Sequence record: ON528737
From: Shigella phage ESh27
Length of the DNA stretch: 64,000 nucleotides
Reading direction: 5' to 3' (one strand)
Shown here: positions 1-64,000 of the stretch, one piece after another
Layout of the letters: every line of letters starts with the position of its first letter
Position numbering within the stretch: position 1 is the stretch's first letter
The notes under the pieces: model-generated
The model's database searches: none
What the model saw: only the letters and a program-made list of their open reading frames with translations
What the model was told of the DNA's origin: nothing
Translations under genes and position numbers: made by a program

Positions 1-9
1 GAAACCTCT

Positions 10-204
10 TTGTTAGATGGCTTTTTAGAAAAAAGGTGGTTCAGACATCCGGATTTTGATTGTGCTAATGAAATCTGTGGGTCAACGTGTACATATTGTG
101 AAAGATATTATAAACGTCAATTATCTAAAAATGGGTTAGCAGAAAACTCTATATCTATTATTGATATAACTAACTCTGATGACGCTTTGAGGTACCCGGA
201 ATGA
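10..204 (+). CDS. hypothetical small Cys-rich protein
   Basis: 64 aa ORF upstream of gene 42 with CxxC-type cysteine pairs; no family recognised. Confidence 0.3.
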   Translation: MLDGFLEKRWFRHPDFDCANEICGSTCTYCERYYKRQLSKNGLAENSISIIDITNSDDALRYPE

Positions 205-440
205 TTTCTAGAAAAACTTTTAACCACCAACTTAATGAAGAGATTTTGACTATAAAACTGAACACTAACGAACAAATTCTTAAAAAGGCCCTGATGGGCC
301 TGTTTGAAACTAAAGCGGCTAAAGTGATTAAAGAACCTGTTCAACTAGAATATTATGCTGATGCATTTCTTCATAGTGTTCTTGGAAGTATCGATGCTGA
401 AGCTTTACGTTATATCAACATTGTCAAGAAATTCAAATAA
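201..440 (+). CDS. hypothetical protein
   Basis: 79 aa ORF, same strand as neighbours, 4-nt overlap with upstream ORF. Confidence 0.4.
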   Translation: MISRKTFNHQLNEEILTIKLNTNEQILKKALMGLFETKAAKVIKEPVQLEYYADAFLHSVLGSIDAEALRYINIVKKFK

Positions 441-482
441 GCTTTACGAATTGAGTATATAATAAATTGTATTGAGGTAAAC

Positions 483-1199
483 ATGGGAAAACATAACACA
501 ATGAAATATATCAAAGCCGCAGATTTTCAAACCGCATTTAAAGCAGTCAATCGTGAAATTTTAGAAAACCCGGAATTCGTAACTGATTCTCGTATTGGAC
601 GTTGTAATGAAATTGGGTCTATGACCGTAGTTGTTGACACTCCATCATCATTCAAAATGACCGACCCACGTATTAATCGCATCTCTTATGAATATGCCGA
701 AGACTTCTGGAAGTTTATGATTTCTGGTGGTACCAACGCAGAAGAAGCGTTTAAGGCATATCCTAATGTCGCTAAATTTATTTCTAAACCAAAATCAGAT
801 GTTTTGCCGGCGAACTTCAACACTTTCTATGGTCCTCGCATTGCGGCCCAATTACCAGCTCTTCTCAAAGAACTTAAAGAGAAGCCTAACTCTCGAAGAG
901 TTGTGTTCCAAATTCTAGAAAGTTCTGATCAGGCTTTGCTTGATTCAGACGAAACACTTGAATATCCATGTACTGACTCAGTGACTTATTATATTCGTGA
1001 TGGTAAGCTTTATACACACTGTCATATGCGTTCTCAGAACTGTGCTGTTGTTATGCAGTTGGATTTTTATCTCCAAGGAAAATTACTTCATTATATCGCT
1101 AACGAATGTGGTGTAGAAGTTGGTGATTATACTCATACCATGGTAAGTGCCCATGTGTTTGAACGTGATTTTGATTATGTTAAAGGATTCCTTGACTAA
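483..1199 (+). CDS. 42: dCMP hydroxymethylase (gp42-like, thymidylate-synthase fold)
   Basis: 238 aa; TS-family core pattern incl. candidate catalytic Cys in EYPCTD and DGKL/RSQN block; syntenic with T4 gene 42; a separate bona fide td is at 49191. Confidence 0.8.
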   Translation: MGKHNTMKYIKAADFQTAFKAVNREILENPEFVTDSRIGRCNEIGSMTVVVDTPSSFKMTDPRINRISYEYAEDFWKFMISGGTNAEEAFKAYPNVAKFISKPKSDVLPANFNTFYGPRIAAQLPALLKELKEKPNSRRVVFQILESSDQALLDSDETLEYPCTDSVTYYIRDGKLYTHCHMRSQNCAVVMQLDFYLQGKLLHYIANECGVEVGDYTHTMVSAHVFERDFDYVKGFLD

Positions 1200-2098
1200 T
1201 GGCTATTTTCCGCGTACCAATCTTGAGTATGCGGTCTTATGAAACTGGACAGTATGCTATCCTTAAGGATGGCAACTTCCAACTTCATTTGCACCGTGCT
1301 AATCCAGGCGATGTGATTACATATCCACGTAATGCATCTGATATTAAAGAATGCGAACGTCTTTTCCCGGAATTTAAGTTTGTTCCATTATGGTATAAAG
1401 ATAACGCGTATAACACTCGTAAATATTTCTGGTCTGAAAACGAATTTGTTGTTGATTCATTAATTGCTTATTATGATTGTGATTTTCTAATCACAGATAT
1501 CACTGGATATGACGGCGCTTTTGATGTAGAATTCAATTTCAATATCACTGCAGACCCTAATAAACCACGTTTTTATATTGACGAATTCTTAAAAACCGAC
1601 ATGTTGTCGGTTAATCGTTCACTTCAAACTACTGTGTTGAATGAACGTCAAAAAGAAGTGCTGGTTAACGCAGGTGCAGACGATAATAAGATTATCGTAA
1701 CGCAGAAAGTTATACGTCCTTCCATCATGCAGCGTCTTGTAGGTGATTTGGCTCCTATTCATGTAGATGGTATTTTTCATCCATTTCGAATTAGTGATCC
1801 GTGTTATCATTTTGAACAAGTGGTTGAATGTGCAATTCAATTAGGTCAACCGCTTTATATAACCGATCCAAATAATAGCTTCGACAGAAATAAGTATCCT
1901 GAAGAAGCGCTGATTCGAATTTTTAAACCAACTAAAACTGAGTACTACCAAATTCTTAAAGGACGTCCGAAGATTCAATATTTCGAAAATCCTGAAGAAG
2001 TATTCCATCCAGGTCTTGGTGAGTTCATCTACTTTAATGCTTTAATTTCTTCGCCGTATAATATACCTAAATACGAAGATGTCGTAATCGAGGAATAA
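1199..2098 (+). CDS. hypothetical protein in the beta-glucosyltransferase slot (candidate DNA-modification enzyme)
   Basis: 299 aa; ATG overlaps gene 42 stop (TAATG) and stop abuts next ATG, so translationally coupled; family not recognisable by eye. Confidence 0.6.
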   Translation: MAIFRVPILSMRSYETGQYAILKDGNFQLHLHRANPGDVITYPRNASDIKECERLFPEFKFVPLWYKDNAYNTRKYFWSENEFVVDSLIAYYDCDFLITDITGYDGAFDVEFNFNITADPNKPRFYIDEFLKTDMLSVNRSLQTTVLNERQKEVLVNAGADDNKIIVTQKVIRPSIMQRLVGDLAPIHVDGIFHPFRISDPCYHFEQVVECAIQLGQPLYITDPNNSFDRNKYPEEALIRIFKPTKTEYYQILKGRPKIQYFENPEEVFHPGLGEFIYFNALISSPYNIPKYEDVVIEE

Positions 2099-2099
2099 A

Positions 2100-2648
2100 A
2101 TGGCTAAAATTATTTTAGTAGATGGCCCGGATAATGCCGGTAAAACAACTTTCATTAATGACATAATGGAAATTAGTGAAAGATATGTAAAGATTGATTT
2201 CCCTAAACGAACAGTTGATGGACGTTTCGATGTTAAGTCTCGAAATGAAGTTGGTTGTTTCGAAACGATGTTGAATTATTTAGACCCTACTAAGATTTAT
2301 CTGTTAGACCGTGGATATATTAGTAACTGGGTTTATGGACGTATTCGACAAGATGCGGACTCGGTTCTTGACGTTTATGAACAGGATTATGTTCGTCTTT
2401 GTCAAAACCATGATGTGTTCACAATTATTTTAACACGTAACGAAATGACTGAAAGTTTTGAAGACGACCTTATTACTTTGTCTTCATTCGGTTTTAATAC
2501 AGTCATTTCACATTTTGAAGAGTTTGCAATTCATAACAAAATCCAAACGTATCAATTACTTAATCATGATGGTGCTAACAAAGTTATAGGATTTAATGCA
2601 AGCGAACGTAATGATTTGATTACAGAAATTATCAAATGGGCTCGTTAA
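2100..2648 (+). CDS. P-loop nucleotide-kinase-like protein
   Basis: 182 aa; Walker A GPDNAGKTT and a DRG motif resembling the thymidylate/dNMP kinase DRY/DRS motif. Confidence 0.6.
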   Translation: MAKIILVDGPDNAGKTTFINDIMEISERYVKIDFPKRTVDGRFDVKSRNEVGCFETMLNYLDPTKIYLLDRGYISNWVYGRIRQDADSVLDVYEQDYVRLCQNHDVFTIILTRNEMTESFEDDLITLSSFGFNTVISHFEEFAIHNKIQTYQLLNHDGANKVIGFNASERNDLITEIIKWAR

Positions 2649-2666
2649 GAGCCTGTTTAAAGTTTT

Positions 2667-2694
2667 AAATGCTGTATAACCCTTAGTATATAAT
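2667..2694 (+). promoter_or_regulatory. candidate MotA-dependent middle promoter for uvsX
   Basis: MotA-box-like TGCTGTA 2670-2676 about 12 bp upstream of -10 TATAAT 2689-2694. Confidence 0.4.
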
Positions 2695-2747
2695 CATCTT
2701 ATCTTTTAAACGTGAGTAAAATATAATGATGCCTATGGAAAAATACA

Positions 2748-3920
2748 ATGTCTGATTTAAAATCTCGTCTGATTAAAGCTTCTACTTCTAAAATGACTGC
2801 AGACTTGACTAAGTCTAAGCTGTTTAATAATCGTGATGAAGTCCCTACTCGTATTCCGATGTTGAATATTGCACTAGGTGGTGCTCTGAATGCAGGATTG
2901 CAATCAGGCTTGACTATTTTTGCTGCACCTTCTAAACATTTTAAAACATTGTTTGGACTAACTATGGTTGCAGCGTATATGAAGAAATATAAAGATGCAA
3001 TCTGTTTGTTCTATGATTCGGAATTTGGTGCTTCGGAATCTTACTTCCGTTCGATGGGTGTTGATTTGGACCGCGTAGTTCATACACCAATTCAGTCTGT
3101 CGAACAACTTAAAGTCGATATGACTAATCAGCTTGATGCTATTGAACGCGGTGATAAAGTTATTATCTTTATCGATTCAATCGGTAATACTGCATCTAAG
3201 AAAGAAACCGAAGATGCATTGAACGAGAAAGTTGTAGGTGATATGTCTCGTGCTAAGGCACTTAAATCTCTGTTCCGCATTGTGACTCCTTATCTGACTA
3301 TTAAAGATATTCCGTGTGTTGCAATCAACCATACAGCAATGGAAATCGGCGGACTATATCCTAAAGAGATTATGGGTGGTGGTACAGGTATTCTTTACTC
3401 TGCTAACACTGTATTCTTTATCTCTAAACGTCAGGTTAAAGAAGGTACAGAATTGACCGGTTATGACTTCACGTTGAAAGCAGAAAAATCTCGTACGGTT
3501 AAAGAGAAATCTACTTTCCCGATCACGGTTAATTTTGATGGCGGTATTGACCCATTCAGCGGCTTGTTAGAAATGGCAACTGAAATTGGTTTTGTGGTTA
3601 AACCTAAAGCCGGTTGGTATGCTCGTGAATTCCTTGACGAAGAAACAGGTGAAATGATTCGTGAAGAGAAATCATGGCGTGCTAAAGCTACTGATTGCGT
3701 AGAATTCTGGGGACCGTTGTTTAAACACAAACCTTTCCGAGATGCAATTGAAACTAAATATAAACTAGGTGCTATCTCTTCTATTAAAGAAGTTGATGAC
3801 GCTGTTAACGATCTTATTAATTGCAAAGCAACAACTAAAGTTCCGGTTAAAACTTCTGATGCTCCATCTGCAGCAGATATAGAAAACGACCTTGACGAAA
3901 TGGAAGATTTCGATGAATAA
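2748..3920 (+). CDS. uvsX: UvsX RecA-like recombinase
   Basis: 390 aa; N-terminus MSDLKSRLIKASTSK and acidic C-tail; RecA core with P-loop-like APSKHFKT; matches T4 UvsX length. Confidence 0.95.
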   Translation: MSDLKSRLIKASTSKMTADLTKSKLFNNRDEVPTRIPMLNIALGGALNAGLQSGLTIFAAPSKHFKTLFGLTMVAAYMKKYKDAICLFYDSEFGASESYFRSMGVDLDRVVHTPIQSVEQLKVDMTNQLDAIERGDKVIIFIDSIGNTASKKETEDALNEKVVGDMSRAKALKSLFRIVTPYLTIKDIPCVAINHTAMEIGGLYPKEIMGGGTGILYSANTVFFISKRQVKEGTELTGYDFTLKAEKSRTVKEKSTFPITVNFDGGIDPFSGLLEMATEIGFVVKPKAGWYAREFLDEETGEMIREEKSWRAKATDCVEFWGPLFKHKPFRDAIETKYKLGAISSIKEVDDAVNDLINCKATTKVPVKTSDAPSAADIENDLDEMEDFDE

Positions 3921-4254
3921 TCTCGATGATTTGAATCTAGAAATCGTTGATGAATCCCCTTCTTCGGAAGGGGAAGACATTCGCAAAGAACGAGTGTTTA
4001 ATGAATCTCTTAAAATTATCCGTTCAGCAATGGAAAATGTCATTCAAGAGATTCTGATTACACTTGAAGACGGTTCTCATCATATAGTCTATATTACAAA
4101 ACTAGACTGGGTTGATGGTAAAATCGTAATGGACTTTGCAGTTCTTGACCAGGACAGAAAAGCAGAACTTGCGCCGCATGTTGAAAAATGTGTTACAATG
4201 CAGGTACAACAAGCTTTTAATGAACGAACCAAGAAAAAATTTAAATTCTTTTAA
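3913..4254 (+). CDS. 40: gp40-like head vertex assembly protein
   Basis: Synteny between uvsX and 41; ATG at 3913 overlaps uvsX stop; ORF-track start 3892 is a TTG. Confidence 0.5.
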   Translation: MNNLDDLNLEIVDESPSSEGEDIRKERVFNESLKIIRSAMENVIQEILITLEDGSHHIVYITKLDWVDGKIVMDFAVLDQDRKAELAPHVEKCVTMQVQQAFNERTKKKFKFF

Positions 4255-4263
4255 GGAGTTATC

Positions 4264-5706
4264 GTGGTAGAAATTATTTTGTCTCATCTCGTATATGACC
4301 AGGCTTATTTTTCTAAGGTCTGGCCTTATATGGATTCTGATTACTTTGAGCGTGGACCGGCAAAAAATGTCTTTAAAATTATAAAGAGCCACGTTAACGA
4401 ATATAATGCAATGCCATCCATCAATGCATTAAAGGTGGCTTTAGATAACAGTTCTTTAACTGAAGCCGAATATAAAGGAACTTCAGACCTAATTGAAAAA
4501 TTGGCTGATACTCCTGAAGACCACGAATGGTTGGTTAAAGAAACTGAGAAATATGTCCAGCAAAAAGCGATGTATAATGCCACGTCCAAAATCATTGAGA
4601 TTCAGACTAATGCCGAACTACCTCCAGAACAACGTAACAAGAAAATGCCTGACGTAGGAGCTATTCCTGATATTATGCGTCAAGCACTTTCAATTTCGTT
4701 TGATAGTTATGTTGGTCACGACTGGATGGAAGACTATGAAGCACGCTGGCTTTCTTATCTAAATAAAGCACGTAAGGTCCCGTTCAAATTAAACATTCTG
4801 AATAAAATCACCAAAGGTGGTGCAGAAACAGGTACACTGAACGTTTTAATGGCTGGTGTTAACGTTGGTAAATCTTTAGGCCTTTGTTCACTTGCCGCAG
4901 ATTATCTTCAAACAGGACATAATGTTCTTTATATTTCCATGGAAATGGCTGAAGAAGTTTGTGCTAAGCGTATAGATGCAAACATGCTTGACGTATCACT
5001 CGATGATATCGATGATGGTAACGTATCTTATGCTGAATATAAAGCCAAGATGGAAAAATGGCGTTCAAAATCCACATTAGGACGTTTAGTAGTCAAACAG
5101 TATCCTACTGGTGGAGCTAATGCTAATACATTCCGTGCATTGCTTAATGAATTGAAACTCAAGAAGAACTTTGTGCCGTCTGTAATTATAGTCGATTACT
5201 TAGGTATTTGTGGGTCTTGTCGTATCAGAGTTTACACCGAAAATAGTTACACATTAGTTAAAGCTATCGCAGAAGAACTTCGTGCATTAGCAGTAGAATC
5301 TGAAACAGTTCTATGGACTGCAGCTCAAGTAGGACGTGCAGCATGGGATGCTTCAGACATGAACATGAGTGATATCGCAGAATCAGCAGGTTTACCAGCA
5401 ACGGCAGATTTCATGTTGGCCGTAATTGAAACTGAAGAACTTGCACAAGCTGAACAACAACTTATCAAACAAATCAAATCACGATACGGTGATAAGAATA
5501 AGTGGAACAAGTTCTTGATGGGTGTACGTAAAGGCAATCAGAAATGGGTTGAGATTGAGCAAGAAGGCATGAACACACCTAACACAGTAAATGAAAACGC
5601 AGGTGCTCAGATGCGTCAGGCAGAGGTGAATCGTACGGAACGCGTAGGTAAAGCCAAAGCAACACGTGCTGACCTAGATAGCTTAGCCAATGAGTTAAAA
5701 TTTTAA
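4264..5706 (+). CDS. 41: gp41 replicative DNA helicase (DnaB-like)
   Basis: 480 aa; Walker A GVNVGKS; N-terminus MVEIILSHL; GTG start; T4 synteny. Confidence 0.9.
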   Translation: MVEIILSHLVYDQAYFSKVWPYMDSDYFERGPAKNVFKIIKSHVNEYNAMPSINALKVALDNSSLTEAEYKGTSDLIEKLADTPEDHEWLVKETEKYVQQKAMYNATSKIIEIQTNAELPPEQRNKKMPDVGAIPDIMRQALSISFDSYVGHDWMEDYEARWLSYLNKARKVPFKLNILNKITKGGAETGTLNVLMAGVNVGKSLGLCSLAADYLQTGHNVLYISMEMAEEVCAKRIDANMLDVSLDDIDDGNVSYAEYKAKMEKWRSKSTLGRLVVKQYPTGGANANTFRALLNELKLKKNFVPSVIIVDYLGICGSCRIRVYTENSYTLVKAIAEELRALAVESETVLWTAAQVGRAAWDASDMNMSDIAESAGLPATADFMLAVIETEELAQAEQQLIKQIKSRYGDKNKWNKFLMGVRKGNQKWVEIEQEGMNTPNTVNENAGAQMRQAEVNRTERVGKAKATRADLDSLANELKF

Positions 5707-5710
5707 TAAA

Positions 5711-5734
5711 AAGGAGACTTCGGTCTCCTTTCGG
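5711..5734 (+). terminator. intrinsic terminator after gene 41
   Basis: GGAGAC-TTCG-GTCTCC hairpin 5713-5728 followed by TTT. Confidence 0.6.
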
Positions 5735-5735
5735 G

Positions 5736-5772
5736 GTTTACATCTTCCTCTAGTCATGATATGATGTACTTA
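5736..5772 (+). promoter_or_regulatory. early (sigma70-type) promoter
   Basis: -35 GTTTAC 5736-5741, 18 bp spacer, -10 TATGAT 5760-5765; directly after gene 41 terminator. Confidence 0.5.
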
Positions 5773-5794
5773 CACCAACCAAGAGGAAAACATT

Positions 5795-6169
5795 ATGAAT
5801 ATGTCTCAAGCAATTTTTACTGCAATCACCGAAAACACAACTGTTGAAGTAGTTTCTCCGCTGGCAACCTACGTTATTCTTGCTCCTAAAACTATTGTAT
5901 CTCGTATGGAAAACATGGGCAAACGTATCGTACAAATCGTTGGAGCCGGAAATCAAAAACTTGATTATCTGCGAACCATCAAAGCTTATGAACATTTCCA
6001 ACTAGAAAAAGGTTCTCCCATCCAGGTAGAACTCGTAAATGGTGATATCGTTCGAGCGATGTTCCATCATTTCTACGCATTGAATGACCCATCTAAAGCT
6101 GTTCGTTTAATTGCATACGACGCAAACCAAAACGAAATCAACGCAGATATATCTAAATTACGTTTTTAA
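5795..6169 (+). CDS. hypothetical protein
   Basis: 124 aa ORF with SD (AAGAGGAAAA) after early promoter. Confidence 0.5.
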   Translation: MNMSQAIFTAITENTTVEVVSPLATYVILAPKTIVSRMENMGKRIVQIVGAGNQKLDYLRTIKAYEHFQLEKGSPIQVELVNGDIVRAMFHHFYALNDPSKAVRLIAYDANQNEINADISKLRF

Positions 6170-6205
6170 GTTTACTTCTCCGGTAGTTGTGTTATTATAG
6201 ACCTA
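6170..6205 (+). promoter_or_regulatory. early promoter
   Basis: -35 GTTTAC 6170-6175, 17 bp, -10 TATTAT 6193-6198; followed by AGACCTATCAA. Confidence 0.5.
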
Positions 6206-6224
6206 TCAACTACTGGAGAACAAA

Positions 6225-6542
6225 ATGAAAACCATCGATTGTAAAGCAGAATTTAAGATTTTTTATCACGGTTCAAGTAGTTCAGCTAACATCGAAAACA
6301 TGCTTTGTCCTCCTGAAGAAACAGGAGTTCTGTCTGAAACTGGACGTAAGAAAAACTTGGATCGTGTATTCTTTACTGAAGATATCGGTTTAGCAAAGAT
6401 TTATGCAGGACGAGCAGCACGCTCTTATGGAGGTGAACCACGTCTCTATCGAGTAATTTCTCCGGTAGACGTAGTTCAAATGAATGATACTAAAGGTGCT
6501 ACAGTTTATCACGCTGAATGGGCATTTTGCGAGGAAATATGA
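6225..6542 (+). CDS. hypothetical protein
   Basis: 105 aa ORF with SD GGAG upstream. Confidence 0.5.
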   Translation: MKTIDCKAEFKIFYHGSSSSANIENMLCPPEETGVLSETGRKKNLDRVFFTEDIGLAKIYAGRAARSYGGEPRLYRVISPVDVVQMNDTKGATVYHAEWAFCEEI

Positions 6543-6730
6543 GCAAATTAACTAAAATTACTTTTATTGGCTGGTTTAAAAGCGGTGAGATGTTCACTAA
6601 AGATATCATGTTATCAGGTGATCGTGAAGAAATCGAGTGGGTTACGGTACAACTTGCTGAAGTGAACAACGCATTAGTTAAAGCATTTGTTAATGACGAG
6701 AAAGTTTTTGAAGCAGACTTCAGAGGTTAA
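6539..6730 (+). CDS. hypothetical protein
   Basis: 63 aa; ATG at 6539 overlaps upstream stop (ATGA). Confidence 0.4.
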   Translation: MSKLTKITFIGWFKSGEMFTKDIMLSGDREEIEWVTVQLAEVNNALVKAFVNDEKVFEADFRG

Positions 6731-6731
6731 T

Positions 6732-6944
6732 ATGTATTCAACTGTGTTTAAACCATCAACATACGAATTTGCATCAACTACACAATGGAAAGCTCTTATT
6801 CTGGAAGGATGGGAACTAATGATGGACTGTGAAGCATCTGAAAAGTTTCCACACGGCAAAGTGGACTTCGTTAAATTTGCTGTACGTCCGACTAAACGTC
6901 AGATTCGTCAAGAAAAACGCAAATTTCGCAAAAGTTTAAAATAG
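6732..6944 (+). CDS. hypothetical protein
   Basis: 70 aa; ATG directly after upstream stop. Confidence 0.4.
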   Translation: MYSTVFKPSTYEFASTTQWKALILEGWELMMDCEASEKFPHGKVDFVKFAVRPTKRQIRQEKRKFRKSLK

Positions 6945-6946
6945 CT

Positions 6947-6985
6947 GTTTACAAGCACCACATACTGTGTTACTATCTTTCTATC
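6947..6985 (+). promoter_or_regulatory. early promoter
   Basis: -35 GTTTAC 6947-6952, 18 bp, -10 TACTAT 6971-6976. Confidence 0.5.
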
Positions 6986-7004
6986 AACTACAGAGGAAAT
7001 TGAA

Positions 7005-7373
7005 ATGAAAAAATTAATCGCTTTAGCAATGGTATTTGGATTAACCGGATGTGGTGCTCATGGCTTTATCCCTAATAATGTCGGCCAATTGATTTATAAC
7101 CCGAATGTTAAACAGTACAACCAACCTAAAGTTGAAGTGGAAGACCCGGTTACTGTAGGTAATCGAATGATTCAAGCTGATGCCCATGCTCAACGTTATC
7201 GTGATTCTGATACTGTAGCATTGACAAAAGAACAACGCGTTAAAGAACATTGCTTACAGGCTACCGAAATCGCATTCATTCGCTATGTTGAAACAACTGG
7301 TAAAGAGCCTACCCAGAAACAAATCGCGAATAACTACGTCCAGTGTATTGAACGTTTAAACAAATTTAATTAA
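7005..7373 (+). CDS. putative lipoprotein
   Basis: 122 aa; signal peptide with lipobox LTGC. Confidence 0.55.
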   Translation: MKKLIALAMVFGLTGCGAHGFIPNNVGQLIYNPNVKQYNQPKVEVEDPVTVGNRMIQADAHAQRYRDSDTVALTKEQRVKEHCLQATEIAFIRYVETTGKEPTQKQIANNYVQCIERLNKFN

Positions 7374-7377
7374 TTGG

Positions 7378-7415
7378 TTTACGCCAAAGTTAAAACAAGA
7401 TACTATAAACATAAC
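7378..7415 (+). promoter_or_regulatory. early promoter
   Basis: -35 GTTTAC 7378-7383, 18 bp, -10 TACTAT 7402-7407. Confidence 0.45.
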
Positions 7416-7434
7416 AAATCAAGAGGAAATTAAC

Positions 7435-7683
7435 ATGGAATTATTCGTAGCTAGTTCAGTAGCAGTTTTAATCGCAGGTATTGGTTCAATCATCATTTAC
7501 ATGTTGCCTTGGGTAATCGCACTTATTCGTGGCACAAAAAGCACAACAGCAATCTTCTTTGTATCTTTGCTCTTTAACTGGACGATGGTTGGTTGGATTG
7601 GAACTTTAATTTGGTCTATCGTTGCCGAAAAGAAATCTGCTCAGCAGCCTCAACAAGTAATTATTATTCGCGAAAAAGAATAA
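7435..7683 (+). CDS. small membrane protein
   Basis: 82 aa with two hydrophobic helices. Confidence 0.5.
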   Translation: MELFVASSVAVLIAGIGSIIIYMLPWVIALIRGTKSTTAIFFVSLLFNWTMVGWIGTLIWSIVAEKKSAQQPQQVIIIREKE

Positions 7684-7687
7684 ACTT

Positions 7688-7725
7688 GTTTACATTATAG
7701 ATGGACTATAGTATAGTAGTCCTAT
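7688..7725 (+). promoter_or_regulatory. early promoter within inverted repeat (PeSL-like)
   Basis: -35 GTTTAC 7688-7693, -10 TATAGT 7712-7717 embedded in GGACTAT...TAGTCC palindrome, then TATCAAA. Confidence 0.5.
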
Positions 7726-7746
7726 CAAATCAACTAAGGAGTTAAA

Positions 7747-8040
7747 ATGAAAAAGTTATCATTGGCAGCAATCTTACTTGCAGTATCGTGTGCACCGGCT
7801 CCAGTTACAGCAGGTTATGATAAAGACCTCTGTGAGTGGTCAATGACTGCAAATCAAGAAGATGTTGAACAACAAATCTTCTCTGATATCATGAACATCA
7901 CTAAACGAGACCGTCCTAATATGGTTAATAAAGTTGTTGAACAACTTAAGTCTGGCGGTATCATGCAGTACAACTATGTTTTGTATTGTGACCCTAATTT
8001 CGATAACAAAGATATCATAACCGAAATCACAGGTGAATAA
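7747..8040 (+). CDS. sp: spackle-like periplasmic protein (Sp)
   Basis: 97 aa with cleavable signal peptide; size and position between 41 and 61 match T4 sp. Confidence 0.55.
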   Translation: MKKLSLAAILLAVSCAPAPVTAGYDKDLCEWSMTANQEDVEQQIFSDIMNITKRDRPNMVNKVVEQLKSGGIMQYNYVLYCDPNFDNKDIITEITGE

Positions 8041-8041
8041 T

Positions 8042-8692
8042 ATGATTTATTATATGCACAAAAACGCGCCATTTAAATATGGTAAATTTCCTAATGCACA
8101 ATGTTATAATATAACGCCGAATGAAAATAATAACGGATACCATATTGGTGTAATTTTTGTAATTGTTAAAGATAACGAAATCGTTGCCTGGGCAGATTTT
8201 AAAGGTACAACGTATGACGTTAATCCGGTTCCGTTCACATATTATAATTTAATGGATTTGGCATACGACTATAATTGGTTTACTCATGATACTCTGGCAC
8301 ATGTTGAAGGCGTAGGATTTGACATCTCTTATTCTAGTTATTCATTATGTCCTATGAGCCGAGCTCACGGTAAAGATGTATCATATCTTTCAATTCGGAA
8401 ACGTGTAAACTTCAAACGTAGTACAGAGTATGTTGGTGGACTCTTTGTTAAAGATAATAAAATAACCCGTATTAGTTATCCTTTAAGTGTAGGTCAAAAA
8501 GATGTTGATGTTGATTTAGACTTAACTGAAAATAACATTAATCACATTGCTTCTGTATATTTTGATATCGATGAAAAAATTGTAGTGTGTGGATACGAAT
8601 TACCACCTGAAGAAAAGGCTGAAGCAATTGAAGTCGAATTAGAAATTTCTGTTGATGACCAAATATTTAATGCATTTATGAATCGAGGTTAA
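8042..8692 (+). CDS. hypothetical protein
   Basis: 216 aa; ATG 8042 immediately after sp stop. Confidence 0.5.
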   Translation: MIYYMHKNAPFKYGKFPNAQCYNITPNENNNGYHIGVIFVIVKDNEIVAWADFKGTTYDVNPVPFTYYNLMDLAYDYNWFTHDTLAHVEGVGFDISYSSYSLCPMSRAHGKDVSYLSIRKRVNFKRSTEYVGGLFVKDNKITRISYPLSVGQKDVDVDLDLTENNINHIASVYFDIDEKIVVCGYELPPEEKAEAIEVELEISVDDQIFNAFMNRG

Positions 8693-8693
8693 A

Positions 8694-8891
8694 ATGACTA
8701 CTGCAATTTGCACTGGTTCTAAAATTAGTGTTTTTACAAGTTTTGAAGATTATGAAGTTGTTTCAAAACACCAATGCCATATTAGCGTAAAAGCTAATGA
8801 TGGTGTAATTTGGAATATTCCACACTATGAAGACACTACATATGAAGTCACAGATGCGAACGGTGATAAAGCGATCTTTGTGATTGATTAA
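8694..8891 (+). CDS. hypothetical protein
   Basis: 65 aa; SD GAGG upstream. Confidence 0.4.
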   Translation: MTTAICTGSKISVFTSFEDYEVVSKHQCHISVKANDGVIWNIPHYEDTTYEVTDANGDKAIFVID

Positions 8892-8910
8892 ATATACTCA
8901 GGAGGTACCT

Positions 8911-9378
8911 ATGGGTATTATTAACACTGCAATAGATTCAGTTTATGCATATAAGTTTATTCGACTAATGCAAAAACCTTTTACAGAATGGAAAGCGTAC
9001 GAAGCCAAAATAATCGACGAACGTGGAAGTGTTCTTAAACGTCCTTCTACTCCCGAAGAGAAAGCGGCTTATACACCTTTTCATGCTTCAGTTCGTTCAA
9101 TGAAGCGAATGATGAGCACTGTTCCAGGACTTAATGGAATGGCCTCAATGATGTCTGCCTGGAGTGCTGTAGCATCCCGCTATAACATTACAGAAGAACA
9201 GCAGAAAGAAATATTTAAAGAACTCCCTTTATTTGAGGATATGGTGGCTGGTGATTCAGGTGGCAGTCCTCAAGCTATTGCATCAGGAACAACTACAGGT
9301 GCAGTCGTAAATAAAGGTCCAGAACAAATTCCTTCCAAGAAAAGAAAGCGAATTAAAGTAAATATCAATAAGTTGTGA
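8911..9378 (+). CDS. hypothetical protein
   Basis: 155 aa from ATG 8911 preceded by AGGAGG. Confidence 0.5.
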   Translation: MGIINTAIDSVYAYKFIRLMQKPFTEWKAYEAKIIDERGSVLKRPSTPEEKAAYTPFHASVRSMKRMMSTVPGLNGMASMMSAWSAVASRYNITEEQQKEIFKELPLFEDMVAGDSGGSPQAIASGTTTGAVVNKGPEQIPSKKRKRIKVNINKL

Positions 9379-9417
9379 TATGATGGCCTTATTAATTTAA
9401 GGCCTCTGGAGAATACT

Positions 9418-10440
9418 ATGGCTGAATGGATAGATAATGAATTTGCTTATCGTGCGTTTTCTCACCTCCCTCGTTTTAGACAAATCAATAATTCAAGCAC
9501 ATTTAAATTAACATTTCGTTGTCCAGTTTGTGGCGACTCTCAGACAGATGCAATGAAAGCTCGCGGATGGTATTATGGCGGTACTCCAGGTAATGTGCAT
9601 TGCTATAACTGCCAATATCATAATACGATTTCCGGATACTTAAAAGAGTATGATGAAGAGCTTTATCGCGAATATCTAATGGAAGTACGTAAAGAAAAAG
9701 CTAGAATGGAACCAAAGATTGAAAAGGTTCCTGAACATAAACCAGAACCGGAGAAAAAGACTATAAATTCTTTGCCGTCTTGTTCTCGTCTGGACAAGTT
9801 GCCTGAAGAGCATCCTATTGTGAAATATGTTAAGTCTCGTTGTATTCCTAAAGAATCGTGGAACAGATTATGGTTCACATTAGAATGGCCTAAATTGGTT
9901 AACAAGATTCAACCTGGTACGTATAAGAAAGAGATTCCTGAACCGCGTTTAGTGATACCTATTTTTAATAAAGACGGGAAGGCTGAGTCATTTCAAGGAC
10001 GTGCACTTCGCAAAGATGCTCCTCAAAAATATATCACTATTAAAGCTTTTGAATCTGCAACAAAAATTTATGGTGTTGAACGTGTTAAGGAAGGAGACGT
10101 CTGGGTAATGGAAGGCCCTATTGATAGTTTATTCATACCCAATGCAATCGCTATTACAGGCGGCTCAATAGATTTAGATGTGGTACCATTTAAAGAACGT
10201 CGGGTATGGGTAATGGATAATGAACCTAGGCATCCGGATACTATAGCTCGTATGAAGCGATTAGTAGATGCAGGCGAACGTGTTATGTTCTGGGATAGAG
10301 CTCCATGGAGATCAAAGGATGTGAATGATATGGTAATGAAAGAAAATGCAACACCACAAGAAATTTTAGAATATATGAAACAGAATATTTCAAGTGGGTT
10401 GCATGCTAAAATGAGATTATCTCGTTATTCGAAGATTTAA
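9418..10440 (+). CDS. 61: gp61 DNA primase
   Basis: 340 aa; N-terminal zinc ribbon CPVCGDS...CYNCQYH, TOPRIM-type core; T4 synteny. Confidence 0.9.
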   Translation: MAEWIDNEFAYRAFSHLPRFRQINNSSTFKLTFRCPVCGDSQTDAMKARGWYYGGTPGNVHCYNCQYHNTISGYLKEYDEELYREYLMEVRKEKARMEPKIEKVPEHKPEPEKKTINSLPSCSRLDKLPEEHPIVKYVKSRCIPKESWNRLWFTLEWPKLVNKIQPGTYKKEIPEPRLVIPIFNKDGKAESFQGRALRKDAPQKYITIKAFESATKIYGVERVKEGDVWVMEGPIDSLFIPNAIAITGGSIDLDVVPFKERRVWVMDNEPRHPDTIARMKRLVDAGERVMFWDRAPWRSKDVNDMVMKENATPQEILEYMKQNISSGLHAKMRLSRYSKI

Positions 10441-10634
10441 ACAAGCCCTATAATAGCAAAGGCCAAATCAACTACAGTATCCAACGGAACAGAAGGAACT
10501 ATAACACCATTAGCAACTAACACCGGTGCAATCCCGAAGTTCCATGAAATAATGCCACCTACAACTATTGCAGCGATAGCAGTTTTCTTTTTATTGCCTT
10601 TAATAGCGTTGATTAACGATGGAAGTTTAAACAT
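10437..10634 (-). CDS. small membrane protein (antisense to early block)
   Basis: 65 aa, hydrophobic; strong SD AAGGAG 7 nt upstream of ATG on minus strand; convergent with gene 61. Confidence 0.5.
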   Translation of the reverse strand: MFKLPSLINAIKGNKKKTAIAAIVVGGIISWNFGIAPVLVANGVIVPSVPLDTVVDLAFAIIGLV

Positions 10635-10723
10635 AATATCTCCTTAGTTACCTTATTATTTATTACGCTTTATAAAATTAATGTTAGAATTAACTCTCTT
10701 ATACTGAATTGAAAGGAAAAATA

Positions 10724-11245
10724 ATGGCACACTTTAACGAATGTTCACAACTTATTTCTGGTGTTGATAAAGCAGAAGAAGCTTATTTTAATGCTCTGAT
10801 TCACGAAGATAAAGACCCACTGCAGGTAATGCTTGATATGCAGAAATCTTTACAGGTTCGTCTGGCGAATGACAAGCCTGAACATAACAAACATCCTGAT
10901 GAATTGGCCACTGCTGGCGATGTTGTTGATTGGCTGCGTAATCAGAAAGATTATATTGATGATGAATTCCGTGAACTGCTGACTTCACTTGGTGGTATGA
11001 GCAATGGTGAAAAAGCTGCCAGCAGTGTATGGAAGCCTTGGAAAGCACAACATGCTGAATTCCGTAATCGTCGTATTGATGAGTTGTCTCCTGAAGACCA
11101 GCTCGAAATTAAATTTGAGATGATTGATATCCTGCACTTTGTTCTGAACATGTTCCATGGCCTTGGACTGACTGCAGAAGAAATCTTTAAACTGTATTAC
11201 CTGAAAAACGCCGAGAACTTTGCTCGTCAGGACCGAGGTTATTAA
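10724..11245 (+). CDS. 56: gp56 dCTPase / dCTP pyrophosphatase (MazG-like)
   Basis: 173 aa from ATG 10724 (track start 10709 is TTG); N-terminus MAHFNEC; T4 synteny. Confidence 0.8.
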   Translation: MAHFNECSQLISGVDKAEEAYFNALIHEDKDPLQVMLDMQKSLQVRLANDKPEHNKHPDELATAGDVVDWLRNQKDYIDDEFRELLTSLGGMSNGEKAASSVWKPWKAQHAEFRNRRIDELSPEDQLEIKFEMIDILHFVLNMFHGLGLTAEEIFKLYYLKNAENFARQDRGY

Positions 11246-11526
11246 TGTCTCGTTTAAATAAACGTCAGCTTAAGAAAGCTCGTAAGAAGCATATTAATGC
11301 TATAATTGAAAACGCTAATGTTGAAATCTTTGTAGAACTCTTAGCCAATCAACTAAAAAATTTATCTAAACAAGAAATTGATATGAATACTGAAAATGCT
11401 AAAAATGTAATCGAAACTCATAATGTTTTTGCTCAAGCTACAGCCGAATACATTGCTAATCCTACTGCTGAAAATCTAGCTAAAATGACTGAAGCCAATA
11501 AAGCAGTCCAAGCTGCTAAATTGTAA
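11245..11526 (+). CDS. hypothetical protein
   Basis: 93 aa; ATG overlaps gene 56 stop. Confidence 0.45.
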   Translation: MSRLNKRQLKKARKKHINAIIENANVEIFVELLANQLKNLSKQEIDMNTENAKNVIETHNVFAQATAEYIANPTAENLAKMTEANKAVQAAKL

Positions 11527-11528
11527 GT

Positions 11529-11536
11529 TATAAATA
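11529..11536 (+). promoter_or_regulatory. late promoter (TATAAATA) for soc
   Basis: Exact TATAAATA about 30 nt upstream of soc ATG. Confidence 0.65.
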
Positions 11537-11567
11537 CACCTGTAATTAAACAACAAAGGAGTTTATT

Positions 11568-11804
11568 ATGGGTGGTTTCGTTAATATCAAAACCTTCACG
11601 CATCCAGCTGGTGAAGGTAAAGAAGTTAAAGGTATGGAAGTTTCTGTTCCGTTTGAGATTTATTCAAACGAACATCGGATTGCAGATTCTCATTACCAAA
11701 TCTTTCCATCAGAAAAGGCAGCTTATTCTGATGTCGTTTCTGATGCAGCAACTTGGAAAACTAAGAACGCCGCAATGTTTACCCCTACACCAGTAAGCGG
11801 TTAA
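11568..11804 (+). CDS. soc: Soc small outer capsid protein
   Basis: 78 aa; GFVNIKTF...HYQIFPSEKAAYS resembles T4 Soc; preceded by TATAAATA late promoter, followed by terminator. Confidence 0.8.
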   Translation: MGGFVNIKTFTHPAGEGKEVKGMEVSVPFEIYSNEHRIADSHYQIFPSEKAAYSDVVSDAATWKTKNAAMFTPTPVSG

Positions 11805-11811
11805 ATAATTT

Positions 11812-11838
11812 AAGGAATCCTTCGGGATTCCTTTTTTC
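11812..11838 (+). terminator. intrinsic terminator after soc
   Basis: AAGGAATCC-TTCG-GGATTCCTT hairpin followed by TTTTTT. Confidence 0.7.
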
Positions 11839-11847
11839 GTTTCTAGA

Positions 11848-11885
11848 GTTTACAACCACTAAAAACTGTGTTAAGATATTCTTAC
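11848..11885 (+). promoter_or_regulatory. early promoter
   Basis: -35 GTTTAC 11848-11853, 18 bp, -10 TAAGAT 11872-11877; after soc terminator. Confidence 0.45.
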
Positions 11886-11905
11886 CTACTCAAGAGGAGA
11901 ACAAT

Positions 11906-12133
11906 ATGTTAAATCGTTGGATTAAACCTAATAACACATTAGGTGCTTTGATTGCTCAAGAAGTTTCGTTGAAATACGGTCTTGGATATTACGATGATGT
12001 AGTCGTACACTCATTCATGATGGATGGTGAAGACGTCAAATTTAATGCCGAAATCCGTTGGGATGATGGTGGTGTTCGTTTTGTTCGAGGAACAATTAAT
12101 GCTTACGATACTGAAGAAGTTATTTGCTGTTAA
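11906..12133 (+). CDS. hypothetical protein
   Basis: 75 aa; SD AAGAGGAGAA; after early promoter. Confidence 0.4.
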   Translation: MLNRWIKPNNTLGALIAQEVSLKYGLGYYDDVVVHSFMMDGEDVKFNAEIRWDDGGVRFVRGTINAYDTEEVICC

Positions 12134-12146
12134 ACCAGGCGAAGGT

Positions 12147-12335
12147 ATGATGCCTATTCCTGATACACACGAAAAAAGTTGGGAATACATTGGTGACGGC
12201 ATGATGGAAGAAGTTATTCGTCCTAAGTCTGCTTCAAGCTCTTCAAGTTATAATCATTCATACGTATCGTCTTGGCCTGGTGATTCTGGGACAAGTTATT
12301 CTGATTGTGGTTCAAGCTCAGGGAGCTGTGAATGA
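12147..12335 (+). CDS. hypothetical Ser-rich small protein
   Basis: 62 aa from ATG 12147. Confidence 0.35.
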   Translation: MMPIPDTHEKSWEYIGDGMMEEVIRPKSASSSSSYNHSYVSSWPGDSGTSYSDCGSSSGSCE

Positions 12336-12511
12336 ACAGAATAGTAAAATGGTTTAAAAGCTTGAATGATGGAGTCGGACCGGAAGATTGGTTAGATGTT
12401 TTTGAAGAGAAAATGGTCAAAGAACTCCAGAAACATGAAGAAAAGCTCGTCGAAGATGAAGGCGAACGTATTGTAAAACTTTATATGGGTGAACCATTGA
12501 GGAAATTATAA
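12332..12511 (+). CDS. hypothetical small protein
   Basis: 59 aa; overlaps both neighbours by stop/start codons. Confidence 0.3.
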   Translation: MNRIVKWFKSLNDGVGPEDWLDVFEEKMVKELQKHEEKLVEDEGERIVKLYMGEPLRKL

Positions 12512-12975
12512 TGGATGCTATGTTATTTAAAATGTATTTGCTTGAAGCCAAGTCATTTAAACATATACCAGTAGAAGATAAGACTCCACTAGAAATAGCT
12601 ATTCTCATTAACAAAAGTCTAAATAATCCGCAATATATCGTAGAAGAATTCTGTAAATTGCAGATTCCTAAAGGTTACAAAATTCGTGTAGAGCGAGTTG
12701 GAGCTATTACTCATTCTAAAAATTCTCCATTTAGTCTTGAAGAAGGCATAAAGGATTTAGGGTACGAATCTACAGAAAATGCTGTTTATGTGAATCCTGA
12801 AAAGCGTTTAGACCTGTTTGAAAAGCGAGACCATAAGTATTTTGCCAAAAAATACTTTATTACATCATTAGCAGATTTAACCCATTTGCAACGAGCTATT
12901 TGGAAATTTTTTAAGACAAAAGGTGTAGCACTAGAAACATTCTCTGAACCTGCTAGTTTTTATCTCGGTGAATAA
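12511..12975 (+). CDS. hypothetical protein
   Basis: 154 aa; SD GAGG. Confidence 0.5.
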   Translation: MDAMLFKMYLLEAKSFKHIPVEDKTPLEIAILINKSLNNPQYIVEEFCKLQIPKGYKIRVERVGAITHSKNSPFSLEEGIKDLGYESTENAVYVNPEKRLDLFEKRDHKYFAKKYFITSLADLTHLQRAIWKFFKTKGVALETFSEPASFYLGE

Positions 12976-12976
12976 T

Positions 12977-13156
12977 ATGGACCTTATGAGTATGTTTGAC
13001 GAGCCTGAAGTTGAGGCTCCTAAAGTGCATCGTAGTGAACTTGTTGATGAACTAGATAGTATTATACAACGTCATGGCTTTAGTTTACCATTAGAAGTCC
13101 TGAAAGACCTAGCCTCTTATTATGACGACCCGCCACCATGGAGTCCTTGGAAATGA
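12977..13156 (+). CDS. hypothetical acidic small protein
   Basis: 59 aa from ATG 12977 (track start 12968 is GTG). Confidence 0.4.
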   Translation: MDLMSMFDEPEVEAPKVHRSELVDELDSIIQRHGFSLPLEVLKDLASYYDDPPPWSPWK

Positions 13157-13304
13157 AAGAGCAATTCTTAGTGGAAACCAAGAAAAAGGACTTTGAGATA
13201 TGGTATCGAATGGTGAAAGGGTTGGCATTGCTTCTTAAAGCATCACCATTCATGTTAGAACAACCTGGTCCTGATGGTCCTTTAGTCGGAAAGCTTAAAA
13301 AGTA

Positions 13305-13345
13305 GTTTACAACCCCTCCTCTTATGTTATGATAGACTTATCTTT
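13305..13345 (+). promoter_or_regulatory. early promoter
   Basis: -35 GTTTAC 13305-13310, 17 bp, -10 TATGAT 13328-13333, then AGACTTATC. Confidence 0.45.
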
Positions 13346-13552
13346 AAACGGAGGTCTATCATGACATGTCAATCTGAACAAGAGTACATGGTCTCGGGTA
13401 TCTCTAAATTTGAGATTGTGGAAATTGAAGACTTAGAATATATCCCTTTATCTCGATTATACAAAATCATTCATTTGAAAATGTTGAATTTTTAGTGTAC
13501 AAACTCTTCCGATGATGATACTATACCTTTATCAACCATAGGAGAAACCTAA

Positions 13553-14161
13553 ATGTTTATGCCGTATAACGAGTGTGAAATTGAAGAAATGGTTCGTCGT
13601 GCTCAAAACCCCGAATATCAAGATGTATTGCAGTACGAAATTGATAGTCAATTCAGCGACATTGAACAAAGTATACTGTGGCAGTGTATGGAAAACAAGC
13701 CAGACTGTATTCAACAGGAGTTAAGTTCAATCGTTCGTAGAAATTGGTCGTCTTCTGTTCCTGAGACAATGTATCGTGGAATCTCTAAGAAAACTATGGC
13801 CACACTCGATGATAAAGGCATTGGTAGTATTATTAAATTTGACAGAGTAATGAGCTTCAGCCCAGTGTTTGGTGTAGCACGTAACTTCGCTTCGTATAAT
13901 TTTTATGGAACATTTAATATGTTCTGTATCAAAGATGCACCATTTGCTTTCAACTTCCGTGAACATATGCTTAATATGATTCTGGCTGCGCCATCTTGTG
14001 AGTTCAATGGAGCTTTCCCTGAAGCGACAAGACGGTCTAATGCTAGACTTATATCTGACGAATGTGAATTTATGCTCCCTATAGGGACTACACTGCGTGT
14101 AGATTCTATTATTCAAGATGGAAATTATACAATCTGGAATCTGATTATTGTCAGTTACTGA
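13553..14161 (+). CDS. Mod-type ADP-ribosyltransferase (ModA/ModB-like)
   Basis: 202 aa; R-S-E triad candidates (YRG, SFSP, ECEF); T4 modA/modB position. Confidence 0.6.
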   Translation: MFMPYNECEIEEMVRRAQNPEYQDVLQYEIDSQFSDIEQSILWQCMENKPDCIQQELSSIVRRNWSSSVPETMYRGISKKTMATLDDKGIGSIIKFDRVMSFSPVFGVARNFASYNFYGTFNMFCIKDAPFAFNFREHMLNMILAAPSCEFNGAFPEATRRSNARLISDECEFMLPIGTTLRVDSIIQDGNYTIWNLIIVSY

Positions 14162-14313
14162 CTGGATTGGAATAACCGGATGGAACTCAGAACCATTATA
14201 ACACATAAAAAATTAAAGCATTTTACGAAAAAAGAGTGTACACTACCTGAGGGCATGATATTATAAGCTTATCAGCTAAATGACCTAACGTCCGTAAGAC
14301 AGAGGAAAATATT

Positions 14314-15060
14314 ATGTTATCAAATAATAAAATTAACAAAATCAATCGTCGTCTTGACCACACCAGAGCTTCTGCGAAGAGACGCTCTAAGGATTTTAAC
14401 TTAGACTTTAATTACCTTAAAAACATTCTTGATCAAAAGGTCTGCGCTTACTCAGGTGAATCTTTCAATAACTCTGTTGAAGGTGAGAAATTATCCTTAG
14501 AACGTTTTAATAACGATATCGGCTACATTAAAGGTAATGTTATCCCTGTTAAGAAAAAATATAATACGGCTCGTTCTGATTTAACATTAGAAGAACTTAT
14601 TGAGAAACGTGACGCTATTGCAAGACGTATCGCTAATCCTTCTGTCCGTAAAGTAGAGAAACTTAATCTTGATGAGAAGAAATGGGCCCAAATTAAAAAG
14701 GTTTATGGTACTATTTTAAAAATCCGAGCAAAACGTGAAAATCGTGTTAAGCATATGGCTAACATGATGAAAAATCAACCTTTATCTAACGAATCTAAAC
14801 TTAGAATTGTTGCTTTGAAGGCACGCATTAATGGCTCACATCAAGCGGAAGGCCATGAACTTACTAAACTCAACGTTCTTCTTAAAGGCTCTGACTGGAA
14901 AACTAAAACTAAATTAACTGACGCTGAATCGCTTTTCGATACATATGATAAAGTTATCCAAGGTTTGCAACGTTTTGAAAAGATTGGTTTCATTGGTAAA
15001 TTAAAATTGAAACGTGGCTTACCACTTAGCGCATCATTATTCCAACTGATTAAAGGTTAA
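14314..15060 (+). CDS. hypothetical basic protein (srd position)
   Basis: 248 aa, Lys/Arg-rich; synteny slot of T4 srd; sequence-level assignment not possible. Confidence 0.5.
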   Translation: MLSNNKINKINRRLDHTRASAKRRSKDFNLDFNYLKNILDQKVCAYSGESFNNSVEGEKLSLERFNNDIGYIKGNVIPVKKKYNTARSDLTLEELIEKRDAIARRIANPSVRKVEKLNLDEKKWAQIKKVYGTILKIRAKRENRVKHMANMMKNQPLSNESKLRIVALKARINGSHQAEGHELTKLNVLLKGSDWKTKTKLTDAESLFDTYDKVIQGLQRFEKIGFIGKLKLKRGLPLSASLFQLIKG

Positions 15061-15062
15061 TT

Positions 15063-15374
15063 ATGGTTTATGTATATGCAATAGTTTATCGAGATATGGA
15101 AGGATTTACTGTCCCGGTTCCTCTTGATGAATATCGTCCTGCAGTATTTTTTAGAAAGGATATTGCAGATAAAGTTTTCGATACTTTGAAAACACAGTAT
15201 AAAACAGATTTAAAAATGGGAGTTCTAAGAATGGTTGAAACTCCGCGTAAGTTCTGGTTTAATAAGCTTGAAATGAAACACGTTAAACTAGATGCGGAGA
15301 CGCAAAGATTGTATCAACGAATTCTAGATACCGGCCGTATTGTTAGTATTCCAATTGCAGGGACTTTACGATGA
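15063..15374 (+). CDS. hypothetical protein
   Basis: 103 aa; stop overlaps dda start. Confidence 0.5.
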   Translation: MVYVYAIVYRDMEGFTVPVPLDEYRPAVFFRKDIADKVFDTLKTQYKTDLKMGVLRMVETPRKFWFNKLEMKHVKLDAETQRLYQRILDTGRIVSIPIAGTLR

Positions 15375-16684
15375 CATTTGATGATTTGACTGAAGGCCAG
15401 AAAAACGCCTTCAACGTTGTTATGAAAGCTATTAAAGAAAAGAAACATCACGTAACTATTAATGGACCTGCAGGTACAGGTAAAACAACCCTTACTAGAT
15501 TCATCGTTGAAGCCCTTATTTCTTCTGGAGAATCAGGTATTATTTTAGCAGCACCAACACACGCTGCTAAAAAGGTTCTAAGCAAACTTGCTGGACAAGA
15601 AGCATCGACTATTCATAGCATTCTTAAAATCAACCCAACTACATACGAAGAAAACGTATTATTTGAACAGAAAAAGGTTCCCGACTTAGCCTTGTGTCGT
15701 GTACTGTTATTTGATGAAGCGTCAATGTGCGACCGTTCTCTGTTTAAAATAATGTTAGCTAGTATCCCTAAATGGTGTACAGTAATTGGAATTGGTGACC
15801 GATGTCAGATTCGTCCTGTAGACCCAGGCGAATCAACTGCGTATCTAAGTCCTTTCTTCACTCACAAAGACTTCGTGCAATGCAACCTTACAGAAGTTAA
15901 ACGTAGCAATGCACCAATTATTGATGTTGCGACCGATATTCGTAATGGCAAATGGATTTATGATAAAGTAGTTGACGGGCATGGTGTTCATGGATATACA
16001 GACCTTAAATCGTATATGATGAACTATTTTAATGTCGTTAAAACTCCTGAAGACCTTTTCGAAAATCGAATGATGGCATTCACAAATAAGTCGGTGGACA
16101 AGTTAAATTCAATTATTCGCCGAAAACTTCTTGAAACAGAAAAACCATTTATTAAAGATGAAGTCATTGTTCTACAAGAGCCATTTACTAAGACATATAA
16201 GCTAGATGGTAAAAATATGACCGAAATGCTTTTCAATAACGGGCAATTCGTTCGTATTCGAGATGCTGTAGAAACGTCTACATTCGTTAAAGCACGTGGT
16301 GTTTCTGGCGAATATATGATACGATACTGGAATCTTACAGTAGAAACATATGGGGATGATGAAGAATACGTCCGCGAAGATATAAAGGTTATTTCTTCCG
16401 AAGAAGAGCTTTATAAATTCAATTTGTTTTTGGCTAAGACTGCAGAAACATACAAATTCTGGAATAAAGGTGGTAAAGCTCCGTGGAGTGAATTCTGGGA
16501 TGCTAAACGTATGTTCACTAAGGTGAAGGCACTACCAGTATCAACCTTCCATAAGGCTCAGGGTATGTCTGTTGACACGGCCTTTGTTTATACACCGTGT
16601 ATCCATTATGCCGATTCAGAATTAGCTAAACAGTTATTGTATGTCGGCACAACTCGTGGCCGTTTTGACGTCCATTTTATTTGA
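15371..16684 (+). CDS. dda: Dda SF1B DNA helicase
   Basis: 437 aa; N-terminus MTFDDLTEGQKNAF; Walker A GPAGTGKT. Confidence 0.9.
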   Translation: MTFDDLTEGQKNAFNVVMKAIKEKKHHVTINGPAGTGKTTLTRFIVEALISSGESGIILAAPTHAAKKVLSKLAGQEASTIHSILKINPTTYEENVLFEQKKVPDLALCRVLLFDEASMCDRSLFKIMLASIPKWCTVIGIGDRCQIRPVDPGESTAYLSPFFTHKDFVQCNLTEVKRSNAPIIDVATDIRNGKWIYDKVVDGHGVHGYTDLKSYMMNYFNVVKTPEDLFENRMMAFTNKSVDKLNSIIRRKLLETEKPFIKDEVIVLQEPFTKTYKLDGKNMTEMLFNNGQFVRIRDAVETSTFVKARGVSGEYMIRYWNLTVETYGDDEEYVREDIKVISSEEELYKFNLFLAKTAETYKFWNKGGKAPWSEFWDAKRMFTKVKALPVSTFHKAQGMSVDTAFVYTPCIHYADSELAKQLLYVGTTRGRFDVHFI

Positions 16685-16693
16685 GAGAAAATT

Positions 16694-17371
16694 ATGAGCA
16701 CTGATGTTATTATAGATTTTGAAACATTCGGCAATACATCAAAAGCTGCTGTTATTGACCTTGCGGTTATTGCATATAATTCCGACCCTGAAGTTGTTGA
16801 AACATTTGAAGAACTTGTTCAACGAGGTAAGCGAATTAAATTTAATTTAGCTTCTCAGAAAGGGAAGCGAGTTTTCGCTAAATCCACTATGAAATGGTGG
16901 AAAGAACAATCAGCAGAAGCACGTAAAAACCTGGCTCCGTCTGAAGACGATGTCACTACGCTTGAAGGCATTAAAATCTTTTTAGATTATTGTCGAGCTA
17001 ATAAAGTTGACCAATGGAAATCACAGATGTGGTGCCGTGGTATGAGCTTTGACTTCCCGATATTGGTCGATTTGATTCGTGATCTCTATCGTGATGAAGG
17101 TGTTCTTGAACCAGATATTGATACTGATAAATTAGAACCGGTTAAATTCTGGGCTCAACGCGATATTCGTACGGCAATCGAAGCTTACTCGTTGACACGA
17201 GGATTAAGTATGTGTCCATTACCGATGGGTACGCTAAAAGGATTCGTTGCCCATGATAGTATTCATGATTGTGCTAAAGATATTTTGATGTTAAAATATG
17301 CTCAGCGTTATGCGCTTGGTCTTGAAGATGTCCCTGAGAATCCTGACCCGTTAAGTGTAAAACAGCGATAA
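16694..17371 (+). CDS. dexA: DexA 3'-5' exonuclease A
   Basis: 225 aa; DEDD-type IIDFETFG motif; size and synteny with T4 dexA. Confidence 0.8.
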   Translation: MSTDVIIDFETFGNTSKAAVIDLAVIAYNSDPEVVETFEELVQRGKRIKFNLASQKGKRVFAKSTMKWWKEQSAEARKNLAPSEDDVTTLEGIKIFLDYCRANKVDQWKSQMWCRGMSFDFPILVDLIRDLYRDEGVLEPDIDTDKLEPVKFWAQRDIRTAIEAYSLTRGLSMCPLPMGTLKGFVAHDSIHDCAKDILMLKYAQRYALGLEDVPENPDPLSVKQR

Positions 17372-17376
17372 AATCA

Positions 17377-17415
17377 GTTTACAACCAAGGATGGTTGGAG
17401 TATAATCTTTCTATC
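17377..17415 (+). promoter_or_regulatory. early promoter
   Basis: -35 GTTTAC 17377-17382, 18 bp, -10 TATAAT 17401-17406; spacer carries CCAAGGATGGTTGG palindrome. Confidence 0.5.
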
Positions 17416-17437
17416 TTAACCAAACAGGAAAAACATT

Positions 17438-17932
17438 ATGAATATCAATACTACGGCTACTTACATCCTGAAAGACGAAAAACAAATTAACTGGTATGGT
17501 GCTTCAGTGCGAGCTTACGAAAAGTTTTGTGAAATTTTAGGCACCACTCAAGGTAATAGTTTCACTATTGTTAACTTCATCAAACAAGCTGAAGGCCCTT
17601 GGTTATTCTTAGAAATTAAAAATTCATATGGTACAATTTCCACTACCGCCCTTCCAAGCACAGACTTTGAACTGTTGATTGAAGAAGTAGAACCCGTTAA
17701 AGACATCTGTATTGATATGGATATCGCTTGTATGTACGGTACTCTGATTAAGCCTATTGAGCCTACTGATTTGCTGTGTAAATATGTTTCAATTCGACGC
17801 CCGTTCGCAGGTCCAGTAAATGGATGGGTAACTGACCAGTGGATTGAAGACGGTGTTGAACTTCTGAACGTTGTTCATGCAGGTGATTTTAGTGTAGTTC
17901 CACGTAGTGCTGTGGTTAATATCCTTAATTAA
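17438..17932 (+). CDS. hypothetical protein, tandem paralog 1
   Basis: 164 aa; C-terminal NGWVTDQWIEDGVELLNVVHAGDFSVV block shared with the next two ORFs. Confidence 0.5.
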   Translation: MNINTTATYILKDEKQINWYGASVRAYEKFCEILGTTQGNSFTIVNFIKQAEGPWLFLEIKNSYGTISTTALPSTDFELLIEEVEPVKDICIDMDIACMYGTLIKPIEPTDLLCKYVSIRRPFAGPVNGWVTDQWIEDGVELLNVVHAGDFSVVPRSAVVNILN

Positions 17933-17934
17933 TG

Positions 17935-17972
17935 TTGTACATCCAAGGATGGATGGAGTATAATGAATTCAA
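17935..17972 (+). promoter_or_regulatory. early promoter
   Basis: -35 TTGTAC 17935-17940, 18 bp, -10 TATAAT 17959-17964; near-duplicate of the 17377 promoter. Confidence 0.5.
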
Positions 17973-17994
17973 TTTAAACAAAGAGAGAGAAATT

Positions 17995-18480
17995 ATGAAT
18001 CTTGGTATTATTGGTGAAATCGTTCGCGTATCTAACAAATCTCGTTCTAAAGCCGCAGGAAAATTGGTCGAAGTTGTAAGTATTCAACTTAAAGAAGGCG
18101 TTAAAGATGAAGATTCTGAGGTAAAAGTTCGTATTATTCCTAGTTTTGGGACACAGGAAACCAAATTTGCTTATGTTCGTGCAAAGTTCTTGGAAACGCC
18201 TGTGAGTAGTGCTTTTGCTTCAAGAGAAAAAGTTGAATCCACAGAGCATAATGCACAGTTCAAATGGGCCTTGTGTAAAGGTGTTGAATTCCAGACCGAT
18301 AAAGAATTTGACTTCATCGATGAATATGGTTATCCAAGCAAAACTGATACTATGTGTGGCTTCATTAGTGACCAATGGGTTGAAGATGGTGAAAAGTTAT
18401 ACAATATCGTATTCTTAGGTGACTTCCGAGTTGTTAAAGAATCTGAAATCACTCGCTATGTGTCTCCTCGTAAAGCTTAA
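17995..18480 (+). CDS. hypothetical protein, tandem paralog 2
   Basis: 161 aa from ATG 17995; shares SRSKAAGKLVEV and GFISDQWVEDGEKLYNIVF blocks. Confidence 0.5.
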   Translation: MNLGIIGEIVRVSNKSRSKAAGKLVEVVSIQLKEGVKDEDSEVKVRIIPSFGTQETKFAYVRAKFLETPVSSAFASREKVESTEHNAQFKWALCKGVEFQTDKEFDFIDEYGYPSKTDTMCGFISDQWVEDGEKLYNIVFLGDFRVVKESEITRYVSPRKA

Positions 18481-18489
18481 GGAATTATT

Positions 18490-18909
18490 ATGAATATTGC
18501 AAATCTCTCTATTGGTGATTATGTACACGTATCAGATGCTTCTCGCTCTAAAGTTGCCGGGAAGTTGGTTGAAGTTCTTTCTGTAAGTTGTGGACTCTTT
18601 AGTCCACATCAAGTTAAAGTTCGTGATGCTGATGGCAACATTGGCTACGTCTCAAGCCAATTCATTGAACCAGAAGAAAAAGCGTTCAAATGGGGACTAT
18701 GCAGATCAGTTTCTGTTGAAAAAGACCACGAATTCACTATTGCTGCGGCAACCGATGGAACGCCATGGAAAACTAAGCAAATCGCCGGATTTATTAGCGA
18801 CCGTTGGGTAGAAGATGGTGTTAAGCTTTATAACATCGTTTTCGCTGGTCAGTTCATGGTAGTTCCTGAATTCCAAATTAAAAAATATAGCCCGGCTGCT
18901 TTCGCATAA
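18490..18909 (+). CDS. hypothetical protein, tandem paralog 3
   Basis: 139 aa; shares SRSKVAGKLVEV and GFISDRWVEDGVKLYNIVF blocks. Confidence 0.5.
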   Translation: MNIANLSIGDYVHVSDASRSKVAGKLVEVLSVSCGLFSPHQVKVRDADGNIGYVSSQFIEPEEKAFKWGLCRSVSVEKDHEFTIAAATDGTPWKTKQIAGFISDRWVEDGVKLYNIVFAGQFMVVPEFQIKKYSPAAFA

Positions 18910-18913
18910 AGTT

Positions 18914-18965
18914 GTTTACTTCTCCTCTGGTTTTGATATTATAACCATATCAACCAGAGGAGAAT
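18914..18965 (+). promoter_or_regulatory. early promoter inside 12-bp perfect inverted repeat (PeSL-like)
   Basis: -35 GTTTAC 18914-18919, -10 TATTAT 18937-18942; arms TCTCCTCTGGTT 18921-18932 and AACCAGAGGAGA 18952-18963. Confidence 0.5.
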
Positions 18966-18968
18966 AAT

Positions 18969-19217
18969 ATGTTAGTTTACCGCGTAGAACGTAGTTTTTG
19001 TACTCAACGTGAATCATTACCAGGAATTGCTATTGAAGACGGTAAAGCCGTCAGAATTTGGGAAACCTCTTGGAATAAAGAACCTCGTTCGCCATACGGT
19101 TGGTCGGGCACCGACAACTCTGAAGAAACATGGGAGTTCCTTGATAAACATGGAATACTCTCAGGTAATTTCTACCATCACGGCGACAACTATAATGTCC
19201 CTAATCGTCGAAGATAA
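18969..19217 (+). CDS. hypothetical protein
   Basis: 82 aa; SD GAGGAG. Confidence 0.4.
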   Translation: MLVYRVERSFCTQRESLPGIAIEDGKAVRIWETSWNKEPRSPYGWSGTDNSEETWEFLDKHGILSGNFYHHGDNYNVPNRRR

Positions 19218-19482
19218 ACTCCTTGAACAAAATATCTTAAGATACTATAGAATTGAGCACACATTTGAATTGAGTGAAGATTGGGCTCAAGGGTTCTATT
19301 TTGGATTTGAAAGTGTTGACGCGGTTTATGCATGGTTTGATGACCAGGTAGATGTTGAACTCTTGAAAGCTAAAGGATACTACATCGCGGTCTATGAAGC
19401 ACCTGATTTCATCCTCGGAAGTTGTCAATTAGTGTTCAGACGTTCATTGGCAGAACAAGTTGATTTTATTTTGCTAAAATGA
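19195..19482 (+). CDS. hypothetical protein
   Basis: 95 aa from internal ATG of the 19009 ORF; start uncertain. Confidence 0.3.
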   Translation: MSLIVEDKLLEQNILRYYRIEHTFELSEDWAQGFYFGFESVDAVYAWFDDQVDVELLKAKGYYIAVYEAPDFILGSCQLVFRRSLAEQVDFILLK

Positions 19483-19539
19483 TGTACAACAACTATGGTC
19501 TATGATACTATAGACCTATCAAAACAAGAGGAGAATATT

Positions 19540-19767
19540 ATGAAACGTCAAATCATTAAAAACGTAACTACTGATTCAAACATCGATGAGTTTGAAGATG
19601 TTCTGTTTAATCCTGATTTAGTTGTTGTACAGAAAAACTGGACTGAATTTTTATGCTACACTGAAGTGGTTTACGTTTACGAAAAACTCGGTGATGAAAT
19701 GCCTATCTATGGTATCTTCCGTGAAATCACTGAAAATGGTACAACTTATTGGAAGGAAACTTACTAA
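19540..19767 (+). CDS. hypothetical protein
   Basis: 75 aa from ATG 19540 with SD AAGAGGAGAA. Confidence 0.45.
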
Positions 19768-20177
19768 TGGCTAATAAATTCCGCGTTAACTCATGGTACC
19801 AATTTAAAGATAAACGTGCCCAAGAAGAGTTTATTAAAAACCACACTGATAATGGGATTTATGCACGACGTCTTGGCATGGAACCATTTAAAGTATTAGA
19901 TGTTGACCATCTTGGACGACCTACTAAAATTGTGACATCTACTGGCATGGTTGGATACGCAACTGGTGGTGATATTCTTGATGAAAACTTTATCTGGCTC
20001 TCTACTAGTGAAGCAGAGTTTTTTGATGAAGTTGGAAATCCATATCAAGCGTCTGAAGAGCAAGACTCTGGAGAACTTGATGAATTGTCCGAATTTCCGG
20101 TGATGACGATTACTATCGAAAATAACGACCAGGCATGGTCTTTGTATCAAATGTTGAAAACACATTTTAAGGAATAA
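19767..20177 (+). CDS. hypothetical acidic protein
   Basis: 136 aa from ATG 19767. Confidence 0.5.
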
Positions 20178-20179
20178 TA

Positions 20180-20359
20180 ATGCCGTTATACGACTATAAA
20201 TGTCAATCTGAAGATTGTGGTCATGAATATGAAAAAATTAAAAGGATTTCTGAACGAGAAAACGATGTTTGCCCTGAATGTCATCGTCTGTCTACTCGTC
20301 GGGTTTCTGCTCCTAAACATGTGAACGGTGGTTTTTACGACTTACTTAAGAAGGGATAA
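20180..20359 (+). CDS. zinc-ribbon small protein
   Basis: 59 aa, below the ORF-track cutoff; two CxxC pairs (CQSEDC...CPEC). Confidence 0.5.
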   Translation: MPLYDYKCQSEDCGHEYEKIKRISERENDVCPECHRLSTRRVSAPKHVNGGFYDLLKKG

Positions 20360-20361
20360 TT

Positions 20362-20787
20362 ATGGCTTTTAAAGGTTTTGAAATTGGCAAGAAATACCGT
20401 ATTATCAAAGGTCAAGAAGATAATTTCTTGAGAATTCTTAATACGACTGGTAAACGTCTTAATACTAATCTGCATACTACTTTATTGTCCAAAGATTTTA
20501 TTGTGGAAGAGATGATTGGTTACGGCGTTTCGGTTATTGCTGTAGAAGCCGTAGGCGATTATGGCCGAACTATTCATAGTATGCAAGGTGATATTCTGCT
20601 TTATGGTGCAGAATTTAAATTCTTTGAAGAAGTTTCGGAACCAGATACAGCTGTCGATTTCAAAAAAGGCTCTATAGAATTTGTTGATGGTTCGGTGATC
20701 GTATCAGGCGATGTGGTCATTACAGTTAAAAGTGAACAAGGGCGTTTGGCTGCAATTGATGCACTTCAGAAAATTAAATTTAAATAA
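20362..20787 (+). CDS. hypothetical protein
   Basis: 141 aa; followed by GC hairpin + T-run terminator. Confidence 0.5.
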   Translation: MAFKGFEIGKKYRIIKGQEDNFLRILNTTGKRLNTNLHTTLLSKDFIVEEMIGYGVSVIAVEAVGDYGRTIHSMQGDILLYGAEFKFFEEVSEPDTAVDFKKGSIEFVDGSVIVSGDVVITVKSEQGRLAAIDALQKIKFK

Positions 20788-20805
20788 GGGCTTCGGCCCT
20801 TTTTG
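20788..20805 (+). terminator. intrinsic terminator
   Basis: GGGC-TTCG-GCCC hairpin + TTTTTG. Confidence 0.6.
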
Positions 20806-20850
20806 CTTTAGATTTCGGATGATAGAATACCTTCATAACGAGGAGACAAC

Positions 20851-22668
20851 ATGATTAAAAATGAAATTAAGGTACTGTCAGATGTAGAACATATTAAGAA
20901 ACGTAGTGGTATGTATATTGGTTCTTCTGCTAAAGAAGCACATGAACGTTTTTTGTTTGGTAAATATCAACAAGTTGAATATGTTCCTGGTCTGGTTAAA
21001 TTAATCGATGAGATTATTGACAACTCGGTTGATGAAGCTATTCGTACATCATTTAAGTTTGCAAATAAAATTGATGTGCAAATTAAAAATAATCAAGTTT
21101 CGGTGGAAGATAACGGACGTGGTATTCCTCAAGGTTTAGTTACCGACCAAACGGGTGAACAAATTCCTGGGCCTGTTGCAGCCTGGACTATTCCAAAAGC
21201 CGGTGGTAACTTTGGTGATGACTCTGAACGTAAGACTGGTGGTATGAACGGCGTCGGGAGTAGTTTAACTAATATCTTCTCTACGTTGTTTACAGGCATA
21301 ACGTCAGATGGCGAAAATGAAATCACTGTTAACTGTTCAAACGGGATGGAAAACAAATCATGGTCTTCTAAGAAATCTAAAGGTAAAGGCACTAAAGTAA
21401 TCTTCACTCCTGATTTCACTTCATTTGAAGAGCATAATTTATCTCAAATTTATTTAGATATTACTTTAGACCGACTTCAAACATTGGCAGTCGTTTATCC
21501 TGATATCAAGTTCACATTTAACGGTAAAAAGGTTGATGGTAATTTTAAACGATTTGCTAAACAATTTGGCGAAGATAATATCATTCAAGAAAATGATAAA
21601 GTCTCTATAGCATTCACAACATCACCAGATGGCTTCCGTCATTTAACTTATGTGAATAACATCCATACTAAAAATGGTGGACATCATGTTGAATGTGTAA
21701 TGGACGATATCTGCGAACATCTTTTGCCAGGTATTAAAAAGAAATATAAGGGTATTGAAGTCACTAAAGCTCGTGTTAAAGAATGCCTCACAATGTTGAT
21801 GTTTATTAGAGACATGAGTAACATGCGTTTTGATTCTCAGACTAAAGAACGTTTAACGTCAACATATGGTGATATTCGTAATCATATCCAATTAGATGCT
21901 AAGAAAATTGCTCAGGCACTTCTTAAAAACGAAGCCTTGATTATGCCTATTGTTGAAGCAGCATTAGCTCGTAAATTGGCAGCAGAAAAGGCTGCAGAAA
22001 CTAAAGCAGCTAAAAAGGCCACTAAAGCTAAGGTTCATAAGCATATTAAAGCTAACCAATGCGGTAAAGATGCAGATACGACATTGTTTTTAACAGAAGG
22101 TGATTCGGCAATTGGATATCTCATTGATGTTCGTGACCGTGAACTACATGGCGGATTCCCATTACGTGGTAAGGTGATGAATAGCTGGGGTATGTCATAT
22201 GCTGATATGATGAAGAACAAAGAGCTCTTTGATATCTGTGCTATCACAGGTCTTATTCTTGGTGAAAAAGCAGAGAATACGAACTATCGTAATATTGCAA
22301 TTATGACCGATGCCGATCATGACGGTCTTGGAAGTATCTATCCGGCTTTGCTTGCTTTCTTTAGTAATTGGCCTGAATTGTTTGAACAAGGACGTATTCG
22401 CTTTGTTAAAACGCCTGTAATTATTGCACAAATTGGCAAAACACAAAAATGGTTTTATACTGTAGCTGAGTATGAAGAAGCTAAAGATACACTGCCTAAG
22501 CATAGTATTCGATACATCAAGGGATTAGGCTCCCTTGAAAAGTCAGAATATCGTGAAATGATTCAGAACCCTGTGTACGACGTAGTTAAACTTCCTGAAA
22601 ATTGGAAAGAACTCTTTGAAATGTTGATGGGTGATGATTCAGAACTTCGTAAAGAATGGATGTCCTAA
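20851..22668 (+). CDS. 39: DNA topoisomerase II large subunit (gp39 with gp60 fused)
   Basis: 605 aa continuous; GHKL ATPase motif EDNGRGIP, TOPRIM LTEGDSA; covers both 39 and 60 of T4 in one frame. Confidence 0.9.
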   Translation: MIKNEIKVLSDVEHIKKRSGMYIGSSAKEAHERFLFGKYQQVEYVPGLVKLIDEIIDNSVDEAIRTSFKFANKIDVQIKNNQVSVEDNGRGIPQGLVTDQTGEQIPGPVAAWTIPKAGGNFGDDSERKTGGMNGVGSSLTNIFSTLFTGITSDGENEITVNCSNGMENKSWSSKKSKGKGTKVIFTPDFTSFEEHNLSQIYLDITLDRLQTLAVVYPDIKFTFNGKKVDGNFKRFAKQFGEDNIIQENDKVSIAFTTSPDGFRHLTYVNNIHTKNGGHHVECVMDDICEHLLPGIKKKYKGIEVTKARVKECLTMLMFIRDMSNMRFDSQTKERLTSTYGDIRNHIQLDAKKIAQALLKNEALIMPIVEAALARKLAAEKAAETKAAKKATKAKVHKHIKANQCGKDADTTLFLTEGDSAIGYLIDVRDRELHGGFPLRGKVMNSWGMSYADMMKNKELFDICAITGLILGEKAENTNYRNIAIMTDADHDGLGSIYPALLAFFSNWPELFEQGRIRFVKTPVIIAQIGKTQKWFYTVAEYEEAKDTLPKHSIRYIKGLGSLEKSEYREMIQNPVYDVVKLPENWKELFEMLMGDDSELRKEWMS

Positions 22669-22690
22669 GCTCCTTCGGGAGCTTCATTTT
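22668..22690 (+). terminator. terminator-like hairpin after gene 39
   Basis: AGCTCC-TTCG-GGAGCT hairpin followed by CATTTTAATTTT. Confidence 0.5.
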
Positions 22691-22710
22691 AATTTTAATA
22701 AGGCTTAATT

Positions 22711-23811
22711 ATGAAAGTTATGTTTATCCCATCTCGCGCAGTCCCGTTTAACCCAGAACGTGTACAAGGTGGTCTTGAAGCAGTACATTTAAATGTGTTG
22801 AAATATCTTGTGTCCATCGGTGCTGATATTGATTATATCGGCTTTGATAATGACACGTTTGGTGACTGGAAAGTTACACACCATCCTGTTGGTCATCTGA
22901 CTAAATTCAGTCTAGGTATGAGTTATACTATGGCTCGTAAGATTGTTGAACTAGCCGGCATTAATGAGTACGATTTCGTTGTTACAATGGAACCGACCAA
23001 ACTAACCGTTCAGGCAATTAAAGACGCAGGTCTCTCTAAAGTTCATAAGAATTTTATGGCAACACCATTTGAACCGGTATCTCGTGGCATTGTTCAAATT
23101 TGGGACCAGACTATTCAAATTCATAAGAATGGTGGTAAGAGTTATGCTCCTACTAAAGCCTTCCGTGAATTTGAACGCAAATATTGTTATATGACTTCAG
23201 GACTGACTGACAAAATTGATTATGATTATTGGCGAGCAAATCCGTTGTTTGAAGCCGAAGATTATCCGGTTATTTGTTTGACTGAAAAACCGGAAGTTCT
23301 CCCAGCAACTGATTTGATTATTAGTGCTCAACGTTATGACACTAAGATGCGTCGTACTGATGTTGCTCTTGAAGCGATTAAAGCATTAGGCGAAAATGGT
23401 ATTGGTTATTGTCCAAGCAAATGGGCACCACCAGCTAAGTATCCTGTTATTATTGATGCTCCACACAGTGAAATCATGGAACGTCTTAAAACAGCTAAAG
23501 CACTTATTAATACGTGTCCTGACACGGGTACGGTAGAGAATAGTTCTATTGAAGCCATCTCTAAAGGTGTCCCTGTAATTCAGTTAGTTTTTAAGGATTA
23601 TCCGCATGCGACATTCGAATATGACCCAGATACTGTGCGTGTAGAAATTGATTCCTCTACTCCTAAGAAAGAAGTAGTTGCGCTTTACACAAAAGCTGTA
23701 TTAGAATTCACTGACACGTACGAAGCTCGAGTTAAACGTGCTGAAGCAGTATGGAAGAAGTATAACCGAGATGCAGTTGTTGCAATGTGGGATAAAATCT
23801 TCACAGCGTAA
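22711..23811 (+). CDS. putative GT-B fold glycosyltransferase (candidate DNA sugar transferase)
   Basis: 366 aa; C-terminal TGTVENSSIEAISKGVPVI resembles the GT1/GT4 E-x7-E donor-binding region; sits between 39 and rIIA. Confidence 0.55.
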   Translation: MKVMFIPSRAVPFNPERVQGGLEAVHLNVLKYLVSIGADIDYIGFDNDTFGDWKVTHHPVGHLTKFSLGMSYTMARKIVELAGINEYDFVVTMEPTKLTVQAIKDAGLSKVHKNFMATPFEPVSRGIVQIWDQTIQIHKNGGKSYAPTKAFREFERKYCYMTSGLTDKIDYDYWRANPLFEAEDYPVICLTEKPEVLPATDLIISAQRYDTKMRRTDVALEAIKALGENGIGYCPSKWAPPAKYPVIIDAPHSEIMERLKTAKALINTCPDTGTVENSSIEAISKGVPVIQLVFKDYPHATFEYDPDTVRVEIDSSTPKKEVVALYTKAVLEFTDTYEARVKRAEAVWKKYNRDAVVAMWDKIFTA

Positions 23812-23903
23812 ATCCTGAATCGCCTGAGGCACTATTACACATAAGATGATAGATTATATGGTCTTTAGTAATAGTGCCCTAGGAATCTACTGAAGAGAAT
23901 ATT

Positions 23904-24104
23904 ATGAGAACATATAACGTGGACTTGGAACTTTTTGATAAAGCAGTGCTCCGGGAATTCCGGCTTATCCAAAGATTTTTTGATATCGAGTCAGCAGAGT
24001 TCTTTAAAGAACGCTTTAAAGAAATTCGATATAAAATACAAACCGATACAGCTACTAAAGAAGAACTTCTTGAAGTAGCAGAAATTTTTAAACGTAACTT
24101 GTGA
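23904..24104 (+). CDS. hypothetical protein
   Basis: 66 aa; overlapped by a longer antisense ORF, plus-strand copy preferred by operon direction. Confidence 0.35.
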   Translation: MRTYNVDLELFDKAVLREFRLIQRFFDIESAEFFKERFKEIRYKIQTDTATKEELLEVAEIFKRNL

Positions 24105-24116
24105 TGAGAGAAAAAT

Positions 24117-26330
24117 ATGATTATTGAAACGGCTAAAGAAACGATTATTGGTTCAGGCGGTAAGAGCACAGCATTCACTATTCAAGGCAATAGCAAAGTT
24201 TATAAGATTTTGTCTAATGACCTTTATACAAACAAAGAATTGGCTTGTGTACGTGAATTAATTACAAACTGTATCGATGGACAAATTCTTAATGGTTGCA
24301 CTGATAAGTTTATTGTTCAGGCTCCAGGTCGTTTAGACCCACGCTTTGTAGTTCGAGACTTTGGTCCTGGTATGAGCGATTTCACTATTCGAGGTAATGA
24401 CGAAGAGCCAGGAATCTATAACTCATATTTTGCTTCAACTAAAACATCGAGCAACGATTTCATTGGTGGATTCGGGCTCGGCTCTAAAGCTCCGCTAGCA
24501 TATACCGATACGTTTAACCTTACGTCTTATCACAACGGTGAAGTTCGTGGTTACGTAATCTACCAAGATGACACAGGTCCACAAATTAAGCCGACCTTTG
24601 TAGATAAAATGGGTCCTGATGACCGTACGGGTGTAGAAGTAGTTGTACCGGTTAACCCGGAAGATTTTGAAAAATTCGCATCCGAAATTGCATATGTTAT
24701 GCGTCCTCTAGGTGATATTGCAGAAGTTCGTGGTGTTAAAGATATTAAATACTTCCCAGAATTTGATGATGTATATTTGGCCAAGGAAGCTCCATGGGGT
24801 GAACGTGGTAACATCATGGCTGTTTACGGTGGTATTGTATATCCAATCGGAAGTGTTATTAAAGAACAAACATGGATGATGACGCGATGCACTACAGCTT
24901 ATATTAAATTCCCTATGGGTGAACTAGATGTAGCCCCGTCTCGTGAAGCATTGTCATTTGATAAACGTACAGTAGCAAATATCCATAAACGTGTTGCAGA
25001 AATCGATGCTAAATTGTTCGCTGAAGATTCTAAGAAATGGATTGATTGTAAATACCCACGTCATGTGTTCCGTGAAATTGATTCTCTTGGTTATACCGCT
25101 CGTAAATACATGGAAAAGGCCGGGTCTAATATTGAATCACTGAAATACTCTAAAGAACAACTAACTTATTCTGAGTTGTACAAACGTTTTAAAATGGGAC
25201 CTGAGTGGTGTAATCTTGGTGTCGTATACGATATCGTTGAATCCCCTCGTCTTCGTCGTATTCGTGAAAGTGGTAGCTCATCATCAACCATTTCAATTAA
25301 CAGCCTGATTGGCATTAACATTAAAAACGTTGAAATTGTTATTGACGACGTTAAGGGACGCGTTCCATTAATGCGAGCTCTTAATTCAATTGAAATGTCT
25401 AAAGACGAGGTTAAATTATCCGGTAAAGTTCCACGCGGTTTTGGTAAAAGCGTACTATTCGTTGACCCTACAGACGAAGATGCAATGAAACTTCTGGAAC
25501 GCCTTAAAGTTATCTTTGATGGCGATAGCATTAACATGTACAAGACTTCAGAGCTTTTACAAATCGTTAAGCCATGGATTGAAGTCAGGAAACGGACTAA
25601 TGAGCCTCGTCCTAAATCCCCAAGTGCTCATCGATTCTTTAAGAATGAAAACGATGTTTGGGTATCAGAAGACCTCTTTATTCCGGCAAGTGAAGCAGAT
25701 GAAATCCAAGGTTATGCTATAGTTCGTAATCGTTCTAATGCTGAATGTCTTGACGCAGATAAAGGTTGGTTGAACTATGACTCCAATTTCTTGACCCGTA
25801 TTGCTGATTTGTCAGGTATTAAAGAGTTCACTGTAGTTCGTCCACAGATTGCTAAGAAAGTTCGTAAACTTGGTGAAGTAGAATGTTTGTTTGAAAAATC
25901 AATTAATGACTATATTATGCTAATCGATAAAGTAGATTATGATGAGTATGTATCACCAAGTCGTAGAGCACAGCCTTATTTGAATCATATTACTCGTAAC
26001 GAAGAGCTTAATTTCCTTAGTAAGTATTTTAGCTCTAAGAACAAAGAAATCAGTAAAGACTTTGCAAAACTCTCAACAGTAAATAATCGTTGGGGATGGA
26101 ATCGATTCGCAGGTGCTACTAATACAGACCTGAACAGGAAGTTAGAATTGTGTGCTAAAATTTTCGATAAGCTTAAAGATAATGCTTACGATAATGATGA
26201 TAAAATGGTTATTGAATTCGAAACCAATTATCATATTGTGTCAGAATACATGGGACGACGTGGTACTCTTTCTAAAGAACAAGTCGCTCAAATCGTTAAA
26301 TTCATGAAGGCCGTGGAAGCGGCCAAATAA
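24117..26330 (+). CDS. rIIA: rIIA lysis-inhibition / membrane protector protein
   Basis: 737 aa; N-terminal GHKL-like region (ELITNCIDG, GGFGLGSK); size and position next to rIIB. Confidence 0.8.
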   Translation: MIIETAKETIIGSGGKSTAFTIQGNSKVYKILSNDLYTNKELACVRELITNCIDGQILNGCTDKFIVQAPGRLDPRFVVRDFGPGMSDFTIRGNDEEPGIYNSYFASTKTSSNDFIGGFGLGSKAPLAYTDTFNLTSYHNGEVRGYVIYQDDTGPQIKPTFVDKMGPDDRTGVEVVVPVNPEDFEKFASEIAYVMRPLGDIAEVRGVKDIKYFPEFDDVYLAKEAPWGERGNIMAVYGGIVYPIGSVIKEQTWMMTRCTTAYIKFPMGELDVAPSREALSFDKRTVANIHKRVAEIDAKLFAEDSKKWIDCKYPRHVFREIDSLGYTARKYMEKAGSNIESLKYSKEQLTYSELYKRFKMGPEWCNLGVVYDIVESPRLRRIRESGSSSSTISINSLIGINIKNVEIVIDDVKGRVPLMRALNSIEMSKDEVKLSGKVPRGFGKSVLFVDPTDEDAMKLLERLKVIFDGDSINMYKTSELLQIVKPWIEVRKRTNEPRPKSPSAHRFFKNENDVWVSEDLFIPASEADEIQGYAIVRNRSNAECLDADKGWLNYDSNFLTRIADLSGIKEFTVVRPQIAKKVRKLGEVECLFEKSINDYIMLIDKVDYDEYVSPSRRAQPYLNHITRNEELNFLSKYFSSKNKEISKDFAKLSTVNNRWGWNRFAGATNTDLNRKLELCAKIFDKLKDNAYDNDDKMVIEFETNYHIVSEYMGRRGTLSKEQVAQIVKFMKAVEAAK

Positions 26331-26339
26331 GGAAACATT

Positions 26340-27275
26340 ATGTACAATATCAAATGCTTGTCCCAAGAAGAACAGTTAGAAGCTTACGGCCTGGTTGAAT
26401 CAGGCAAATGGACTCGTAAAGAAATTGCCGATTACTTCGACATTTCAACAGATACTCTTCGTAAGATTGTTAAGAATTTTAAAGCTGAAGAGAAAGCAGC
26501 TGAATTTGAAGACGAAGAACAGATCCCAGAAAATGATGAACCTATTATCGGCGGACATCGTCCAGAAATCGTATGGAACGCGTCATCTAAATTTATTTCA
26601 ATCATTGAAGGACGCGTAGCATACAATGCGACCCCATCAAGTCATGCAAATTTTGAAGAAATTAAAACTAATCTGGTCGCAGGAAACCTTAGTAAAGCTG
26701 TTGAACTTATTAACGTCAAGAAAGCTATTACTAAGTTTGTTGACGGTAATGTTACTATTGAAGGTGGTAGTTTATTTTATCAAGGTATAGAAATTCGTTC
26801 AGGTCTGGTTAATCGTATTATTGATTCCATGGAAAAAGGCGAAGACTTTAAATTCTATCTGCCGTTCCTTGAAAACCTGTTAGAAAACCCGAGCGAAAAA
26901 GCTGTACAACGTTTATTCGACTTCTTGGTTGCAAATGATATTGAAATCACTGAAGATGGGCATTTCTACGCGTGGAAAGTAGTTCGTAAAGATTATTTAG
27001 ATTGCTATAGCGGTACATTTGATAACTCCCCAGGTAAAGTTGTTTCAATGCCTCGTACTCGTGTTAACGATGATGATACACAAACCTGCTCCCGTGGTCT
27101 ACATGTTTGCGCTAAATCATATATTCGTTACTTTGGTTCTAGCTCAGATAAAGTTGTTAAGGTTAAAGTTCATCCGCGCGATGTTGTATCTATCCCGGTT
27201 GACTACGGTGATGCTAAGATGCGTACTTGTCGTTATGAAGTAATTTCAGACGTTACTGAATTATTTGCAGAATAA
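26340..27275 (+). CDS. rIIB: rIIB protein
   Basis: 311 aa; N-terminus MYNIKCL and block GGSLFYQ...LENLLENPS...HVCAKSY; terminator follows. Confidence 0.85.
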   Translation: MYNIKCLSQEEQLEAYGLVESGKWTRKEIADYFDISTDTLRKIVKNFKAEEKAAEFEDEEQIPENDEPIIGGHRPEIVWNASSKFISIIEGRVAYNATPSSHANFEEIKTNLVAGNLSKAVELINVKKAITKFVDGNVTIEGGSLFYQGIEIRSGLVNRIIDSMEKGEDFKFYLPFLENLLENPSEKAVQRLFDFLVANDIEITEDGHFYAWKVVRKDYLDCYSGTFDNSPGKVVSMPRTRVNDDDTQTCSRGLHVCAKSYIRYFGSSSDKVVKVKVHPRDVVSIPVDYGDAKMRTCRYEVISDVTELFAE

Positions 27276-27280
27276 TAATT

Positions 27281-27302
27281 GGGGACTTCGGTCCCCTTTT
27301 TC
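27281..27302 (+). terminator. intrinsic terminator after rIIB
   Basis: GGGGAC-TTCG-GTCCCC hairpin + TTTTT. Confidence 0.7.
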
Positions 27303-27315
27303 TTTAGGGGTAATT

Positions 27316-27603
27316 ATGATTCATCCATTTGACGTATCAGAATCCAAAATTGCTAATCTTCGTGGTCATCATAAGTGTAAATCAGTTTATTGTGCTAAAT
27401 TGGTAAAACATCCTGGTGATGCACACTATGGCTGGTTAGAATGCGACGAAGTTGTTATTGAAATCCCACCGGTAGATGCTAACTATCTTGAAGAAGGAGA
27501 CCGCATTTATTTTGGCGAACTACACATCAGAGGTATCTATGGTAAAGACGAACTTGGGACTGTTGAGACTGAAGAATCTTCCGACATTTATCCTGTCGAA
27601 TGA
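27316..27603 (+). CDS. hypothetical protein
   Basis: 95 aa from ATG 27316, downstream of the rIIB terminator. Confidence 0.4.
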   Translation: MIHPFDVSESKIANLRGHHKCKSVYCAKLVKHPGDAHYGWLECDEVVIEIPPVDANYLEEGDRIYFGELHIRGIYGKDELGTVETEESSDIYPVE

Positions 27604-28096
27604 GTTTTTGACTAGTGAAATGAAAGTGAAGATTGCTGACACTGCTCGGTATTCATTGAGCCAAAATCCAGACCAAAACAAAGAAGATGTAGTTCGACGT
27701 TGTAAGGTTGCAGTCTTTGCAGAGTATGTAGTAGCAAATTGGCTAGACGGATATGTTAATAAAGGTAATGAAGACGTAGAAGACCCGTACACATATGCAT
27801 GGGACGTGTTAGCCCATCCTAAATATTGTGGAATTCGTGTAGAAGTCAAGACACATCAGATGGATTCTAAATGGATTTCTGTTACCACAGGATACAGTGG
27901 TGATTATCCGGGTGGCAACGGAATCAACATAGGGCCATTCCTGAATCATCGAGTTGCAGACTGTATTATTATATTGAATGTCAAAGAAACCTCACCTGAC
28001 GTCTTCTCTTATTCTATAAAGTTCGTGGGAGACCATGAAGACCTAAAGAAAATCGTTCGTAAGAGCAACTACAACGGGTGGTATCTTCAACTTTAA
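27539..28096 (+). CDS. hypothetical protein (DenB-sized; alternative start 27620)
   Basis: 185 aa if started at ATG 27539 (SD AGAGG); overlaps previous ORF by 65 nt; function unassigned. Confidence 0.4.
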   Translation: MVKTNLGLLRLKNLPTFILSNEFLTSEMKVKIADTARYSLSQNPDQNKEDVVRRCKVAVFAEYVVANWLDGYVNKGNEDVEDPYTYAWDVLAHPKYCGIRVEVKTHQMDSKWISVTTGYSGDYPGGNGINIGPFLNHRVADCIIILNVKETSPDVFSYSIKFVGDHEDLKKIVRKSNYNGWYLQL

Positions 28097-28108
28097 TTTC
28101 ATAAAAGT

Positions 28109-28145
28109 GTTTACAACTAAGTAGGACTATGATACAGTAGTCCTA
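28109..28145 (+). promoter_or_regulatory. early promoter within inverted repeat
   Basis: -35 GTTTAC 28109-28114; -10 region inside TAGGACTA...TAGTCCTA palindrome. Confidence 0.45.
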
Positions 28146-28164
28146 TCTAAAAGAGGATAACATC

Positions 28165-28428
28165 ATGAAATTTAAATTTTTCTACGCAAAACATAAAGTG
28201 ACAGGTGAGTTTGTTTCAATGTACAACACCGCAGACGACGAAGGGATGATTTATACCCATTTAGGCCTATCTCGTTGGGACTCGGACGTGCCTTATATGT
28301 CATCTGAAGCCGAAATAACTCGTCTGGTTAATGGACATATGAACGACCATTTTGGTGTTATTCTTTCTAAAGACCTTAAAGAGGTTATCAACAAAGGATA
28401 TATGGAACTCGCGGAAGTTGAGATATGA
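28165..28428 (+). CDS. hypothetical protein
   Basis: 87 aa after early promoter. Confidence 0.45.
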   Translation: MKFKFFYAKHKVTGEFVSMYNTADDEGMIYTHLGLSRWDSDVPYMSSEAEITRLVNGHMNDHFGVILSKDLKEVINKGYMELAEVEI

Positions 28429-28620
28429 GCTCTAAAATGTGGATCGGAATATGGTTGCTTAGTATCCCTATGATTTGTATAATATTTTCAATTGCATTGA
28501 GGTACTTATGAAAAATGCACTTCTTATTGTACTAAAAACAATTTGTGATACGGTTTTTTACATTGCATGTTCTTTCACTGGAACATGGTTGGCTTTAACA
28601 TATTTTAATGTAATTTAATT

Positions 28621-28660
28621 GTTTACATCACGGTACGATTATGGTATAGTAGTCTTATCA
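28621..28660 (+). promoter_or_regulatory. early promoter
   Basis: -35 GTTTAC 28621-28626, 18 bp, -10 TATAGT 28645-28650, then TCTTATCAAAA. Confidence 0.5.
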
Positions 28661-28678
28661 AAACACGAGGAATACAAA

Positions 28679-28879
28679 ATGGCTAAGCTTTTTAAAGATG
28701 TTGAAATTGGTGAAAAATTTGTCCTGAATAATGGTCAGCAGCTTATTCGTGTAGCTTCTATCGCCGGACAAACTCATAACTGTATCGCCCCAACGTGTTG
28801 GACTCGATTCTTTATTGAAGATGACACTGAATGTTTAACTGTTGAAGAGCTTTTTGAACGTTCTGATATGACCGAATAA
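28679..28879 (+). CDS. hypothetical protein
   Basis: 66 aa from ATG 28679 (track start lies inside promoter). Confidence 0.4.
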   Translation: MAKLFKDVEIGEKFVLNNGQQLIRVASIAGQTHNCIAPTCWTRFFIEDDTECLTVEELFERSDMTE

Positions 28880-28881
28880 AA

Positions 28882-28920
28882 TTGTACAAACTCTTGAGAG
28901 CAGAGTATAATGCTCTCATG
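28882..28920 (+). promoter_or_regulatory. early promoter within inverted repeat
   Basis: -35 TTGTAC 28882-28887, 18 bp, -10 TATAAT 28906-28911 flanked by GAGAGCA/TGCTCTC. Confidence 0.5.
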
Positions 28921-28955
28921 GATTACAAAAACATTAATCAATTGAGGAAATTAGC

Positions 28956-29402
28956 ATGACCAAATATTTAACTCGTAAAGACCTTCTGGCCGTTGGCGGT
29001 GAAGTTGTTGCAGTAGTTCGTAATGGTGAATACGGTTCCGAAGTTTCTAAAGAGTTTCGTTCTCGTGAAGGTTTTTACTTCTTTGTTAAAGGTTCATCTG
29101 ACTGGCGACAAGTAGCAGCACGATTCTTTGTAGGACGCCAACGTTCTAAACAAGGGTTAGATGCAATTCTTTCTCACATTCGTCAAGGCCGTTCGCAACT
29201 GGCTCGTACCATGGGCACTAATAATATTGAATATGATGTAATCTTTGTTTCAGCCAAGAACATGAAACCTCTGACTACCGGTTATGGTAAAGGTCAATTG
29301 GCTCTGGCATTCACTCGCAATCATTCATCAGAATATCAAACACTCACTGAAATGAACCGTCTTCTGGCTGATAATTTCAAATTCATTCTGCAGAGTTACT
29401 AA
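28956..29402 (+). CDS. hypothetical protein (Ndd-sized, ndd slot)
   Basis: 148 aa between rIIB and 52; followed by hairpin GGCCTA-TTAAGT-TAGGCC + T-run. Confidence 0.5.
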
Positions 29403-29410
29403 TTTATATA

Positions 29411-29446
29411 GGCCTATTAAGTTAGGCCTTTAATTTATTTTTTGAG
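29411..29446 (+). terminator. terminator-like hairpin
   Basis: GGCCTA-TTAAGT-TAGGCC followed by T-rich run. Confidence 0.45.
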
Positions 29447-29455
29447 GTAATTAAA

Positions 29456-29602
29456 ATGGTAGCATGGATTATTGCATTGCTGTGTTGGTCGTTTTTATTC
29501 GTTAACACTTTAGTTACGGGCGAAACAACAGTATTTCAACAGGCCGTATCACAAGGTACCTTAGCAGTCTTAGCTCTTATTAACGTGTTAAAAGGCGAGT
29601 AA
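29456..29602 (+). CDS. small hydrophobic protein (ac-like position)
   Basis: 48 aa, one TM helix; found by hand-translation. Confidence 0.35.
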   Translation: MVAWIIALLCWSFLFVNTLVTGETTVFQQAVSQGTLAVLALINVLKGE

Positions 29603-29742
29603 TGATTAAGAAAATCTTAACAGGAGCCTTCGGGCTCTTGTTGTTGCTTACGGTTCTGTACTACGGTGTGATGTTTGGACTAATCCAAGTAGTGCTTTTC
29701 ATTTCAGATGTTATAATGGTTATTCGTTCATTAATATGGTGA
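29602..29742 (+). CDS. small hydrophobic protein
   Basis: 46 aa, hydrophobic; ATG overlaps upstream stop. Confidence 0.35.
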   Translation: MIKKILTGAFGLLLLLTVLYYGVMFGLIQVVLFISDVIMVIRSLIW

Positions 29743-29746
29743 AAAT

Positions 29747-31072
29747 ATGCAATTGAATTCTCGTAATCTAAAAAGTATTATTGATAACGAAGCCTTAGCA
29801 TATGCGATGTACACCGTTGAAAACCGTGCAATCCCAAACATGATTGATGGATTCAAGCCGGTTCAACGTTTTGTGATTCATCGTGCGTTAGATTTGGCTC
29901 GTGGTAATAAAGAAAAATTTCATAAACTTGCGTCAATTGCGGGTGGTGTTGCAGATTTAGGTTATCACCATGGTGAATCTTCTGCACAAGATGCAGGTGC
30001 ATTAATGGCTAACACATGGAACAACAACTATCCACTGTTAGATGGTCAAGGCAACTTTGGTTCTAGAACAGTCCAAAAAGCTGCAGCATCTCGTTATATT
30101 TTTGCTCGTGTAAGTAAAAATTTCTATAATGTCTATAAAGATACTGAATATGCTCCAGCTCATGAAGATAAAGAACACGTTCCACCAAAATTCTATCTTC
30201 CTATTATTCCGACAGTTCTTTTGAATGGTGTCTCTGGTATTGCAACCGGTTACGCAACAAATATTCTGCCTCATAGTTTTAAATCAGTCAAAAAGGCCGT
30301 ATTACAAGCTCTTCAAGGTAAAAATGTCACTAAGCCAAAAGTTGAATTCCCGGAATTCCGTGGTGAAGTGCATGAAGTTGATGGGCGATATGAGATTCAT
30401 GGAACATATAAGTTCACATCTCGCACTCAAATGCAGATAACTGAAATCCCATATAAATTCGATCGTGAAACGTATGTGAGTAAGGTTCTTGACCCGTTGG
30501 AAGACAAAGGTCTAATCTCGTGGGAAGACGATTGTGGTGAACACGGCTTTGGGTTTAAGGTGAAGTTCCGTAAAGAGTACTCGCTTCCTGATGATGAAGA
30601 GCTACGTCATGAAAAAATCATGAAAGATTTTAGTCTCATCGAACGTCGTTCACAAAACATCACAGTGATTAATGAAAAGGGTAAATTAGCGGTCTATGAT
30701 AACGTAGTGGACTTAATCAAAGATTTTGTTGAAGTCCGTAAGACTTACGTTCAGAAACGTATTGACAACAAAATCCTTGAATCTGAAAAAGCATTTAAAC
30801 TTGCTTTTGCTAAGGCACACTTCATCAAAAAAGTTATCAGTGGTGAAATTGTGATTCAGGGCAAGACTCGTAAAGCTTTGACTGAAGAGCTAGCACAAAT
30901 CGAAATGTATAAAGAACATGTTGATAAACTGGTAGGTCTTAACATCTTCCATATCACTTCCGACGAAGCACGTAAACTAGCAGAAGAAGCTAAAGCTAAG
31001 AAAGAAGAAAACGAGTATTGGAAGTCTACTGATGTTGTGACAGAGTACACTAAAGACTTGGAGGCACTTTGA
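29747..31072 (+). CDS. 52: DNA topoisomerase II medium subunit (gp52)
   Basis: 441 aa; GyrA-like N-terminal region; T4 synteny. Confidence 0.9.
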   Translation: MQLNSRNLKSIIDNEALAYAMYTVENRAIPNMIDGFKPVQRFVIHRALDLARGNKEKFHKLASIAGGVADLGYHHGESSAQDAGALMANTWNNNYPLLDGQGNFGSRTVQKAAASRYIFARVSKNFYNVYKDTEYAPAHEDKEHVPPKFYLPIIPTVLLNGVSGIATGYATNILPHSFKSVKKAVLQALQGKNVTKPKVEFPEFRGEVHEVDGRYEIHGTYKFTSRTQMQITEIPYKFDRETYVSKVLDPLEDKGLISWEDDCGEHGFGFKVKFRKEYSLPDDEELRHEKIMKDFSLIERRSQNITVINEKGKLAVYDNVVDLIKDFVEVRKTYVQKRIDNKILESEKAFKLAFAKAHFIKKVISGEIVIQGKTRKALTEELAQIEMYKEHVDKLVGLNIFHITSDEARKLAEEAKAKKEENEYWKSTDVVTEYTKDLEAL

Positions 31073-31148
31073 GTGCCCTAGCCTTAGGATTTCTCGGTGC
31101 AATAGCTGCACTAGTGATTTGGCTGTATTGGTTGGACAATCACGATTA

Positions 31149-31180
31149 GGGAGCTTCGGCTCCCTTTGTGCATTTTTTTC
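31149..31180 (+). terminator. intrinsic terminator after gene 52
   Basis: GGGAGC-TTCG-GCTCCC hairpin 31149-31164 then TTTGTGCATTTTTTT. Confidence 0.6.
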
Positions 31181-31190
31181 TCACAAAACA

Positions 31191-31228
31191 GTTTACATGT
31201 GCTTCAAACGTGATATTATAGACCTATC
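31191..31228 (+). promoter_or_regulatory. early promoter upstream of motA
   Basis: -35 GTTTAC 31191-31196, 17 bp, -10 TATTAT 31214-31219, then AGACCTATCAA. Confidence 0.5.
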
Positions 31229-31258
31229 AAAACAAAACAACCAAATTGGAGAAATAAA

Positions 31259-31891
31259 ATGTCTAAAGTTACTTACATCATCAAAGCTTCTGAAAACGCT
31301 CTGAATGAAAAAACTGCGGCAATAATGGTTTATATCATTAAGAACAACTTCACCACTGCTGCCAATGTCCGTGAAGCTCTGGAAGCAGAATACAATGCAT
31401 CAGTTGTTAACTCTAACATTGGTGTATTGATTAAGAAAGGTTTAGTCGAAAAATCCGGTGATGGACTTGTGGCAACCGGCGAAGCAATGGATATTATCCA
31501 AAAAGCTGCAGACCTATTTGCTCAAGAAAATGCTCCAGAACTTCTTCAGAAACGTAACACTAGAAAAGCACGTGGAGTTACTCCTGAAATGCATGAATTA
31601 GCAAACTTTGTTTTTGAAAATATTAAAGATAAAGTTGAAGTTAAAGAAATTGGTGAAAACCGTAGTAACTTGGAAGTTCGATTTGCAAAACGAGTTCTAG
31701 GTATTCGCCAAATTGAAATTCGACGAGATGGCGCTCTTAGAATCTTTGCATACAACATGTCAGAAGCTGAATCAAAGCTGTTTACTTCTCTTGAAAATGA
31801 TGTTAAGATTAAGATCGGTGGTAAATATACTTACATTGACTTCCCTAATGTGTCCAAAGAAATCATTACCCTTGTAACTAACGTACTGTGA
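31259..31891 (+). CDS. motA: MotA middle-transcription activator
   Basis: 210 aa; N-terminus MSKVTYIIKAS and NSNIGVLIKKGLVEKSGDGL block. Confidence 0.8.
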   Translation: MSKVTYIIKASENALNEKTAAIMVYIIKNNFTTAANVREALEAEYNASVVNSNIGVLIKKGLVEKSGDGLVATGEAMDIIQKAADLFAQENAPELLQKRNTRKARGVTPEMHELANFVFENIKDKVEVKEIGENRSNLEVRFAKRVLGIRQIEIRRDGALRIFAYNMSEAESKLFTSLENDVKIKIGGKYTYIDFPNVSKEIITLVTNVL

Positions 31892-31901
31892 GGAATACAT
31901 A

Positions 31902-32246
31902 ATGAATAAGCTGAATATTATTAACGAACTTCGTAAATGTGCAGAACCTACTCAGGAAGGATGGGATATTTGGTACCATGGAGCTTATCTTGGAACTATC
32001 GTTAAAGTTAGAGCTGGGTTATATTTAATTATTCGCGAAAATTCTGAATTCCCTAATGGAGTAGCTCCAGGCGGTGTACGTAAAAACTACATGGCAGCGA
32101 TCAGTTCATTTGTTGATGCAGCTTACGAAATCTATAAAGAAGATTATAAAGAATATCAGCAGTCACAACCGGTTATTCGTTCGATTGGTGTAAATAAACA
32201 AGCACAAAAATCTATTTGGCAACGTATTAAGGAATGGTTTAAATGA
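31902..32246 (+). CDS. hypothetical protein
   Basis: 114 aa. Confidence 0.5.
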
Positions 32247-32704
32247 AATCATTTAAAGAACGCTTAGAGCTATTAGATTTAGCCTTGTCTCGTGAGACTC
32301 CTGAAAGTCTAGCAGAAAAATTCCAGTCCTACGGTTATAATTATTCTGCTGATGATATAATGAATGAAGTTCCTGAAATCTGTTGGCAAACGTGCTATTG
32401 GAACAATGACCAAAAAGTTCAACGTGTTATAGTATGTGCAGCTAATAGGTTTAAATTGAAGAGTGGTGGAACTCTGGTTATTCCTGGAGTTCGTCATTAC
32501 TCTAAAGATATGGCTGAAGTACTTGATATAGTTGGTCCTCAATTAGTCTCGCAACAAGTTTGTGGTGACGACCAAGGCTTTATTGACCAATACTCTAATT
32601 ACTGGACACGTGAAGAAGCAATGATTATTGCAACGTATGCTGGACAGGTATGTATTGAACGTGGCGGAAGTGAGAAAGAACTTTATTCAGAGGACCTTTA
32701 CTAA
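32243..32704 (+). CDS. hypothetical protein
   Basis: 153 aa; overlaps upstream stop. Confidence 0.5.
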
Positions 32705-32985
32705 TGAACCTTAAACAACTCCAGAAAGATGCTATTGAATCACGTATCCAAGATATCAAACGTCTTAATCATATGATGGAAGAAAACTATGGCATGTATG
32801 CTAATCAGCCAGGTTGGGATGCTTTAGATCATCCTTATTTGGTCAATCTATGTAAAGGTGATACATTAGCAATTATTCGTGAAGGGTTAAAACCTTTCTT
32901 GCGTGACATGTATATTAAAATGAACGAAGAAATTATTAGCTCGTTGCAATATCAATTAAGGAAATTAGATGATGAGAATAATTGA
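32704..32985 (+). CDS. hypothetical protein
   Basis: 93 aa. Confidence 0.45.
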   Translation: MNLKQLQKDAIESRIQDIKRLNHMMEENYGMYANQPGWDALDHPYLVNLCKGDTLAIIREGLKPFLRDMYIKMNEEIISSLQYQLRKLDDENN

Positions 32986-33196
32986 TTCTAAAGCAGATTA
33001 TTTTAATTCTGTTAATGATAAGAATAAAGCTTTAATTCGCCACTTTATTACTGAGATGGGTTATACTGACTCTAAAGATTTGAAAGAACACATTATCGAA
33101 TGTTCTGTGGCTAAAAAGTTTTCTTTTACCGATAAATGTTTAAATGAGGTTATAAATCATTATGAACAATCTTGTAGCAAAACACGATTTCAATAA
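32969..33196 (+). CDS. hypothetical protein
   Basis: 75 aa; overlaps upstream ORF by 17 nt. Confidence 0.35.
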   Translation: MMRIIDSKADYFNSVNDKNKALIRHFITEMGYTDSKDLKEHIIECSVAKKFSFTDKCLNEVINHYEQSCSKTRFQ

Positions 33197-33270
33197 GGCT
33201 TCCGTCCATAAGGACAAGAAGAAATCGGAACTTCAATCTAAACGTAAACAAAAACATAAGGGTAAAGACT

Positions 33271-33558
33271 ATGCTTACTAAAATCAAAGAAAATCCTGCC
33301 ACTGAACTTGTTATTCGATGTGAAGAACTTGCAGAGCTTTATCAGGTTAACCGAGAAGTATATCGTAGTGTTGTTGCCGATATGGCAGACGAAGTATGTT
33401 CTCGTATTCCTTTTAGTGTCGATTTCAATCATATGAAGCCTGGTGAAATCACTATCGTATTTGGTTCTGACTATACTGAAGAACGGGCTTTTAATGTCCT
33501 AGAATATGAAATGTCATTCTTTGACATACAGGACTACATTGATAGTTATAAGGAATGA
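33271..33558 (+). CDS. hypothetical acidic protein
   Basis: 95 aa, strongly acidic; lies in the arn/asiA neighbourhood. Confidence 0.45.
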   Translation: MLTKIKENPATELVIRCEELAELYQVNREVYRSVVADMADEVCSRIPFSVDFNHMKPGEITIVFGSDYTEERAFNVLEYEMSFFDIQDYIDSYKE

Positions 33559-33559
33559 T

Positions 33560-33721
33560 ATGAGCCATAATCTTCAGAACGTAGTAGAGGCAGAACGTGA
33601 GCGTGAGGCTTTAGTCTATAATGAACTATTAGCCACGTTCTTGGCCTTACACTCGTATGAACAAGAAGACTACACTGATTACGTTAAAAGTGTAGAAAAA
33701 GCTGTTTACAATCAACACTGA
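33560..33721 (+). CDS. hypothetical small protein
   Basis: 53 aa from ATG 33560. Confidence 0.3.
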   Translation: MSHNLQNVVEAEREREALVYNELLATFLALHSYEQEDYTDYVKSVEKAVYNQH

Positions 33722-33767
33722 TAATGGTACTATAATCGTATCAACCAAATGGAATGAATAAAACGTT

Positions 33768-34040
33768 ATGAATAAAGATATTGAAATTGTACGTGAAATT
33801 ATTACTGTTGCTTCTATTTTGATTAAATTCTCGAGGGAAGATATTGTTGAAGACCGAGCAAATTTCATCGGATTCTTGAATGAGATTGGAATTAAAAAAG
33901 ATGGTCGACAGCTAAATCAGAGTTCGTTCAGAAAACTAATTACAAATTTAACTGCCGAAGAAAAGAAAACACTGATTAGTGAATTCAATGAAGGTTTTGA
34001 AAATATTTATCGCCATTTGACGATGTATTCTAACAACTAA
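33768..34040 (+). CDS. asiA: AsiA anti-sigma70 factor
   Basis: 90 aa; REIITVASILIKFSREDIVE...EFNEGFE block characteristic of AsiA. Confidence 0.85.
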   Translation: MNKDIEIVREIITVASILIKFSREDIVEDRANFIGFLNEIGIKKDGRQLNQSSFRKLITNLTAEEKKTLISEFNEGFENIYRHLTMYSNN

Positions 34041-34700
34041 TTATTTAGCCCGCCCTAATATCCTTGCTGCTTGGTTGCATATTGCAGCCAAGCGTTCTTC
34101 ATTTAACACATCCGACCCCTTATACCAATACATAGAAACAGTTCCAGCATATATGTTATCCAAATTGAAGTAAGGACAACTATACATATATGCCAGTTCC
34201 GGAGTTTTTGATTTGGTAGGTAAGAAAGCAAAATCTGTTTTAGAAGTAAAGTGAAGTCCACTTAAATGGACCGAATACTCTGCTGTCGTTTTATCGACAG
34301 GAAATCCTCCCATAGATTTTTCAGTTACTGTGCTAGGTAACTTACCTTCATACGCAATAAGGTCGACGAAATAATTTAGATTTTTAGGTCTGAAAGAATA
34401 CACCGAACTAAAATCCGCCCTTGATGTGACGTGGACTATTTGTAGTTGTTCTAAAGCCGCAGATTCAAATCGTGTATTTCTTTCTTTTTGAATTACTTCT
34501 GTGTAAGTATCATATTTCGACCTCACGTAATAATCCATAAAAATATTCCCCTTGTACCATATTAGTGCCATTAGGAACAAAAGAACTACAACAGCAACTC
34601 TGGAAATAAGAATATTTCCAGAGGCGTTATCTTTGAAAATGCGGTCTAGCAACCCAAATAAAATATCACTAAGCGAAAATGATATTCTAGGTGCTGCCAT
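34041..34700 (-). CDS. t: holin T
   Basis: 219 aa; N-terminus MAAPRISFS, one TM then large periplasmic domain; C-terminus ARILGRAK; late promoter upstream. Confidence 0.9.
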   Translation of the reverse strand: MAAPRISFSLSDILFGLLDRIFKDNASGNILISRVAVVVLLFLMALIWYKGNIFMDYYVRSKYDTYTEVIQKERNTRFESAALEQLQIVHVTSRADFSSVYSFRPKNLNYFVDLIAYEGKLPSTVTEKSMGGFPVDKTTAEYSVHLSGLHFTSKTDFAFLPTKSKTPELAYMYSCPYFNLDNIYAGTVSMYWYKGSDVLNEERLAAICNQAARILGRAK

Positions 34701-34718
34701 AGACCCTCCTTTTAAGGA

Positions 34719-34726
34719 TATTTATA
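34719..34726 (-). promoter_or_regulatory. late promoter for holin t
   Basis: TATAAATA on minus strand (plus TATTTATA), 19 nt upstream of t ATG; SD AAGGAGGG between. Confidence 0.6.
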
Positions 34727-34745
34727 TGCTGAGAGGTATTACCAT

Positions 34746-35525
34746 TTAAATCCAGGAACCATAGATCGTGCCTGTTGCACCCCATGACGGTGAACTTCCG
34801 AATACTGCTCTGCCAGGAGCACCGCCACCAGATCTAGATAAGTGATTACCCCATCCATCTCCGCCCCGACCTCCAGCATCGCCGCCATTGCCTCCGCCGA
34901 ATTGGGAAGTGTAACCGGCGCCGCCCGGGGCGTCATAACTAGCATTACCACCCGGCCAATTAACACCACCGCCACCGAGACCAAATGGTCTGCCACCGCC
35001 ACCACCAGCTGTAGCATTTGGCGCCCAGCTATTCTGTAATGACACTGCACCACCACCGCCACCGCCTGATGCAATAACGCCATAGTTCCAAATACGAAGT
35101 CTTCCGCCGATATCATTTTGGATTACATCGCCGCCATTTGTGCCTGGGTTTCCGTTTACAGTACCGTTACCACCTCGTCCCCACATATGAACACCGCCGT
35201 GAATATTCAAAGTGACATATTCGTTAGGAGTATCACCATACATGAAGAATAAAGGAACGTCTTTAGAATATGATACCAAATTTCCGGTGATATTAAACAC
35301 TATAGGCGCACTACCTGCCTCAAAACATCTATCTCGGAACCATTGACCATTGAAGTTATGGTCTGCTCCAAGTGTGTGAATAATTTCTCTTGAGCGACCT
35401 GCAAATTGACTCATCCAGCAAGGAACACCCAATCTTAATTGACCAGCTGCTTGACTCATCCAGCGCTGACCCGTTTCATTTACGGCTGAACTTCCAATCC
35501 AGCCAGGAACTCCAACTACTGCCAT
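34746..35525 (-). CDS. 38: gp38 tail-fibre tip adhesin (T2-type, glycine-rich motifs)
   Basis: 259 aa; conserved N-terminus [13 protein letters not shown]; C-terminal half with poly-Gly runs separated by short variable segments. Confidence 0.85.
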
Positions 35526-35561
35526 AATTTATACTCCAAAGGGGGCATTTCCCCCTTGTTG

Positions 35562-38500
35562 TTAGAATTTAAAATATTTACTAATTTTGCGAGCAATTTT
35601 AGTAAAGAGAGGCGTTTTCAATTCTTTAATTTCTTCGCTCATTTCCTGAATGGCCTTAATTAAAAGCGCGTTCACTGCGGAGTTTGAAATTGTTAAAATT
35701 TCTTCTGGGTTATCCTGAGATCCGACACTAGAAGTGCTAACAGCTTCCGGTAATACTTCTTGCAAATCCTGTGCGATAATACCAATCTCATGGCCGATAA
35801 CTTCGCGGTCAGAAAGAGATTTAACTTTATCATAGGTTTTAACTTTGAGTTTATTTACCTTATCCACCGCATTCTCTTCGTAGTCTTCGACATTAATTTT
35901 CAGACGACGGTCAGAACGAATATAAACGTCGTTACAATATACAGCAGCACCAGCAGTAAAATCACCGTTAGATGCAAATGCATAATCACTCCCACCCACA
36001 TGCAATACAACATGAGGATTACCACCGCCAGCATGAACACCCATCGCCGCAAGGTGCTGTTCGCCCCAATGAGTAGCTTTCCAAATGTTATATGCTTGAT
36101 TTCGTGAGTCCTGACAGTCTACCAACAATCCAGCCGGACGGTCTCGCCAGTCTACCCATGCACCACCGGAAATATTACCACGGATAAGAGCGTATTCACT
36201 ATTATATGGAACACGCTCTCCCGCTAGAATCATTGCACCCTGGAAGTGATGACTAAATGAACCACCATGATTATTGTGAATATGTAAAATACCCTCATCT
36301 GTAGCCCAGATAACAGCCTTTTCTGCATCGCTATCATCTCTAAACCAGATATGTCGTGCACCAGTTGAGTTTTTGATGGTTATTCCGTTAGGTCCATGCA
36401 CGGTCAAAGCACCAGCAACATCAAACATCAAACTGTTATCTGTCCTGCGTTCAGCATAGAAGTGATAACCTTTTGAATCGCCGACTTCCAATACTGCCGC
36501 GCGACCAACTTCTGAATTTCCCCAATTGTTGATAGAGAATCGTTCAGAGCTATTATTCATCTGATTTAGGTATAATGTACCATCAGTGAATGTTTCGCCA
36601 AAGAAACGAGTTTTAATTGCACCTGTCGCTAAAGTACGTTCAGTGGAAAAATGAGCGCCTTGACTATCTTCTAACTGGATGATGTTATCACGACCATTAT
36701 TACTATCACCCCAATGGTTAAATTTAAAATAATCTCGTGATCCTAAACGTCCCGGGTCAAAAGTCATCACGCCTTTCATGTTAATATCACCGCTGACCAG
36801 AACGTTATCTGGGAAGTTAACAGTACCGTCTTGATTAAAACGAGACGCATGGCCTTGTGAACCATCTTCTTTCAGATGATGAATAACGAATGTACCTGAT
36901 TCAATTTCGGTACCTAAAGACCAAACGGATTTACCGTTTAAAAACTTCTGTTTAACAATAGGATAATATTTGCTTACAGCGTCATCATCGATTTCCTGGA
37001 AAATAGGAGCCGCTTGAACATATTGAATGTCATAACCGCCGGCACCCGCTCCATGACCAACAAATTTAATATAGCCATTCGCAGCAAACGTATTGTAACT
37101 TGATTGTAAATCTGGAATAGTAACTTTACCGGTATCTAAAGCCATACTAAACGGGCGAAGTGGACCGATATCACCATGTTTACCTTCACCATAAGCAGTT
37201 GGAATAATATGAAGACTGCCTTCTGAACGTCTAAAAATGGCTCCATAATCTGCGTTCCAAATACGAAGAGCATTCACTGCTCCAGATGAAATTTCACCTG
37301 TTGTGTGAACTCCTCTATCTCCAGCAGTAACACCAGATGATTCAAATGAACCATTAACGTTCATTTCTACTTCGCCAGTAGTAAGTCTTTGAATATAGCT
37401 CATCCAGCTAGTTGCATCAGAAATTTCCATAATGTTTTTACGGATACCTCCGCTTGGATCAACAAACGTATTACCCCAAACTTTAATATCCATATTATCA
37501 ACCGAGCTGTATCCTGTTGTGTTGCCTCTAAACATTAGTGTAGAAGAATTATTTCTACCATCTATATTAACAGAACCACCAATAACGTCAATATTACCAG
37601 GAGTAACTAACAAACCGCCATGAGTATTAATGTTTGTGGTACCCTTGCCGCGGAAATAATGATGATAGTTACCGCCTTGATAATATCCTAAAAGAGTTTG
37701 ACCATCGCCGTATGCGTTATTATCATGGTAAGTAACAACAGTGGCCAAAGCATAGTTTTCTGTCGGTGGCGTTGTCATAAGAAGCCCATCTGGAGAATAA
37801 CCCATAACCATTTTTCTAAGGCTTTGTGTTTCCGCAGGACCGTAAATGAAAGTTTTTGTTCCGTTGTTTACTGTATGGAAATATCCATCCTGATGCCACT
37901 TAAATCCGGTATCATTATCACCAAGAACAATTGAGGCCGTTCCTAATTCAGAATATCCTTTTGGACCACCTGGAAGACCTACAGCGATAGAATGACCGGC
38001 TTTCAATCCACCGGACCAGGTAAACGACCAAAGATAAGTGTCTAAGCCATCTCCGGAATACCAGGTTATTCCGTCATTAACATTAACTTCGTGGAAAATA
38101 CCTGCTCCTACAGCATTTCGCATAACACGGAGGTGGTTAATAGCCGTTTCGCTTTCTGCCAATGGAGTGTTATTTGATAATGAATAGATGTCATAATCGC
38201 CTGTCTTCTTCCCATTTGTAATAACTTTGTCGGTCAGAATTTGTGGAGACGAAATAGATTTCCATGCTGATACTTCAGGTGAAGTAAATAGTCCACTGCC
38301 CGAAAATGCATAGGTGCTTTCATCACCAGCGGCGTAGTCTTGAACCCTGATATTAAGTACTTGTGTAGTTAAACCATCATTAGCCGGGGCATAAATGATT
38401 CCACGTTCGCGACTATTGTTATCGAAAAAACGAACATGTGCTGTACCTGAACTTTTTGTAATAAGTTCACCGCCTTCAGTCATAATCTGCCCAGCGGCAA

Positions 38501-38795
38501 TAATATCACGAGTTACTCGAGCAATACCAGTTAAATTAAAATTACCTGTCTGAGTGAAGACACCATTTAAAGTATAATCGCCAGTTTGGTTATAATTACC
38601 TGTATGAATAACATTCCCGTCAATACTACCGCCTTTAGCAAAACCCAGATCAATAATATTTCCTTGGTCATCTTTAGTAAAAAGTACACGGTCTTTTAAG
38701 TTTATAGCCAATTCACCTTCGGCTAATACTGAAGCGGCAGGACGTGCTCCTGCAGTTTTGCTTCTTTTAAATTGTATTTGTTTTAAAGTAGCCAT
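35562..38795 (-). CDS. 37: gp37 long tail fibre distal subunit
   Basis: 1077 aa; N-terminus MATLKQIQFKRSK; C-terminal chaperone-like tail. Confidence 0.9.
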   Translation of the reverse strand: MATLKQIQFKRSKTAGARPAASVLAEGELAINLKDRVLFTKDDQGNIIDLGFAKGGSIDGNVIHTGNYNQTGDYTLNGVFTQTGNFNLTGIARVTRDIIAAGQIMTEGGELITKSSGTAHVRFFDNNSRERGIIYAPANDGLTTQVLNIRVQDYAAGDESTYAFSGSGLFTSPEVSAWKSISSPQILTDKVITNGKKTGDYDIYSLSNNTPLAESETAINHLRVMRNAVGAGIFHEVNVNDGITWYSGDGLDTYLWSFTWSGGLKAGHSIAVGLPGGPKGYSELGTASIVLGDNDTGFKWHQDGYFHTVNNGTKTFIYGPAETQSLRKMVMGYSPDGLLMTTPPTENYALATVVTYHDNNAYGDGQTLLGYYQGGNYHHYFRGKGTTNINTHGGLLVTPGNIDVIGGSVNIDGRNNSSTLMFRGNTTGYSSVDNMDIKVWGNTFVDPSGGIRKNIMEISDATSWMSYIQRLTTGEVEMNVNGSFESSGVTAGDRGVHTTGEISSGAVNALRIWNADYGAIFRRSEGSLHIIPTAYGEGKHGDIGPLRPFSMALDTGKVTIPDLQSSYNTFAANGYIKFVGHGAGAGGYDIQYVQAAPIFQEIDDDAVSKYYPIVKQKFLNGKSVWSLGTEIESGTFVIHHLKEDGSQGHASRFNQDGTVNFPDNVLVSGDINMKGVMTFDPGRLGSRDYFKFNHWGDSNNGRDNIIQLEDSQGAHFSTERTLATGAIKTRFFGETFTDGTLYLNQMNNSSERFSINNWGNSEVGRAAVLEVGDSKGYHFYAERRTDNSLMFDVAGALTVHGPNGITIKNSTGARHIWFRDDSDAEKAVIWATDEGILHIHNNHGGSFSHHFQGAMILAGERVPYNSEYALIRGNISGGAWVDWRDRPAGLLVDCQDSRNQAYNIWKATHWGEQHLAAMGVHAGGGNPHVVLHVGGSDYAFASNGDFTAGAAVYCNDVYIRSDRRLKINVEDYEENAVDKVNKLKVKTYDKVKSLSDREVIGHEIGIIAQDLQEVLPEAVSTSSVGSQDNPEEILTISNSAVNALLIKAIQEMSEEIKELKTPLFTKIARKISKYFKF

Positions 38796-38803
38796 AAGTC
38801 CTC

Positions 38804-39460
38804 TTAATAATAGCCGAAATCTTGAACAGAATCCTTAATAACAATTTGGTCAAATCGTGGAACATGCGAGGGTTGAGATGCAGGATTCTGTGAGAAAAAG
38901 TTTGGGGCTGTTAGAGCGCCGGTCATCGTATCTCCTGAACGGAGTACGCGACTGTTTGCATTAGCATTAACTGTATTTATTTGACTATCAACATAATCTT
39001 TGCGAGTAAGGTCGTAATTATTTAAAGGTGCTAACGTTGTGGCTCTGAATTGAGATGCTTCAATAACGCCTTTAGAACTTATATTACCGGTGCGAGTATC
39101 AATTACAACAGTTCTTTCACCGGTACCTTGAGATGATTTAAACCCAATACCATACCACGAAACAATATCCATGTTTGTTTGGTCGAATGTCGCGGCGTCA
39201 CCACCACCAGAAAAAATACCATTCGTTTGGTCATCTGCTGTTTTGACTGCAACACCTTCGTTAAAGATTACCTTTTTGAGATATGTCCCGCCGTTTGCTT
39301 TAGATACGAAATCGTTATCAGCCGCTTTTGGCTTGTTATATTCAGTGTATAATTTAAATGTTTTATATAGGATGTCATCGCCAGCTGGCATTAAAGGAAA
39401 ATTGCCTTGATGCCATATGACGGAACCACCAACTGTACTTCCGGCTTTTAAATCGGCCAT
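38804..39460 (-). CDS. 36: gp36 long tail fibre hinge/small distal subunit
   Basis: 218 aa; order 34-35-36-37; late promoter upstream. Confidence 0.75.
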   Translation of the reverse strand: MADLKAGSTVGGSVIWHQGNFPLMPAGDDILYKTFKLYTEYNKPKAADNDFVSKANGGTYLKKVIFNEGVAVKTADDQTNGIFSGGGDAATFDQTNMDIVSWYGIGFKSSQGTGERTVVIDTRTGNISSKGVIEASQFRATTLAPLNNYDLTRKDYVDSQINTVNANANSRVLRSGDTMTGALTAPNFFSQNPASQPSHVPRFDQIVIKDSVQDFGYY

Positions 39461-39487
39461 TTCGTGTCTCCTTATTAATATTAAAAG

Positions 39488-39495
39488 TATTTATA
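39488..39495 (-). promoter_or_regulatory. late promoter for gene 36 (and 37-38)
   Basis: TATAAATA on minus strand between gp35 stop/terminator hairpin and gp36 ATG. Confidence 0.6.
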
Positions 39496-39503
39496 CGCGA
39501 AAA

Positions 39504-39519
39504 GGAGACCGAAGTCTCC
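39504..39519 (-). terminator. terminator-like hairpin between genes 35 and 36
   Basis: GGAGAC-TTCG-GTCTCC on minus strand right after gp35 stop, followed by TTTTCG and the gene 36 late promoter. Confidence 0.5.
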
Positions 39520-39520
39520 T

Positions 39521-40645
39521 TTATTCTGTGTACTCTTTAAATTCCTGCCCAAATACCTTACCCGTGTCGTTAGATAACTGAGTAGGCAAGTCCATTATAT
39601 CATTACCGGTTAATGATTCATCGATGTAATTAGCACGAATACCATTTAGGCCAAACTCGGCAGGTTTTGCTATACTTCCGTTACATGATACTTCAGTGAA
39701 AATAACATTTCTTAGTCCACCTTGACCGACTGGGGCCGTACGGTAACAATATACTGTAAAGCCATCGGCTTCAGCTGGTATTTCAACATATTCTTCATAT
39801 AGCTTCCACACCCCGGCAGTTCCGTCAAAGTTTATATCTTTAGATGATATAGGAGAGCTAGATGGAGACTTAAAGAAACGAATTGAAAGTCTTGTGGTTC
39901 CTTCCTCTAGTAATGCTTCATCAGCCATTAATTGAAATTTCAAATAAAGAAAATCTGTAGGCTTTAATCCATAGTTTGCGATAGGAGTAACAAGGGATGA
40001 TGTAGGCACCCTTTTTATTTCGTTGTTAGTTCCTCCAACAGGAGATAAAAACGTTTCTAGAGCTTCATATGTACGTCTAGGATAGCCGGTAGCACCTATA
40101 TCAGCAATAGAGTCATATACAATATCTAATGGAGTTGAGTAATCCGAAATTGTTTTCTTATTACTGTATTTTATGTGTTCTAATGCAATAGTATTTTTAC
40201 CTGAAACATAAAACGCTGAATATGAAATATCAACAAGACTAGCAACTTCAATTGACGGTATAACTGAACTCCCGGCAGCTTTAAACCATTCAATTATTTC
40301 TGGCGGCAAATTAAATTTGTTATTAGAAATAAATGCGAAAATGAAATTATCTGCGTATGTATTAACAAACGAAATAAATGCAGCCGAAGTTGCATTATTT
40401 GTAGGCGCAAAATTGTATAATTTACTATCAACTATAGTTCCATTTTCCGGATTTATTACCCTAACATTTAGTCCAATACCAAAAGACTGCAACCCTAAAG
40501 GCTCGTTTTGGAACAAAATATACGGATTAGTTGTTGAAAGCGGGCATGAACCCGCTATACTTAGTTTAAATCTAACTGAATTGCTTTCCGATAAAAATGG
40601 CGTTTGGACGTATCCCTGTCCAAACCTTGCCATAAATTTTTCCAT
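39521..40645 (-). CDS. 35: gp35 long tail fibre hinge connector
   Basis: 374 aa; position between 34 and 36. Confidence 0.75.
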   Translation of the reverse strand: MEKFMARFGQGYVQTPFLSESNSVRFKLSIAGSCPLSTTNPYILFQNEPLGLQSFGIGLNVRVINPENGTIVDSKLYNFAPTNNATSAAFISFVNTYADNFIFAFISNNKFNLPPEIIEWFKAAGSSVIPSIEVASLVDISYSAFYVSGKNTIALEHIKYSNKKTISDYSTPLDIVYDSIADIGATGYPRRTYEALETFLSPVGGTNNEIKRVPTSSLVTPIANYGLKPTDFLYLKFQLMADEALLEEGTTRLSIRFFKSPSSSPISSKDINFDGTAGVWKLYEEYVEIPAEADGFTVYCYRTAPVGQGGLRNVIFTEVSCNGSIAKPAEFGLNGIRANYIDESLTGNDIMDLPTQLSNDTGKVFGQEFKEYTE

Positions 40646-40653
40646 ATAACCTC

Positions 40654-43600
40654 TTATTCAACCCATATAAATTTAACGGTTTTGTTAACCGGGTCTGGAA
40701 CAATTCTCACATTTCCTAATTGTAAGAAGTCTCGAACAGTAAGGTTTCCAATAACAGCATTATCAGATGGGATAGCACCGACATCGCTAGGTGAAGGCGG
40801 GTTGCCACTATCAAATACCATTGCAAATGAAGTCCAAGCATCTTTATTTTTCTGCCAGGTACGAGTATAACGAATACTACCACCATTTGCACCTGTAGGA
40901 TAACAAATCCAATCCTGATAAAGCGAATCTAAGCTATTACCAAATTGAGTCAAAGTACCAGGATATTTAATTTCTTGGTCACGGTTACCTTTGTTATCAC
41001 GCGTCCAATATCCAGGGAATTGGCTATATACGGCAGAATCGTTAATGTCAATAGACCAAAAACCTACAGTAGAAGCTGTTGGTTTATCGGTATAAACCGT
41101 AGCAGTTTTAACGCCGTTAGAAATAATCCTGTTATTTACAGTTAACCCACCAGTAGTTATTGTTGCACCACTTGTGATTTGAACACCATTGTCAAGACGA
41201 ACTAATCCTGTGGCATTGTTAATCGTGATCGGGCGTAAGTTATTAAACGTCCCGGTCTGGTCACCTGAGTTAGTTAATGCAATATAAGAACTGTTACCGG
41301 CATTATAAAGCATAACACCATAGTTACCGTTAATAGCTCTGAATGCAATAGGAGAACTAGAAACAATTTCGCCTGTAGCACTAATAGGCCCGGTAAAGGT
41401 AGAAACACCTGTAACATTTAATCCATTTGTAGAAACAATGCCTGTTGAATAAAGTGTTCCATTAATATTAAACGATACTTTATTATCAGAAGCGCGCTGA
41501 GAATAGAAATGGTATCCTGTTTCGTCACCAGCTTCAAATATTGTATCACGGGCACCATCTGTAGCGCTATTACCCCATGCTCTAACAACGAAATTCTCTT
41601 TATTACTAAGAGATTGGGTTCCTTTAGTGAAAACTATTTCAGAACCGCTAGAGTCATTAAGAGTTAATCTACGAGTAACAGATGCTTCGGACCCAAAAGA
41701 AGCAGTGCTTGTAGATACTAAAGGAGCACTCAGGTTGGTCTGTTTAGTAAGACTTAAAGAACCATTAACCGTCTGGTCGATGTCTCTACGGATGAACTGA
41801 AGAGAATCTAGACCATCTAACAGATTACTATCTACGGCTTTAGCTTTCAATGGCAAATAGTTAGCAAGTACACGGTTTAATTCATATGGAGATATAGCAT
41901 AGCTATTTTTTTCATATGATTCTAAAGGTTGTGTTGAACCAACTGTATCATTACCAACGAATGTAATTGAACCAGATGAAGTTTTAACAAAACCTCTTAT
42001 TGCAGTAGTAGCAGCCCATGTTGGTTCATTCTGGACAATCCATTTTAAATTCTTAGGAGATACAGCAGTATTAGCAGAAGTTCCTGTTACAGTTTCAGCC
42101 TGAGTAGCAACCTTAATCACGCCTTCAGAAGTTTCAGTGGACTTAGTCCCTAAAAGCTTTTTAGGAGTAATAAGAACATCATCTAAAGTTCCTGCATTAG
42201 ATTCAGCTTGGGTCGCTACACGAAGTGTACCACGTTGTGTTTCATTTGCTTTAGAAATATCAAGAGTATAATGGTTCCACAAGGTTCCTTCTTCAATAAG
42301 TCCGGAATCAGAATTAACACTGGTACGGTCAGAAGAATCAAAATGAGTTTTAATTTTCAGTGGAGACGAGATACGAGTATCGTCAGTTCCAGTATCAAAT
42401 TCAACTTGCGTAGCAATTTCGGCTATGCCGGATAATCCTTCCGTAGCTTTCCTATCATTTAACGTCTTAGGCGTTACTGCTCTAGTATAATCAGTTCCAG
42501 TGTTAGTTTCTGCTTGCGTAGCAATTTCAATTAAACCAATACGCCCATCAGTAGAAGTTTTCTTATGCAGAGTTTCAGGAGTCACTACAGCATTAGCCCA
42601 ACCGGCTTGTGATTCGCCAGCGATAACTTCACTTTCAATAGCAAGAATTACTGCGCCCTGTTGAGTAGGGGTAGCTTTATACTGGTCAAGAGCCTTTGGA
42701 GAAATAGTTAAATTATCTACGGCTTTGTTATAAACGTTAGTCCCAGCATTACCACGAATAGTAGCAGCTGTAGTACCAGACGTAGATGTGTATTTTACAA
42801 TACCAGATAAAACTTCAGAACCTTGACGGGCATCCAATTTCTTAGGAGTAATAATAGTGGTATCATCTGTGCCAGCATTAGTTTCAGCCTGAGTTGCAAC
42901 TTCAGCAACACCTCTACGGGTTTCAGTTGCTGTACGTTCGTTCAATTTCTTAGGAGAAATAATCAAGTCGTCTTGGAATGCAAAATCAGTATTCTGGTTA
43001 ACTTGTGCAGTTGTTGCAATACGAGCAATACCACGACGAGTTTCAGTTGCTGTACGATTTGCTAATGTTTCCGGAGTAATAGCCAGTTCTTTACCAGGAG
43101 CATTTTCTAAATCAACATTTGCTTGCGCTTGAGAAGCAAGAGCAATAACACCTAAACGAGCTCGAGTGGTATTGCTCGATGCATCGACTCGTTCGACGGT
43201 TACGGTGTTTTGTTGAACTACCCAATATTTTGTTTCAGATGAATAATCTTCTATATAAGCTAACTCAAGTACAGGTACATACGAAGTATCACCATTAAAT
43301 TCCAACTCACTAACAGAAACCCATTGTGCATCAGGTGGATACTCCGAACGTTTTGGGAACTGTAATAAAGAAATACTGCTAGCAATTGTATCGCCTTCAG
43401 CAGCTTTAATTTTTACAGTTTGCCCTTTACGCATATAATTCAACGATATTTTAACAGTATCGCCAGACAAAATATCTGTAGGCAAAGTAAGATTTACCGT
43501 CGAGATTGTATCATTATTAGTTCCAAAAACAAGAACTTCTTCATTAGGGTGTAAATCAGTATCATTACGAACTATACGTAAACGAGATTTCTGGTCACCT

Positions 43601-44487
43601 TCCCAAACACGCCATAAGCTATTAGCAGAATCATAAACAAAGAATGCTTCCGCAGTATTACGTCCTTCTGCTACATGAACACCAGCTTCTCGTATAGAAG
43701 TTGTATCATCGTAAGTTTTGACAATTGTGTGATATAATGGGTTTAATTTGTCTAAATCAACTAAATTAATAATATCGCCATTATTAGCATTACGAGGCAA
43801 TGTAATATTAATAGGAGCGGCTGATGTAAAACGTCGAATGATAAAATCATTAGGTTGCGCCTGATATGGCTTAGCAGGAGTTACTGTGACTGCATTACGT
43901 TCGTAATCAGAAACATACATTTGCCATAGGCGGTTGCTAAAAATGAAGACCATTTTAGATTTTGGGTGCGTCATTAAAACTGAACGAACCTGTTGTCCTC
44001 TAAAGTTTACAATACTTTGAGCCTCTGCAGTAATTTGAACTTTTACATAGCCTACTCTACCGCCAATATCAGACAAAATAACTGTATCGCCATCTAAAGG
44101 ATTTTGAGGCAAAGTGAAATTAATATCAGTGCCAGCTGAAGTATCAACCGCGATAGAGTTACCTACTGATAATTGGAAATCTCCGCCTTGAACTGTAATC
44201 CATTCTGCATCTGTACGAGTTGCCTTCCATTTAGCCAAAGAGAAAGGGCCCGCCGGAGCTGGAATATCGTTTAAAGCTTGATAAAAACGATTATCATAAA
44301 GAACAATAAAATCTTTTGTATACGCGCGCGTCTCGTCATAATTCTGTACGGTGTTTTCTTGCACCAAAAAGTCAACGTTCACGCCATCGGTGCCAACTGT
44401 GCGGTCAGCAAGCGCAACGTTAACTATCTTATCACCGCCTGCGTCAAGACCATCTTCGGCCCTGAACTTACGTTTGATGTCAACCAT
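40654..44487 (-). CDS. 34: gp34 long tail fibre proximal subunit
   Basis: 1277 aa; N-terminus KRKFRAEDGLDAGGDKI; internal repeats (ATETRRG..., IATQAE...TPKTL); C-terminus KFIWVE. Confidence 0.9.
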   Translation of the reverse strand: MVDIKRKFRAEDGLDAGGDKIVNVALADRTVGTDGVNVDFLVQENTVQNYDETRAYTKDFIVLYDNRFYQALNDIPAPAGPFSLAKWKATRTDAEWITVQGGDFQLSVGNSIAVDTSAGTDINFTLPQNPLDGDTVILSDIGGRVGYVKVQITAEAQSIVNFRGQQVRSVLMTHPKSKMVFIFSNRLWQMYVSDYERNAVTVTPAKPYQAQPNDFIIRRFTSAAPINITLPRNANNGDIINLVDLDKLNPLYHTIVKTYDDTTSIREAGVHVAEGRNTAEAFFVYDSANSLWRVWEGDQKSRLRIVRNDTDLHPNEEVLVFGTNNDTISTVNLTLPTDILSGDTVKISLNYMRKGQTVKIKAAEGDTIASSISLLQFPKRSEYPPDAQWVSVSELEFNGDTSYVPVLELAYIEDYSSETKYWVVQQNTVTVERVDASSNTTRARLGVIALASQAQANVDLENAPGKELAITPETLANRTATETRRGIARIATTAQVNQNTDFAFQDDLIISPKKLNERTATETRRGVAEVATQAETNAGTDDTTIITPKKLDARQGSEVLSGIVKYTSTSGTTAATIRGNAGTNVYNKAVDNLTISPKALDQYKATPTQQGAVILAIESEVIAGESQAGWANAVVTPETLHKKTSTDGRIGLIEIATQAETNTGTDYTRAVTPKTLNDRKATEGLSGIAEIATQVEFDTGTDDTRISSPLKIKTHFDSSDRTSVNSDSGLIEEGTLWNHYTLDISKANETQRGTLRVATQAESNAGTLDDVLITPKKLLGTKSTETSEGVIKVATQAETVTGTSANTAVSPKNLKWIVQNEPTWAATTAIRGFVKTSSGSITFVGNDTVGSTQPLESYEKNSYAISPYELNRVLANYLPLKAKAVDSNLLDGLDSLQFIRRDIDQTVNGSLSLTKQTNLSAPLVSTSTASFGSEASVTRRLTLNDSSGSEIVFTKGTQSLSNKENFVVRAWGNSATDGARDTIFEAGDETGYHFYSQRASDNKVSFNINGTLYSTGIVSTNGLNVTGVSTFTGPISATGEIVSSSPIAFRAINGNYGVMLYNAGNSSYIALTNSGDQTGTFNNLRPITINNATGLVRLDNGVQITSGATITTGGLTVNNRIISNGVKTATVYTDKPTASTVGFWSIDINDSAVYSQFPGYWTRDNKGNRDQEIKYPGTLTQFGNSLDSLYQDWICYPTGANGGSIRYTRTWQKNKDAWTSFAMVFDSGNPPSPSDVGAIPSDNAVIGNLTVRDFLQLGNVRIVPDPVNKTVKFIWVE

Positions 44488-44521
44488 GGTAGTCCTCTTA
44501 TCATTATGTGTTCTATTTTAC

Positions 44522-44529
44522 TATTTATA
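44522..44529 (-). promoter_or_regulatory. late promoter for gene 34
   Basis: TATAAATA on minus strand about 35 nt upstream of gp34 ATG. Confidence 0.6.
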
Positions 44530-44607
44530 AATGAGTAAAAGACTATTTACGCTTTCGAACTAGTATGTTACTATAGTCCAAGTTGACTAACTGAACAAGA
44601 GGTTCAT

Positions 44608-45525
44608 ATGGATTTAGAAATGATGTTGGATGAGGATTACAAAGAAGGTATTGCACTTGCAGACTTTAGTAACATTGCATTAGCAGCTGCATTAAACAAC
44701 TTTGAAGACGGTGATAAAATTACTGTTCCGATGGTTCGCCATGTAATCTTGAATTCAATTCGTAAAAACGTAGTGATGTTCCGTAAGCAAGGTTATACAA
44801 AATTTGTATTGTGCATGGATAACGCTACTTCCGGGTATTGGCGACGCGACTTTGCTTACTATTACAAGAAAAATCGTAAAACTGATCGTGAAGCTTCAAA
44901 GTGGGATTGGGAAGGATATTTTACTGCACTCCATCAAGTCGTTGATGAGATTAAGAAATATATGCCATACGTTGTAATGGATATTGACAAATACGAAGCG
45001 GATGACCATATCGGTGTATTAACTAAATATTTGTCATTAGCTGGTCATAAGGTGTGTATTGTTGCATCAGATGGTGACTTTACACAATTACACAAATACC
45101 CTAACGTTAAACAGTGGTCGCCACCGCAGAAAAAATGGGTTAAAATTAAGAATGGTTCTGCCGAAATTGATTGCATGACTAAAATTCTTAAAGGCGACCG
45201 TAAAGATGGTGTTGCGTCTGTTCGAGTTCGTGGTGATTTCTGGTTTACTCGAGTTGAAGGCGAACGAACTCCGAGTATGAAAACAACGATTATTGAAGCA
45301 ATTGCTAATGACCGTTCTCAAGCTGAAGTATTATTAAGTGCAGAAGAATATAAACGGTATCAAGAAAATTTGGTTCTCATTGATTTTGATTATATCCCTG
45401 ATAATATTGCTTCAACCATTATAGAGTATTATAACTCATATAAACAACAACCTAAAGGCAAGATTTATTCATACTTTGTAAAATCCGGCCTTTCTAAATT
45501 AACAAGTGTAATTAACGAATTCTGA
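44608..45525 (+). CDS. rnh: RNase H (5'-3' exonuclease, FEN family)
   Basis: 305 aa; size and position divergent from gene 34 as in T4. Confidence 0.8.
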   Translation: MDLEMMLDEDYKEGIALADFSNIALAAALNNFEDGDKITVPMVRHVILNSIRKNVVMFRKQGYTKFVLCMDNATSGYWRRDFAYYYKKNRKTDREASKWDWEGYFTALHQVVDEIKKYMPYVVMDIDKYEADDHIGVLTKYLSLAGHKVCIVASDGDFTQLHKYPNVKQWSPPQKKWVKIKNGSAEIDCMTKILKGDRKDGVASVRVRGDFWFTRVEGERTPSMKTTIIEAIANDRSQAEVLLSAEEYKRYQENLVLIDFDYIPDNIASTIIEYYNSYKQQPKGKIYSYFVKSGLSKLTSVINEF

Positions 45526-45532
45526 GGTAAAC

Positions 45533-45802
45533 ATGGCTAAGAAAGAAGCAGTTGAATTTAATCAAGATGTGCATGGTGAAGAACTGGCTAAACTAGTCAA
45601 GGAAGCTTCCGATAACAAACTTAAAATTTCTGGTTATAATGAACTGATTAAAGACATTCGTACTCGTGCTAAAGAAGAGCTTGGCGTTGATGGAAAAATG
45701 TTTAATCGTTTGTTAGCTCTTTATCATAAAGATGCTCGTGACCAATTTGAAGCTGAAAACGAAGAGGTAGTCGAGCTTTATGACACAGTTTTCACTAAGT
45801 GA
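45533..45802 (+). CDS. dsbA: DsbA dsDNA-binding protein
   Basis: 89 aa; size and synteny (rnh-dsbA-33-59-32). Confidence 0.55.
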   Translation: MAKKEAVEFNQDVHGEELAKLVKEASDNKLKISGYNELIKDIRTRAKEELGVDGKMFNRLLALYHKDARDQFEAENEEVVELYDTVFTK

Positions 45803-46118
45803 TATTAAACCGGTTGATGAGGCCGGTTTATCTGAACAAGAGTTAGCAGTAAAACACGATAAAGATGATATCGCTAAATTGCTTGACCGTCAAGAAAACG
45901 GATTCATTATCGAATCCATGGTTGAACAATTTGGTATGTCTTATTTAGAAGCAACAACTGCTTTCTTGGAAGAAAATTCTATTCCAGAAACACAATTTGC
46001 TAAATTTATTCCTACAGGAATTGTTGAAAAAATTACAAGTGAAGCAATTGACGAAAACATGCTTCGCCCATCAGTTGCTCGTGGTGAAAAAACTAATACG
46101 TTAGATTTCTTATTATGA
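45780..46118 (+). CDS. 33: gp33 late transcription co-activator
   Basis: 112 aa; size and synteny. Confidence 0.55.
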   Translation: MTQFSLSDIKPVDEAGLSEQELAVKHDKDDIAKLLDRQENGFIIESMVEQFGMSYLEATTAFLEENSIPETQFAKFIPTGIVEKITSEAIDENMLRPSVARGEKTNTLDFLL

Positions 46119-46768
46119 TTAAAATACGCATGCCTCCTGATGGAGAACGTTATATTAATGGAAAATCGGTATACAAACTATACTTGATGTGCAAACAACA
46201 TTTTAATGGTCGGTATGACGTAATCAAATATAACTGGTGCATGCGTGTTTCGGATAATGCGTATCAAAAACGCCGAGATAAATATTTCTTTGAGAAACTA
46301 GCAGAGAAATATAAGTTAAAGGAACTCACTTTGATATTCATCAGTAACTTAGTTGCTAACCAAGATGCATGGATTGGTGAGATATCAGACGCTGATGCAT
46401 TAGTTTTCTATAGGGAATATATTGGACGTCTCAAACAGGCCAAGGAGACATTTGCTGAAGATGTACGTAACATCTACTATTTCAGTAAGAAAGTGGAAGT
46501 TAGTGCGCTTCAAGAGATATTTGATTATAATAATAAAGTTCAGTCGAGCTACATATTTAAATTGCTACAAAGCAATATAATTTCGTTTGAAACCTTCTTG
46601 TTGTTGGATTCATTCTTGAATATTATAGATAAGCATGACGAACTTACTGACAATTTAGTCTGGCAAAATTATTCTACCAAATTAAAGGCATATCGAAAAA
46701 TACTTCAAATCGATGGAAATGCTGCTAAGAAATTGTTCATAGAAACAATCAAATCATGTAAGTATTAA
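46115..46768 (+). CDS. 59: gp59 helicase loader
   Basis: 217 aa; size and position immediately upstream of gene 32. Confidence 0.65.
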   Translation: MIKIRMPPDGERYINGKSVYKLYLMCKQHFNGRYDVIKYNWCMRVSDNAYQKRRDKYFFEKLAEKYKLKELTLIFISNLVANQDAWIGEISDADALVFYREYIGRLKQAKETFAEDVRNIYYFSKKVEVSALQEIFDYNNKVQSSYIFKLLQSNIISFETFLLLDSFLNIIDKHDELTDNLVWQNYSTKLKAYRKILQIDGNAAKKLFIETIKSCKY

Positions 46769-46797
46769 GCTTTATTTCTTGTGTGTTAAAATTACTT

Positions 46798-46805
46798 TAT
46801 AAATA
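46798..46805 (+). promoter_or_regulatory. candidate late promoter upstream of gene 32
   Basis: Exact TATAAATA in the 59-32 intergenic region. Confidence 0.4.
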
Positions 46806-46809
46806 AATC

Positions 46810-46884
46810 ATACCAGCTACGAGGTATAAGTGTCGTAGCAACCAACTGTAAATAAATTAAATAATCTAAATAAAGGTAAATATA
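46810..46884 (+). promoter_or_regulatory. gene 32 translational operator-like leader
   Basis: Hairpin GCTACGA 46816-46822 / TCGTAGC 46833-46839 followed by long A/U-rich unstructured stretch up to the gene 32 ATG. Confidence 0.5.
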
Positions 46885-47787
46885 ATGTTTAAACGTAAAT
46901 CTACTGCTGACCTCGCTGCTCAAATGGCTAAACTGAACGGTAACAAAGGTTTCTCTTCAGAAGATAAAGGCGAATGGAAGCTGAAGCTAGATGCATCAGG
47001 TAATGGTCAAGCGGTAATTCGTTTCTTGCCAGCAAAAACTGATGACGCACTACCATTTGCAATTCTTGTTAACCACGGTTTCAAGAAAAATGGTAAATGG
47101 TATATTGAAAATTGCTCTTCTACACATGGTGATTACGACTCTTGTCCTGTATGTCAGTACATTAGTAAAAATGACCTGTACAATACCAACAAAACTGAAT
47201 ATTCTCAACTGAAACGTAAAACTTCTTATTGGGCTAATATTCTGGTTGTTAAAGACCCTCAAGCTCCAGATAACGAAGGTAAAGTATTTAAATATCGTTT
47301 CGGTAAAAAGATTTGGGACAAAATCAATGCAATGATTGCAGTTGATACCGAAATGGGTGAAACTCCAGTTGATGTTACTTGCCCGTTTGAAGGTGCTAAC
47401 TTCGTTCTGAAAGCTAAGCAGGTTTCTGGTTTTAGCAACTATGATGAATCTAAATTCTTGGGTCAATCTGAAATTCCTCGTATTAATGACGAAGCATTCC
47501 AGAAAGAACTGTATGACCAGATGGTAGACCTTACTACTTTGACGGCTAAAGACCAGTTCAAATCCTTCGAAAAATTAAATGAATCTTTCGCTAAGGTTCT
47601 TGGTACTGCGGCTCTTGGTGGTGCAGCAGCCGCAGCAGCTTCTGTTGCAGATAAAGTTGCTTCTGACCTTGATGATTTTGATAAAGACATGGAAGCCTTT
47701 AGTTCTGCAAAAACTGAAGATGACTTCATGAGCTCTACCTCATCCTCTGATGATGGCGACCTTGATGACCTGTTAGCTGGTCTATAA
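46885..47787 (+). CDS. 32: gp32 single-stranded DNA-binding protein
   Basis: 300 aa; zinc motif [13 protein letters not shown], acidic C-tail; AU-rich operator-like leader; terminator follows. Confidence 0.9.
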
Positions 47788-47793
47788 TAAATC

Positions 47794-47816
47794 GGGAGAC
47801 TTCGGTCTCCCTTTTG
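47794..47816 (+). terminator. intrinsic terminator after gene 32
   Basis: GGGAGAC-TTCG-GTCTCCC hairpin + TTTT. Confidence 0.7.
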
Positions 47817-47842
47817 AGTATCTGTAAATTACCGAAAAGGTT

Positions 47843-47880
47843 GTTTACTTCTTCCCTGGATGTGTTAGTATAGACTTATC
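47843..47880 (+). promoter_or_regulatory. early promoter
   Basis: -35 GTTTAC 47843-47848, 17 bp, -10 TAGTAT 47866-47871; after gene 32 terminator. Confidence 0.45.
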
Positions 47881-47900
47881 AACAACATGAGGAAATCAAA

Positions 47901-48293
47901 ATGGAAATCGGAAAATCTTATATCATTAACCCTTTATTTAAAGACGACTTTGTTCAAGAAGCACCACACAATAACGCTAAGATGTTAAAATTGATTGAAC
48001 TCCATGGGCCTAGTTTTGTTGTAAACGGAATGGAACCTGATTATGATAGCGATACGCCAAACGTAGTAAGTGTAACTATGGAAGATGGTACTGTATGTTC
48101 TGCCGCTGGTGAAATTGAAACTTATTTTGAGATTTATCCTGACGAGTTCAAATACTTTACTGAGGTAGATTTAGTAAAGCCTCAACCTACTAACGAAGGT
48201 ATAACTTTAGGTGTAACAAAAATCCATTGTATCGTAGATGAAACCAACGTCGACGAAATCATCGAACTTTTGCAAAAAACTTTTAAAAAGTAG
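47901..48293 (+). CDS. hypothetical protein
   Basis: 130 aa after early promoter. Confidence 0.5.
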   Translation: MEIGKSYIINPLFKDDFVQEAPHNNAKMLKLIELHGPSFVVNGMEPDYDSDTPNVVSVTMEDGTVCSAAGEIETYFEIYPDEFKYFTEVDLVKPQPTNEGITLGVTKIHCIVDETNVDEIIELLQKTFKK

Positions 48294-48355
48294 TGTATAA
48301 TCAGATAGGGTTATGTTATAGTAGCCCTATCAAATCAAAAGTGAAGGAGAATAAA

Positions 48356-48604
48356 ATGAGATTACAACGTCAGAGCATCAAAGATTCTGAAGTTAAAGGT
48401 AAATGGTATTTCAACATCGTTGGTAAAGACGCTGAACTCCTTGAACAAGCTGAAGAAGCTTTACGTGAAATGGGTTGGAATGAAGAATGTGATGGATGTC
48501 CACTCTACGAAGACGGCGAAAGTGCAGGATTCTGGATTCACCACTCTGACGTTGAATCGTTTAAAGCCGATTGGAAAGTTGTTAAGAAAAATCTGAGGAA
48601 ATAA
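48356..48604 (+). CDS. hypothetical protein
   Basis: 82 aa from ATG 48356 with SD GAAGGAGA. Confidence 0.45.
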   Translation: MRLQRQSIKDSEVKGKWYFNIVGKDAELLEQAEEALREMGWNEECDGCPLYEDGESAGFWIHHSDVESFKADWKVVKKNLRK

Positions 48605-48606
48605 AA

Positions 48607-49194
48607 ATGCTTAAATTAGTATTCGCGTGTGCTCCGACTAAAACAGTTGATGATAAACTGGAATATGCTTTTGGATTAGGTGATGGGCTGCCATGGAAGC
48701 ATATCAAACAAGATATGAGTAACTTTGTTGCTCGCACTAAAAACACTGTAATGGTTATGGGTGCTAAGACTTTTGCATCATTACCTCGTCTACTCCCAGA
48801 TCGTACTCATGTGGTTGTCACTGATATGGCCAGAAAACTGCCTAGGACTAAAACTGATGAACTTGCACGGTTCTATATCACCCAAGCAGAATTTATTACC
48901 TTGGTAATGGGTAGTGAAATTAACTTGTTAAGCCCTTCAACCGACGTACCGTTTAAACTTTCTACTGAACATGTCGATGTCTCGGTTATCGGCGGTCCTG
49001 CTCTACTTAAACAAGCATTGCCTTATGCTGATGAAATTGTTATGACTAAAATCATTAAGAAATGTCGTGTTAATTCAGACGTTCAACTTGATAAAGATTT
49101 CATCCAAGATATTATGCTTCAACGTTCTATGGTAGAATCTCATTACTACAGAATCGATGAACTCACCGAAATTACTGAGAGCGTATATAAATGA
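48607..49194 (+). CDS. frd: dihydrofolate reductase
   Basis: 195 aa; DHFR signature GLGDGLPW; adjacent to td. Confidence 0.8.
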   Translation: MLKLVFACAPTKTVDDKLEYAFGLGDGLPWKHIKQDMSNFVARTKNTVMVMGAKTFASLPRLLPDRTHVVVTDMARKLPRTKTDELARFYITQAEFITLVMGSEINLLSPSTDVPFKLSTEHVDVSVIGGPALLKQALPYADEIVMTKIIKKCRVNSDVQLDKDFIQDIMLQRSMVESHYYRIDELTEITESVYK

Positions 49195-50051
49195 AACAAT
49201 ACCAATACCTGATTAATGATATCCTAGAAAATGGCTACGAAACAGACGACCGTACAGGCACAGGAACAATTGCCCTGTTCGGAACTAAATTACGTTGGGA
49301 TCTGACTAAAGGATTCCCTGCAGTAACAACTAAGAAATTAGCATGGAAAGCTTGTATTGCCGAGTTACTGTGGTTCATGTCAGGTTCTACTAATGTTAAT
49401 GAATTACGTCTTCGTACTCATGGTAGTCTAATTGAAGGTAAAACTATTTGGGACGATAATTACGAAAATCAGGCAAAAGACCTTGGTTATCATAGTGGTG
49501 AACTTGGTCCTATATATGGTAAACAATGGCGTGATTTCGGTGGTGTGGACCAATTAGTTGAAACAATCGACCGTATTAAAAAATTACCAACTGATCGCCG
49601 TCAAATTGTTTCTGCCTGGAATCCGGCCGAAATAAATCAAATGGCTCTTCCTCCTTGCCATATGTTCTATCAGTTCAATGTGCGTAATGGTCATCTTGAT
49701 TTACAATGGTATCAACGCAGTGTAGATGTTTTCTTGGGCCTGCCGTTCAACATTGCCTCGTACGCTGCCTTGACGCATATTGTGGCTAAGATGTGTAATC
49801 TTATCCCGGGTGATTTAGTGTTCTCAGGCGGCAATACGCATATCTACAGCAACCACGTAGAGCAATGCAAAGAAGTTTTACGTCGTGAACCTAAAGAGTT
49901 GTGTTCTCTTGAAATTAATTGGCCTAGTAATTTTGAGAATTGGCCTACAAAAATCCAAATGGACTGGGTTACTGGAACGATGACACATTCTGATTTCGTT
50001 CTTAAAAATTACGAATCACATCCAGCTATCAAAGCTAAAATGGCGGTATAA
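49191..50051 (+). CDS. td: thymidylate synthase (uninterrupted)
   Basis: 286 aa; TS motifs ALPPCH and WYQRSVDVFLGLPFNIASYA; single continuous frame. Confidence 0.9.
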   Translation: MKQYQYLINDILENGYETDDRTGTGTIALFGTKLRWDLTKGFPAVTTKKLAWKACIAELLWFMSGSTNVNELRLRTHGSLIEGKTIWDDNYENQAKDLGYHSGELGPIYGKQWRDFGGVDQLVETIDRIKKLPTDRRQIVSAWNPAEINQMALPPCHMFYQFNVRNGHLDLQWYQRSVDVFLGLPFNIASYAALTHIVAKMCNLIPGDLVFSGGNTHIYSNHVEQCKEVLRREPKELCSLEINWPSNFENWPTKIQMDWVTGTMTHSDFVLKNYESHPAIKAKMAV

Positions 50052-50052
50052 A

Positions 50053-50307
50053 ATGATTTTACGTTTTATTAATTCATATGGCACCACAATTTTTGAAATG
50101 AAAAATCCAAGTGAACTGGATATCCCTTCACCAAATAGTGAAATCACAGTTAAAGGTGAACGATTCGTTTGTTATTCACATGAACGAATTTATGAATATC
50201 GTGAATTTTGTGGTGGATTCGGTATGGAAAAAGAACCATTGGTTTATTTCGATATCACGGTCTTGACTCCTAAAGAATACAAAGAAATTATTGCTAAGAA
50301 TAATTAA
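50053..50307 (+). CDS. hypothetical protein
   Basis: 84 aa between td and nrdA. Confidence 0.45.
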   Translation: MILRFINSYGTTIFEMKNPSELDIPSPNSEITVKGERFVCYSHERIYEYREFCGGFGMEKEPLVYFDITVLTPKEYKEIIAKNN

Positions 50308-50394
50308 CGCTTCAGTTTAAAAGTGTATAATAAATTAACGGGATAAATACTATCCCGTTTGGAGTAATGTCTATCAACCTATACCGAGGAATAT

Positions 50395-52650
50395 ATGCAA
50401 GTAACTAAGAGCAGTGGGGTATCCCAAAATTTTGATGCACAGAAAATTATTCAAGTATTAACTTGGCAATGTGAAGGAACACAAATCGACCCATATGAAT
50501 TGTACGAAGAAATTAAGACCCATCTTGTTGACGGGATGAGCACCAAAGATATTCAGAAGATTTGTATTAAAGTTGCAGCCAACTCGATTTCTGTCGAAGA
50601 ACCTGATTATCAATATGTTGCCGCTAAAGGATTAATGTTTGCACTTCGTAAAGATGTGTACGGACAGTTTGAACCTCCTGCTTTTATCGACCATATCTCG
50701 TATTGTGTTAATGAAGGCAAATACGACCCTGAGTTGTTGTCTAGATATTCTGCAGAAGAAATCATTTATCTCGATTCTCAGATTAAACATGAACGAGATT
50801 TTGATCTGACTTATGCTGGTGCTATGCAGCTTAAAGAAAAATACCTGGTTAAAGATAAAACAACTGGGAAGATTTATGAAACTCCACAGTTTGCTATCAT
50901 GGCTATTGGTATGGCCTTACATCAAGACGAAACTCATGACCGTTTGAAACATATTATTCGTTTTTATGATGCTGTTTCTACTCATCAAGTTTCATTGCCT
51001 ACCCCAATTATGGCAGGTGCTCGTACTCCAACTCGCCAGTTCTCTAGTTGTGTAGTTATTGAAGCCGGTGATTCGTTAAAATCTATTAACAAAACTTCAG
51101 CATCAATTATTGAATATATTTCTAAACGAGCTGGTATTGGTATCAACGTTGGTATGCTTCGTGCAGAAGGTTCTAAGATCGGTACGGGTGAAGTTCGACA
51201 TACGGGTGTTATTCCGTTCTGGAAACATTTCCAAACTGCAGTAAAATCTTGTTCTCAAGGTGGTATTCGTGGTGGTGCTGCTACGGCGTATTATCCGATG
51301 TGGCACTTAGAAGTAGAGAACCTGTTGGTTCTGAAAAATAACAAAGGTGTGGATGAAAACCGTATTCGACATATGGACTACGGAATTCAGATTAATGACC
51401 TTATGATGGAACGCCTTGGTAAAAATGATTATATTACTTTATTTAGCCCTCACGAAATGTCAGGCGAACTATATTACTCATTCTTTGAAGATCAAGATAA
51501 ATTCCGTGAGCTTTATGAGAAAGCTGAAAAAGACCCAACAATCAGAAAGAAAAGAATCAAAGCACTAGAACTCTTTGAATTGTTCATGACTGAACGTTCT
51601 GGTACTGCTCGAATTTATCCACAGTTTGTTGATAACACGAATAACTACACTCCGTTTATTCGTGAAAAAGCTCCAATTCGTCAGAGTAACTTATGCTGTG
51701 AAATCGCTATTCCAACTAATGATGTGAATGGTCCTGATGCTGAAATTGGTTTATGTACGCTGTCTGCATTCGTGCTAGATAACTTTGATTGGCAAGACCA
51801 AGACAAAATTAATGAGCTCGCTGAAGTCCAGGTACGTGCATTGGATAATCTATTAGATTATCAAAGCTATCCTGTTCCTGAAGCTCTGAAGGCTAAGAAA
51901 CGTCGTAACTTGGGTGTCGGTGTGACGAACTATGCTGCATGGTTAGCTTCTAACTTTGCTTCATATGAAGACGCTAACGATTTGACTCATGAATTGTTTG
52001 AGAGATTGCAATATGGCCTTATCAAAGCTTCAATCAAACTCGCCAAAGAAAAAGGACCTTGTGAGTATTATTCAGACACTAAATGGTCTAGAGGCGAATT
52101 ACCTATCGACTGGTACAATAAAAAGATTGACCAAATCGCAGCCCCGAACTACGTCTGTGACTGGGAAGAACTTCGAGCTGAACTCAAAGAACATGGAATT
52201 CGTAACAGTACACTTAGTGCTCTCATGCCATGCGAATCAAGCAGTCAAGTCTCAAATAGCACAAACGGTATAGAACCACCTCGTGGACCTGTAAGTATTA
52301 AAGAATCTAAAGAAGGCAACTTCCGTCAGGTTGTTCCTAATATCGAACATAACATGAGTCTTTACGACTACGCGTGGAAACTTGCTAAGAAAGGTAATAA
52401 ACCTTATTTGACCCAAGTTGCTATCATGTTGAAATGGGTGTGCCAATCTGCTTCTGCTAATACTTACTATGACCCGGCAGTATTTGAGAAAGGTAAAGTG
52501 CCAATGTCAGTAATGCTTGACGATCTGCTTTACTTCTGGTACTTTGGCGGAAAAAATCTCTACTATCATAACACTCGTGATGGGTCAGGTACAGATGACT
52601 ATGAATTAGAAACACCTAAAGCCGAAGATTGCTCTGCTTGTAAGCTTTAA
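50395..52650 (+). CDS. nrdA: ribonucleotide reductase large subunit
   Basis: 751 aa; active-site NLCCEIAIP; C-terminal cysteine pair CSACKL. Confidence 0.9.
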   Translation: MQVTKSSGVSQNFDAQKIIQVLTWQCEGTQIDPYELYEEIKTHLVDGMSTKDIQKICIKVAANSISVEEPDYQYVAAKGLMFALRKDVYGQFEPPAFIDHISYCVNEGKYDPELLSRYSAEEIIYLDSQIKHERDFDLTYAGAMQLKEKYLVKDKTTGKIYETPQFAIMAIGMALHQDETHDRLKHIIRFYDAVSTHQVSLPTPIMAGARTPTRQFSSCVVIEAGDSLKSINKTSASIIEYISKRAGIGINVGMLRAEGSKIGTGEVRHTGVIPFWKHFQTAVKSCSQGGIRGGAATAYYPMWHLEVENLLVLKNNKGVDENRIRHMDYGIQINDLMMERLGKNDYITLFSPHEMSGELYYSFFEDQDKFRELYEKAEKDPTIRKKRIKALELFELFMTERSGTARIYPQFVDNTNNYTPFIREKAPIRQSNLCCEIAIPTNDVNGPDAEIGLCTLSAFVLDNFDWQDQDKINELAEVQVRALDNLLDYQSYPVPEALKAKKRRNLGVGVTNYAAWLASNFASYEDANDLTHELFERLQYGLIKASIKLAKEKGPCEYYSDTKWSRGELPIDWYNKKIDQIAAPNYVCDWEELRAELKEHGIRNSTLSALMPCESSSQVSNSTNGIEPPRGPVSIKESKEGNFRQVVPNIEHNMSLYDYAWKLAKKGNKPYLTQVAIMLKWVCQSASANTYYDPAVFEKGKVPMSVMLDDLLYFWYFGGKNLYYHNTRDGSGTDDYELETPKAEDCSACKL

Positions 52651-52705
52651 GACTTTTGATTATAATTTACTCATGGATGAGTTAATAACTAAGTGAGAAA
52701 ATATA

Positions 52706-53881
52706 ATGAGTACAGTTTTTAACACGCAACAAGTCGATGTTTTGAATGAACCGATGTTCTTTGGTTCTGGTCTTGGCCTCGCACGGTATGATATTCAGCG
52801 TCATAAAGTTTTCGAAGAACTTATTGAAAAGCAATTGTCGTTTTTCTGGCGCCCAGAAGAGGTAAACTTGATGTTGGACTCTGCGCAGTTCAATAAGCTT
52901 CCTCAGTTCCAACAGGACATCTTTACAAACAATCTTAAGTATCAATCATTATTAGATTCTATACAAGGCAGGGCCCCATCTGCGGTACTTATGGCACTTA
53001 TTTCTGACCCTTCATTAGATACATGGGTTGCAACATGGACATTCAGTGAAACTATTCACTCTCGTTCATATACTCATATTATGCGAAATCTTTATACCGA
53101 TCCATCTAAGGTATTTGATGAAATTGTATTAGACGAAGCAATCATGAAACGAGCTGAATCAATAGGTAAATATTATGATGATGTTCTAGTCAAGACTCGC
53201 CATTGGGAAAATGCTAAGGAAAATTATGAGTATTCACTAGGCTCATGCCAGCAGAATGATATTGAGATGTACGAAGAAATAATGTTTAACGCCAAGCGTG
53301 AGCTAATGAAATCTCTTTATCTCTGTTTGCACGTTATCAACTCCTTAGAAGCTATTCGTTTTTACGTATCATTTGCATGTACTTTCAACTTCCATAAAAA
53401 TATGGAAATTATGGAAGGCAATGCAAAGATTATGAAGTTCATTGCTCGTGACGAACAACTCCACCTTAAGGGTACTCAGTACATTATCCGTCAACTTCAA
53501 TCTGGTACTGACGGCGATGAGTGGGTTCAAATTGCTAAAGAATGTGAACAAGAAGCAGTTGACATTTTTATGGAAGTAAATAGTCAAGAGAAGGAATGGG
53601 CTGCGCACCTCTTTAAAGACGGTACATGTCCAGGTATAAATACACAGAGTATGTGTGCTTTTGTTGATTACTTGACTGTGTCTCGTATGAAACAGTGTGG
53701 TTTGCCGTGTCCAATTACTGATGCTCCGACCAAACATCCGTATCCTTGGATTCGTGAATATCTGAACTCTGATTTAGTTCAAGCAGCTCCTCAGGAAGTT
53801 GAAATCAGTTCTTATCTTGTTGCACAAATTGATAATGATGTAGACCAAAATGTAATCAATTCATACAAAAAATATTTCTAA
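52706..53881 (+). CDS. nrdB: ribonucleotide reductase small subunit (uninterrupted)
   Basis: 391 aa; di-iron ligand region SETIHSRSYTHI; continuous frame. Confidence 0.9.
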   Translation: MSTVFNTQQVDVLNEPMFFGSGLGLARYDIQRHKVFEELIEKQLSFFWRPEEVNLMLDSAQFNKLPQFQQDIFTNNLKYQSLLDSIQGRAPSAVLMALISDPSLDTWVATWTFSETIHSRSYTHIMRNLYTDPSKVFDEIVLDEAIMKRAESIGKYYDDVLVKTRHWENAKENYEYSLGSCQQNDIEMYEEIMFNAKRELMKSLYLCLHVINSLEAIRFYVSFACTFNFHKNMEIMEGNAKIMKFIARDEQLHLKGTQYIIRQLQSGTDGDEWVQIAKECEQEAVDIFMEVNSQEKEWAAHLFKDGTCPGINTQSMCAFVDYLTVSRMKQCGLPCPITDAPTKHPYPWIREYLNSDLVQAAPQEVEISSYLVAQIDNDVDQNVINSYKKYF

Positions 53882-53883
53882 GG

Positions 53884-53906
53884 ACGGGACTTCGGTCCCA
53901 CTTTAT
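53884..53906 (+). terminator. terminator-like hairpin after nrdB
   Basis: GGGAC-TTCG-GTCCC hairpin, weak T-run. Confidence 0.4.
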
Positions 53907-53907
53907 T

Positions 53908-54318
53908 ATGAAAGATATTGCCGCCGAATATTCCTTTATTAAATATATAGAATTGGAGCTATTAGAAGATGCAACAATTAAAACCATTGATGCCCCTAAT
54001 AAGAAAAATGTCATATACGCTATTGCTATAGATGACGAACTTGTGTATATTGGTAAAACCAAGAATTTAAAGAAACGCATTAACTATTATCGAACAGCCA
54101 TAAATCGAAAAGACCAGACTTCAGATTCAAGAAAATCACTTATGATTTTGGATGCCTTAATGCAAGGCAAAAAGGTTGAATTCTGGGCCCGCCAATGTTT
54201 TGACCTTTCAGTCACTAACGAACTCGGTTCAATGACCATTGCAACAATGGACCTTGAAGAACCGCTTTTTATCAAAAAGTTCAACCCGCCTTGGAATATC
54301 CAACATAAGAAAAAGTAG
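53908..54318 (+). CDS. denA: endonuclease II (GIY-YIG)
   Basis: 136 aa; GIY-YIG-like VIYAIAIDDELVYIGKT; size and position after nrdB. Confidence 0.7.
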   Translation: MKDIAAEYSFIKYIELELLEDATIKTIDAPNKKNVIYAIAIDDELVYIGKTKNLKKRINYYRTAINRKDQTSDSRKSLMILDALMQGKKVEFWARQCFDLSVTNELGSMTIATMDLEEPLFIKKFNPPWNIQHKKK

Positions 54319-54355
54319 TTTACATACCACAAGGATTGTGGTACAATTTAAAAAA
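54318..54355 (+). promoter_or_regulatory. early promoter upstream of rnlA
   Basis: -35 GTTTAC 54318-54323, 18 bp, -10 TACAAT 54342-54347; spacer palindrome CCACAAGGATTGTGG. Confidence 0.45.
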
Positions 54356-54363
54356 CTAACTGA

Positions 54364-55497
<1,134 letters not shown>

Positions 55498-55559
55498 TGG
55501 TTTACAAACACCAAGGAAGGTGTTACTATGGCTTTTATCAACAACACGAGGAGAAAATT

Positions 55560-56060
55560 ATGAATATGCAATTGATTACTAACGATATGGTCGTAACCGC
55601 TTTTGGAGACACAACTGACGGAATCCGAGTCTTTAAGAAAGGACGTCCAGTTGGTTATCTTACTGACCTCCGTGTTACACTGGCCAAAAATCTTAAAAAG
55701 AAAGTAAAACAAAAAGAGTATTCCACCCGATACGCCGAAGAGAAACGCGAAGCGATGCCGGAAGCAGTTAATGCCATGGTAGAATTTCTTCAAAACAATT
55801 TGACTAAATATGACGCTAATGTGTTCATTAATATTAGTCAACCAAACGTACATATCGCAGGTATAAAATTCTACATTATTTGCGACCCTCTTACCGACAA
55901 ATTCAACCGCCTCGGAATTTCAAGCCCGTATCATACAGCAGAAGAGTTGTGTGTATTGTTTGAATCGTACAAAATCCAGTGTGATGGTTTGAAAACCGTT
56001 CTTATCAATGGATTATCCCGAGATGAAATCATTGAGATTATTAAAACATGCTTAAAGTAA
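55560..56060 (+). CDS. alc: hypothetical protein (alc position)
   Basis: 166 aa from ATG 55560 (SD GAGGAGAA); assignment by size/synteny only. Confidence 0.4.
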   Translation: MNMQLITNDMVVTAFGDTTDGIRVFKKGRPVGYLTDLRVTLAKNLKKKVKQKEYSTRYAEEKREAMPEAVNAMVEFLQNNLTKYDANVFINISQPNVHIAGIKFYIICDPLTDKFNRLGISSPYHTAEELCVLFESYKIQCDGLKTVLINGLSRDEIIEIIKTCLK

Positions 56061-56404
56061 ATCCGATTTATGCTATAGTAGCAGCTTTTGCTCTAGCTTC
56101 TACGGTAACAATAGTTGTCTTAAACAACAAAGTTGATTCGTTGAATACTGAATTAGCTTCTGTCAAAGAGACCGCTAAAAACAATGCTAAAGTATTAGAC
56201 GACTTCAAAGTTCAATATCAGTCAATCGAAGAAATGACTTATAAGAACCGTGTTTTAGTTGACCAACTTAAGGCTGAAAATGAAAAGCTCCGTAAGGATT
56301 CGAAGAAGAAGAACGTGGTGGCAAGTAAACCAGGATTGGTTGAAAAACAAATCAACAGGTCCTTCGATTCCTTTGCAGAAGACCTCAGGAAGCTCTCAGA
56401 ATGA
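56048..56404 (+). CDS. putative i-spanin (PseT.3-like)
   Basis: 118 aa; N-terminal TM helix then charged coiled-coil region; overlaps next gene. Confidence 0.55.
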   Translation: MLKVNPIYAIVAAFALASTVTIVVLNNKVDSLNTELASVKETAKNNAKVLDDFKVQYQSIEEMTYKNRVLVDQLKAENEKLRKDSKKKNVVASKPGLVEKQINRSFDSFAEDLRKLSE

Positions 56405-56691
56405 TTAAATTAACCGCAGTTGTATTATCTATTGGCATTTTGGCTGGATGTGCCCAAGATGTGCCCTTAAGCCCTAAAGAAACTTTACATCCGCAATGGC
56501 CTGAATCTATTGTTGAATATAACCAGAAATGGCAGGTAAAGGTTATTGATGGTAATCCATGGGTTGGAATGCCATTTGAAGACTCTCAAGAATTTCGTAT
56601 CTGGTTAAACGACGTAAAAAGATATGTACATGACCAGAAGACTATGTTATGTTATTATCGTAGTGGTTTAAAAGAGGAAAAATGCCAATGA
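56401..56691 (+). CDS. putative o-spanin lipoprotein (PseT.2-like)
   Basis: 96 aa; signal peptide with lipobox LAGC; start overlaps i-spanin stop. Confidence 0.55.
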   Translation: MIKLTAVVLSIGILAGCAQDVPLSPKETLHPQWPESIVEYNQKWQVKVIDGNPWVGMPFEDSQEFRIWLNDVKRYVHDQKTMLCYYRSGLKEEKCQ

Positions 56692-56906
56692 CTAAAGAAC
56701 AGCATGAATACATTAAAGGGCTTATCTATGAATCTGAAATGGCGGCTATGATTTATGGCCGTCTGATTCAACGATTAGAATCTTTGCCTCCGACTAATGA
56801 CCGCTTGTTAGTTCAGTCTCGTGCTAATCTGAAAAATGAATATCAGAACAAGTGGGCAGTAGCGACTAAAGCTCTTCATGAGTATATCGAATCTTTAGTA
56901 AAATAG
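56682..56906 (+). CDS. hypothetical protein
   Basis: 74 aa. Confidence 0.4.
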   Translation: MPMTKEQHEYIKGLIYESEMAAMIYGRLIQRLESLPPTNDRLLVQSRANLKNEYQNKWAVATKALHEYIESLVK

Positions 56907-56945
56907 TTTACAAACTCTCGGGAGCAGAGTATAATGCTCCTATGG
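56906..56945 (+). promoter_or_regulatory. early promoter within inverted repeat
   Basis: -35 GTTTAC 56906-56911, 18 bp, -10 TATAAT 56930-56935 flanked by GGAGCA/TGCTCC; near-copy of the 28882 element. Confidence 0.5.
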
Positions 56946-56963
56946 ATAATTGAGGAAATCTAA

Positions 56964-57262
56964 ATGAAAACATTACTAGAGAATTATATCAAACGGTCAG
57001 ATGAGTATATTGATATCTGCCGTGGAATGTCACTTGTCAATTATGATAAAGATGCAGCAAAGGCCATAGATGAAGCAGGTAAAGCTCTTCGTAAAGCTGC
57101 TAAAGAAAAAGGGTTGGATTTGCAACAACTCAAAAGTCATATGATTAAATTTATTTCTTCAAACGTTAGAAGTACGTCAATTAATAAAAACGTTGCTGAA
57201 ATTAATAAAGACCGGCGCGAACATAACATTCGTATTCTTGAAGCTTTCTTAGGAATAAAATA

Positions 57263-57263
<1 letters not shown>
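56964..57263 (+). CDS. hypothetical protein
   Basis: 99 aa after early promoter. Confidence 0.45.
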
Positions 57264-58349
<1,086 letters not shown>

Positions 58350-58350
<1 letters not shown>

Positions 58351-58541
58351 TGAAACGATTATATGAAGTGATTGAGGCCATCGAACAGCATAAAGAATAT
58401 TTGTTTGTAGCCTGGCCTTTAGTAAATGGACAGTTCGGTATTGATGTGCTGGACTATGAGCATGAAGAACGTTTGGACGGTGGTATATTTGATAACGTCG
58501 ACCAGGCAATTGAATGGTTAAATGAAAATTATGTACGATAA
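58350..58541 (+). CDS. hypothetical protein
   Basis: 63 aa; ATG overlaps pseT stop. Confidence 0.4.
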
Positions 58542-58746
58542 ACATCATGAAATCGAAGATGAAGCATACAAAATGCTTCGTAAACTAGTAGGACTTAATA
58601 TGAGTTCTACATTAATCAACAAGCTTACCGAAATTCGTAACGACCTGAATACTCGTTACAAAGGCGAATATCATGTAGAGTTTGTTCCTGTAGGCGAACC
58701 GACCGAGCAATTTGTTGTTCGAGTTAAAGTAAATACTGTACACTGA
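58522..58746 (+). CDS. hypothetical protein
   Basis: 74 aa (alternative ATG at 58531). Confidence 0.4.
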   Translation: MKIMYDKHHEIEDEAYKMLRKLVGLNMSSTLINKLTEIRNDLNTRYKGEYHVEFVPVGEPTEQFVVRVKVNTVH

Positions 58747-58753
58747 GGTAATT

Positions 58754-59029
58754 ATGTTCCCTAAATATTCTGAAATTGTAAAGGTCGTTTTTAGTCAGAT
58801 TATCGCAAATCATTTCTTTGATAAGCTGGATACTGCTACCGAGCTTAAGGTCCACTCTGAACTACTCTACGTTTTGAATACACTAGTGCCTGACCAAGTG
58901 GATTCTGTGTCTGTTACGTTGTTGCCCAGCTCGGCTCATGTGATTGTTGTGTTTGGTCTTGATGCTGAACTAGTAATTCAGTGTGAAGTTGATTTCGATT
59001 CACAAGAAATTAAATGTTTTGCAATTTAA
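58754..59029 (+). CDS. hypothetical protein
   Basis: 91 aa. Confidence 0.45.
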   Translation: MFPKYSEIVKVVFSQIIANHFFDKLDTATELKVHSELLYVLNTLVPDQVDSVSVTLLPSSAHVIVVFGLDAELVIQCEVDFDSQEIKCFAI

Positions 59030-59068
59030 GTTTACAACACCGTAGAGTTGTGATATGATGACTCTACC
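59030..59068 (+). promoter_or_regulatory. early promoter
   Basis: -35 GTTTAC 59030-59035, 18 bp, -10 TATGAT 59054-59059; flanked by CGTAGAGT/ACTCTAC. Confidence 0.45.
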
Positions 59069-59086
59069 AACAATGAGGAAATTGAA

Positions 59087-59323
59087 ATGCTAAGTGAAAA
59101 TCCAATTACAGTACACGAATTTCAGATTAAAGTAAAAGAATTTGCTCAAGCACTCATCAATAAAGTGTCTGAACGTTTCCAGGATGCAACATTACGAGTT
59201 ATTCAAGAATCTCCACGTTCTTTTCTCATAATCGTTAATCCTAAAGATGGTGACCAAATTACTAATCTTAAATTAGGCAGTGATGGTCTTGTTGAAGCAA
59301 CTCGAGTATATGGAACACTATAA
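59087..59323 (+). CDS. hypothetical protein
   Basis: 78 aa after early promoter. Confidence 0.45.
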   Translation: MLSENPITVHEFQIKVKEFAQALINKVSERFQDATLRVIQESPRSFLIIVNPKDGDQITNLKLGSDGLVEATRVYGTL

Positions 59324-59443
59324 TGAGAGCTATCTCATTACTATCGAGAATGGTCATAAATCTGAGCACTACCAACTTAACCTGTCTAATCCGGTTAAAG
59401 GTATTGTTGAATCAGAATCTGTTTATATCTCCTAAGGATTGTT

Positions 59444-60436
59444 ATGTTACCTGTCGTCGGAAAACTTATTTCTCCAAAAGAACTGGCTGAGATTATTCCT
59501 TTGTCGGAAGCTTACGCATCACAAGTGGCTTCTCATCGCGAACAAGTTAATTCGATTATGAATGGTGAAGACCCACGCAAACTTATTGTTGTAGGTCCTT
59601 GTTCAATTCATGACCCTATTGCTGCTGTTGAATACGGCAAACGTCTGGCTGAACTTCAAACTCGTCTTCCTAATGTTCTGTTAGTGATGCGCGTTTATTT
59701 TGAAAAGCCTCGAACTACCGTAGGTTGGAAAGGTCTTGTAAATGATCCATATCTTGACGGAAGTTTTGATATGAACCACGGTCTTATAGTTGCACGAACA
59801 TTGTGTCGTAAACTTCTACGTATGGGACTTCCATTAGCAACTGAAGTATTAGACCCATTCACGATTAAGTATCTTTCTGGTATTTTCTCATGGGTTGCTA
59901 TTGGCGCCCGTACGACTGAAAGTCAGACACATCGTGAAATTGCTTCAGGTCTACCGATGTGCGTAGGCTTTAAGAACGCAACCAATGGTTCTATTAAAGT
60001 AGCTACAGACGCGATGTATAGTGCCGCCTGGCCTCATCGGTATATGGGTATGGACGTCGATGGTACTGTAGGCATTGTTGAAGCTGAAGGTAATCAGAAT
60101 ACGCATATCGTATTGCGTGGCGGGACCAACGGCCCGAACTATCATTCTTCTGATATTCAAGAAGCTTCTAACAAAGCAAGGGCAGTAGGTCTGAATCATT
60201 ATGTAATGGTTGACTGTAGCCATGCAAACGCTGATGGGCATTATAGCAATCAAATTGGTATTGGTAAAAATTTAGCAGCTAATGATTTGGTCAAAGGAAT
60301 TATGATAGAATCGTTCCTACATGAAGGAAATCAAAAAATTTCTGATAATATGTCCTATGGCGTTTCCGTTACCGATGCGTGCATCAGTTGGGAACAAACT
60401 AAAGAGCTGTTAACTTATATTAATAAGGTTCAATAA
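59444..60436 (+). CDS. 3-deoxy-D-arabino-heptulosonate-7-phosphate (DAHP) synthase, class I
   Basis: 330 aa; long blocks matching bacterial AroG-type DAHP synthase as remembered (GPCSIHDP, MRVYFEKPRTTVGWKGL, GARTTESQ.HRE, GFKN, ESFLHEGNQ). Confidence 0.85.
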   Translation: MLPVVGKLISPKELAEIIPLSEAYASQVASHREQVNSIMNGEDPRKLIVVGPCSIHDPIAAVEYGKRLAELQTRLPNVLLVMRVYFEKPRTTVGWKGLVNDPYLDGSFDMNHGLIVARTLCRKLLRMGLPLATEVLDPFTIKYLSGIFSWVAIGARTTESQTHREIASGLPMCVGFKNATNGSIKVATDAMYSAAWPHRYMGMDVDGTVGIVEAEGNQNTHIVLRGGTNGPNYHSSDIQEASNKARAVGLNHYVMVDCSHANADGHYSNQIGIGKNLAANDLVKGIMIESFLHEGNQKISDNMSYGVSVTDACISWEQTKELLTYINKVQ

Positions 60437-61017
60437 TGAAAGCTAGCACATACCTTCAGATTGCATATCTGATTTCTCAAGAATCAAAATGTTGTTCATG
60501 GAAAGTAGGTGCCGTCATTGAAAAAGATGGACGTATCATTTCTACTGGGTATAACGGTAGCCCGGCAGGTGGTATAAACTGTTGTGACCATGCTACTGAA
60601 CAAGGTTGGTTGAAGAATAAACCAAGCCCGGTCATCGTTGCTGGGCATAAAGAAGGCACTACAGCATTTGGACGGGCCGATAATTTTGTTTTGGCTAAAG
60701 AACATCGGGCTGCTCATAGTGCATGGTCTGCTAATAACGAAATCCATGCGGAACTGAACGCAATTTTGTTTGCAGCTCGTAAAGGTAATTCTATTGAAGG
60801 TGCTACGTTATATACGACGCTTTCTCCGTGTCCTGATTGCACTAAAGCTATTACGCAGTCAGGTATTAAAAAGGTTGTATATGCAGAATTATATGACCGA
60901 TCTCCTGAAAATTGGGCAGACATTCTAAAACAAGCTGGTATTGAAGTAATTCAGTACTCTCGTAATAATCTTCGTTCTCTGAATTGGGAACAAATCCGAA
61001 ACTTTTGTGGTGAATAA
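60436..61017 (+). CDS. cd: dCMP deaminase
   Basis: 193 aa; zinc motifs HAELNAI and PCPDC; T4 synteny. Confidence 0.9.
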   Translation: MKASTYLQIAYLISQESKCCSWKVGAVIEKDGRIISTGYNGSPAGGINCCDHATEQGWLKNKPSPVIVAGHKEGTTAFGRADNFVLAKEHRAAHSAWSANNEIHAELNAILFAARKGNSIEGATLYTTLSPCPDCTKAITQSGIKKVVYAELYDRSPENWADILKQAGIEVIQYSRNNLRSLNWEQIRNFCGE

Positions 61018-61018
61018 T

Positions 61019-61315
61019 ATGATTTTAACTGAACAAGAAACTGTGGTTCTTCGTGAACGTATTAAAACTATTCTGTCTGTAGGCGTTCATTGTGTTGTAT
61101 TTGAAAAGGCTAACGGTGATGTTCGTACGATGTTTGCTTCGCGCGACGAACTTGAAGTCAAATACGAAAATAACAATCCGGCAACAGAAGTTCGTTATGA
61201 ACCTCGTGAATCAGTTCGAGCATTCGATACCAAGTTAGGTCAGTGGCGTTCTTTCCGCCTTGATAAAGTAATTTCGGTTGATGGTACTCCGGTGGAACGT
61301 TTGCTTCTTATGTAA
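61019..61315 (+). CDS. hypothetical protein
   Basis: 98 aa from ATG 61019 directly after cd stop. Confidence 0.4.
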   Translation: MILTEQETVVLRERIKTILSVGVHCVVFEKANGDVRTMFASRDELEVKYENNNPATEVRYEPRESVRAFDTKLGQWRSFRLDKVISVDGTPVERLLLM

Positions 61316-61317
61316 TA

Positions 61318-61342
61318 TGCTTTACGAATAGTATGGTATTAT
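61318..61342 (+). promoter_or_regulatory. candidate MotA-dependent middle promoter for gene 31
   Basis: MotA box TGCTTTA 61318-61324, 12 bp, -10 TATTAT 61337-61342. Confidence 0.5.
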
Positions 61343-61372
61343 TAATCTATCGTCAAACAACAAGGAAATAAG

Positions 61373-61705
61373 ATGTCTGAAGTACAACTCCCAATTCGTG
61401 CTGTTGGTGAATATGTCATTCTGGTTTCTGAACCCGCTCAAGCAGGTGATGAAGAAGTTACCGAATCAGGACTTGTGATTGGTAAACGTGTTCAAGGTGA
61501 AGTTCCTGAACTATGTGTAGTTCATTCTGTAGGTCCTGATGTTCCTGAAGGTTTTGTTGAAGTCGGTGATTTGACTCCACTACCAGTTGGACAAATTCGA
61601 AATGTTCCACATCCATTTGTGGCTTTAGGTCTTAAACAACCTAAAGAAATTAAACAGAAATTCGTAACATGCCACTATAAAGCTATTCCGTGTCTTTATA
61701 AGTGA
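61373..61705 (+). CDS. 31: gp31 GroES-like co-chaperonin
   Basis: 110 aa; block [26 protein letters not shown] and C-terminus [10 protein letters not shown]; middle promoter upstream. Confidence 0.85.
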
Positions 61706-61713
61706 TATAAATA
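61706..61713 (+). promoter_or_regulatory. candidate late promoter upstream of rIII
   Basis: Exact TATAAATA immediately after gene 31 stop. Confidence 0.4.
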
Positions 61714-61829
61714 ACTATATGAAGAGAACACTCTTCTAAGCGGTAGCCTACAACTGAGAGACTTGTCGAAAGAAGGTGAAATTCAGACGAACGTGGCTAC
61801 TAAATATTATCTCGAATTGAGAATTTAAA

Positions 61830-62078
61830 ATGATTAAACAATTACAACACGCTCTTGAACTGCAACGCAACGCATGGAATAATGGCCACGAAAACTACGG
61901 CGCGTCAATTGATGTTGAAGCCGAAGCACTGGAAATCCTGCGATATTTCAAACATCTGAATCCAGCACAGGCCGATCTTCGTGATATCCTGGCTCAGAAA
62001 GATGAATTGAAATATGCTAAGCCTCTGGCTTCAGCAGCTCGTAAAGCAGTTCGTCATTTTGTTATTACCCTGAAGTAA
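61830..62078 (+). CDS. rIII: rIII lysis-inhibition accessory protein
   Basis: 82 aa; size and position downstream of gene 31; TATAAATA upstream. Confidence 0.65.
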   Translation: MIKQLQHALELQRNAWNNGHENYGASIDVEAEALEILRYFKHLNPAQADLRDILAQKDELKYAKPLASAARKAVRHFVITLK

Positions 62079-62448
62079 GTTAAATCGAGGAGCCGTCGAA
62101 TTGTCTGATTATCGATTTGCGAATCGGTATGTTTTAGAAGTACCGCCCCGACAATTTTACGGTGTACCTCTTGAATGTTGTTCTTATAACGGTAAGTGCA
62201 TGCTACCCCGAGGTGATGGCTAATCGGGAGTACGCCTCAAGGCCTATATATCCATCAGTATATATCTTATCCTCGAGAAATCGAACCCGGAACCTTTAAG
62301 CTAACGGTGTGCAACAGATAAGAGTTATAAGGTATGATGACGGGTTTATGGTTATCCTGTCGTTAAATATCCAAAACCTATGTTCCCCTTGAGGGCTTGA
62401 GCAGGCAATGTCAATAAGTCCTGCATTTTCATTTAAAGAGAATTTATA

Positions 62449-62625
62449 ATGGCAAAACAAACTAAAGCAAAGAAAGCAGTTGAAAAGAAAGTCGGTGATT
62501 CTAAACGCGCTGGATACAAGCGTGGGTCGAACTCTCGTATTAATCAAACAGTTGAGAAGATCATGCGCAGAGCACGTGCAGTTCTTCGAGATGATGCTTC
62601 TCGTTTTGGAAAGGTTGTTGCATAA
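62449..62625 (+). CDS. hypothetical small basic protein
   Basis: 58 aa, Lys/Arg-rich; followed by strong terminator; found by hand-translation. Confidence 0.35.
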   Translation: MAKQTKAKKAVEKKVGDSKRAGYKRGSNSRINQTVEKIMRRARAVLRDDASRFGKVVA

Positions 62626-62630
62626 TTTTA

Positions 62631-62654
62631 GGGAGACTTCGGTCTCCCTTTTGT
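62631..62654 (+). terminator. intrinsic terminator
   Basis: GGGAGAC-TTCG-GTCTCCC hairpin + TTTT. Confidence 0.7.
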
Positions 62655-62684
62655 GTGTTTAGGGCAGAAAAAGTTTAAAAAGAT

Positions 62685-62722
62685 GTTTACTCTCCTGTAG
62701 GATGTGTTACTATAGACTTGTA
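62685..62722 (+). promoter_or_regulatory. early promoter
   Basis: -35 GTTTAC 62685-62690, 17 bp, -10 TACTAT 62708-62713. Confidence 0.45.
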
Positions 62723-62755
62723 CCACCTAATCAATAAAACAAACTGGAGAATAAA

Positions 62756-63124
62756 ATGAAAATCAATCTGAACTCATACATCGAATGTAAAGACCACGAC
62801 GGTTATAAAGCTATCGAAATTAAAGAATTCCAGTGGATGTTATACAAAGAGCAATTTGAGATCGTAGGTTGTATGACCCCTGAAGGTCCTTCAAATGATT
62901 TCTCTTGGAAAATTGTGTTAGCAAACTTTTTCACAGGTGACACATACGAATTAAAAACTATTATTACCGGTAAAATTCGTTCAGAAACATATGTTGACGA
63001 AGAAACTGGTTACTCTGAAGATGTTACATGGTATCAAAATGGACGCATTACAGCAGATAACCTTATCGAAAAAATGAAAGCCAAAGGTGTTTTAAATTTA
63101 GACAATTGGATTAAAGTTGCATAA
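62756..63124 (+). CDS. hypothetical protein
   Basis: 122 aa after early promoter. Confidence 0.5.
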   Translation: MKINLNSYIECKDHDGYKAIEIKEFQWMLYKEQFEIVGCMTPEGPSNDFSWKIVLANFFTGDTYELKTIITGKIRSETYVDEETGYSEDVTWYQNGRITADNLIEKMKAKGVLNLDNWIKVA

Positions 63125-63128
63125 AACA

Positions 63129-63165
63129 GTTTACTTTGGTACAGGTTATGTTATTATAGACCTGT
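63129..63165 (+). promoter_or_regulatory. early promoter within inverted repeat
   Basis: -35 GTTTAC 63129-63134, 17 bp, -10 TATTAT 63152-63157 inside GGTACAGG...CCTGTACC. Confidence 0.45.
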
Positions 63166-63198
63166 ACCAACAAACAACTTAAACATCCGGAGAATAAA

Positions 63199-63564
63199 AT
63201 GAACTACATCAACTTCGAACGTAAATATGTTTCTAACGGTATCGCTGGTTCTTCTGAAGTTATTTGCTTATGGAAACACAAAAACGGTACAGTTTGTGAA
63301 ATCGAACAGTGCATGACTCCTAATTACGTTTATATGCGATTTGAAAATGGCATCACGGTTTCAATCACGATGGAAGGTTCTACTTTTAAAATCGCTTTAG
63401 ATGATGATTTCCGTCAACGTGATTTAGGTACTCATCCTTGCTGGAATGGTGTTAATCGTAAACTTCTGGTTAAAACTTGGATTCGTCATATCCTGAGTAA
63501 CCGAGCTAAACCTGAACATCTCGAAGCAATCTTTGATGTAGTTCTTAATGAATTCGATATCTAA
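63199..63564 (+). CDS. hypothetical protein
   Basis: 121 aa after early promoter. Confidence 0.5.
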   Translation: MNYINFERKYVSNGIAGSSEVICLWKHKNGTVCEIEQCMTPNYVYMRFENGITVSITMEGSTFKIALDDDFRQRDLGTHPCWNGVNRKLLVKTWIRHILSNRAKPEHLEAIFDVVLNEFDI

Positions 63565-63571
63565 TTTAACT

Positions 63572-63587
63572 GGGAGCTTCGGCTCCC
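63572..63587 (+). terminator. UUCG-tetraloop hairpin (no T-run)
   Basis: GGGAGC-TTCG-GCTCCC; may be a processing/stability hairpin rather than terminator. Confidence 0.3.
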
Positions 63588-63603
63588 AATTGAGGAAAAT
63601 ATT

Positions 63604-63891
63604 ATGTTTATGACCACTTATTTTGATACCCGCAAAAACTTTTGTGAAGTTGTTTTCTCTAAAGCACCTAAAGACCTTCCGGCCCATTTGCAACCTACTA
63701 GCGAGTCAATTAAACACTATGTCAACGTAGTATGTCCTTTGGAGTTTCGTACAGTAAATGGGCATGATACTTTAGCTATCACTAAACTTAATCGTGAAAT
63801 TGACATCGATCCTTCGATCGCAAGTGAAATTAACATTTCTGATATTGGCGGCGGTAATGTTAAATCACATGGCTTTCAGATGAGGTTCTAA
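63604..63891 (+). CDS. hypothetical protein
   Basis: 95 aa. Confidence 0.45.
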   Translation: MFMTTYFDTRKNFCEVVFSKAPKDLPAHLQPTSESIKHYVNVVCPLEFRTVNGHDTLAITKLNREIDIDPSIASEINISDIGGGNVKSHGFQMRF

Positions 63892-63896
63892 TAAAA

Positions 63897-64000
63897 TGCT
63901 TAAAAAATTAATCAAGAAATTGTTTGGTACGGAAATGATTGAAGTTACTTATCGTGTAACAGACGTTTTTCCATATTATGCAGAAAACCGTTTAGAACCA
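63897..64000 (+). CDS. hypothetical protein, 3'-truncated by window end
   Basis: ATG 63897 opens a frame running off the window. Confidence 0.3.

Follow-up and report, generated by a model that had tools for sequence, protein, structure and literature searches.

Two unrelated proteins carry the name gp38 among the T-even phages. In T4, the virion does not contain gp38, and receptor binding is a task of gp37 itself (PMC6851490). In phage S16, three tryptophans of gp38 dock into pockets of gp37 (PMC6851490), and T2, the archetype of the adhesin family, uses FadL as its receptor (PMC3157838), or OmpF in some reports. The hypervariable segments (HVSs) that Trojet et al. described in these adhesins (PMC3157838) are, in the literature, the elements that contact the receptor and determine host range, and the crystal structure of PP01 gp38 defines five loops, A-E, at W119-I124, Q161-V170, N184-W189, N204-Y209 and N225-S231 (PMC12892980). 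Both modular exchange and the prediction of receptors from gp38 phylogeny are concepts that were published before (PMC3157838 among the sources).

The window analysed here is a stretch of 64,000 nucleotides from Shigella phage ESh27 (sequence record ON528737), in which gene 38 corresponds to exactly one open reading frame, with an ATG start, 259 codons, a TAA stop, and a GGAG Shine-Dalgarno sequence 8 nt 5' of the ATG (Table 1). It lies directly downstream of gene 37, and the gene order 37-38-t is common to the window, T2, T4, Bas46 and phiC120. The gene 37 product is of the T2 type, ending in a Peptidase_S74 domain, and its residues 923-1061 match the gp37 chain of S16 as crystallised together with gp38 (6f45_A, E 7e-16); an SDRRLK motif starts at Ser961, with 117 residues from there to the C-terminus, and cleavage of gp37 is predicted at this serine. 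In the 36 nt that separate the stop codon of gene 37 from the ribosome-binding site of gene 38 there is a GC-rich hairpin (AGGGGG-AAAUG-CCCCCU, 35540-35556, minus strand; MFE -15.8 kcal/mol over a 56-nt stretch, z = -1.9), which may stabilise or attenuate the transcript, or may affect how gp38 is translated relative to gp37. On the other side of gene 38 a perfect copy of the T4 late-promoter consensus, TATAAATA, is found at 34719-34726 (minus strand), 18 nt 5' of the ATG of the holin gene t and followed by AAGGAGG; it is the position alone of this copy that is suggestive, as the seven matches in the whole window are no more than chance would give (7.1 expected).

Table 1. Features at the gene 38 locus of the ESh27 window, ordered by position
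Feature	Coordinates	Strand	Basis or remark
Gene t (holin)	34041..34700	-	Pfam Phage_holin_T, E 3.6e-88; downstream neighbour of gene 38
Artefactual ORF, 125 aa, +1 frame of gene 38	34739..35116	-	In Gly-rich part
Gene 38, T2-type long-tail-fibre tip adhesin	34746..35525	-	ORF; Pfam GP38 and Gp38_N; identity with Bas46 gp38
Glycine-rich motif / hypervariable segment region, residues 116-243; predicted polyglycine-II sandwich with receptor loops	34797..35180	-	Gly and entropy pattern; superposition on 9v85 and 6f45
HVS4 / loop E, residues 223-232	34830..34859	-	Aligns with PP01 N225-S231; variable
Artefactual antisense ORF, 65 aa	34842..35039	+	In Gly-rich part
HVS3 / loop D, residues 203-209 (AGYTSQF), with Gln208 at 34902-34904	34899..34919	-	Aligns with PP01 N204-Y209
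Loop C, residues 186-191 (GGVNWP)	34953..34970	-	Aligns with PP01 N184-W189; variable
HVS2 / loop B, residues 160-173	35007..35048	-	Aligns with PP01 Q161-V170
Longest poly-Gly run, G154-G159, GGT/GGC codon repeat	35049..35066	-	Glycine-run count
Loop A, residues 122-127 (TVNGNP)	35145..35162	-	Aligns with PP01 W119-I124; high entropy
Beta-helix domain, N-terminal part, residues 47-115	35181..35387	-	Model strands 48-115, pLDDT 94-97; aligns to PP01 and S16 gp38
N-terminal attachment domain, residues 1-46, with Trp9, Trp22 and Trp37	35388..35525	-	Pfam Gp38_N spans 1-42
gp37 C-terminal intramolecular chaperone domain, residues 961-1077	35562..35915	-	Peptidase_S74 at 961-1019, E 1.3e-14
Gene 37, distal long-tail-fibre subunit, 1077 aa, trimer bearing gp38	35562..38795	-	ORF; Pfam; 6f45_A match

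The gene 38 product passes the Pfam curated cut-offs (25 bits for each) of both T2-type adhesin profiles, PF05268 (GP38, 'phage tail fibre adhesin'; E 2.3e-83, 279.8 bits, full-length profile coverage) and PF21721 (Gp38_N; E 1.4e-20, 73.4 bits), and its sequence matches in the PDB are gp38 of PP01 (9v85, E 1.6e-73) and of S16 (6f45_D, E 5.5e-48). Homologues were found by tblastn in 807 phage records, the top match being gp38 of the Mosigvirus Bas46 (ChristianSchoenbein, MZ501056; QXV76924.1), which is 100% identical over all 259 amino acids and annotated as 'adhesin tip for distal long tail fiber'. T2 itself has the same gp38 Pfam architecture, the same gene order and the same Peptidase_S74 domain in gp37, although its gp38 is only 52% identical overall and matches at 25 of the 69 residues of the beta-helix part. 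The sequence family, the predicted fold, the gene context and the pattern of conservation and variability observed here show gene 38 to be a T2-type gp38 adhesin, and the preliminary description was right to name it so, given the two Pfam profiles, a model fold like that of two solved adhesins and a T2-type gp37 partner. No observation speaks against the assignment. As it is a previously deposited allele of a well-characterised family, this is confirmation and not discovery.

Glycine accounts for 65 of the 259 residues of gp38, with 13 in residues 1-110 (12%) and 52 in the 149 residues from 111 to 259 (35%); if the 8.6% Gly of six neighbouring proteins is taken as the background rate, the binomial probability of finding at least 52 glycines among 149 residues is 3e-19, and with the rate of the N-terminal half of gp38 itself it is 2e-13. 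There is one run of six (154-159), one of five (174-178), one of four (184-187) and two of three (210-212 and 233-235), together with nine GG pairs, and the GC content, which is 37.8% in the window, is 50% in gene 38 and 56% in its codons 111-259. When conservation and entropy are measured per column in an alignment of 111 gp38 homologues, the Gly runs and their flanking motifs (GRGGNG; GGxxIxNxxGxxLRIxNxGxI; GGGGGRPFG) are invariant or nearly so, and the entropy maxima lie between the runs, at residues 122-130, 160-173, 186-191, 203-211 and 223-233. These five variable segments align with loops A-E of PP01 gp38 (HMMER alignment to 9v85) and also correspond to the published scheme of HVS1-4 and GRM1-5 (PMC3157838). 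The alternation of poly-Gly runs with short non-Gly segments in the C-terminal half, read from the letters in the preliminary description, is thus recovered by an alignment of the kind it had proposed for locating hypervariable segments, and the segments it took to be receptor-contacting, host-range loops coincide with those described as such in the literature. One refinement is needed, in that the loops differ between allele classes and are almost invariant inside the class to which this allele belongs (dN/dS 0.00-0.05 for residues 116-243 against eight relatives).

Loop B has both the highest entropy and the lowest pLDDT (64) of its domain, and is identical to that of RB51 at all 14 positions and to that of T2 at six. 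In phage SQ17, a 6-nt duplication in loop E / HVS4 gives LSRSRSG in place of LSRSG (residues 229-232 of the window protein, 34830-34841); this SR duplication slightly alters the length of a receptor loop, in an allele that is near-identical in other respects. The G154-G159 run is the counterpart of PGII helix 3 of S16, 151-GGGGGGGG-158 (PMC6851490). Tandem repeats at the DNA level were considered as a driver and rejected, the sole array reported by Tandem Repeats Finder being a weak 19-nt, period-6 CACCGC array under the six-glycine run (35048-35066), with no long repeat.

An AlphaFold2 model of gp38 built from the homologue alignment (mean pLDDT 86.6, pTM 0.81) has low confidence solely at residues 1-17 and in loop B, the former being expected in the absence of gp37. 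A Foldseek search of the PDB with this model returns gp38 of PP01 (9v85_C, E 8e-27, TM 0.91, rmsd 1.8 Å) and of S16 (6f45_D, E 7e-22, TM 0.82; TM normalised by target) and no other match below E = 3. The glycine-rich motifs and loops A-E can be aligned among the three proteins, although PP01 and S16 have other loop sequences and use another porin, OmpC. A beta-helix with a polyglycine-II sandwich is therefore the predicted fold, its geometry judged from the Foldseek superposition alone. In the attachment domain, Trp9 and Trp22 are at least 90% conserved in the 111 homologues, and in an 11-sequence alignment Trp22 and Trp37 are invariant and Trp9 is at least 90% conserved.

By homology with S16 and PP01, we infer that gp37 would fold and trimerise with the aid of its own C-terminal intramolecular chaperone domain (~117 residues from Ser961), which would then be cleaved away. 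Gp38, one monomer per tip, would dock on the exposed end of gp37 by its three-helix N-terminal domain (residues 1-46, with Trp9, Trp22 and Trp37), and the remainder of the protein would form a beta-helix whose two glycine-rich excursions pack as polyglycine-II helices in a three-layer sandwich, with the invariant Gly runs as its scaffold. The five non-Gly segments (~122-127, 160-173, 186-191, 203-209 and 223-232) would then be distal loops in contact with a porin's extracellular loops, and would determine host range; the receptor of this allele would most probably be OmpF. [quoted passage not shown]

The preliminary description had singled out the T4-type gp38 family, a gp37 assembly chaperone absent from the virion, as the alternative to its adhesin assignment. 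The genes share their name and their position between 37 and t, and nothing more, but some GenBank records of identical or near-identical alleles (KY703222, MW882907, KM407600, MH992122 and OR525701 are examples) are labelled 'long tail fiber assembly chaperone/catalyst'. The best BLASTP alignment of the window protein with T4 gp38 (AAD42461, from AF158101) has an E of 0.99 over 14 residues, which amounts to no sequence similarity, and T4 gp38 is without a Pfam match whereas the window protein matches the adhesin families. The partner protein differs in the same way: window gp37 ends in Peptidase_S74, as do those of T2 and S16, and lacks the Collar and Phage_fiber Pfam domains that form the tip of T4 gp37, which for its part has no Peptidase_S74 chaperone domain. 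Direct comparison with T4 gp38 and T4 gp37 thus rules out a T4-type chaperone, and with a predicted fold that is also that of the solved adhesins we give this reading virtually no credence; the GenBank label is a propagated mis-annotation of a function that belongs to the unrelated T4 protein. A second departure from a single adhesin gene would be that one of the two ORFs overlapping gene 38, the 125-aa ORF in the +1 frame or the 65-aa antisense ORF, is a real gene. The gp38 Gly codons are GGT, GGC and GGA alone, which in the +1 frame read as GTG, GCG and GAG and never as a stop, and this frame contains seven stops in nucleotides 1-330 of gene 38 and none beyond nucleotide 401. In 2000 synonymous-codon shuffles of gene 38, scored for the longest stop-free stretch, the +1 frame remained open over 82 ± 21 codons and 4.3% of shuffles reached the observed 125, placing the ORF in the upper tail; the frame moreover stays open for 108-127 codons in each of eight close relatives. 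However, 4.3% is not significant given that five frames were tested, conservation of the Gly codons accounts for the persistence in close relatives, and in T2 the frame is open over just 53 codons. The antisense ORF is about as long as the average shuffle (65 codons observed against a mean of 67, with 51% at least as long), and a Pfam search of both ORFs gave no match for either. Substitutions point the same way. Gene 38 differs from that of Bas46 at 40 nucleotides, 38 of them at codon position 3, with no amino-acid change, yet within the +1 ORF each of the 23 changed codons, though synonymous in gp38, is non-synonymous when read in the +1 frame, as are 13 of 14 changed codons when read in the antisense ORF; against NC-G, 55 of 58 are non-synonymous in the +1 frame, and five relatives other than Bas46 have the same pattern of synonymous change in gp38 and non-synonymous change in the overlapping frames. 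The shuffles, the substitutions and the absence of any Pfam match together rule out these ORFs as genes, so that a genuine overlapping gene has hardly any likelihood, and they uphold the earlier claim that the Gly codon repeats create artefactual ORFs on both strands: the overlapping ORFs arise as a by-product of GGN repeats, which are poor in stops.

The receptor of gp38 is very likely to be OmpF. The BASEL supplementary table gives OmpF as the primary receptor of Bas46, whose gp38 is identical, and of Bas38 and Bas47, whose gp38 proteins are both 95% identical overall; a literature search on Bas46 together with gp38 found nothing, and the Bas46 receptor is taken from that table. FL33, with a gp38 98% identical, and FL31 and FL34 (92%) are OmpF-dependent as well (Lutz et al., PMC12032242); for the phages cited here OmpF dependence means plating on deletion mutants rather than direct binding of gp38 to OmpF. 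Bas46, Bas38, Bas47, FL33 and RB51 share the receptor-binding module of the window protein. Within residues 116-243 Bas38 has one substitution relative to the window, and across the binding domain the OmpF-dependent Bas38, RB51 and FL33 are 0-3 residues away. A different receptor (OmpW, FadL, Tsx, OmpA or OmpC, for example), or a second one in addition to OmpF, would have a precedent in RB51, which is OmpF-specific and is switched to OmpW by a single change, Q206L, in HVS3 (bioRxiv 10.64898/2026.04.02.716166); all five RB51 loops are nevertheless identical to those of the window, and the specificity-switching Q206 is kept as Gln208. T2, with its loops B, D and E partly similar (6/14, 3/7 and 4/10 identical), uses FadL, and FL31, FL33 and FL34 show an extra tolC effect (PMC12032242). 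Against these stand the identity with Bas46 gp38 and the near-zero loop identity (0-4 residues per loop) with the Tsx phage T6, with M1, FL08 and AV119, which use OmpA, and with an S16-like phage (OmpC being the receptor of S16), and we consider a receptor other than, or in addition to, OmpF to be unlikely. OmpF as the preferred receptor does not imply the same host range as that of Bas46, since in some 100-residue blocks the two gp37 proteins have an identity of 58-92%.

The relationships of the window phage differ along the fibre. Over 33000-39500 the closest DNA match is the Mosigvirus phiC120, at 97.6%, and gp37 has at least 90 identical residues in every 100-residue block against phiC120. 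Against Bas46, gp37 identity ranges from 58 to 100% per 100-residue block, with 58 of 100 in alignment columns 201-300, 85-100 in the other full blocks and complete identity in the final 77-column block. As gp37 is nearly identical to that of phiC120 and gp38 is identical to that of Bas46, the shaft and the tip adhesin have different nearest relatives, and the 40 nucleotide differences in gene 38, the divergent gp37 and the closeness to phiC120 together make the window phage distinct from Bas46. Relative to Bas46, gp37 is itself mosaic around residues 200-300.

Gp38 is likewise a recombination mosaic as judged by sequence comparison. Its attachment domain (residues 1-46) is identical to those of T6 and M1 at 45 of 46 positions and to that of RB51, a Tequatrovirus and hence of a different genus, at only 27, the RB51 domain being two residues shorter; residues 47-259 are identical to RB51 at 210 of 213 positions and to T6 at 132. 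These comparisons refine the assignment, in that gp38 is at the sequence level a chimera, with an attachment domain like that of T6 and M1 and a receptor-binding domain like that of RB51. Codons 1-46 are identical in DNA to those of Bas46 and SQ17 (dS 0), all 40 synonymous differences from Bas46 falling in codons 47-259, and have a dS of 1.6-1.9, from few sites, against Shf125875, Bas38 and RB51; for codons 47-259, dS is 0.23-0.34 and dN/dS 0.01-0.05 against phiC120, Bas46, SQ17, Shf125875, Bas38 and RB51, the last five being at roughly the same distance from the window (dS 0.26-0.34). The different dS of the two parts indicates two modules with different histories and a junction near the linker. 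In window coordinates the junction between codons 46 and 47 lies at about 35387/35388. The allele is found in Mosigvirus, Tequatrovirus and Dhakavirus phages. Gly-codon repeats are the usually proposed recombination hotspots. There is about an even chance that codons 47-259 are instead a sequence-frozen OmpF cassette that moves between these three genera independently of the attachment module, by crossover at the linker near codon 46 and not at the Gly-codon repeats, with the 'hypervariable' loops under strong purifying selection.

A further observation concerns phage Bp7, whose 'long tail fiber assembly catalyst' (263 aa) leaves the gp38 family after about residue 222 and continues as '...GIITYLD..LAVVLLVERYSEV...', a tail that resembles the translation of the window +1-frame ORF (34739-34870). 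The Bp7 protein probably results from a frameshift in the Gly-codon region, whether a mutation or an error of sequencing, after which translation reads on through the stop-free alternative frame.

The relevance of these findings is chiefly to annotation, and they raise no fresh question. The label that fits the gene is 'long tail fibre tip adhesin gp38 (T2 type), predicted receptor OmpF', and neither of the overlapping ORFs should receive a gene call. For phage therapy and the prediction of host range, the allele places one further Mosigvirus-like genome in the OmpF class.

What the first reader, a model, noticed from the sequence alone, without database searches (positions are those of the whole stretch)
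35562..35910. gp37 carries a C-terminal intramolecular-chaperone-like tail
The last ~115 residues (SDRRLKINVEDYEENAV...IGHEIGIIAQDL...LLIKAIQEMSEEIKELK) resemble self-cleaving C-terminal chaperone domains of phage fibres and tailspikes, with SDRRLK the likely cleavage region. This predicts a processed fibre tip to which the gp38 adhesin binds.
Basis: partly seen in the sequence, partly recalled or inferred. Interest (0 to 1): 0.45.

Follow-up and report, generated by a model that had tools for sequence, protein, structure and literature searches.

The report
Self-cleaving chaperone tail of gp37
The last 117 residues of this T-even-type phage's long-tail-fibre protein gp37 are a Peptidase S74 self-cleaving folding-chaperone domain, whose removal should expose the tip for the gp38 adhesin; this is real but already well described for T2, S16 and most T-even-like phages.

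Summary
The minus-strand ORF 35562..38795 encodes a 1077-aa gp37, 97.8% nt identical to Mosigvirus phiC120. Residues S961-F1077 (window 35565..35915) match Pfam Peptidase_S74 (PF13884) at E=1.3e-14, 54.6 bits against a cut-off of 22.

A profile of diverse relatives hits solved members: S16 gp37 (6F45), the MyRF ICA domain (7DC3), the GA-1 neck-appendage chaperone (3GUD, whose chain starts at the aligned Ser) and an L-shaped tail-fibre chain (8HQZ). S961 and K966 align with the family's Ser-Lys catalytic dyad. Among 164 relatives with a residue at these columns, Ser is present in 161 and Lys in all 164.

The predicted cut is R960|S961 (DVYIR|SDRRLK), at the front of the motif. A T6-type gp38 adhesin with the three conserved N-terminal tryptophans lies 36 nt downstream.

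Cleavage in this phage is inferred, not shown.

Minor extras:
- The finding's coordinates miss S961 and D962 by 5 nt.
- A 17-aa basic amphipathic tail (T6-type) follows the domain; its function is unknown.

The parts
35562..38795 (-). Gene 37, long tail fibre distal subunit (1077 aa plus stop codon)
   Evidence: ORF list. 97.8% nt identity over its full length to phiC120 'long tail fiber protein distal subunit'. Pfam Peptidase_S74 and Gp34_trimer hits.
35916..35930 (-). DVYIR (aa 956-960): predicted last strand of mature gp37, with R960 as the predicted new C-terminus
   Evidence: Coordinates follow the codon mapping. The strand is identical to the DVYIR strand that PMC7917993 predicts to end the mature fibre and form the gp38 docking tip. 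T2 has NVYIR. D/V/Y/I/R are each the majority residue in 102-113 of the aligned relatives.
35898..35915 (-). SDRRLK (aa 961-966): catalytic Ser961 and Lys966 of the S74 dyad, with the scissile bond R960|S961 just upstream
   Evidence: Coordinates. Ser in 161/164 and Lys in 164/164 of relatives with a residue at that column. Aligns with S16 S^SDRRIK and with residue 1 of the released GA-1 chaperone, 3gud_A SDERHK. The dyad corresponds to endoNF S911/K916, MyRF S587/K592 and T5 S1264/K1269 according to PMC8326128 and PMC4690869.
35565..35915 (-). Whole C-terminal intramolecular chaperone (Peptidase S74) domain, aa 961-1077: 117 aa, 13.2 kDa
   Evidence: Pfam core aa 961-1019. Profile and PDB alignments extend to about aa 1063. 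PHROG tail-fibre families are matched at their extreme C-terminal ends. Mass.
35574..35684 (-). Predicted long C-terminal alpha-helix (aa about 1038-1074), the likely trimeric coiled coil of the chaperone
   Evidence: AF2 model: helix at positions 111-147 of the 150-aa segment that starts at aa 928, pLDDT 62-69. A central trimeric coiled coil is a described feature of the T5 and MyRF chaperone domains.
35565..35615 (-). 17-aa basic amphipathic tail TPLFTKIARKISKYFKF (aa 1061-1077), beyond the conserved S74 body
   Evidence: Not covered by most homologue alignments, which stop at query residue 105-108. pI 10.6 and helical hydrophobic moment 0.67. Present in 224 phage records including T6, RB14, RB32 and RB3. 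Replaced by other endings in otherwise about 90% identical domains.
35539..35557 (-). Intergenic RNA hairpin between the g37 stop and the g38 ribosome-binding site
   Evidence: Sequence. The 51-nt stretch around it has MFE -14.8 kcal/mol, z=-1.9. T2 has a hairpin of different sequence (UUCG loop) at the same place.
34746..35525 (-). Gene 38, tail-fibre adhesin (259 aa), predicted to cap the processed gp37 tip; its N-terminal attachment domain is aa 1-42 (35400..35525)
   Evidence: Pfam GP38 2.3e-83 and Gp38_N 1.4e-20. PDB 9v85 (a gp38 receptor-binding domain fused to GFP) 1.6e-73 and 6f45_D (S16 gp38) 5.5e-48, with W9, W22 and W37 aligned to the S16 tryptophans. The first 51 residues differ from T6 gp38 at one position.

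Best explanation
Residues 961-1077 of gp37 are a C-terminal intramolecular chaperone domain of the Peptidase S74 family.

Proposed mechanism (inferred by homology):
1. Three gp37 chains are brought into register by the trimeric chaperone domain, including its C-terminal coiled coil. This templates folding of the preceding beta-structured fibre tip.
2. Once the trimer is correctly folded, each chain cuts itself at R960|S961. Ser961 is activated by Lys966 (the Ser-Lys dyad).
3. The 13.2-kDa chaperone leaves, taking Ser961 with it. The result is a 960-residue (104.0 kDa) mature gp37 ending in ...NDVYIR.
4. The newly exposed tip is the docking surface for one copy of the gp38 adhesin encoded 36 nt downstream. 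gp38 attaches through its N-terminal helical domain and three tryptophans (W9, W22, W37) and provides receptor recognition.

Shown here: domain membership, the catalytic residues, the C-terminal position, and the presence and type of gp38. Inferred: the chaperone activity, the cleavage itself and its exact position, and gp38 docking in this phage.
For: - Pfam PF13884 E=1.3e-14, above the gathering cut-off.
- Sequence and profile hits to solved members: S16 gp37 6F45, 8JOV, MyRF ICA 7DC3, GA-1 3GUD and 8HQZ.
- S961 and K966 align with the catalytic dyad. Ser is present in 161/164 and Lys in 164/164 relatives.
- The released GA-1 chaperone chain begins exactly at the aligned Ser.
- The domain sits at the extreme C-terminus in 165 of 168 relatives, with a median of 4 residues after it, and at the C-terminal ends of 36 PHROG families, most of them tail-fibre families.
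- It is 48% identical to the T2 gp37 C-terminus (E=2e-24) and 32% identical to that of S16.
- The best Foldseek hits of the AF2 model are the MyRF ICA domain, prob 0.99-1.00.
- gp38 has Gp38_N, GP38 and three aligned Trp.
- Literature: S16 autocleavage exposes the gp38 site, and DVYIR^SDGRLKI is predicted for fPS phages (PMC7917993). T2 and T6 gp37 are cleaved and then capped (PMC3157838, citing Drexler 1986). A general statement covers T-even-like phages (PMC9569957). The Ser-Lys mechanism is described in PMC4690869 and PMC8326128.
Against: - There is no direct evidence of cleavage for this phage.
- The AF2 monomer model is of low confidence (mean pLDDT 65.6), and its fold match is weak in E-value (0.02) and TM-score (about 0.5).
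- The stalk arginine that senses correct folding in endoNF (R897) and T5 (R1250), 14 residues upstream of the Ser, has no positional equivalent here. The only Arg in the last 33 pre-cleavage residues is R960 at P1, so the trigger geometry may differ, as it does in MyRF.
- The 17-aa basic tail is not part of the described family architecture.
Confidence: 0.9

Rival explanations
1. The S74-like domain is present but is removed by a separate phage or host protease rather than by autoproteolysis, or it is retained in the virion.
For: As cited, the 1986 T2 work describes proteolytic processing only; nothing read here says it identified the protease. No positional equivalent of the endoNF/T5 sensor Arg is present upstream (sequence; mechanism).
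Against: Both dyad residues are intact and under strong conservation. Autocleavage has been shown for homologues by Ser-to-Ala or Lys-to-Ala mutants in T5 and MyRF and is stated for S16. MyRF shows that the dyad can work without a stalk Arg.
Confidence: 0.05
2. The segment is only a trimerising coiled-coil tag or a permanent structural cap, with no chaperone or maturation role; its similarity to S74 is a vestige.
For: The AF2 model is dominated by a long C-terminal helix.
Against: Similarity spans the whole domain, not just the helix: Pfam matches aa 961-1019, upstream of the helix. The catalytic residues are conserved. A permanent cap would occupy the tip where gp38, encoded next door, has to dock.
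Confidence: 0.03
3. Chance resemblance or mis-called ORF; for example, the real coding sequence is the antisense ORF 35760..36107 (+).
For: A 115-aa TTG-start ORF exists on the opposite strand.
Against: E-values for the minus-strand product range from 1e-12 to 1e-47 across four independent libraries. The gene is annotated in this frame in hundreds of phage genomes. Nothing supports the antisense ORF.
Confidence: 0.01

Closest known systems
Salmonella phage S16 gp37 C-terminal intramolecular chaperone, gp37(3)-gp38 tip complex (PDB 6F45; Dunne et al. 2018, as described in PMC7917993 and PMC6851490)
   Same: Same architecture: a gp37 beta-helical tip, then S-D-R-R-[LI]-K, an S74 domain, and a gp38 adhesin gene downstream. 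The domains are 32% identical, with a profile hit of E=4e-22. gp38 is homologous at 5.5e-48, with the three Trp aligned.
   Different: The strand before the cut is DVYIR|S here and DLNVS|S in S16. The tip domain upstream is only weakly similar. S16 lacks the 17-aa basic tail. The domain is 117 aa here and 113 aa in S16.
Phage T2 and T6 gp37 C-terminal processing (Drexler, Riede & Henning 1986, J Mol Biol 191:267, cited in PMC3157838)
   Same: The T2 gp37 C-terminus is 48% identical (E=2e-24) and has NVYIR|SDIRLK. The 17-aa tail here differs from T6's at two positions, and the first 51 residues of gp38 differ at one. Both phages have a gp38 adhesin downstream.
   Different: T2 gp37 is 1341 aa and ends ...KELESKLM without the basic tail. 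The body of the window's domain is closer to that of Krischvirus G37-3 (95%) than to the T6-type domains compared here (72-75% in FL04 and similar phages; the T6 record itself was aligned only over the tail), so the 3' end of g37 is mosaic.
[quoted passage not shown]
   Same: Near-identical predicted cleavage site DVYIR^SDGRLKI, the same tail (P0007/P0008 type...TPFFTKIARKISKYFKF), and the same published inference of IMC release followed by gp38 docking.
   Different: About 66% identity over the 150-aa C-terminal segment compared, and a different fibre tip upstream.
C-terminal intramolecular chaperone domains of K1F endosialidase (endoNF), GA-1/phi29 neck appendage and T5 pb1 L-shaped fibre (MEROPS/Pfam Peptidase S74)
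   Same: Same Pfam family, the same Ser plus Lys(+5) dyad, the same C-terminal position after a trimeric beta-structured fibre, and release after folding.
   Different: Different passenger proteins (tailspike, appendage, siphovirus fibre). In those, the cleaved tip itself binds the receptor, whereas here it is capped by a separate adhesin. The stalk Arg sensor at -14 is not positionally conserved here.
Eukaryotic MyRF ICA domain (PDB 7DC3)
   Same: Homologous domain (profile E=8e-14). It is the best structural match of the model. It uses a Ser-Lys dyad and cleaves only as a trimer.
   Different: MyRF is a membrane-bound transcription factor whose domain is internal, not C-terminal. Cleavage releases a transcription factor rather than maturing a fibre.
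Phage T4 gp37 with gp38 and gp57A as separate chaperones
   Same: Same gene order (34-35-36-37-38-t) and the same fibre position.
   Different: According to PMC3157838 and PMC6851490, the T4 gp37 C-terminus forms the receptor-binding tip itself, and T4 gp38 is an unrelated assembly chaperone that is absent from the virion.

Membership tests
Peptidase S74 / C-terminal intramolecular chaperone domain (Pfam PF13884) | Profile match above the curated threshold | tested here: met
   54.6 bits against a cut-off of 22, E=1.3e-14, aa 961-1019, covering profile positions 1-57 of 58.
Peptidase S74 / C-terminal intramolecular chaperone domain (Pfam PF13884) | Catalytic serine at the start of the domain (endoNF S911, T5 S1264, MyRF S587) | tested here: met
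   S961 aligns with the Ser of S16 SDRRIK and with residue 1 of GA-1 3gud_A. Ser is present in 161/164 relatives.
Peptidase S74 / C-terminal intramolecular chaperone domain (Pfam PF13884) | Catalytic lysine five residues after the serine (endoNF K916, T5 K1269, MyRF K592) | tested here: met
   K966 is at +5. Lys is present in 164/164 relatives, and the column is invariant in alignment A2.
Peptidase S74 / C-terminal intramolecular chaperone domain (Pfam PF13884) | Located at the C-terminus of a trimeric phage fibre or spike protein | tested here: met
   It forms the last 117 aa of gp37. It is C-terminal in 165/168 relatives and matches the C-terminal ends of 36 PHROG families, most of them tail-fibre families.
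Peptidase S74 / C-terminal intramolecular chaperone domain (Pfam PF13884) | Fold: mixed alpha/beta domain followed by a trimeric alpha-helical coiled coil | tested here: inconclusive
   The AF2 monomer model has mean pLDDT 65.6, with a helix, two strands and a long terminal helix. The top two Foldseek PDB hits are MyRF ICA chains (prob 0.99-1.00), but with E=0.02-0.03 and TM 0.46-0.51. No trimer model could be made.
Peptidase S74 / C-terminal intramolecular chaperone domain (Pfam PF13884) | Autoproteolytic release after trimer folding | not testable with these tools
   This needs protein chemistry. It has been shown for homologues.
Peptidase S74 / C-terminal intramolecular chaperone domain (Pfam PF13884) | Stalk arginine from a neighbouring chain acting as folding sensor (endoNF R897, T5 R1250; not used in MyRF) | not testable with these tools
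   There is no Arg at -14. The only Arg in aa 928-960 is R960 at P1, which is Arg in 106 of the aligned relatives. A trimer structure is needed.
T2/T6/S16-type long tail fibre tip (processed gp37 capped by gp38 adhesin) | gp38 adhesin of the polyglycine-rich family encoded directly downstream of g37 | tested here: met
   Pfam GP38 2.3e-83. PDB 9v85 1.6e-73 and 6f45_D 5.5e-48. The gene lies at 34746..35525, 36 nt after the g37 stop.
T2/T6/S16-type long tail fibre tip (processed gp37 capped by gp38 adhesin) | gp38 N-terminal attachment domain with three conserved tryptophans | tested here: met
   Gp38_N 1.4e-20. W9, W22 and W37 align with the S16 gp38 Trp residues, whose role is described in PMC6851490.
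T2/T6/S16-type long tail fibre tip (processed gp37 capped by gp38 adhesin) | gp38 physically present on the virion fibre tip and a C-terminally truncated gp37 in virions | not testable with these tools
   This requires virion proteomics or structure determination.

The most novel reading that the evidence does not exclude
The 17-residue basic amphipathic tail (TPLFTKIARKISKYFKF) appended to the chaperone in T6-type gp37 proteins is not a passive end of the coiled coil. It may be a separate functional module, for example a membrane- or partner-binding helix that localises or times fibre-tip maturation, or that hands the tip over to gp38. [quoted passage not shown] The IMC body 95% identical to the window's occurs with a different ending in Krischvirus G37-3, where gp38 is replaced by three unknown ~100-aa paralogues.
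Probability: 0.12. Interest if true: 0.35.

Novelty: already known. Interest (0 to 1): 0.08.

Why it matters
For this window it mainly fixes the annotation:
- gp37 should be annotated with a Peptidase S74 intramolecular chaperone domain at aa 961-1077.
- The predicted mature end is R960.
- The receptor-binding protein is gp38, not gp37.

This matters in practice for host-range engineering and for recombinant fibre production, because constructs must keep the chaperone domain for folding and should be expected to lose it. It does not change understanding of the system. The mechanism has been known biochemically since 1986 for T2 and structurally since 2018 for S16, and recent papers state that it holds for most T-even-like phages.

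Tried and rejected
- AF2 was run on the last 150 aa with a shallow alignment of 22 close relatives. It gave only pLDDT 65.6. Foldseek still ranked the MyRF ICA domain first, but with weak statistics, so I treat the fold evidence as inconclusive.
- The single-sequence PDB search did not reach the endosialidase, GA-1 or T5-type entries. A profile of 35 diverse representatives reached GA-1 (3gud) and an L-shaped fibre chain (8hqz), but endoNF (3GW6) did not appear at E<=0.01.
- My first script for picking diverse sequences failed on a gap filter and was fixed. Two literature calls failed on terms that were too short.
- I considered the antisense ORF 35760..36107 (+) and rejected it, as nothing supports it.
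- The sigma-70 promoter scan around the 3' end of g37 found nothing above the shuffled expectation.
- I looked for a positional equivalent of the endoNF/T5 sensor Arg at -14 and found none (sequence). This cannot be resolved without a trimer model.
- I checked whether the tail co-varies with gp38. The T6 and FL04 proteins share both the tail and the gp38 N-terminus with the window, while G37-3 shares the IMC body but neither of the other two. This is compatible with simple linkage, since the tail lies 36 nt from g38, so it is not evidence of function.
Full report
**What is there.** The finding lies at the 3' end of a minus-strand ORF, 35562..38795, that encodes a 1077-aa protein. Over its full length the gene is 97.8% identical in DNA to the 'long tail fiber protein distal subunit' of Escherichia phage phiC120 (Mosigvirus, Tevenvirinae). 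It matches 657 phage records in all. The local gene order on the minus strand is g34-g35-g36-g37-g38-t. Gene 38 lies at 34746..35525 (Pfam GP38 2.3e-83 and Gp38_N 1.4e-20), and the T holin lies at 34041..34700.

SDRRLK is aa 961-966 (window 35898..35915). S961 to F1077 is 117 residues (35565..35915), and the stop codon is at 35562..35564. The finding's upper coordinate, 35910, clips S961 and D962 by 5 nt. This is a trivial error.

**Is it more than chance?** Yes, by several independent measures:
- Pfam Peptidase_S74 (PF13884, 'Chaperone of endosialidase') matches aa 961-1019 with 54.6 bits against a cut-off of 22, E=1.3e-14, covering 57 of 58 profile positions.
- The last 212 aa match the deposited sequence of S16 gp37 in PDB 6F45 at E=1.2e-12. 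They match 8JOV and the MyRF ICA domain 7DC3 more weakly.
- An exhaustive search of 1.84 billion cluster representatives found 6005 relatives at E<=1e-3.
- tblastn found the domain in 1503 of 50,697 phage records, from T-even-like and T5-like phages to streptococcal PblB proteins and cyanophage fibres.
- The 117-aa segment matches 36 PHROG families, most of them tail-fibre families, always at the very end of the family profile.

**Membership tests.** I extracted the matching segments of 168 relatives and aligned them.
- The column of S961 is Ser in 161 of the 164 sequences that have a residue there.
- D962 is Asp in 163.
- K966 is Lys in all 164.
- The domain ends a median of 4 residues before the protein's C-terminus and is C-terminal in 165 of 168.

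A profile of 35 mutually diverse members (A2) hit five solved-structure sequences: S16 gp37 (4e-22), 8JOV (8e-15), MyRF ICA (8e-14), the GA-1 neck-appendage chaperone 3GUD (6e-8) and an L-shaped tail-fibre chain 8HQZ (8e-6). The 3GUD chain is the released chaperone, and it begins with SDERHK exactly at the column of S961. That places the cut immediately N-terminal to the serine.

Published structures and mutants give the same picture.
- In T5 pb1 the bond Thr1263-Ser1264 is cut. Ser1264 is activated by Lys1269, and S1264A blocks cleavage (PMC4690869).
- In MyRF, S587A and K592A block cleavage, and these residues correspond to endoNF S911 and K916 (PMC8326128).
- In S16 the cut is DLNVS^SDRRIKK (PMC7917993).

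By alignment, the cut here is DVYIR|SDRRLK, between R960 and S961. It would give a 104.0-kDa mature gp37 (aa 1-960) and a 13.2-kDa released fragment.

The structural test was only partly informative. AF2 on the last 150 aa with a shallow alignment gave mean pLDDT 65.6. The two best Foldseek hits in the PDB were nevertheless MyRF ICA chains, with prob 0.99-1.00, E=0.02-0.03 and TM about 0.5.

One feature of the phage mechanism could not be checked. The stalk Arg of a neighbouring chain (endoNF R897, T5 R1250, 14 residues before the Ser) has no positional equivalent here. The only Arg in aa 928-960 is R960 at P1, which is Arg in 106 of the aligned relatives.

**The gp38 half of the interpretation.** The downstream protein is a gp38 adhesin of the polyglycine-rich family. 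It matches PDB 9v85, a gp38 receptor-binding domain fused to GFP, at 1.6e-73, and S16 gp38 (6f45_D) at 5.5e-48. In the alignment with S16 gp38, W9, W22 and W37 of the N-terminal domain line up with the S16 tryptophans. The structure's authors describe these as inserting into three symmetry-related hydrophobic pockets at the base of gp37 (PMC6851490).

The first 51 residues of the window's gp38 differ from T6 gp38 at one position. The strand just before the cut, DVYIR, is the same one that PMC7917993 predicts to form the flat docking tip in the fPS phages. T2 has NVYIR|SDIRLK, and its C-terminal domain is 48% identical to this one.

**How it most likely works.**
1. The three C-terminal domains trimerise through a coiled coil plus an alpha/beta body and template folding of the interdigitated beta-structured tip.
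2. In the folded trimer, the Ser961-Lys966 dyad cuts each chain before Ser961.
3. The chaperone dissociates.
4. One gp38 monomer docks on the exposed tip and provides receptor specificity.

Steps 1 to 4 are inferred by homology. The domain identity, the catalytic residues, the position of the domain and the gp38 partner were tested here. I put this explanation at about 0.9. The rivals are cleavage by another protease or retention of the domain, a mere trimerisation tag, and chance or a wrong frame; they are listed with what would refute each.

**Comparison with what is known, and novelty.** This is established biology.
- The S16 work showed autocleavage of a 113-residue IMC that exposes the gp38 site (as summarised in PMC7917993).
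[quoted passage not shown] - A virtually identical site (DVYIR^SDGRLKI) has already been interpreted in print in exactly this way.

The finding is therefore correct, and useful as annotation, but already known. Interest is low.

**Things seen in passing.**
1. After the conserved S74 body, the protein ends in a 17-aa basic amphipathic tail, TPLFTKIARKISKYFKF (pI 10.6, helical hydrophobic moment 0.67). It occurs in 224 phage records, including T6, RB14, RB32 and RB3. It is replaced by unrelated endings (…RERLAAIEAKLG, …KAELAELKATK, …ESLVK) in otherwise similar domains; the first of these accompanies a segment 90% identical to the window's. The 3' end of g37 is mosaic. The IMC body is 95% identical to that of Krischvirus G37-3, whereas the tail and the gp38 N-terminus are T6-type. 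The tail's function is unknown. Linkage to the adjacent g38 is enough to explain the co-inheritance.
2. G37-3 and two other phages have no gp38 after this IMC. They carry instead three tandem paralogous ~100-aa ORFs with no Pfam or PHROG hit and with spaced N-terminal tryptophans.
3. A GC-rich hairpin lies between the g37 stop and the g38 Shine-Dalgarno sequence (35539..35557). T2 has a hairpin of different sequence, with a UUCG loop, at the same position.
4. Pfam Gp34_trimer matches gp37 at aa 453-550.
5. The 1998 T6 record reads SDSRLN where every other relative has the catalytic Lys. This is probably a sequencing error.

Noticed in passing
window 35565..35615 (-), gp37 aa 1061-1077: A 17-aa basic amphipathic tail, TPLFTKIARKISKYFKF (pI 10.6, hydrophobic moment 0.67), follows the S74 coiled coil. 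It is present in 224 phage records (T6, RB14, RB32, RB3, fPS-2 type). Otherwise similar domains carry unrelated endings; one of them, …RERLAAIEAKLG, follows a segment 90% identical to the window's. A distant relative (P0098) ends ...ETPWYKKIYSKLFN. Function unknown.
   Followed up: partly
window 35565..35930 (-) compared with L003, L004 and L005: The 3' end of g37 is mosaic. The IMC body (aa 956-1063) is 95% identical to Krischvirus G37-3, but only 72-75% identical to the T6-type domains of FL04, UGKSEcP2, fFiEco06 and PM105. The last ~17 aa and the gp38 N-terminus are T6/FL04-type. The apparent junction is near ...QEMSEE|IKELK.
   Followed up: partly
L003 1591..2497 (Escherichia phage vB_EcoM_G37-3, MK327941.1): Downstream of a gp37 with the same DVYIR|SDRRLK tip and IMC there is no gp38. 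Instead there are three tandem paralogous ~100-aa ORFs with no Pfam or PHROG hit, found in only 3 of 50,697 phage records. Their N-termini carry spaced Trp residues reminiscent of the gp38 attachment 'prongs', and two have YFKF close to the C-terminus. They may be alternative mini-adhesins.
   Followed up: partly
window 35539..35557 (-), g37-g38 intergenic region: A stable RNA hairpin (AAGGGGG-AAAUG-CCCCCUU) lies between the g37 stop and the g38 Shine-Dalgarno sequence. The 51-nt stretch around it folds at -14.8 kcal/mol, z=-1.9. T2 has a hairpin of different sequence with a UUCG loop at the same position, so the position is conserved but the sequence is not.
   Followed up: partly
window about 37146..37439 (-), gp37 aa 453-550: Pfam Gp34_trimer (PF21446; the C-terminal trimerisation domain of the proximal fibre subunit) matches inside gp37 at E=9.9e-8. 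This indicates a domain shared between the proximal and distal half-fibres.
   Followed up: no
L005 (AF052605.1, phage T6 genes 37 and 38, 1998 record): The old T6 record reads SDSRLNINKQQLEYG where FL04 reads SDSRLKINKEELEYG, so the invariant catalytic Lys appears as Asn. This is probably a sequencing error, but if it were real it would predict an uncleavable T6 gp37 (Lys in 164/164 relatives).
   Followed up: no
window 35916..35918 (-), gp37 R960: The residue at P1 of the predicted cut is Arg here, in T2, and in 106 of the aligned relatives. The corresponding residue is Ser in S16, Thr in T5 and Pro in MyRF. No Arg sits at the -14 'sensor' position of endoNF and T5, so R960 might take over that role.
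   Followed up: no

What the first reader, a model, noticed from the sequence alone, without database searches (positions are those of the whole stretch)
59444..60436. Phage-encoded DAHP synthase (aromatic amino acid pathway entry enzyme) between pseT and cd
The 330-aa protein shows long conserved blocks of class I DAHP synthase. A full-length host-like metabolic enzyme inside the nucleotide-metabolism block is an auxiliary metabolic gene. Possible roles are escaping feedback-inhibited host DAHP synthesis or supplying a sugar-phosphate precursor for DNA modification.
Basis: partly seen in the sequence, partly recalled or inferred. Interest (0 to 1): 0.65.

Follow-up and report, generated by a model that had tools for sequence, protein, structure and literature searches.

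The report
Phage DAHP synthase with rebuilt regulatory site
This RB69-like coliphage carries a complete, almost certainly active copy of the enzyme that opens the aromatic amino acid pathway; databases already annotate the gene, but the pocket where amino acids normally switch the enzyme off has been specifically rewritten in the phage lineage.

Summary
ORF 59444-60436 (+, 330 aa) is a type I-alpha DAHP synthase. It scores above the curated cut-offs of TIGR00034 and NF009395, and its model matches solved AroG-type structures at TM 0.95. All four metal ligands and the PEP/E4P residues are intact.

The window is a Mosigvirus genome. The identical protein is already annotated in over 100 GenBank phage records, belongs to PHROG 5045, and is mentioned in the phiC120 genome paper. 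The gene itself is therefore already known.

What I add:
- **Accessory cassette.** The gene sits on a 1.1-kb cassette that RB69 lacks. The cassette carries a fragment of a foreign cd.2-like gene, so it was imported from another T4-like lineage.
- **Conserved position.** The order pseT-DAHPS-cd recurs in four other T4-like lineages.
- **Rewritten regulatory site.** Only six positions separate 25 phage-clade proteins from 98 bacterial homologues. Five of them are known AroG inhibitor-site residues (P150, Q151, D155, S180, F209). The N-terminus is also 8-9 residues shorter.

Best reading: an early-expressed DAHP synthase that ignores Phe/Tyr/Trp feedback and pushes carbon into the shikimate pathway. 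A direct role as a precursor for DNA modification is not supported. No enzyme assay exists.

The parts
59444..60436 (+). DAHP synthase gene (type I-alpha, AroF-like; 330 aa)
   Evidence: ORF. Pfam, NCBIfam and PHROG hits. Match to AroF 6agm E=5e-105. AlphaFold model pLDDT 92, TM 0.95-0.96 to AroG and Neisseria DAH7PS. Catalytic residues intact.
59434..59438 (+). Ribosome-binding site AAGGA, 5 nt before the ATG
   Evidence: Read directly from the sequence.
59339..60432 (+). Accessory cassette (leader plus DAHPS) that is absent from RB69
   Evidence: blastn against RB69: window 57001-59338 and 60433-61972 are collinear with RB69, and nothing matches in between. The 105-bp leader occurs in exactly 139 phage records, the same number that hold DAHPS at >=95% identity.
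59310..59435 (+). 41-codon ORF: a 3' fragment of a second, foreign cd.2-like (DUF7320) gene carried in with the cassette
   Evidence: Pfam DUF7320 positions 44-76, E=1.3e-6. Its motif SYLITIE matches the cd.2 homologue of Klebsiella phage PWKp18, not the resident cd.2, which reads SFLIIVN.
59320..59338 (+). Left copy of an imperfect short repeat of the cd start (TAATGAGAGCTA...), the junction microhomology
   Evidence: RB69 bases 134236-134254 align to both 59320-59338 and 60433-60451.
60433..60451 (+). Right copy of the junction repeat (TAATGAAAGCTA...), the true cd start
59031..59059 (+). Promoter-like site resembling a T4 early promoter (GTTTACA, 17 nt, TATGAT with upstream TG), upstream of cd.2-DAHPS-cd
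   Evidence: Consensus scan, 10 of 12 matches, and the sequence itself. The scan found no + strand terminator-like site in 56000-62500, and a pattern search of 56900-60500 found no late-promoter motif. This is a consensus match only.
59087..59323 (+). Resident cd.2 homologue (DUF7320), the upstream neighbour
   Evidence: Pfam E=1.5e-35. 96% identical to RB69 cd.2.
60436..61017 (+). dCMP deaminase (cd); its start codon overlaps the DAHPS stop codon
   Evidence: Pfam and PHROG hits. TAATG overlap.
57451..58350 (+). Polynucleotide kinase/phosphatase (pseT), the left landmark of the variable pseT-cd region
   Evidence: Pfam and PHROG hits.

Best explanation
The gene encodes a catalytically competent, metal-dependent type I-alpha DAHP synthase that condenses PEP with erythrose-4-phosphate. 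It is probably transcribed early, together with cd.2 and cd. Unlike the host enzymes AroF, AroG and AroH, it is predicted not to be switched off by tyrosine, phenylalanine or tryptophan. The residues that hold the inhibitor's main chain are replaced, and the N-terminal segment that caps the inhibitor pocket from the partner subunit is missing. In an infected cell, host genes can no longer be de-repressed. The enzyme would then keep carbon flowing into the shikimate/chorismate pathway whatever the aromatic amino acid pools are. That flow would supply aromatic amino acids for the burst of phage protein synthesis, and possibly chorismate-derived cofactors such as folate. Shown here: identity, fold, an intact active site, a remodelled allosteric site, purifying selection, accessory-cassette status and conserved gene position. 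Inferred: enzyme activity, insensitivity to feedback, time of expression and physiological benefit.
For: Family membership is above curated cut-offs. The model fits solved DAHP synthases at TM 0.95-0.96 and rmsd 1.4 A. The metal ligands C53/H260/E289/D311 and the residues R83, K88-P89-R90-T91, R156, K177 and R225 are invariant in all 25 phage-clade and 98 bacterial sequences. Only six clade-diagnostic positions exist in 330: P>I141, Q>K142, D>G146, S>P171, F>Y200 and T>A214. Five of them are the equivalents of AroG P150, Q151, D155, S180 and F209. PMC9529685 reports that Q151/Q152 and S180/S181 bind the inhibitor's main chain, that P150L, S180F and F209A/S are feedback-resistant, and that D155 forms a stabilising salt bridge. 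The phage proteins have 8-12 residues before the conserved Pro11, against 16 or more in every bacterial homologue (AroG 18, AroF 19). Compared with phage Bas46 there are 7 synonymous and 0 non-synonymous differences, and GC3 is 29%, as in the neighbouring phage genes. The position between pseT and cd is conserved in Winklervirus, Marfavirus, Bragavirus and an uncultivated T4-like contig. There is an RBS, a stop/start overlap with cd, and an upstream early-promoter-like site.
Against: No enzyme assay, expression data or knockout phenotype was found in the searchable literature. The replaced allosteric residues are themselves invariant across phage genera. That fits a rebuilt site, perhaps for a new effector or for a structural role, better than a simply abandoned one. 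RB69 and roughly 8% of Mosigvirus records lack the gene, so it is dispensable. The claim that AroG Asp6/Asp7/Ile10 and AroF Asn8/Ile11 matter for inhibition rests on my own recollection of Shumilin et al. 2002 and Jossek et al. 2001. I could not check it here (one search found nothing). Why a phage would need more aromatic flux is not established.
Confidence: 0.6

Rival explanations
1. It is an ordinary extra dose of DAHP synthase that is still regulated, either by an aromatic amino acid bound in a different way or by a new effector that fits the rebuilt pocket (Lys142, Pro171, Tyr200).
For: The substituted pocket residues are invariant across phage genera that share only 56-77% identity. This suggests constraint rather than decay. 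The Tyr-type Gly202 and the AroF-like Pro138 are retained.
Against: Two of the substitutions resemble known feedback-resistant mutations (P150L and S180F; PMC9529685). The N-terminal cap is missing. No candidate effector is known.
Confidence: 0.15
2. It acts as an irreversible sink for erythrose-4-P (and PEP) that rewires the non-oxidative pentose phosphate pathway. This would favour pentose phosphates for nucleotides and for the phage's arabinose-5-P to UDP-arabinose DNA-modification pathway. Alternatively, it compensates for E4P shortage caused by that drain.
For: The phage-clade DAHPS and the RB69 gp55-type arabinose-5-P isomerase occur in largely the same lineages: Mosigvirus, EcS1, Serratia/Erwinia Winklervirus, KLB31, SdyM_006 and Proteus phiP4-3. 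Several per-host counts are identical in the two searches. The arabinose pathway draws on ribulose-5-P (PMC13326640).
Against: The link is not obligate in either direction. RB69 has arabinosylated DNA and no DAHPS (PMC6024577). 57 Acinetobacter phage records have the isomerase; only four Acinetobacter records match DAHPS, and the two sampled are about 45-48% identical contigs of one 'phage' assembly, not phage-clade copies. 25 Klebsiella phages have DAHPS, but at most 3 have the isomerase. Shared ancestry of these genera could explain the overlap. There are no metabolite data.
Confidence: 0.12
3. DAHP, or a product made from another aldose phosphate such as arabinose-5-P, is itself a building block for a DNA or surface modification.
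For: The gene sits in a nucleotide-metabolism block. From my own knowledge, E. coli DAHP synthase can accept five-carbon sugar phosphates weakly (Sheflyan et al. 1998).
Against: The KPRT motif and all E4P/PEP residues are those of DAHP synthase. No KdsA-type family was hit. The chemically determined modification of these phages is arabinose on (hydroxy)cytosine, made from ribulose-5-P (PMC13326640, PMC6024577). RB69 lacks the gene. No downstream phosphatase or cytidylyltransferase lies beside it.
Confidence: 0.03
4. It is an inactive relic or a protein with an unrelated moonlighting role, for example as an anti-defence decoy.
For: The gene is dispensable in RB69. Phage accessory regions are rich in counter-defence genes, for example AdfA at 8033-8692.
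Against: Every catalytic residue is conserved across divergent phage genera. All seven differences from Bas46 are synonymous. The structure model is confident and complete.
Confidence: 0.03

Closest known systems
E. coli AroF (Tyr-sensitive DAHP synthase; PDB 6agm/6agl)
   Same: Same type I-alpha (beta/alpha)8 barrel, with the same metal ligands and PEP/E4P residues. It is the closest solved relative by sequence (E=5e-105; 51% identity). It shares the AroF-type Pro138 and Gly202.
   Different: The phage protein lacks about 9 N-terminal residues. It carries I141-K142, G146, P171 and Y200 in place of AroF P151-Q152, D156, S182 (AroG S180; cited as S181 in PMC9529685) and the conserved Phe. It therefore probably lacks tyrosine inhibition. 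It is phage-encoded, with 41% GC.
E. coli AroG feedback-resistant mutants (P150L, S180F, F209A/S and others)
   Same: The substitutions fall at the same positions of the inhibitor pocket (PMC9529685).
   Different: The mutants are single laboratory changes. The phage clade carries a fixed set of five or six natural changes plus an N-terminal truncation.
PHROG 5045 / GenBank 'phospho-2-dehydro-3-deoxyheptonate aldolase' of Mosigvirus and other T4-like phages (e.g. phiC120 ORF64, Bas46 bas46_0048, KLB31)
   Same: It is the same protein, 98-100% identical in 139 records, with a PHROG E-value of 3e-182. It has been noted as a DAHP synthetase domain or AMG in PMC8022965 and PMC11845039.
   Different: Nothing differs in sequence. 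Those sources give only an annotation and do not analyse the regulatory site or the cassette structure.
KDO8P synthase (KdsA), the sister family within PF00793
   Same: Same fold and the same PEP-aldol chemistry.
   Different: The window protein has the DAHPS KPRT motif, the beta6a/6b hairpin and an N-terminal extension. It hits only DAHPS models in NCBIfam.

Membership tests
Type I-alpha DAHP synthase (TIGR00034 aroFGH / NF009395 / Pfam PF00793) | Sequence score above the curated family cut-offs | tested here: met
   NF009395 455 bits (cut-off 343); TIGR00034 428 bits (cut-off 173); PF00793 252 bits (cut-off 25.5).
Type I-alpha DAHP synthase | (beta/alpha)8 barrel with the beta6a/beta6b hairpin insertion | tested here: met
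   AlphaFold model pLDDT 92.4, with strands at 198-203 and 209-214. Foldseek TM 0.95-0.96 and rmsd 1.4-1.6 A to 1qr7, 1gg1, 4hso and 5dcb.
Type I-alpha DAHP synthase | Metal-binding tetrad Cys-His-Glu-Asp (AroG C61, H268, E302, D326) | tested here: met
   C53, H260, E289 and D311 are invariant in all aligned sequences.
Type I-alpha DAHP synthase | PEP/E4P binding residues, including the KPRT motif (AroG R92, K97-P-R99-T100, R165, K186, R234) | tested here: met
   R83, K88-P89-R90-T91, R156, K177 and R225 are invariant.
Type I-alpha DAHP synthase | Catalysis of PEP + E4P to DAHP + Pi | not testable with these tools
   Needs an enzyme assay or complementation of an aroFGH mutant.
Feedback-regulated isozymes AroF / AroG / AroH | Isozyme-specific model score above cut-off | tested here: not met
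   AroG NF006723 363 bits against cut-off 568; AroH NF009396 386 bits against cut-off 463.
Feedback-regulated isozymes AroF / AroG / AroH | Inhibitor-pocket residues (AroG P150, Q151, D155, S180, F209) | tested here: not met
   The phage clade has I141, K142, G146, P171 and Y200. The 98 bacterial homologues have P, Q, D, S and F at 93-100%.
Feedback-regulated isozymes AroF / AroG / AroH | Full N-terminal extension that caps the inhibitor site of the partner subunit | tested here: not met
   10 residues precede the conserved Pro11, against 17-19 in AroH/G/F and 16 or more in all bacterial hits. The functional role of those residues is from my own knowledge.
Feedback-regulated isozymes AroF / AroG / AroH | Inhibition by Tyr, Phe or Trp | not testable with these tools
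   Needs enzyme kinetics.
KDO8P synthase (KdsA) | Match to KdsA models; absence of the KPRT motif and of the type I-alpha decorations | tested here: not met
   Only DAHPS models were hit in NCBIfam. KPRT and the beta6a/6b hairpin are present.
Phage auxiliary metabolic gene | A homologue of a host metabolic enzyme encoded inside a bona fide phage genome | tested here: met
   The window is 98% identical to Mosigvirus genomes. The gene is flanked by pseT, cd and gp31. It belongs to PHROG 5045, in the category 'moron, auxiliary metabolic gene and host takeover'.
Phage auxiliary metabolic gene | Expressed during infection and altering host metabolism | not tested
   There are only sequence signals: an RBS, an early-promoter-like site and overlap with cd.

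The most novel reading that the evidence does not exclude
The phage lineage did not simply lose feedback control. It rebuilt the allosteric pocket into a new, strictly conserved form (I141-K142-G146-P171-Y200-A214 plus a short N-terminus). That form might respond to a different, phage-relevant effector. Alternatively, it might tie DAHP synthesis to the pentose-phosphate and arabinose-5-phosphate drain of phages that arabinosylate their DNA, with which the gene largely co-occurs.
Probability: 0.15. Interest if true: 0.55.

Novelty: already known. Interest (0 to 1): 0.3.

Why it matters
DAHP synthase controls how much carbon enters aromatic amino acid, folate and quinone synthesis. A naturally deregulated enzyme fixed in a widespread group of enterobacterial T4-like phages would be a clear case of a virus overriding a host metabolic checkpoint. 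It could also be a ready-made feedback-resistant enzyme for metabolic engineering. Many phages carrying it are therapy candidates, and natural gene-minus relatives such as RB69 exist, so the effect on burst size in different nutrient conditions can be tested directly. The gene itself is already annotated, however, and the proposed function is the expected one.

Tried and rejected
- **Literature searches for a functional study of a phage DAHP synthase**. These found only annotation-level mentions (PMC11845039, PMC8022965).
- **Search for papers on the role of the AroF/AroG N-terminus in inhibition**. Nothing usable turned up, so that point stays marked as my own knowledge.
- **Recent capture from the host.** Rejected: identity to E. 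coli AroF/G/H is only 51/47/43%, GC3 is phage-like, and the protein belongs to a separate phage clade.
- **Obligatory link to DNA arabinosylation.** Rejected: RB69 lacks the gene. Acinetobacter phages have the arabinose-5-P isomerase without a phage-clade DAHPS, and Klebsiella phages have DAHPS largely without the isomerase.
- **KDO8P synthase identity.** Rejected (and the motifs).
- **MotA-box and late-promoter searches upstream of the gene.** No late-promoter motif was found; no MotA box lies upstream of the gene — the only full match (59939) is inside the coding sequence.
- **Not attempted:** a full presence/absence table across all Straboviridae, because search outputs list at most 60 records.

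Full report
**Observation.** An ATG-initiated ORF of 330 codons occupies exactly 59444..60436 on the + strand. Upstream lies pseT (57451..58350; Pfam HAD_PNKP and AAA_33), followed by five small ORFs. Downstream lies cd (60436..61017; dCMP deaminase), whose ATG shares a base with the DAHPS stop codon (TAATG). Then come a WYL_2 protein (gp31.1) and the gp31 co-chaperonin. The protein matches:
- Pfam DAHP_synth_1, E=5e-75;
- NCBIfam NF009395, 455 bits against a cut-off of 343;
- the aroFGH equivalog TIGR00034, 428 bits against a cut-off of 173;
- PHROG 5045 'phospho-2-dehydro-3-deoxyheptonate aldolase', E=3e-182.

**Where the window comes from, and whether the gene is known.** The 3.7-kb pseT-cd stretch is 97-98% identical to many Mosigvirus (RB69-like) coliphages, for example LF82-1, Bas46 'ChristianSchoenbein' and phiC120. 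A tblastn search finds the protein in 212 phage records, 139 of them at >=95% identity. Most carry annotations such as DAHP synthase, aroF or 'putative aldolase'. The phiC120 genome paper mentions a DAHP synthetase domain in ORF 64, which is the identical protein (PMC8022965). A Klebsiella phage survey lists the homologue of phage KLB31 as an amino-acid AMG (PMC11845039). I found no biochemical or genetic study. The gene is therefore already known as an annotation, and its function is untested.

**Is it a working enzyme?**
- **Sequence relatives.** The closest solved relatives are E. coli AroF (6agm, E=5e-105), Neisseria DAH7PS and E. coli AroG. Identity to E. coli AroF/G/H is 51/47/43%.
- **Structure.** An AlphaFold model built on a 52-sequence alignment has pLDDT 92.4 and pTM 0.92. 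It superposes on solved type I-alpha enzymes at TM 0.95-0.96 and rmsd 1.4-1.6 A. It includes the beta6a/beta6b hairpin typical of that subtype.
- **Active site.** The metal ligands are C53, H260, E289 and D311 (AroG C61, H268, E302, D326). The substrate residues are R83, K88-P89-R90-T91, R156, K177 and R225. All are invariant in 25 phage-clade and 98 bacterial sequences.
- **Selection and composition.** Compared with Bas46, the gene differs at seven synonymous and no non-synonymous sites. Its GC3 of 29% matches the neighbouring phage genes.
- **Not a KDO8P synthase.** The protein does not reach the AroG- or AroH-specific cut-offs, and no KdsA model is hit.

**The regulatory site.** I aligned 25 phage-clade proteins (56-100% identical to the query; from Mosigvirus, Kanagawavirus-like, Winklervirus, Marfavirus, EcS1, Bragavirus-like and uncultivated contigs) with 98 bacterial homologues. 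I then looked for positions where the phage clade is >=95% one residue and the bacteria are >=90% another. Only six of 330 positions qualify:

| Phage position | Bacteria > phage | AroG equivalent |
|---|---|---|
| 141 | P > I | P150 |
| 142 | Q > K | Q151 |
| 146 | D > G | D155 |
| 171 | S > P | S180 |
| 200 | F > Y | F209 |
| 214 | T > A | lies in the adjacent beta6b strand |

According to PMC9529685:
- Q151/Q152 and S180/S181 bind the main chain of the inhibitor in AroG/AroF;
- P150L, S180F and F209A/S give feedback resistance;
- D155 forms a salt bridge that stabilises this region.

The phage proteins also have only 8-12 residues before the conserved Pro11, against 16 or more in every bacterial sequence (AroG 18, AroF 19). 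The missing stretch corresponds to AroG residues about 3-10. From my own recollection (Shumilin et al. 2002; Jossek et al. 2001; not verifiable here), this stretch contributes Asp6, Asp7 and Ile10 (AroF Asn8, Ile11) to the inhibitor site of the partner subunit.

So the phage lineage differs from cellular enzymes almost only in the allosteric site. The simplest inference is loss of Phe/Tyr/Trp feedback. The new residues are themselves invariant, however, which leaves room for a rebuilt pocket with another role.

**Genomic anatomy.** RB69 itself lacks the gene: its cd.2 abuts cd directly. By blastn, window 57001-59338 and 60433-61972 are collinear with RB69, and 59339-60432 is extra DNA. That extra DNA is bounded by an imperfect 12-19-nt repeat of the cd start. 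The 105-bp leader of the cassette occurs in exactly the 139 records that hold the >=95% DAHPS.

The leader contains a 41-codon ORF (59310-59435). This ORF is the C-terminal part of a second DUF7320/cd.2 gene (Pfam E=1.3e-6). It resembles the cd.2 homologue of Klebsiella Marfavirus PWKp18 (shared SYLITIE), not the resident Mosigvirus cd.2. The cassette therefore entered Mosigvirus from another T4-like lineage and brought a piece of its former upstream neighbour with it.

The order pseT ... DAHPS ... cd is found in:
- Serratia phage X20 (Winklervirus);
- Klebsiella phage PWKp18 (Marfavirus);
- Proteus phage phiP4-3 (Bragavirus);
- an uncultivated T4-like contig at 57% identity.

A T4-early-type promoter-like site (GTTTACA, 17 nt, TATGAT) lies at 59031-59059, upstream of cd.2. 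The scan of 56000-62500 found no + strand terminator-like site, and a pattern search of 56900-60500 found no late-promoter motif. An AAGGA ribosome-binding site precedes the ATG. This fits early co-expression with cd, but it rests on consensus matches only.

**Link to DNA modification?** Mosigviruses carry arabinosylated (hydroxy)cytosine. The proposed sugar pathway runs from ribulose-5-P through arabinose-5-P to NDP-arabinose, using phage enzymes encoded between gene 43 and uvsX. Neither paper on the subject mentions DAHP synthase (PMC6024577, PMC13326640).

A tblastn search with the RB69 gp55 arabinose-5-P isomerase finds 275 records. They overlap strikingly with the DAHPS-bearing lineages: Mosigvirus, EcS1, Winklervirus, KLB31, SdyM_006 and phiP4-3, with identical per-host counts for several hosts. 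The link is not obligate, though:
- RB69 has the modification but not DAHPS.
- 57 Acinetobacter phage records have the isomerase. Only four Acinetobacter records match DAHPS, and the two sampled are about 45-48% identical contigs of one 'phage' assembly, not phage-clade copies.
- 25 Klebsiella phages have DAHPS, while at most three have the isomerase.

A direct precursor role is thus not supported. An indirect metabolic coupling through erythrose-4-P and the pentose phosphates remains a speculative rival.

**Verdict.** The finding is real and correctly identified, but it is not new. The gene is a known, widely annotated accessory gene of enterobacterial T4-like phages. My best explanation (confidence about 0.6) is an early-expressed, catalytically intact DAHP synthase that has lost canonical aromatic amino acid feedback and pushes carbon into the shikimate pathway during infection. 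The concentration of all clade-specific substitutions in the allosteric pocket, and the cassette structure with its foreign cd.2 fragment, are modest additions that I did not find described. Interest 0.3.

Noticed in passing
window 59310-59435: A 41-codon ORF just upstream of DAHPS is a C-terminal fragment of a second cd.2/DUF7320 gene. It is closer to the Klebsiella Marfavirus version than to the resident Mosigvirus cd.2. It marks horizontal import of the DAHPS cassette.
   Followed up: yes
window 483-2648: The start of the window holds the tail end of the cytosine-hypermodification module. ORF 483-1199 is thymidylate-synthase-like and the same size as RB69 ORF048. ORF 1199-2098 (299 aa) appears to correspond to RB69 ORF046 and ORF047 joined. 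ORF 2100-2648 is the size of the RB69 ORF045 kinase. uvsX (2748-3920) and the gp41 helicase (4264-5706) follow.
   Followed up: partly
window 8033-8692: A full-length AdfA (anti-DarT factor A) counter-defence gene; Pfam PF23813, E=1e-119.
   Followed up: no
window 52651-52705 (between nrdA 50395-52650 and nrdB 52706-53881): The close relative LF82-1 has a 642-bp homing endonuclease gene between nrdA and nrdB. This window has only a 55-nt spacer, so the endonuclease is absent here.
   Followed up: no
window 60436-61017 versus RB69 133742-134251: cd is 193 aa here and overlaps the next gene. RB69's cd is annotated as 169 aa even though the DNA is collinear. This could be a premature stop, a frameshift or a sequencing error in RB69.
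   Followed up: no
L014 6001-7032 (Logan SRR28261677) and L012 2517-3515 (ENA ERZ27315841): Uncultivated T4-like contigs carry divergent (57-59% identical) members of the phage DAHPS clade. L014 keeps the order pseT-x-DAHPS-cd-WYL_2. L012 has a different neighbourhood and an intermediate pocket (PYTPK), which hints at stepwise remodelling.
   Followed up: partly
L009 4001-4975 (Aeromonas phage HJ05, 79 kb) and human-gut 'Bacteriophage sp.' contigs: Unrelated phages carry DAHP synthase homologues at only 35-38% identity. These are apparently independent acquisitions.
   Followed up: no
window 59444-60436 versus flanks: The DAHPS gene is more similar to its Bas46 counterpart (99.3% nt) than the flanking pseT (97.2%) and cd (94.5%) are. 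This could reflect a recent sweep of the cassette within Mosigvirus. It rests on one comparison.
   Followed up: no

What the first reader, a model, noticed from the sequence alone, without database searches (positions are those of the whole stretch)
62079..62448. About 370-bp ORF-free, GC-enriched spacer downstream of rIII
No plus-strand ORF of 60 aa or more, several GC-rich hairpins (GGTAAGTGCATGCTACC; GACGGG...CCTGTC) and composition unlike the AT-rich surroundings. In a genome this tightly packed that suggests a structured RNA or a decayed gene/mobile element remnant.
Basis: seen in the sequence. Interest (0 to 1): 0.5.

Follow-up and report, generated by a model that had tools for sequence, protein, structure and literature searches.

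The report
New structured RNA in T4-like phages
The gap between the phage genes rIII and 30.9 is not junk or a dead gene: it encodes a string of folded RNA modules, the largest being a ~150-base, intricately folded RNA that matches no catalogued RNA family, is kept in hundreds of T4-like phages (though not T4 itself), and has an unknown job.

Summary
The spacer is real and non-coding, but its GC enrichment is modest (0.416 against 0.378; top 8% of windows). It is a chain of RNA modules on the + strand, co-transcribed with rIII and 30.9.

The centrepiece (62183-62331) is a 149-nt RNA: a four-way junction (P0, P1-PA, PB, PD with PC and PE) locked by a 6-bp kissing-loop contact. In 23 distinct sequences 96% of cells pair, against 27-43% in slid controls. 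Of 39 pairs, 32 show compensatory changes, and six different kissing sequences all stay complementary.

- All six frames carry stops.
- G·U pairs point to the + strand.
- The RNA is more conserved (89-97%) than the flanking genes in all but the four most divergent phages.
- It matches no Rfam 15 family, tRNA, E. coli genome or plasmid.
- Two exact or degenerate core patterns found nothing in 185,579 species genomes.
- About 400 phage records carry it. T4 lacks exactly this module.
- In Pseudotevenvirus it sits at another locus (uvsY-uvsW).

Downstream lie a conserved pseudoknot (62339-62382) and hairpins before the 30.9 start. In related phages the same spacer carries a mimic of the ToxI antitoxin RNA.

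Function is unknown. My best guess is a protein-binding accessory or anti-defence RNA.

The parts
62087..62170 (+). M1: long irregular hairpin just after the rIII stop. Outer helix GAGGAGCCGUCGAAUUGUC (62087-62105) pairs with GACAAUUUUACGGUGUACCUC (62150-62170). Inner hairpin CGAUU-UGCG-AAUCG is at 62113-62126; an overlapping alternative hairpin is at 62125-62145. Contains a GGAG at 62089-62092.
   Evidence: RNAalifold consensus on 12 distinct sequences. Compensatory changes are read directly: CCGUC/UACGG to CCAUC/UAUGG, and GAACUGUC/GACAGUU to GAAUUGUC/GACAAUU. Present in T4.
62183..62331 (+). Core RNA, 149 nt: a closed domain with a four-way junction. The covariance-model hit spans the whole model.
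   Evidence: CM R1 hit at 184.8 bits, E = 1e-41, and the only hit in the 64-kb window.
62183..62190 (+). P0 5' strand CUUAUAAC, pairing with GUUAUAAG at 62324-62331. This is the closing stem of the core.
   Evidence: All 8 pairs show changes on both sides. Examples: UUAUAAGC/GCUUAUAA, UAAAC/GUUUA, AUAUUAC/GUAGUAU, AAUUGUAG/CUACGAUU.
62191..62193 (+). P1 5' strand GGU, pairing with GCC at 62242-62244.
   Evidence: 100% paired in 23 sequences. Seen as GGC/GCC, GGU/GCC and GGU/ACC.
62194..62203 (+). J1, AAGUGCAUGC. AAGnGCAU is invariant and unpaired in the model; it may pair with GUGC at 62309-62312 (untestable because both are invariant).
   Evidence: Alignments.
62204..62232 (+). Arm PA: UACCCCGA (62204-62211) pairs with UCGGG-A-GUA (62224-62232), with a conserved bulged A. 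Loop A is GGUGAUGGCUAA (62212-62223).
   Evidence: All 8 pairs have compensatory changes and 98.9% of cells are paired.
62214..62219 (+). Kissing-loop strand A, UGAUGG, pairing with CCAUCA at 62252-62257 in loop B.
   Evidence: Six sequence variants are all complementary: CGAUGG/CCAUCG, UGAUGG/CCAUCA, CUAUGG/CCAUAG, CAAUGA/UCAUUG, UUGUAUU/AAUACAA, UGCAUU/AAUGCA. 95.8% of cells pair even on an alignment not fitted to this helix.
62233..62241 (+). J2, CGCCUCAAG. Its GCC may pair with GGY at the start of loop A. This tertiary helix is tentative.
   Evidence: Read directly from the sequences: GGC/GCC, GGU/GCC, and GGU/ACC in JC221. Not tested formally.
62245..62264 (+). Arm PB: UAUAUA (62245-62250) pairs with UAUAUA (62259-62264). 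Loop B is UCCAUCAG (62251-62258).
   Evidence: 100% paired; 4 of 6 pairs have compensatory changes.
62265..62323 (+). 3' domain. PD: UCUUAUC (62265-62271) pairs with GAUAAGA (62317-62323). It encloses PC, UCGA-GAAA-UCGA (62273-62284, GNRA loop), and PE, CCG (62287-62289) pairing with CGG (62305-62307). Also contains the near-invariant loop E GAACCUUUAAGCUAA (62290-62304) and strand UGUGCAACA (62308-62316).
   Evidence: PD has 5 of 7, PC 4 of 4 and PE 2 of 3 pairs with compensatory change. GCUAAYRGUGUGCAAC is conserved in every member, including those at the second locus.
62339..62382 (+). M3: H-type pseudoknot. Stem 1 is GACGGG (62339-62344) with CCUGUC (62356-62361). The loop UUUAUGGUUAU (62345-62355) pairs with AACCUAUG (62375-62382). 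The linking strand GUUAAAUAUCCAAAA (62362-62376) is conserved and A-rich.
   Evidence: 80.7% of cells pair against 37-54% when slid; covariation score 0.372 against 0.05-0.14. Stem 2 variants: UUAGUAGUU/AACUACUAA, UUGUGAG/CUCACAA, CAAGGUU/AAUCUUG. Present in every rIII-30.9 spacer examined, T4 included.
62382..62399 (+). M4: small conserved hairpin GUUCCCCUUGAGGGCUUG.
   Evidence: Invariant block in the six-genus alignment and the only match in the window. It also accompanies the core at the second locus.
62401..62424 (+). M5: variable hairpin, GCAGG (62401-62405) with CCUGC (62420-62424).
   Evidence: Compensatory replacements read directly: GGGAGC/GCUCCC, GAGAGG/CCUCUC, GGGAAC/GUUCCC.
62435..62451 (+). 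Ribosome-binding region AAAGAGAA and the ATG of gene 30.9 (62449). The region can pair weakly with UUUUC upstream.
   Evidence: Sequence and MFE fold. 30.9 identity rests on PHROG 1427 and the T4 annotation.

Best explanation
SHOWN. The rIII-30.9 spacer is a non-coding stretch of one polycistronic transcript. The transcript probably starts from a late-promoter motif and a sigma-70-like site upstream of rIII, both read from the sequence, and ends at the terminator at 62630-62649. It folds into a string of independent RNA modules. The main one (62183-62331) is a 149-nt RNA not found in any catalogue searched here. A closing stem opens into a perfect four-way junction. Two neighbouring arms are clamped by a 6-bp loop-loop kiss. 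A third arm carries a nearly invariant asymmetric internal-loop region (ACCCGGAmCC...GCUAAyrGUGUGCAAC). That is the signature of a specific binding pocket or active site.

INFERRED. The module is self-contained. It is present or absent as a unit. It occurs at two unrelated loci, including 3'-UTR-like positions with no co-oriented gene downstream. It travels with other small RNA modules, one of which in sister phages copies the ToxI antitoxin RNA. I therefore think it most likely works as an accessory, protein-binding RNA: a decoy or inhibitor of a host (Enterobacterales) factor, plausibly an anti-phage defence component. It would act either from within the mRNA or after excision. I think this more likely than a switch for gene 30.9. 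The target is unknown.
For: Structure:
- On the CM-fitted alignment, 96.3% of 896 cells pair, against 27-43% when partners are slid. 32 of 39 pairs have compensatory changes. 0 of 500 shuffles reach the observed value on any measure.
- The unfitted MAFFT alignment of 20 sequences gives 95.7% against 27-40%.
- The kissing helix holds through six sequence variants.

Strand: 26 G·U against 6 A·C cells.

Non-coding: stops in every frame with one exception, and no periodicity.

Selection: core identity is 89-97%, against rIII 73-86% and 30.9 46-89%, in nine of the 13 comparisons with this window.

Autonomy:
- T4 lacks exactly this module.
- 20 of 46 rIII loci in IMG/VR carry it.
- It also lies in the uvsY-uvsW gap of Pseudotevenvirus JC221 and phi5, but not of RB43.

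Not a known family: no Rfam hit in the window or in four divergent members, no tRNA, and unrelated to T4 rnaC/rnaD.

Anti-defence context: the same spacer in Klebsiella phages holds a unit matching about 29 of the 36 nt of a ToxI repeat (by eye). That unit hits tandem arrays next to ToxN toxin genes on plasmids.

No promoter-like or terminator-like site inside the spacer.
Against: - Nothing here measures function, expression or processing.
- Unlike the ToxI mimic, the core has no detectable bacterial counterpart: none in E. coli genomes, plasmids or GTDB species genomes. So it is not a simple copy of a host RNA.
- The anti-defence reading rests on association with a module that this window itself lacks.
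- The element is single-copy, whereas ToxI-type decoys need repeats to work (PMC3475682).
- T4 and more than half of its relatives do without it.
- In the large majority of records, all but the two Pseudotevenvirus ones, it sits directly upstream of 30.9, which fits a cis role just as well.
- Most sequences are closely related, so pair counts overstate the number of independent events. I count roughly eight lineages.
Confidence: 0.4

Rival explanations
1. Cis-regulatory leader of gene 30.9. The core, or the whole module string, is a riboswitch-like or protein-operated element. It would bind a small molecule or a protein, possibly the very basic 58-aa gp30.9 itself, and set translation or stability of the downstream 30.9 message.
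For: - In all Tevenvirinae examined the core lies between rIII and 30.9, on the coding strand and with no terminator in between.
- It has aptamer-like features: a closing helix and conserved junction nucleotides.
- The 30.9 ribosome-binding region can be sequestered in a weak hairpin.
- gp30.9 is rich in Lys and Arg.
Against: - The sequence that follows the core differs between phages: M3 in this window, M4 in Klebsiella phages. So no fixed expression platform exists.
- T4 has a 98% identical gp30.9 and the same M3-M5 leader without the core.
- In JC221 and phi5 the core sits after the uvsY operon, followed by a terminator and a convergent gene, so there is nothing downstream to regulate.
- No riboswitch family matches.
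Confidence: 0.25
2. A new self-cleaving ribozyme that cuts the rIII-30.9 transcript, or the uvsY operon 3' end, to uncouple the fates of neighbouring messages.
For: - The position is intercistronic or in a 3' UTR, with no fixed gene partner across loci.
- The compact fold has invariant unpaired nucleotides in one domain.
- From my own knowledge: a four-way junction that brings two adjacent arms together is how the natural hairpin ribozyme docks its loops, and a kissing loop is used by the VS ribozyme.
Against: - No match to any ribozyme model in Rfam 15.
- No recognisable catalytic motif.
- 149 nt is large for a small self-cleaver.
- Nothing in the data points to a cleavage site.
Confidence: 0.1
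3. Structural ballast. The long untranslated gap is kept highly folded only to block Rho loading or RNase attack, and the core has no specific partner.
For: - A 370-nt untranslated stretch inside an operon would otherwise be exposed to Rho and RNase E (from my own knowledge).
- The whole spacer is made of hairpins.
Against: Ballast would not need any of the following:
- Invariant single-stranded nucleotides.
- A kissing loop maintained through six sequence changes.
- 89-97% nucleotide identity across genera.

In addition, T4 manages with a 244-nt spacer that lacks the core.
Confidence: 0.1
4. Decayed gene or mobile-element remnant, or an unannotated small protein gene.
For: - The core shows presence/absence polymorphism as a block.
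- Some GenBank records annotate 'hypothetical proteins' over it.
Against: - Stops in all six frames in 24 of 25 members, and variable columns spread 31/31/33 over the three phases.
- Substitutions are paired across helices.
- No Pfam or PHROG hit for any ORF.
- Higher conservation than the flanking real genes in most comparisons.
- No repeats or target duplications at the borders.
Confidence: 0.03
5. A DNA-level signal, such as a replication origin, packaging site, recombination site or terminator, rather than an RNA.
For: - Base-pair covariation alone cannot tell RNA from single-stranded DNA.
- One GenBank record annotates a terminator inside the core.
Against: - G·U (G·T) pairs are tolerated on the + strand only, 26 against 6.
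- A GNRA tetraloop, a kissing loop and a pseudoknot are RNA hallmarks.
- No T-run follows any core helix, and the terminator scan finds nothing inside the spacer.
Confidence: 0.02

Closest known systems
ToxI / 'pseudo-ToxI' RNA antitoxin mimics (type III toxin-antitoxin ToxIN; phage PhiTE)
   Same: - A small folded RNA module carried in a non-coding stretch of a lytic phage.
- Sister phages carry a ToxI-like unit in this very spacer, next to the core.
- Phage PhiTE uses such a mimic to neutralise the ToxN nuclease (PMC3475682).
   Different: - The core is 149 nt, single-copy and a four-way junction. ToxI is a 36-nt tandem pseudoknot.
- The core has no sequence similarity to ToxI or to any plasmid or bacterial RNA searched.
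- This window has lost the ToxI-like unit and keeps only its last 9 nt.
PeSL cassettes (promoter-early stem-loops) of T4-type phages (PMC2839356, PMC4122927)
   Same: Short conserved non-coding modules that are shuffled between T4-like genomes and mark hyperplastic regions. The spacer's modules change order and occupancy between phages in the same way.
   Different: - PeSLs are a terminator hairpin plus an early promoter.
- The core has neither. It is far larger and has tertiary pairing.
- Genuine PeSL-like cassettes lie just downstream, at about 62627-62735 and 63125-63190.
T4 stable RNAs rnaC and rnaD (species 1 and 2 RNAs, 139 and 119 nt)
   Same: Phage-encoded RNAs of similar size and still unknown function in the same virus group.
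   Different: - Different locus (the tRNA cluster).
- No similarity: the model scores nothing there even with filters off.
- T4 lacks the core.
Four-way-junction RNAs with docking arms (natural hairpin ribozyme) and kissing-loop RNAs (VS ribozyme, purine riboswitch)
   Same: The architectural principle is shared: a junction without linker nucleotides places two adjacent arms side by side, and a loop-loop contact locks them. This comparison rests on my own knowledge of those structures.
   Different: - No sequence or model match.
- The contact here is a 6-7 bp Watson-Crick kiss between terminal loops, not internal-loop docking.
- No catalytic or ligand-binding motif is recognisable.
H-type pseudoknots with an A-rich third loop (preQ1-I riboswitch, CptI antitoxin)
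   Same: Module M3 (62339-62382) has two stems and a long conserved A-rich linking strand. CptI is described this way in PMC5086642.
   Different: - No Rfam PreQ1 hit even at E<=10.
- No similarity to plasmid or E. coli sequences.
- CptI and TenpI sequences could not be obtained for a direct comparison.
Orphan structured-RNA candidates from large phage surveys (10,006 csRNAs from IMG/VR; PMC10690425)
   Same: The same kind of object: a covarying intergenic RNA in phage genomes without an assigned function.
   Different: That paper's text does not mention T4-like phages or rIII, and its tables were not available. Whether this motif is in that list is unknown.

Membership tests
Any Rfam 15 family (4227 covariance models, including all riboswitch, ribozyme, tmRNA, 6S and phage motifs) | Score at or near the family's gathering threshold on sequence plus structure | tested here: not met
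   Nothing overlaps the core apart from one chance-level hit (GlsR5, 11.9 bits against a cut-off of 100, E = 9.6). No hit on the core in four divergent members.
tRNA / tmRNA | Cloverleaf with anticodon arm and T-loop, as detected by ARAGORN | tested here: not met
   0 genes in the whole window.
Type III antitoxin RNA (ToxI family) | Sequence similarity to a toxI repeat | tested here: not met
   The window's spacer has no match in plasmids or E. coli genomes. The ToxI-like unit of sister phages does match plasmid arrays.
Type III antitoxin RNA (ToxI family) | Tandem repeats of 31-62 nt | tested here: not met
   The core is a single hit in 64 kb. The modules of the spacer differ from one another.
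Type III antitoxin RNA (ToxI family) | Inhibits a cognate ToxN-type nuclease | not testable with these tools
   Needs co-expression or plating assays.
Riboswitch (cis-acting aptamer plus expression platform) | Constant position upstream of a functionally coherent gene set | tested here: not met
   Upstream of 30.9 in Tevenvirinae, but after the uvsY operon and facing a convergent gene in JC221 and phi5.
Riboswitch (cis-acting aptamer plus expression platform) | Conserved alternative pairing with a terminator or ribosome-binding site | tested here: not met
   The 3' neighbour of P0 varies (M3, M4 or other) between phages.
Riboswitch (cis-acting aptamer plus expression platform) | Specific ligand binding | not testable with these tools
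   Needs in-line probing or ITC.
Self-cleaving ribozyme | Site-specific self-scission | not testable with these tools
   Needs in-vitro transcription assays. No known ribozyme model matches.
PeSL cassette | Terminator-type stem-loop followed by a T4 early promoter | tested here: not met
   No promoter-like or terminator-like site inside 62079-62448.
Protein-coding gene or pseudogene (homing endonuclease, ligase fragment) | Open or recently open frame, codon-position bias, and homology to a protein family | tested here: not met
   Stops in every frame with one exception, 31/31/33 variable columns per phase, and no Pfam or PHROG hit.
Conserved structured non-coding RNA (generic) | Base pairs maintained by compensatory substitutions well above controls | tested here: met
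   for the core; for the pseudoknot.
Conserved structured non-coding RNA (generic) | Transcribed as RNA in infected cells | not tested
   No expression data were available. Transcription is inferred from its position inside an operon and from the strand-specific G·U pairs.

The most novel reading that the evidence does not exclude
The 149-nt core is the founding member of a new functional RNA class in T4-like phages. It is either an RNA-based inhibitor or decoy of an Enterobacterales defence or RNA-processing protein, or a new ribozyme or ligand-binding fold.
Probability: 0.4. Interest if true: 0.85.

Novelty: new variant of a known kind. Interest (0 to 1): 0.7.

Why it matters
T4-like phages are among the best-studied viruses. 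Even so, this RNA appears to have gone unnoticed, probably because T4 itself lacks it and annotation pipelines either leave the gap empty or fill it with spurious 'hypothetical proteins'.

An RNA of this complexity usually binds something specific or catalyses something. It combines a four-way junction, a kissing loop and an invariant internal-loop domain. It is also held at 89-97% identity across most carrier genera while neighbouring genes drift.

Three features make it a candidate accessory or anti-defence RNA:
- It is present or absent as a block.
- It appears at a second locus in another genus.
- It sits beside a ToxI antitoxin mimic in sister phages.

RNA-based counter-defence is a kind of phage weapon of which very few examples are known.

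It is directly testable. The module can be deleted precisely, and natural isogenic-like pairs with and without it exist within Tequatrovirus. The finding also gives curators a model for annotating about 400 genomes, and for removing false ORFs.

Tried and rejected
- Rfam at permissive thresholds, on the window region and on four divergent members: only chance hits.
- ARAGORN: no tRNA or tmRNA.
- Thermodynamic folding of the whole spacer on either strand: z-scores not significant, so energy alone would have dismissed the region.
- BLAST of the core and of the whole spacer against E. coli genomes and plasmids: nothing, or one chance 20-mer.
- Two pattern scans of 185,579 species genomes, one exact 20-mer and one degenerate two-block pattern: 0 hits.
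- Metagenome scan: only more T4-like phages and one chance hit.
- Homology to T4 stable RNAs rnaC and rnaD: none.
- A leader peptide in M3 (AUGAUG...UAA, 10 codons): rejected, because the frame is not kept in relatives with 1-nt indels or early stops.
- The MFE pairing AGGGCUU/AAGUCCU across M4-M5: rejected in favour of the covarying M5 hairpin.
- gp30.9 against Pfam and PDB: no hits. PHROG 1427 is of unknown function.
- Literature: nothing found on an RNA in the rIII-30.9 gap.
- TenpI and CptI repeat sequences could not be retrieved for comparison with M3.
- Other ORF-poor gaps in the window (13157-13531, 29403-29746) hold small ORFs and promoters, not copies of these modules.

Full report
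WHERE WE ARE

The window is a T4-like phage. Over the spacer it is 98.9% identical to Mosigvirus phiC120. On the + strand the local genes run in this order:
- a DAHP synthase gene
- cd
- a 31.1-like gene
- gene 31 (61373-61705)
- rIII (61830-62078)
- the 370-bp spacer
- the homologue of T4 gene 30.9 (62449-62625)
- an intrinsic terminator (62630-62649)
- 30.8 and 30.7

The scan found no promoter-like or terminator-like site inside the spacer. It is therefore an internal untranslated part of an rIII-30.9 transcript.

THE OBSERVATION

The + strand has no ORF longer than 45 aa in the spacer. The only longer ORF (83 aa, - strand) is antisense to 30.9. None of these ORFs hits a protein family.

GC enrichment is modest. 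The spacer is 0.416 against a window mean of 0.378, and 8% of windows are as high or higher. Whole-spacer folding energy is not unusual.

GGTAAG...CTACC is not the conserved pairing.

COMPARATIVE ANATOMY

BLAST finds the spacer in 996 phage records, but as a mosaic:
- T4-type phages match only the two ends.
- Klebsiella, Enterobacter, Raoultella and Kosakonia T4-like phages match only the middle ~147 nt, at 91-94%.

Alignment shows that T4 lacks exactly this middle block. Its spacer is 244 bp.

I collected rIII-30.9 spacers from GenBank, IMG/VR and metagenomes. They are different orders and subsets of a few modules:
- M0, absent from this window
- M1
- the core
- an alternative module, M2b
- the M3 pseudoknot
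- the M4 hairpin
- the variable M5 hairpin

THE CORE RNA (62183-62331)

By eye, and then formally, the core folds as follows:
- A closing stem P0 opens into a four-way junction with no linker nucleotides.
- Arm 1 is P1 followed by the long helix PA, which has a conserved bulged A.
- Arm 2 is hairpin PB.
- Arm 3 is PD. It encloses a GNRA hairpin (PC), a short helix (PE) and long, nearly invariant unpaired strands.
- Loop A and loop B form a 6-bp kiss.

The counts are:

| Alignment | Cells paired | Slid controls | Pairs with compensatory change |
|---|---|---|---|
| Unfitted MAFFT, 20 sequences (includes the kiss) | 95.7% | 27-40% | 19 of 45 (3 in controls) |
| CM R1, divergent members added (includes the kiss) | 95.5% | not re-stated | 32 of 45 |
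| CM R1, 23 distinct sequences including the second locus | 96.3% | 27-43% | 32 of 39 |

In the last alignment, 0 of 500 shuffles reach the observed value on any measure.

The kiss survives six different sequences: CGAUGG/CCAUCG, UGAUGG/CCAUCA, CUAUGG/CCAUAG, CAAUGA/UCAUUG, UUGUAUU/AAUACAA and UGCAUU/AAUGCA.

Other properties of the core:
- G·U cells outnumber A·C cells 26 to 6, which fixes the strand as +.
- The MFE fold of the window copy alone recovers 36 of the 39 model pairs.
- Stops occur in all six frames in every member but one (JC221 has one open frame). Variable columns are spread 31/31/33 over the three codon phases.
- Against this window, core identity is 89-97% where rIII is 73-86% and 30.9 is 46-89%. 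This holds in all but the four most divergent phages.

Caveats: many sequences are close relatives, and the CM-based alignments lean towards the model. Independent support comes from about eight lineages:
- Mosig- and Tequatrovirus
- Jiaodavirus
- Karam- and Kanagawavirus
- an Erwinia/Enterobacter group
- Serratia PS2-like phages
- EcS1
- Yersinia fHe-Yen9-01
- Pseudotevenvirus

DISTRIBUTION

About 400 phage records carry the conserved 3' domain. In IMG/VR, 20 of 46 rIII loci have the core. All hosts named are Enterobacterales.

Two Pseudotevenvirus phages carry a divergent but full-length copy in the uvsY-uvsW gap: JC221 (84 bits) and phi5 (78 bits). It is followed there by other hairpins and a terminator. 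RB43 lacks it at that locus.

No copy or relative was found in any of these:
- E. coli genomes
- plasmids
- 185,579 species genomes, by two pattern scans
- Rfam
- T4's rnaC and rnaD

THE OTHER MODULES IN THIS WINDOW

- M1 (62087-62170) is a long hairpin with compensatory changes.
- M3 (62339-62382) is an H-type pseudoknot with a conserved A-rich linker. It is present in every spacer examined, sometimes upstream of the core instead of downstream. It pairs in 80.7% of cells against 37-54% in controls.
- M4 (62382-62399) is a small, invariant hairpin that also accompanies the core at the second locus.
- M5 (62401-62424) covaries freely.
- The 30.9 ribosome-binding region follows.

A CLUE FROM SISTER PHAGES

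Module M0 lies in the same spacer of Klebsiella and other T4-like phages. It reads GGTGATTTGCTACCAAAGTGCAGCTAGAAAAT. The published 36-nt ToxI antitoxin repeat is AGGTGATTTGCTACCTTTAAGTGCAGCTAGAAATTC (PMC4010927, PMC8610362).

M0 hits arrays of 3-10 copies on small enterobacterial plasmids. In the one plasmid inspected, the array lies directly upstream of a ToxN/AbiQ toxin gene. About 200 phage records hold such a unit. Phage PhiTE is known to escape ToxIN with such a 'pseudo-ToxI' (PMC3475682).

This window keeps only the last 9 nt of M0. So at least one occupant of this spacer is an antitoxin mimic. That makes an anti-defence role for its neighbours plausible, but not shown.

WHAT IT MOST LIKELY IS

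Shown: a real, self-contained, complex RNA fold that matches no known family and is under strong purifying selection.

Inferred: it acts through a specific partner. The argument has four parts:
- It comes and goes as a block.
- It keeps its invariant pocket at two unrelated loci.
- Its 3' neighbours vary.
- At the second locus no gene follows it.

I therefore rank the readings as follows:

| Reading | Confidence |
|---|---|
| Protein-binding accessory or anti-defence RNA | 0.4 |
| 30.9 riboswitch or operator | 0.25 |
| New self-cleaving ribozyme | 0.1 |
| Structural ballast | 0.1 |
| Decayed gene or small protein | 0.03 |
| DNA-level signal | 0.02 |

That the structure itself is genuine I hold at about 0.95.

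NOVELTY

No paper found describes an RNA here. A large survey of phage RNAs could not be checked at table level.

I rate the core as a new family within the known kind 'structured non-coding RNAs of phages'. It would be a new functional class only if experiments bear out a decoy, ribozyme or ligand-binding role.

Noticed in passing
L005:2465-2497 (Klebsiella phage 15882-3), L004 (T4, between rIII and 30.9), L065:1555-1590; window keeps only 62079-62087: A single unit almost identical to the ToxI antitoxin RNA repeat of the ToxIN abortive-infection system sits in the rIII-30.9 spacer of many T4-like phages. About 200 phage records hold one, 163 of them Klebsiella phages. T4 has a degenerate copy. 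The same unit matches tandem arrays upstream of ToxN/AbiQ toxin genes on small enterobacterial plasmids. I found no report of this in T4-like phages.
   Followed up: partly
L065:1397-1552 (Yersinia phage JC221) and L068:896-1049 (Enterobacter phage phi5): The core RNA also occurs in a long non-coding stretch between the uvsY operon and uvsW in two Pseudotevenvirus phages, together with M0- and M4-like hairpins. RB43 lacks it there. In JC221 the non-coding stretch is about 700 nt and ends in a terminator, so it may be one long multi-domain RNA.
   Followed up: partly
L023, L025, L035 (between M1 and M3); L045, L034: An alternative ~45-nt module (CTATCATGCGTCAGAAAAGTGTTATCTGTGTAAGTCTTGGTGG, with a covarying CAGA/UCUG to CAGC/GCUG stem) occupies the place of the core in some Tequatrovirus spacers. 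The site seems to be a swap point for RNA cassettes.
   Followed up: no
window 59444-60436: A 330-aa DAHP synthase gene (phospho-2-dehydro-3-deoxyheptonate aldolase, first step of aromatic amino-acid synthesis) lies directly upstream of dCMP deaminase. This is an auxiliary metabolic gene that T4 does not have at this position.
   Followed up: no
window 62627-62735 and 63125-63190: Terminator hairpin plus T4 early-promoter-like cassettes (GTTTAC...TATAGA) follow 30.9 and 30.8. They look like the PeSL shuffling cassettes described for T4-type phages.
   Followed up: no
window 62336-62368: M3 begins with AUGAUG and reads as a 10-codon ORF ending at the conserved CGUUAA. Klebsiella phages also have a 10-codon ORF there, but other relatives break the frame. 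I judged it a by-product of the RNA structure.
   Followed up: yes
GenBank records MZ234027, PQ537375, OL362041, OR352951 and others over the spacer: Many deposited genomes annotate two or three 'hypothetical proteins', or even a 'glycogen branching enzyme', across this non-coding RNA region. These look like annotation artefacts.
   Followed up: no
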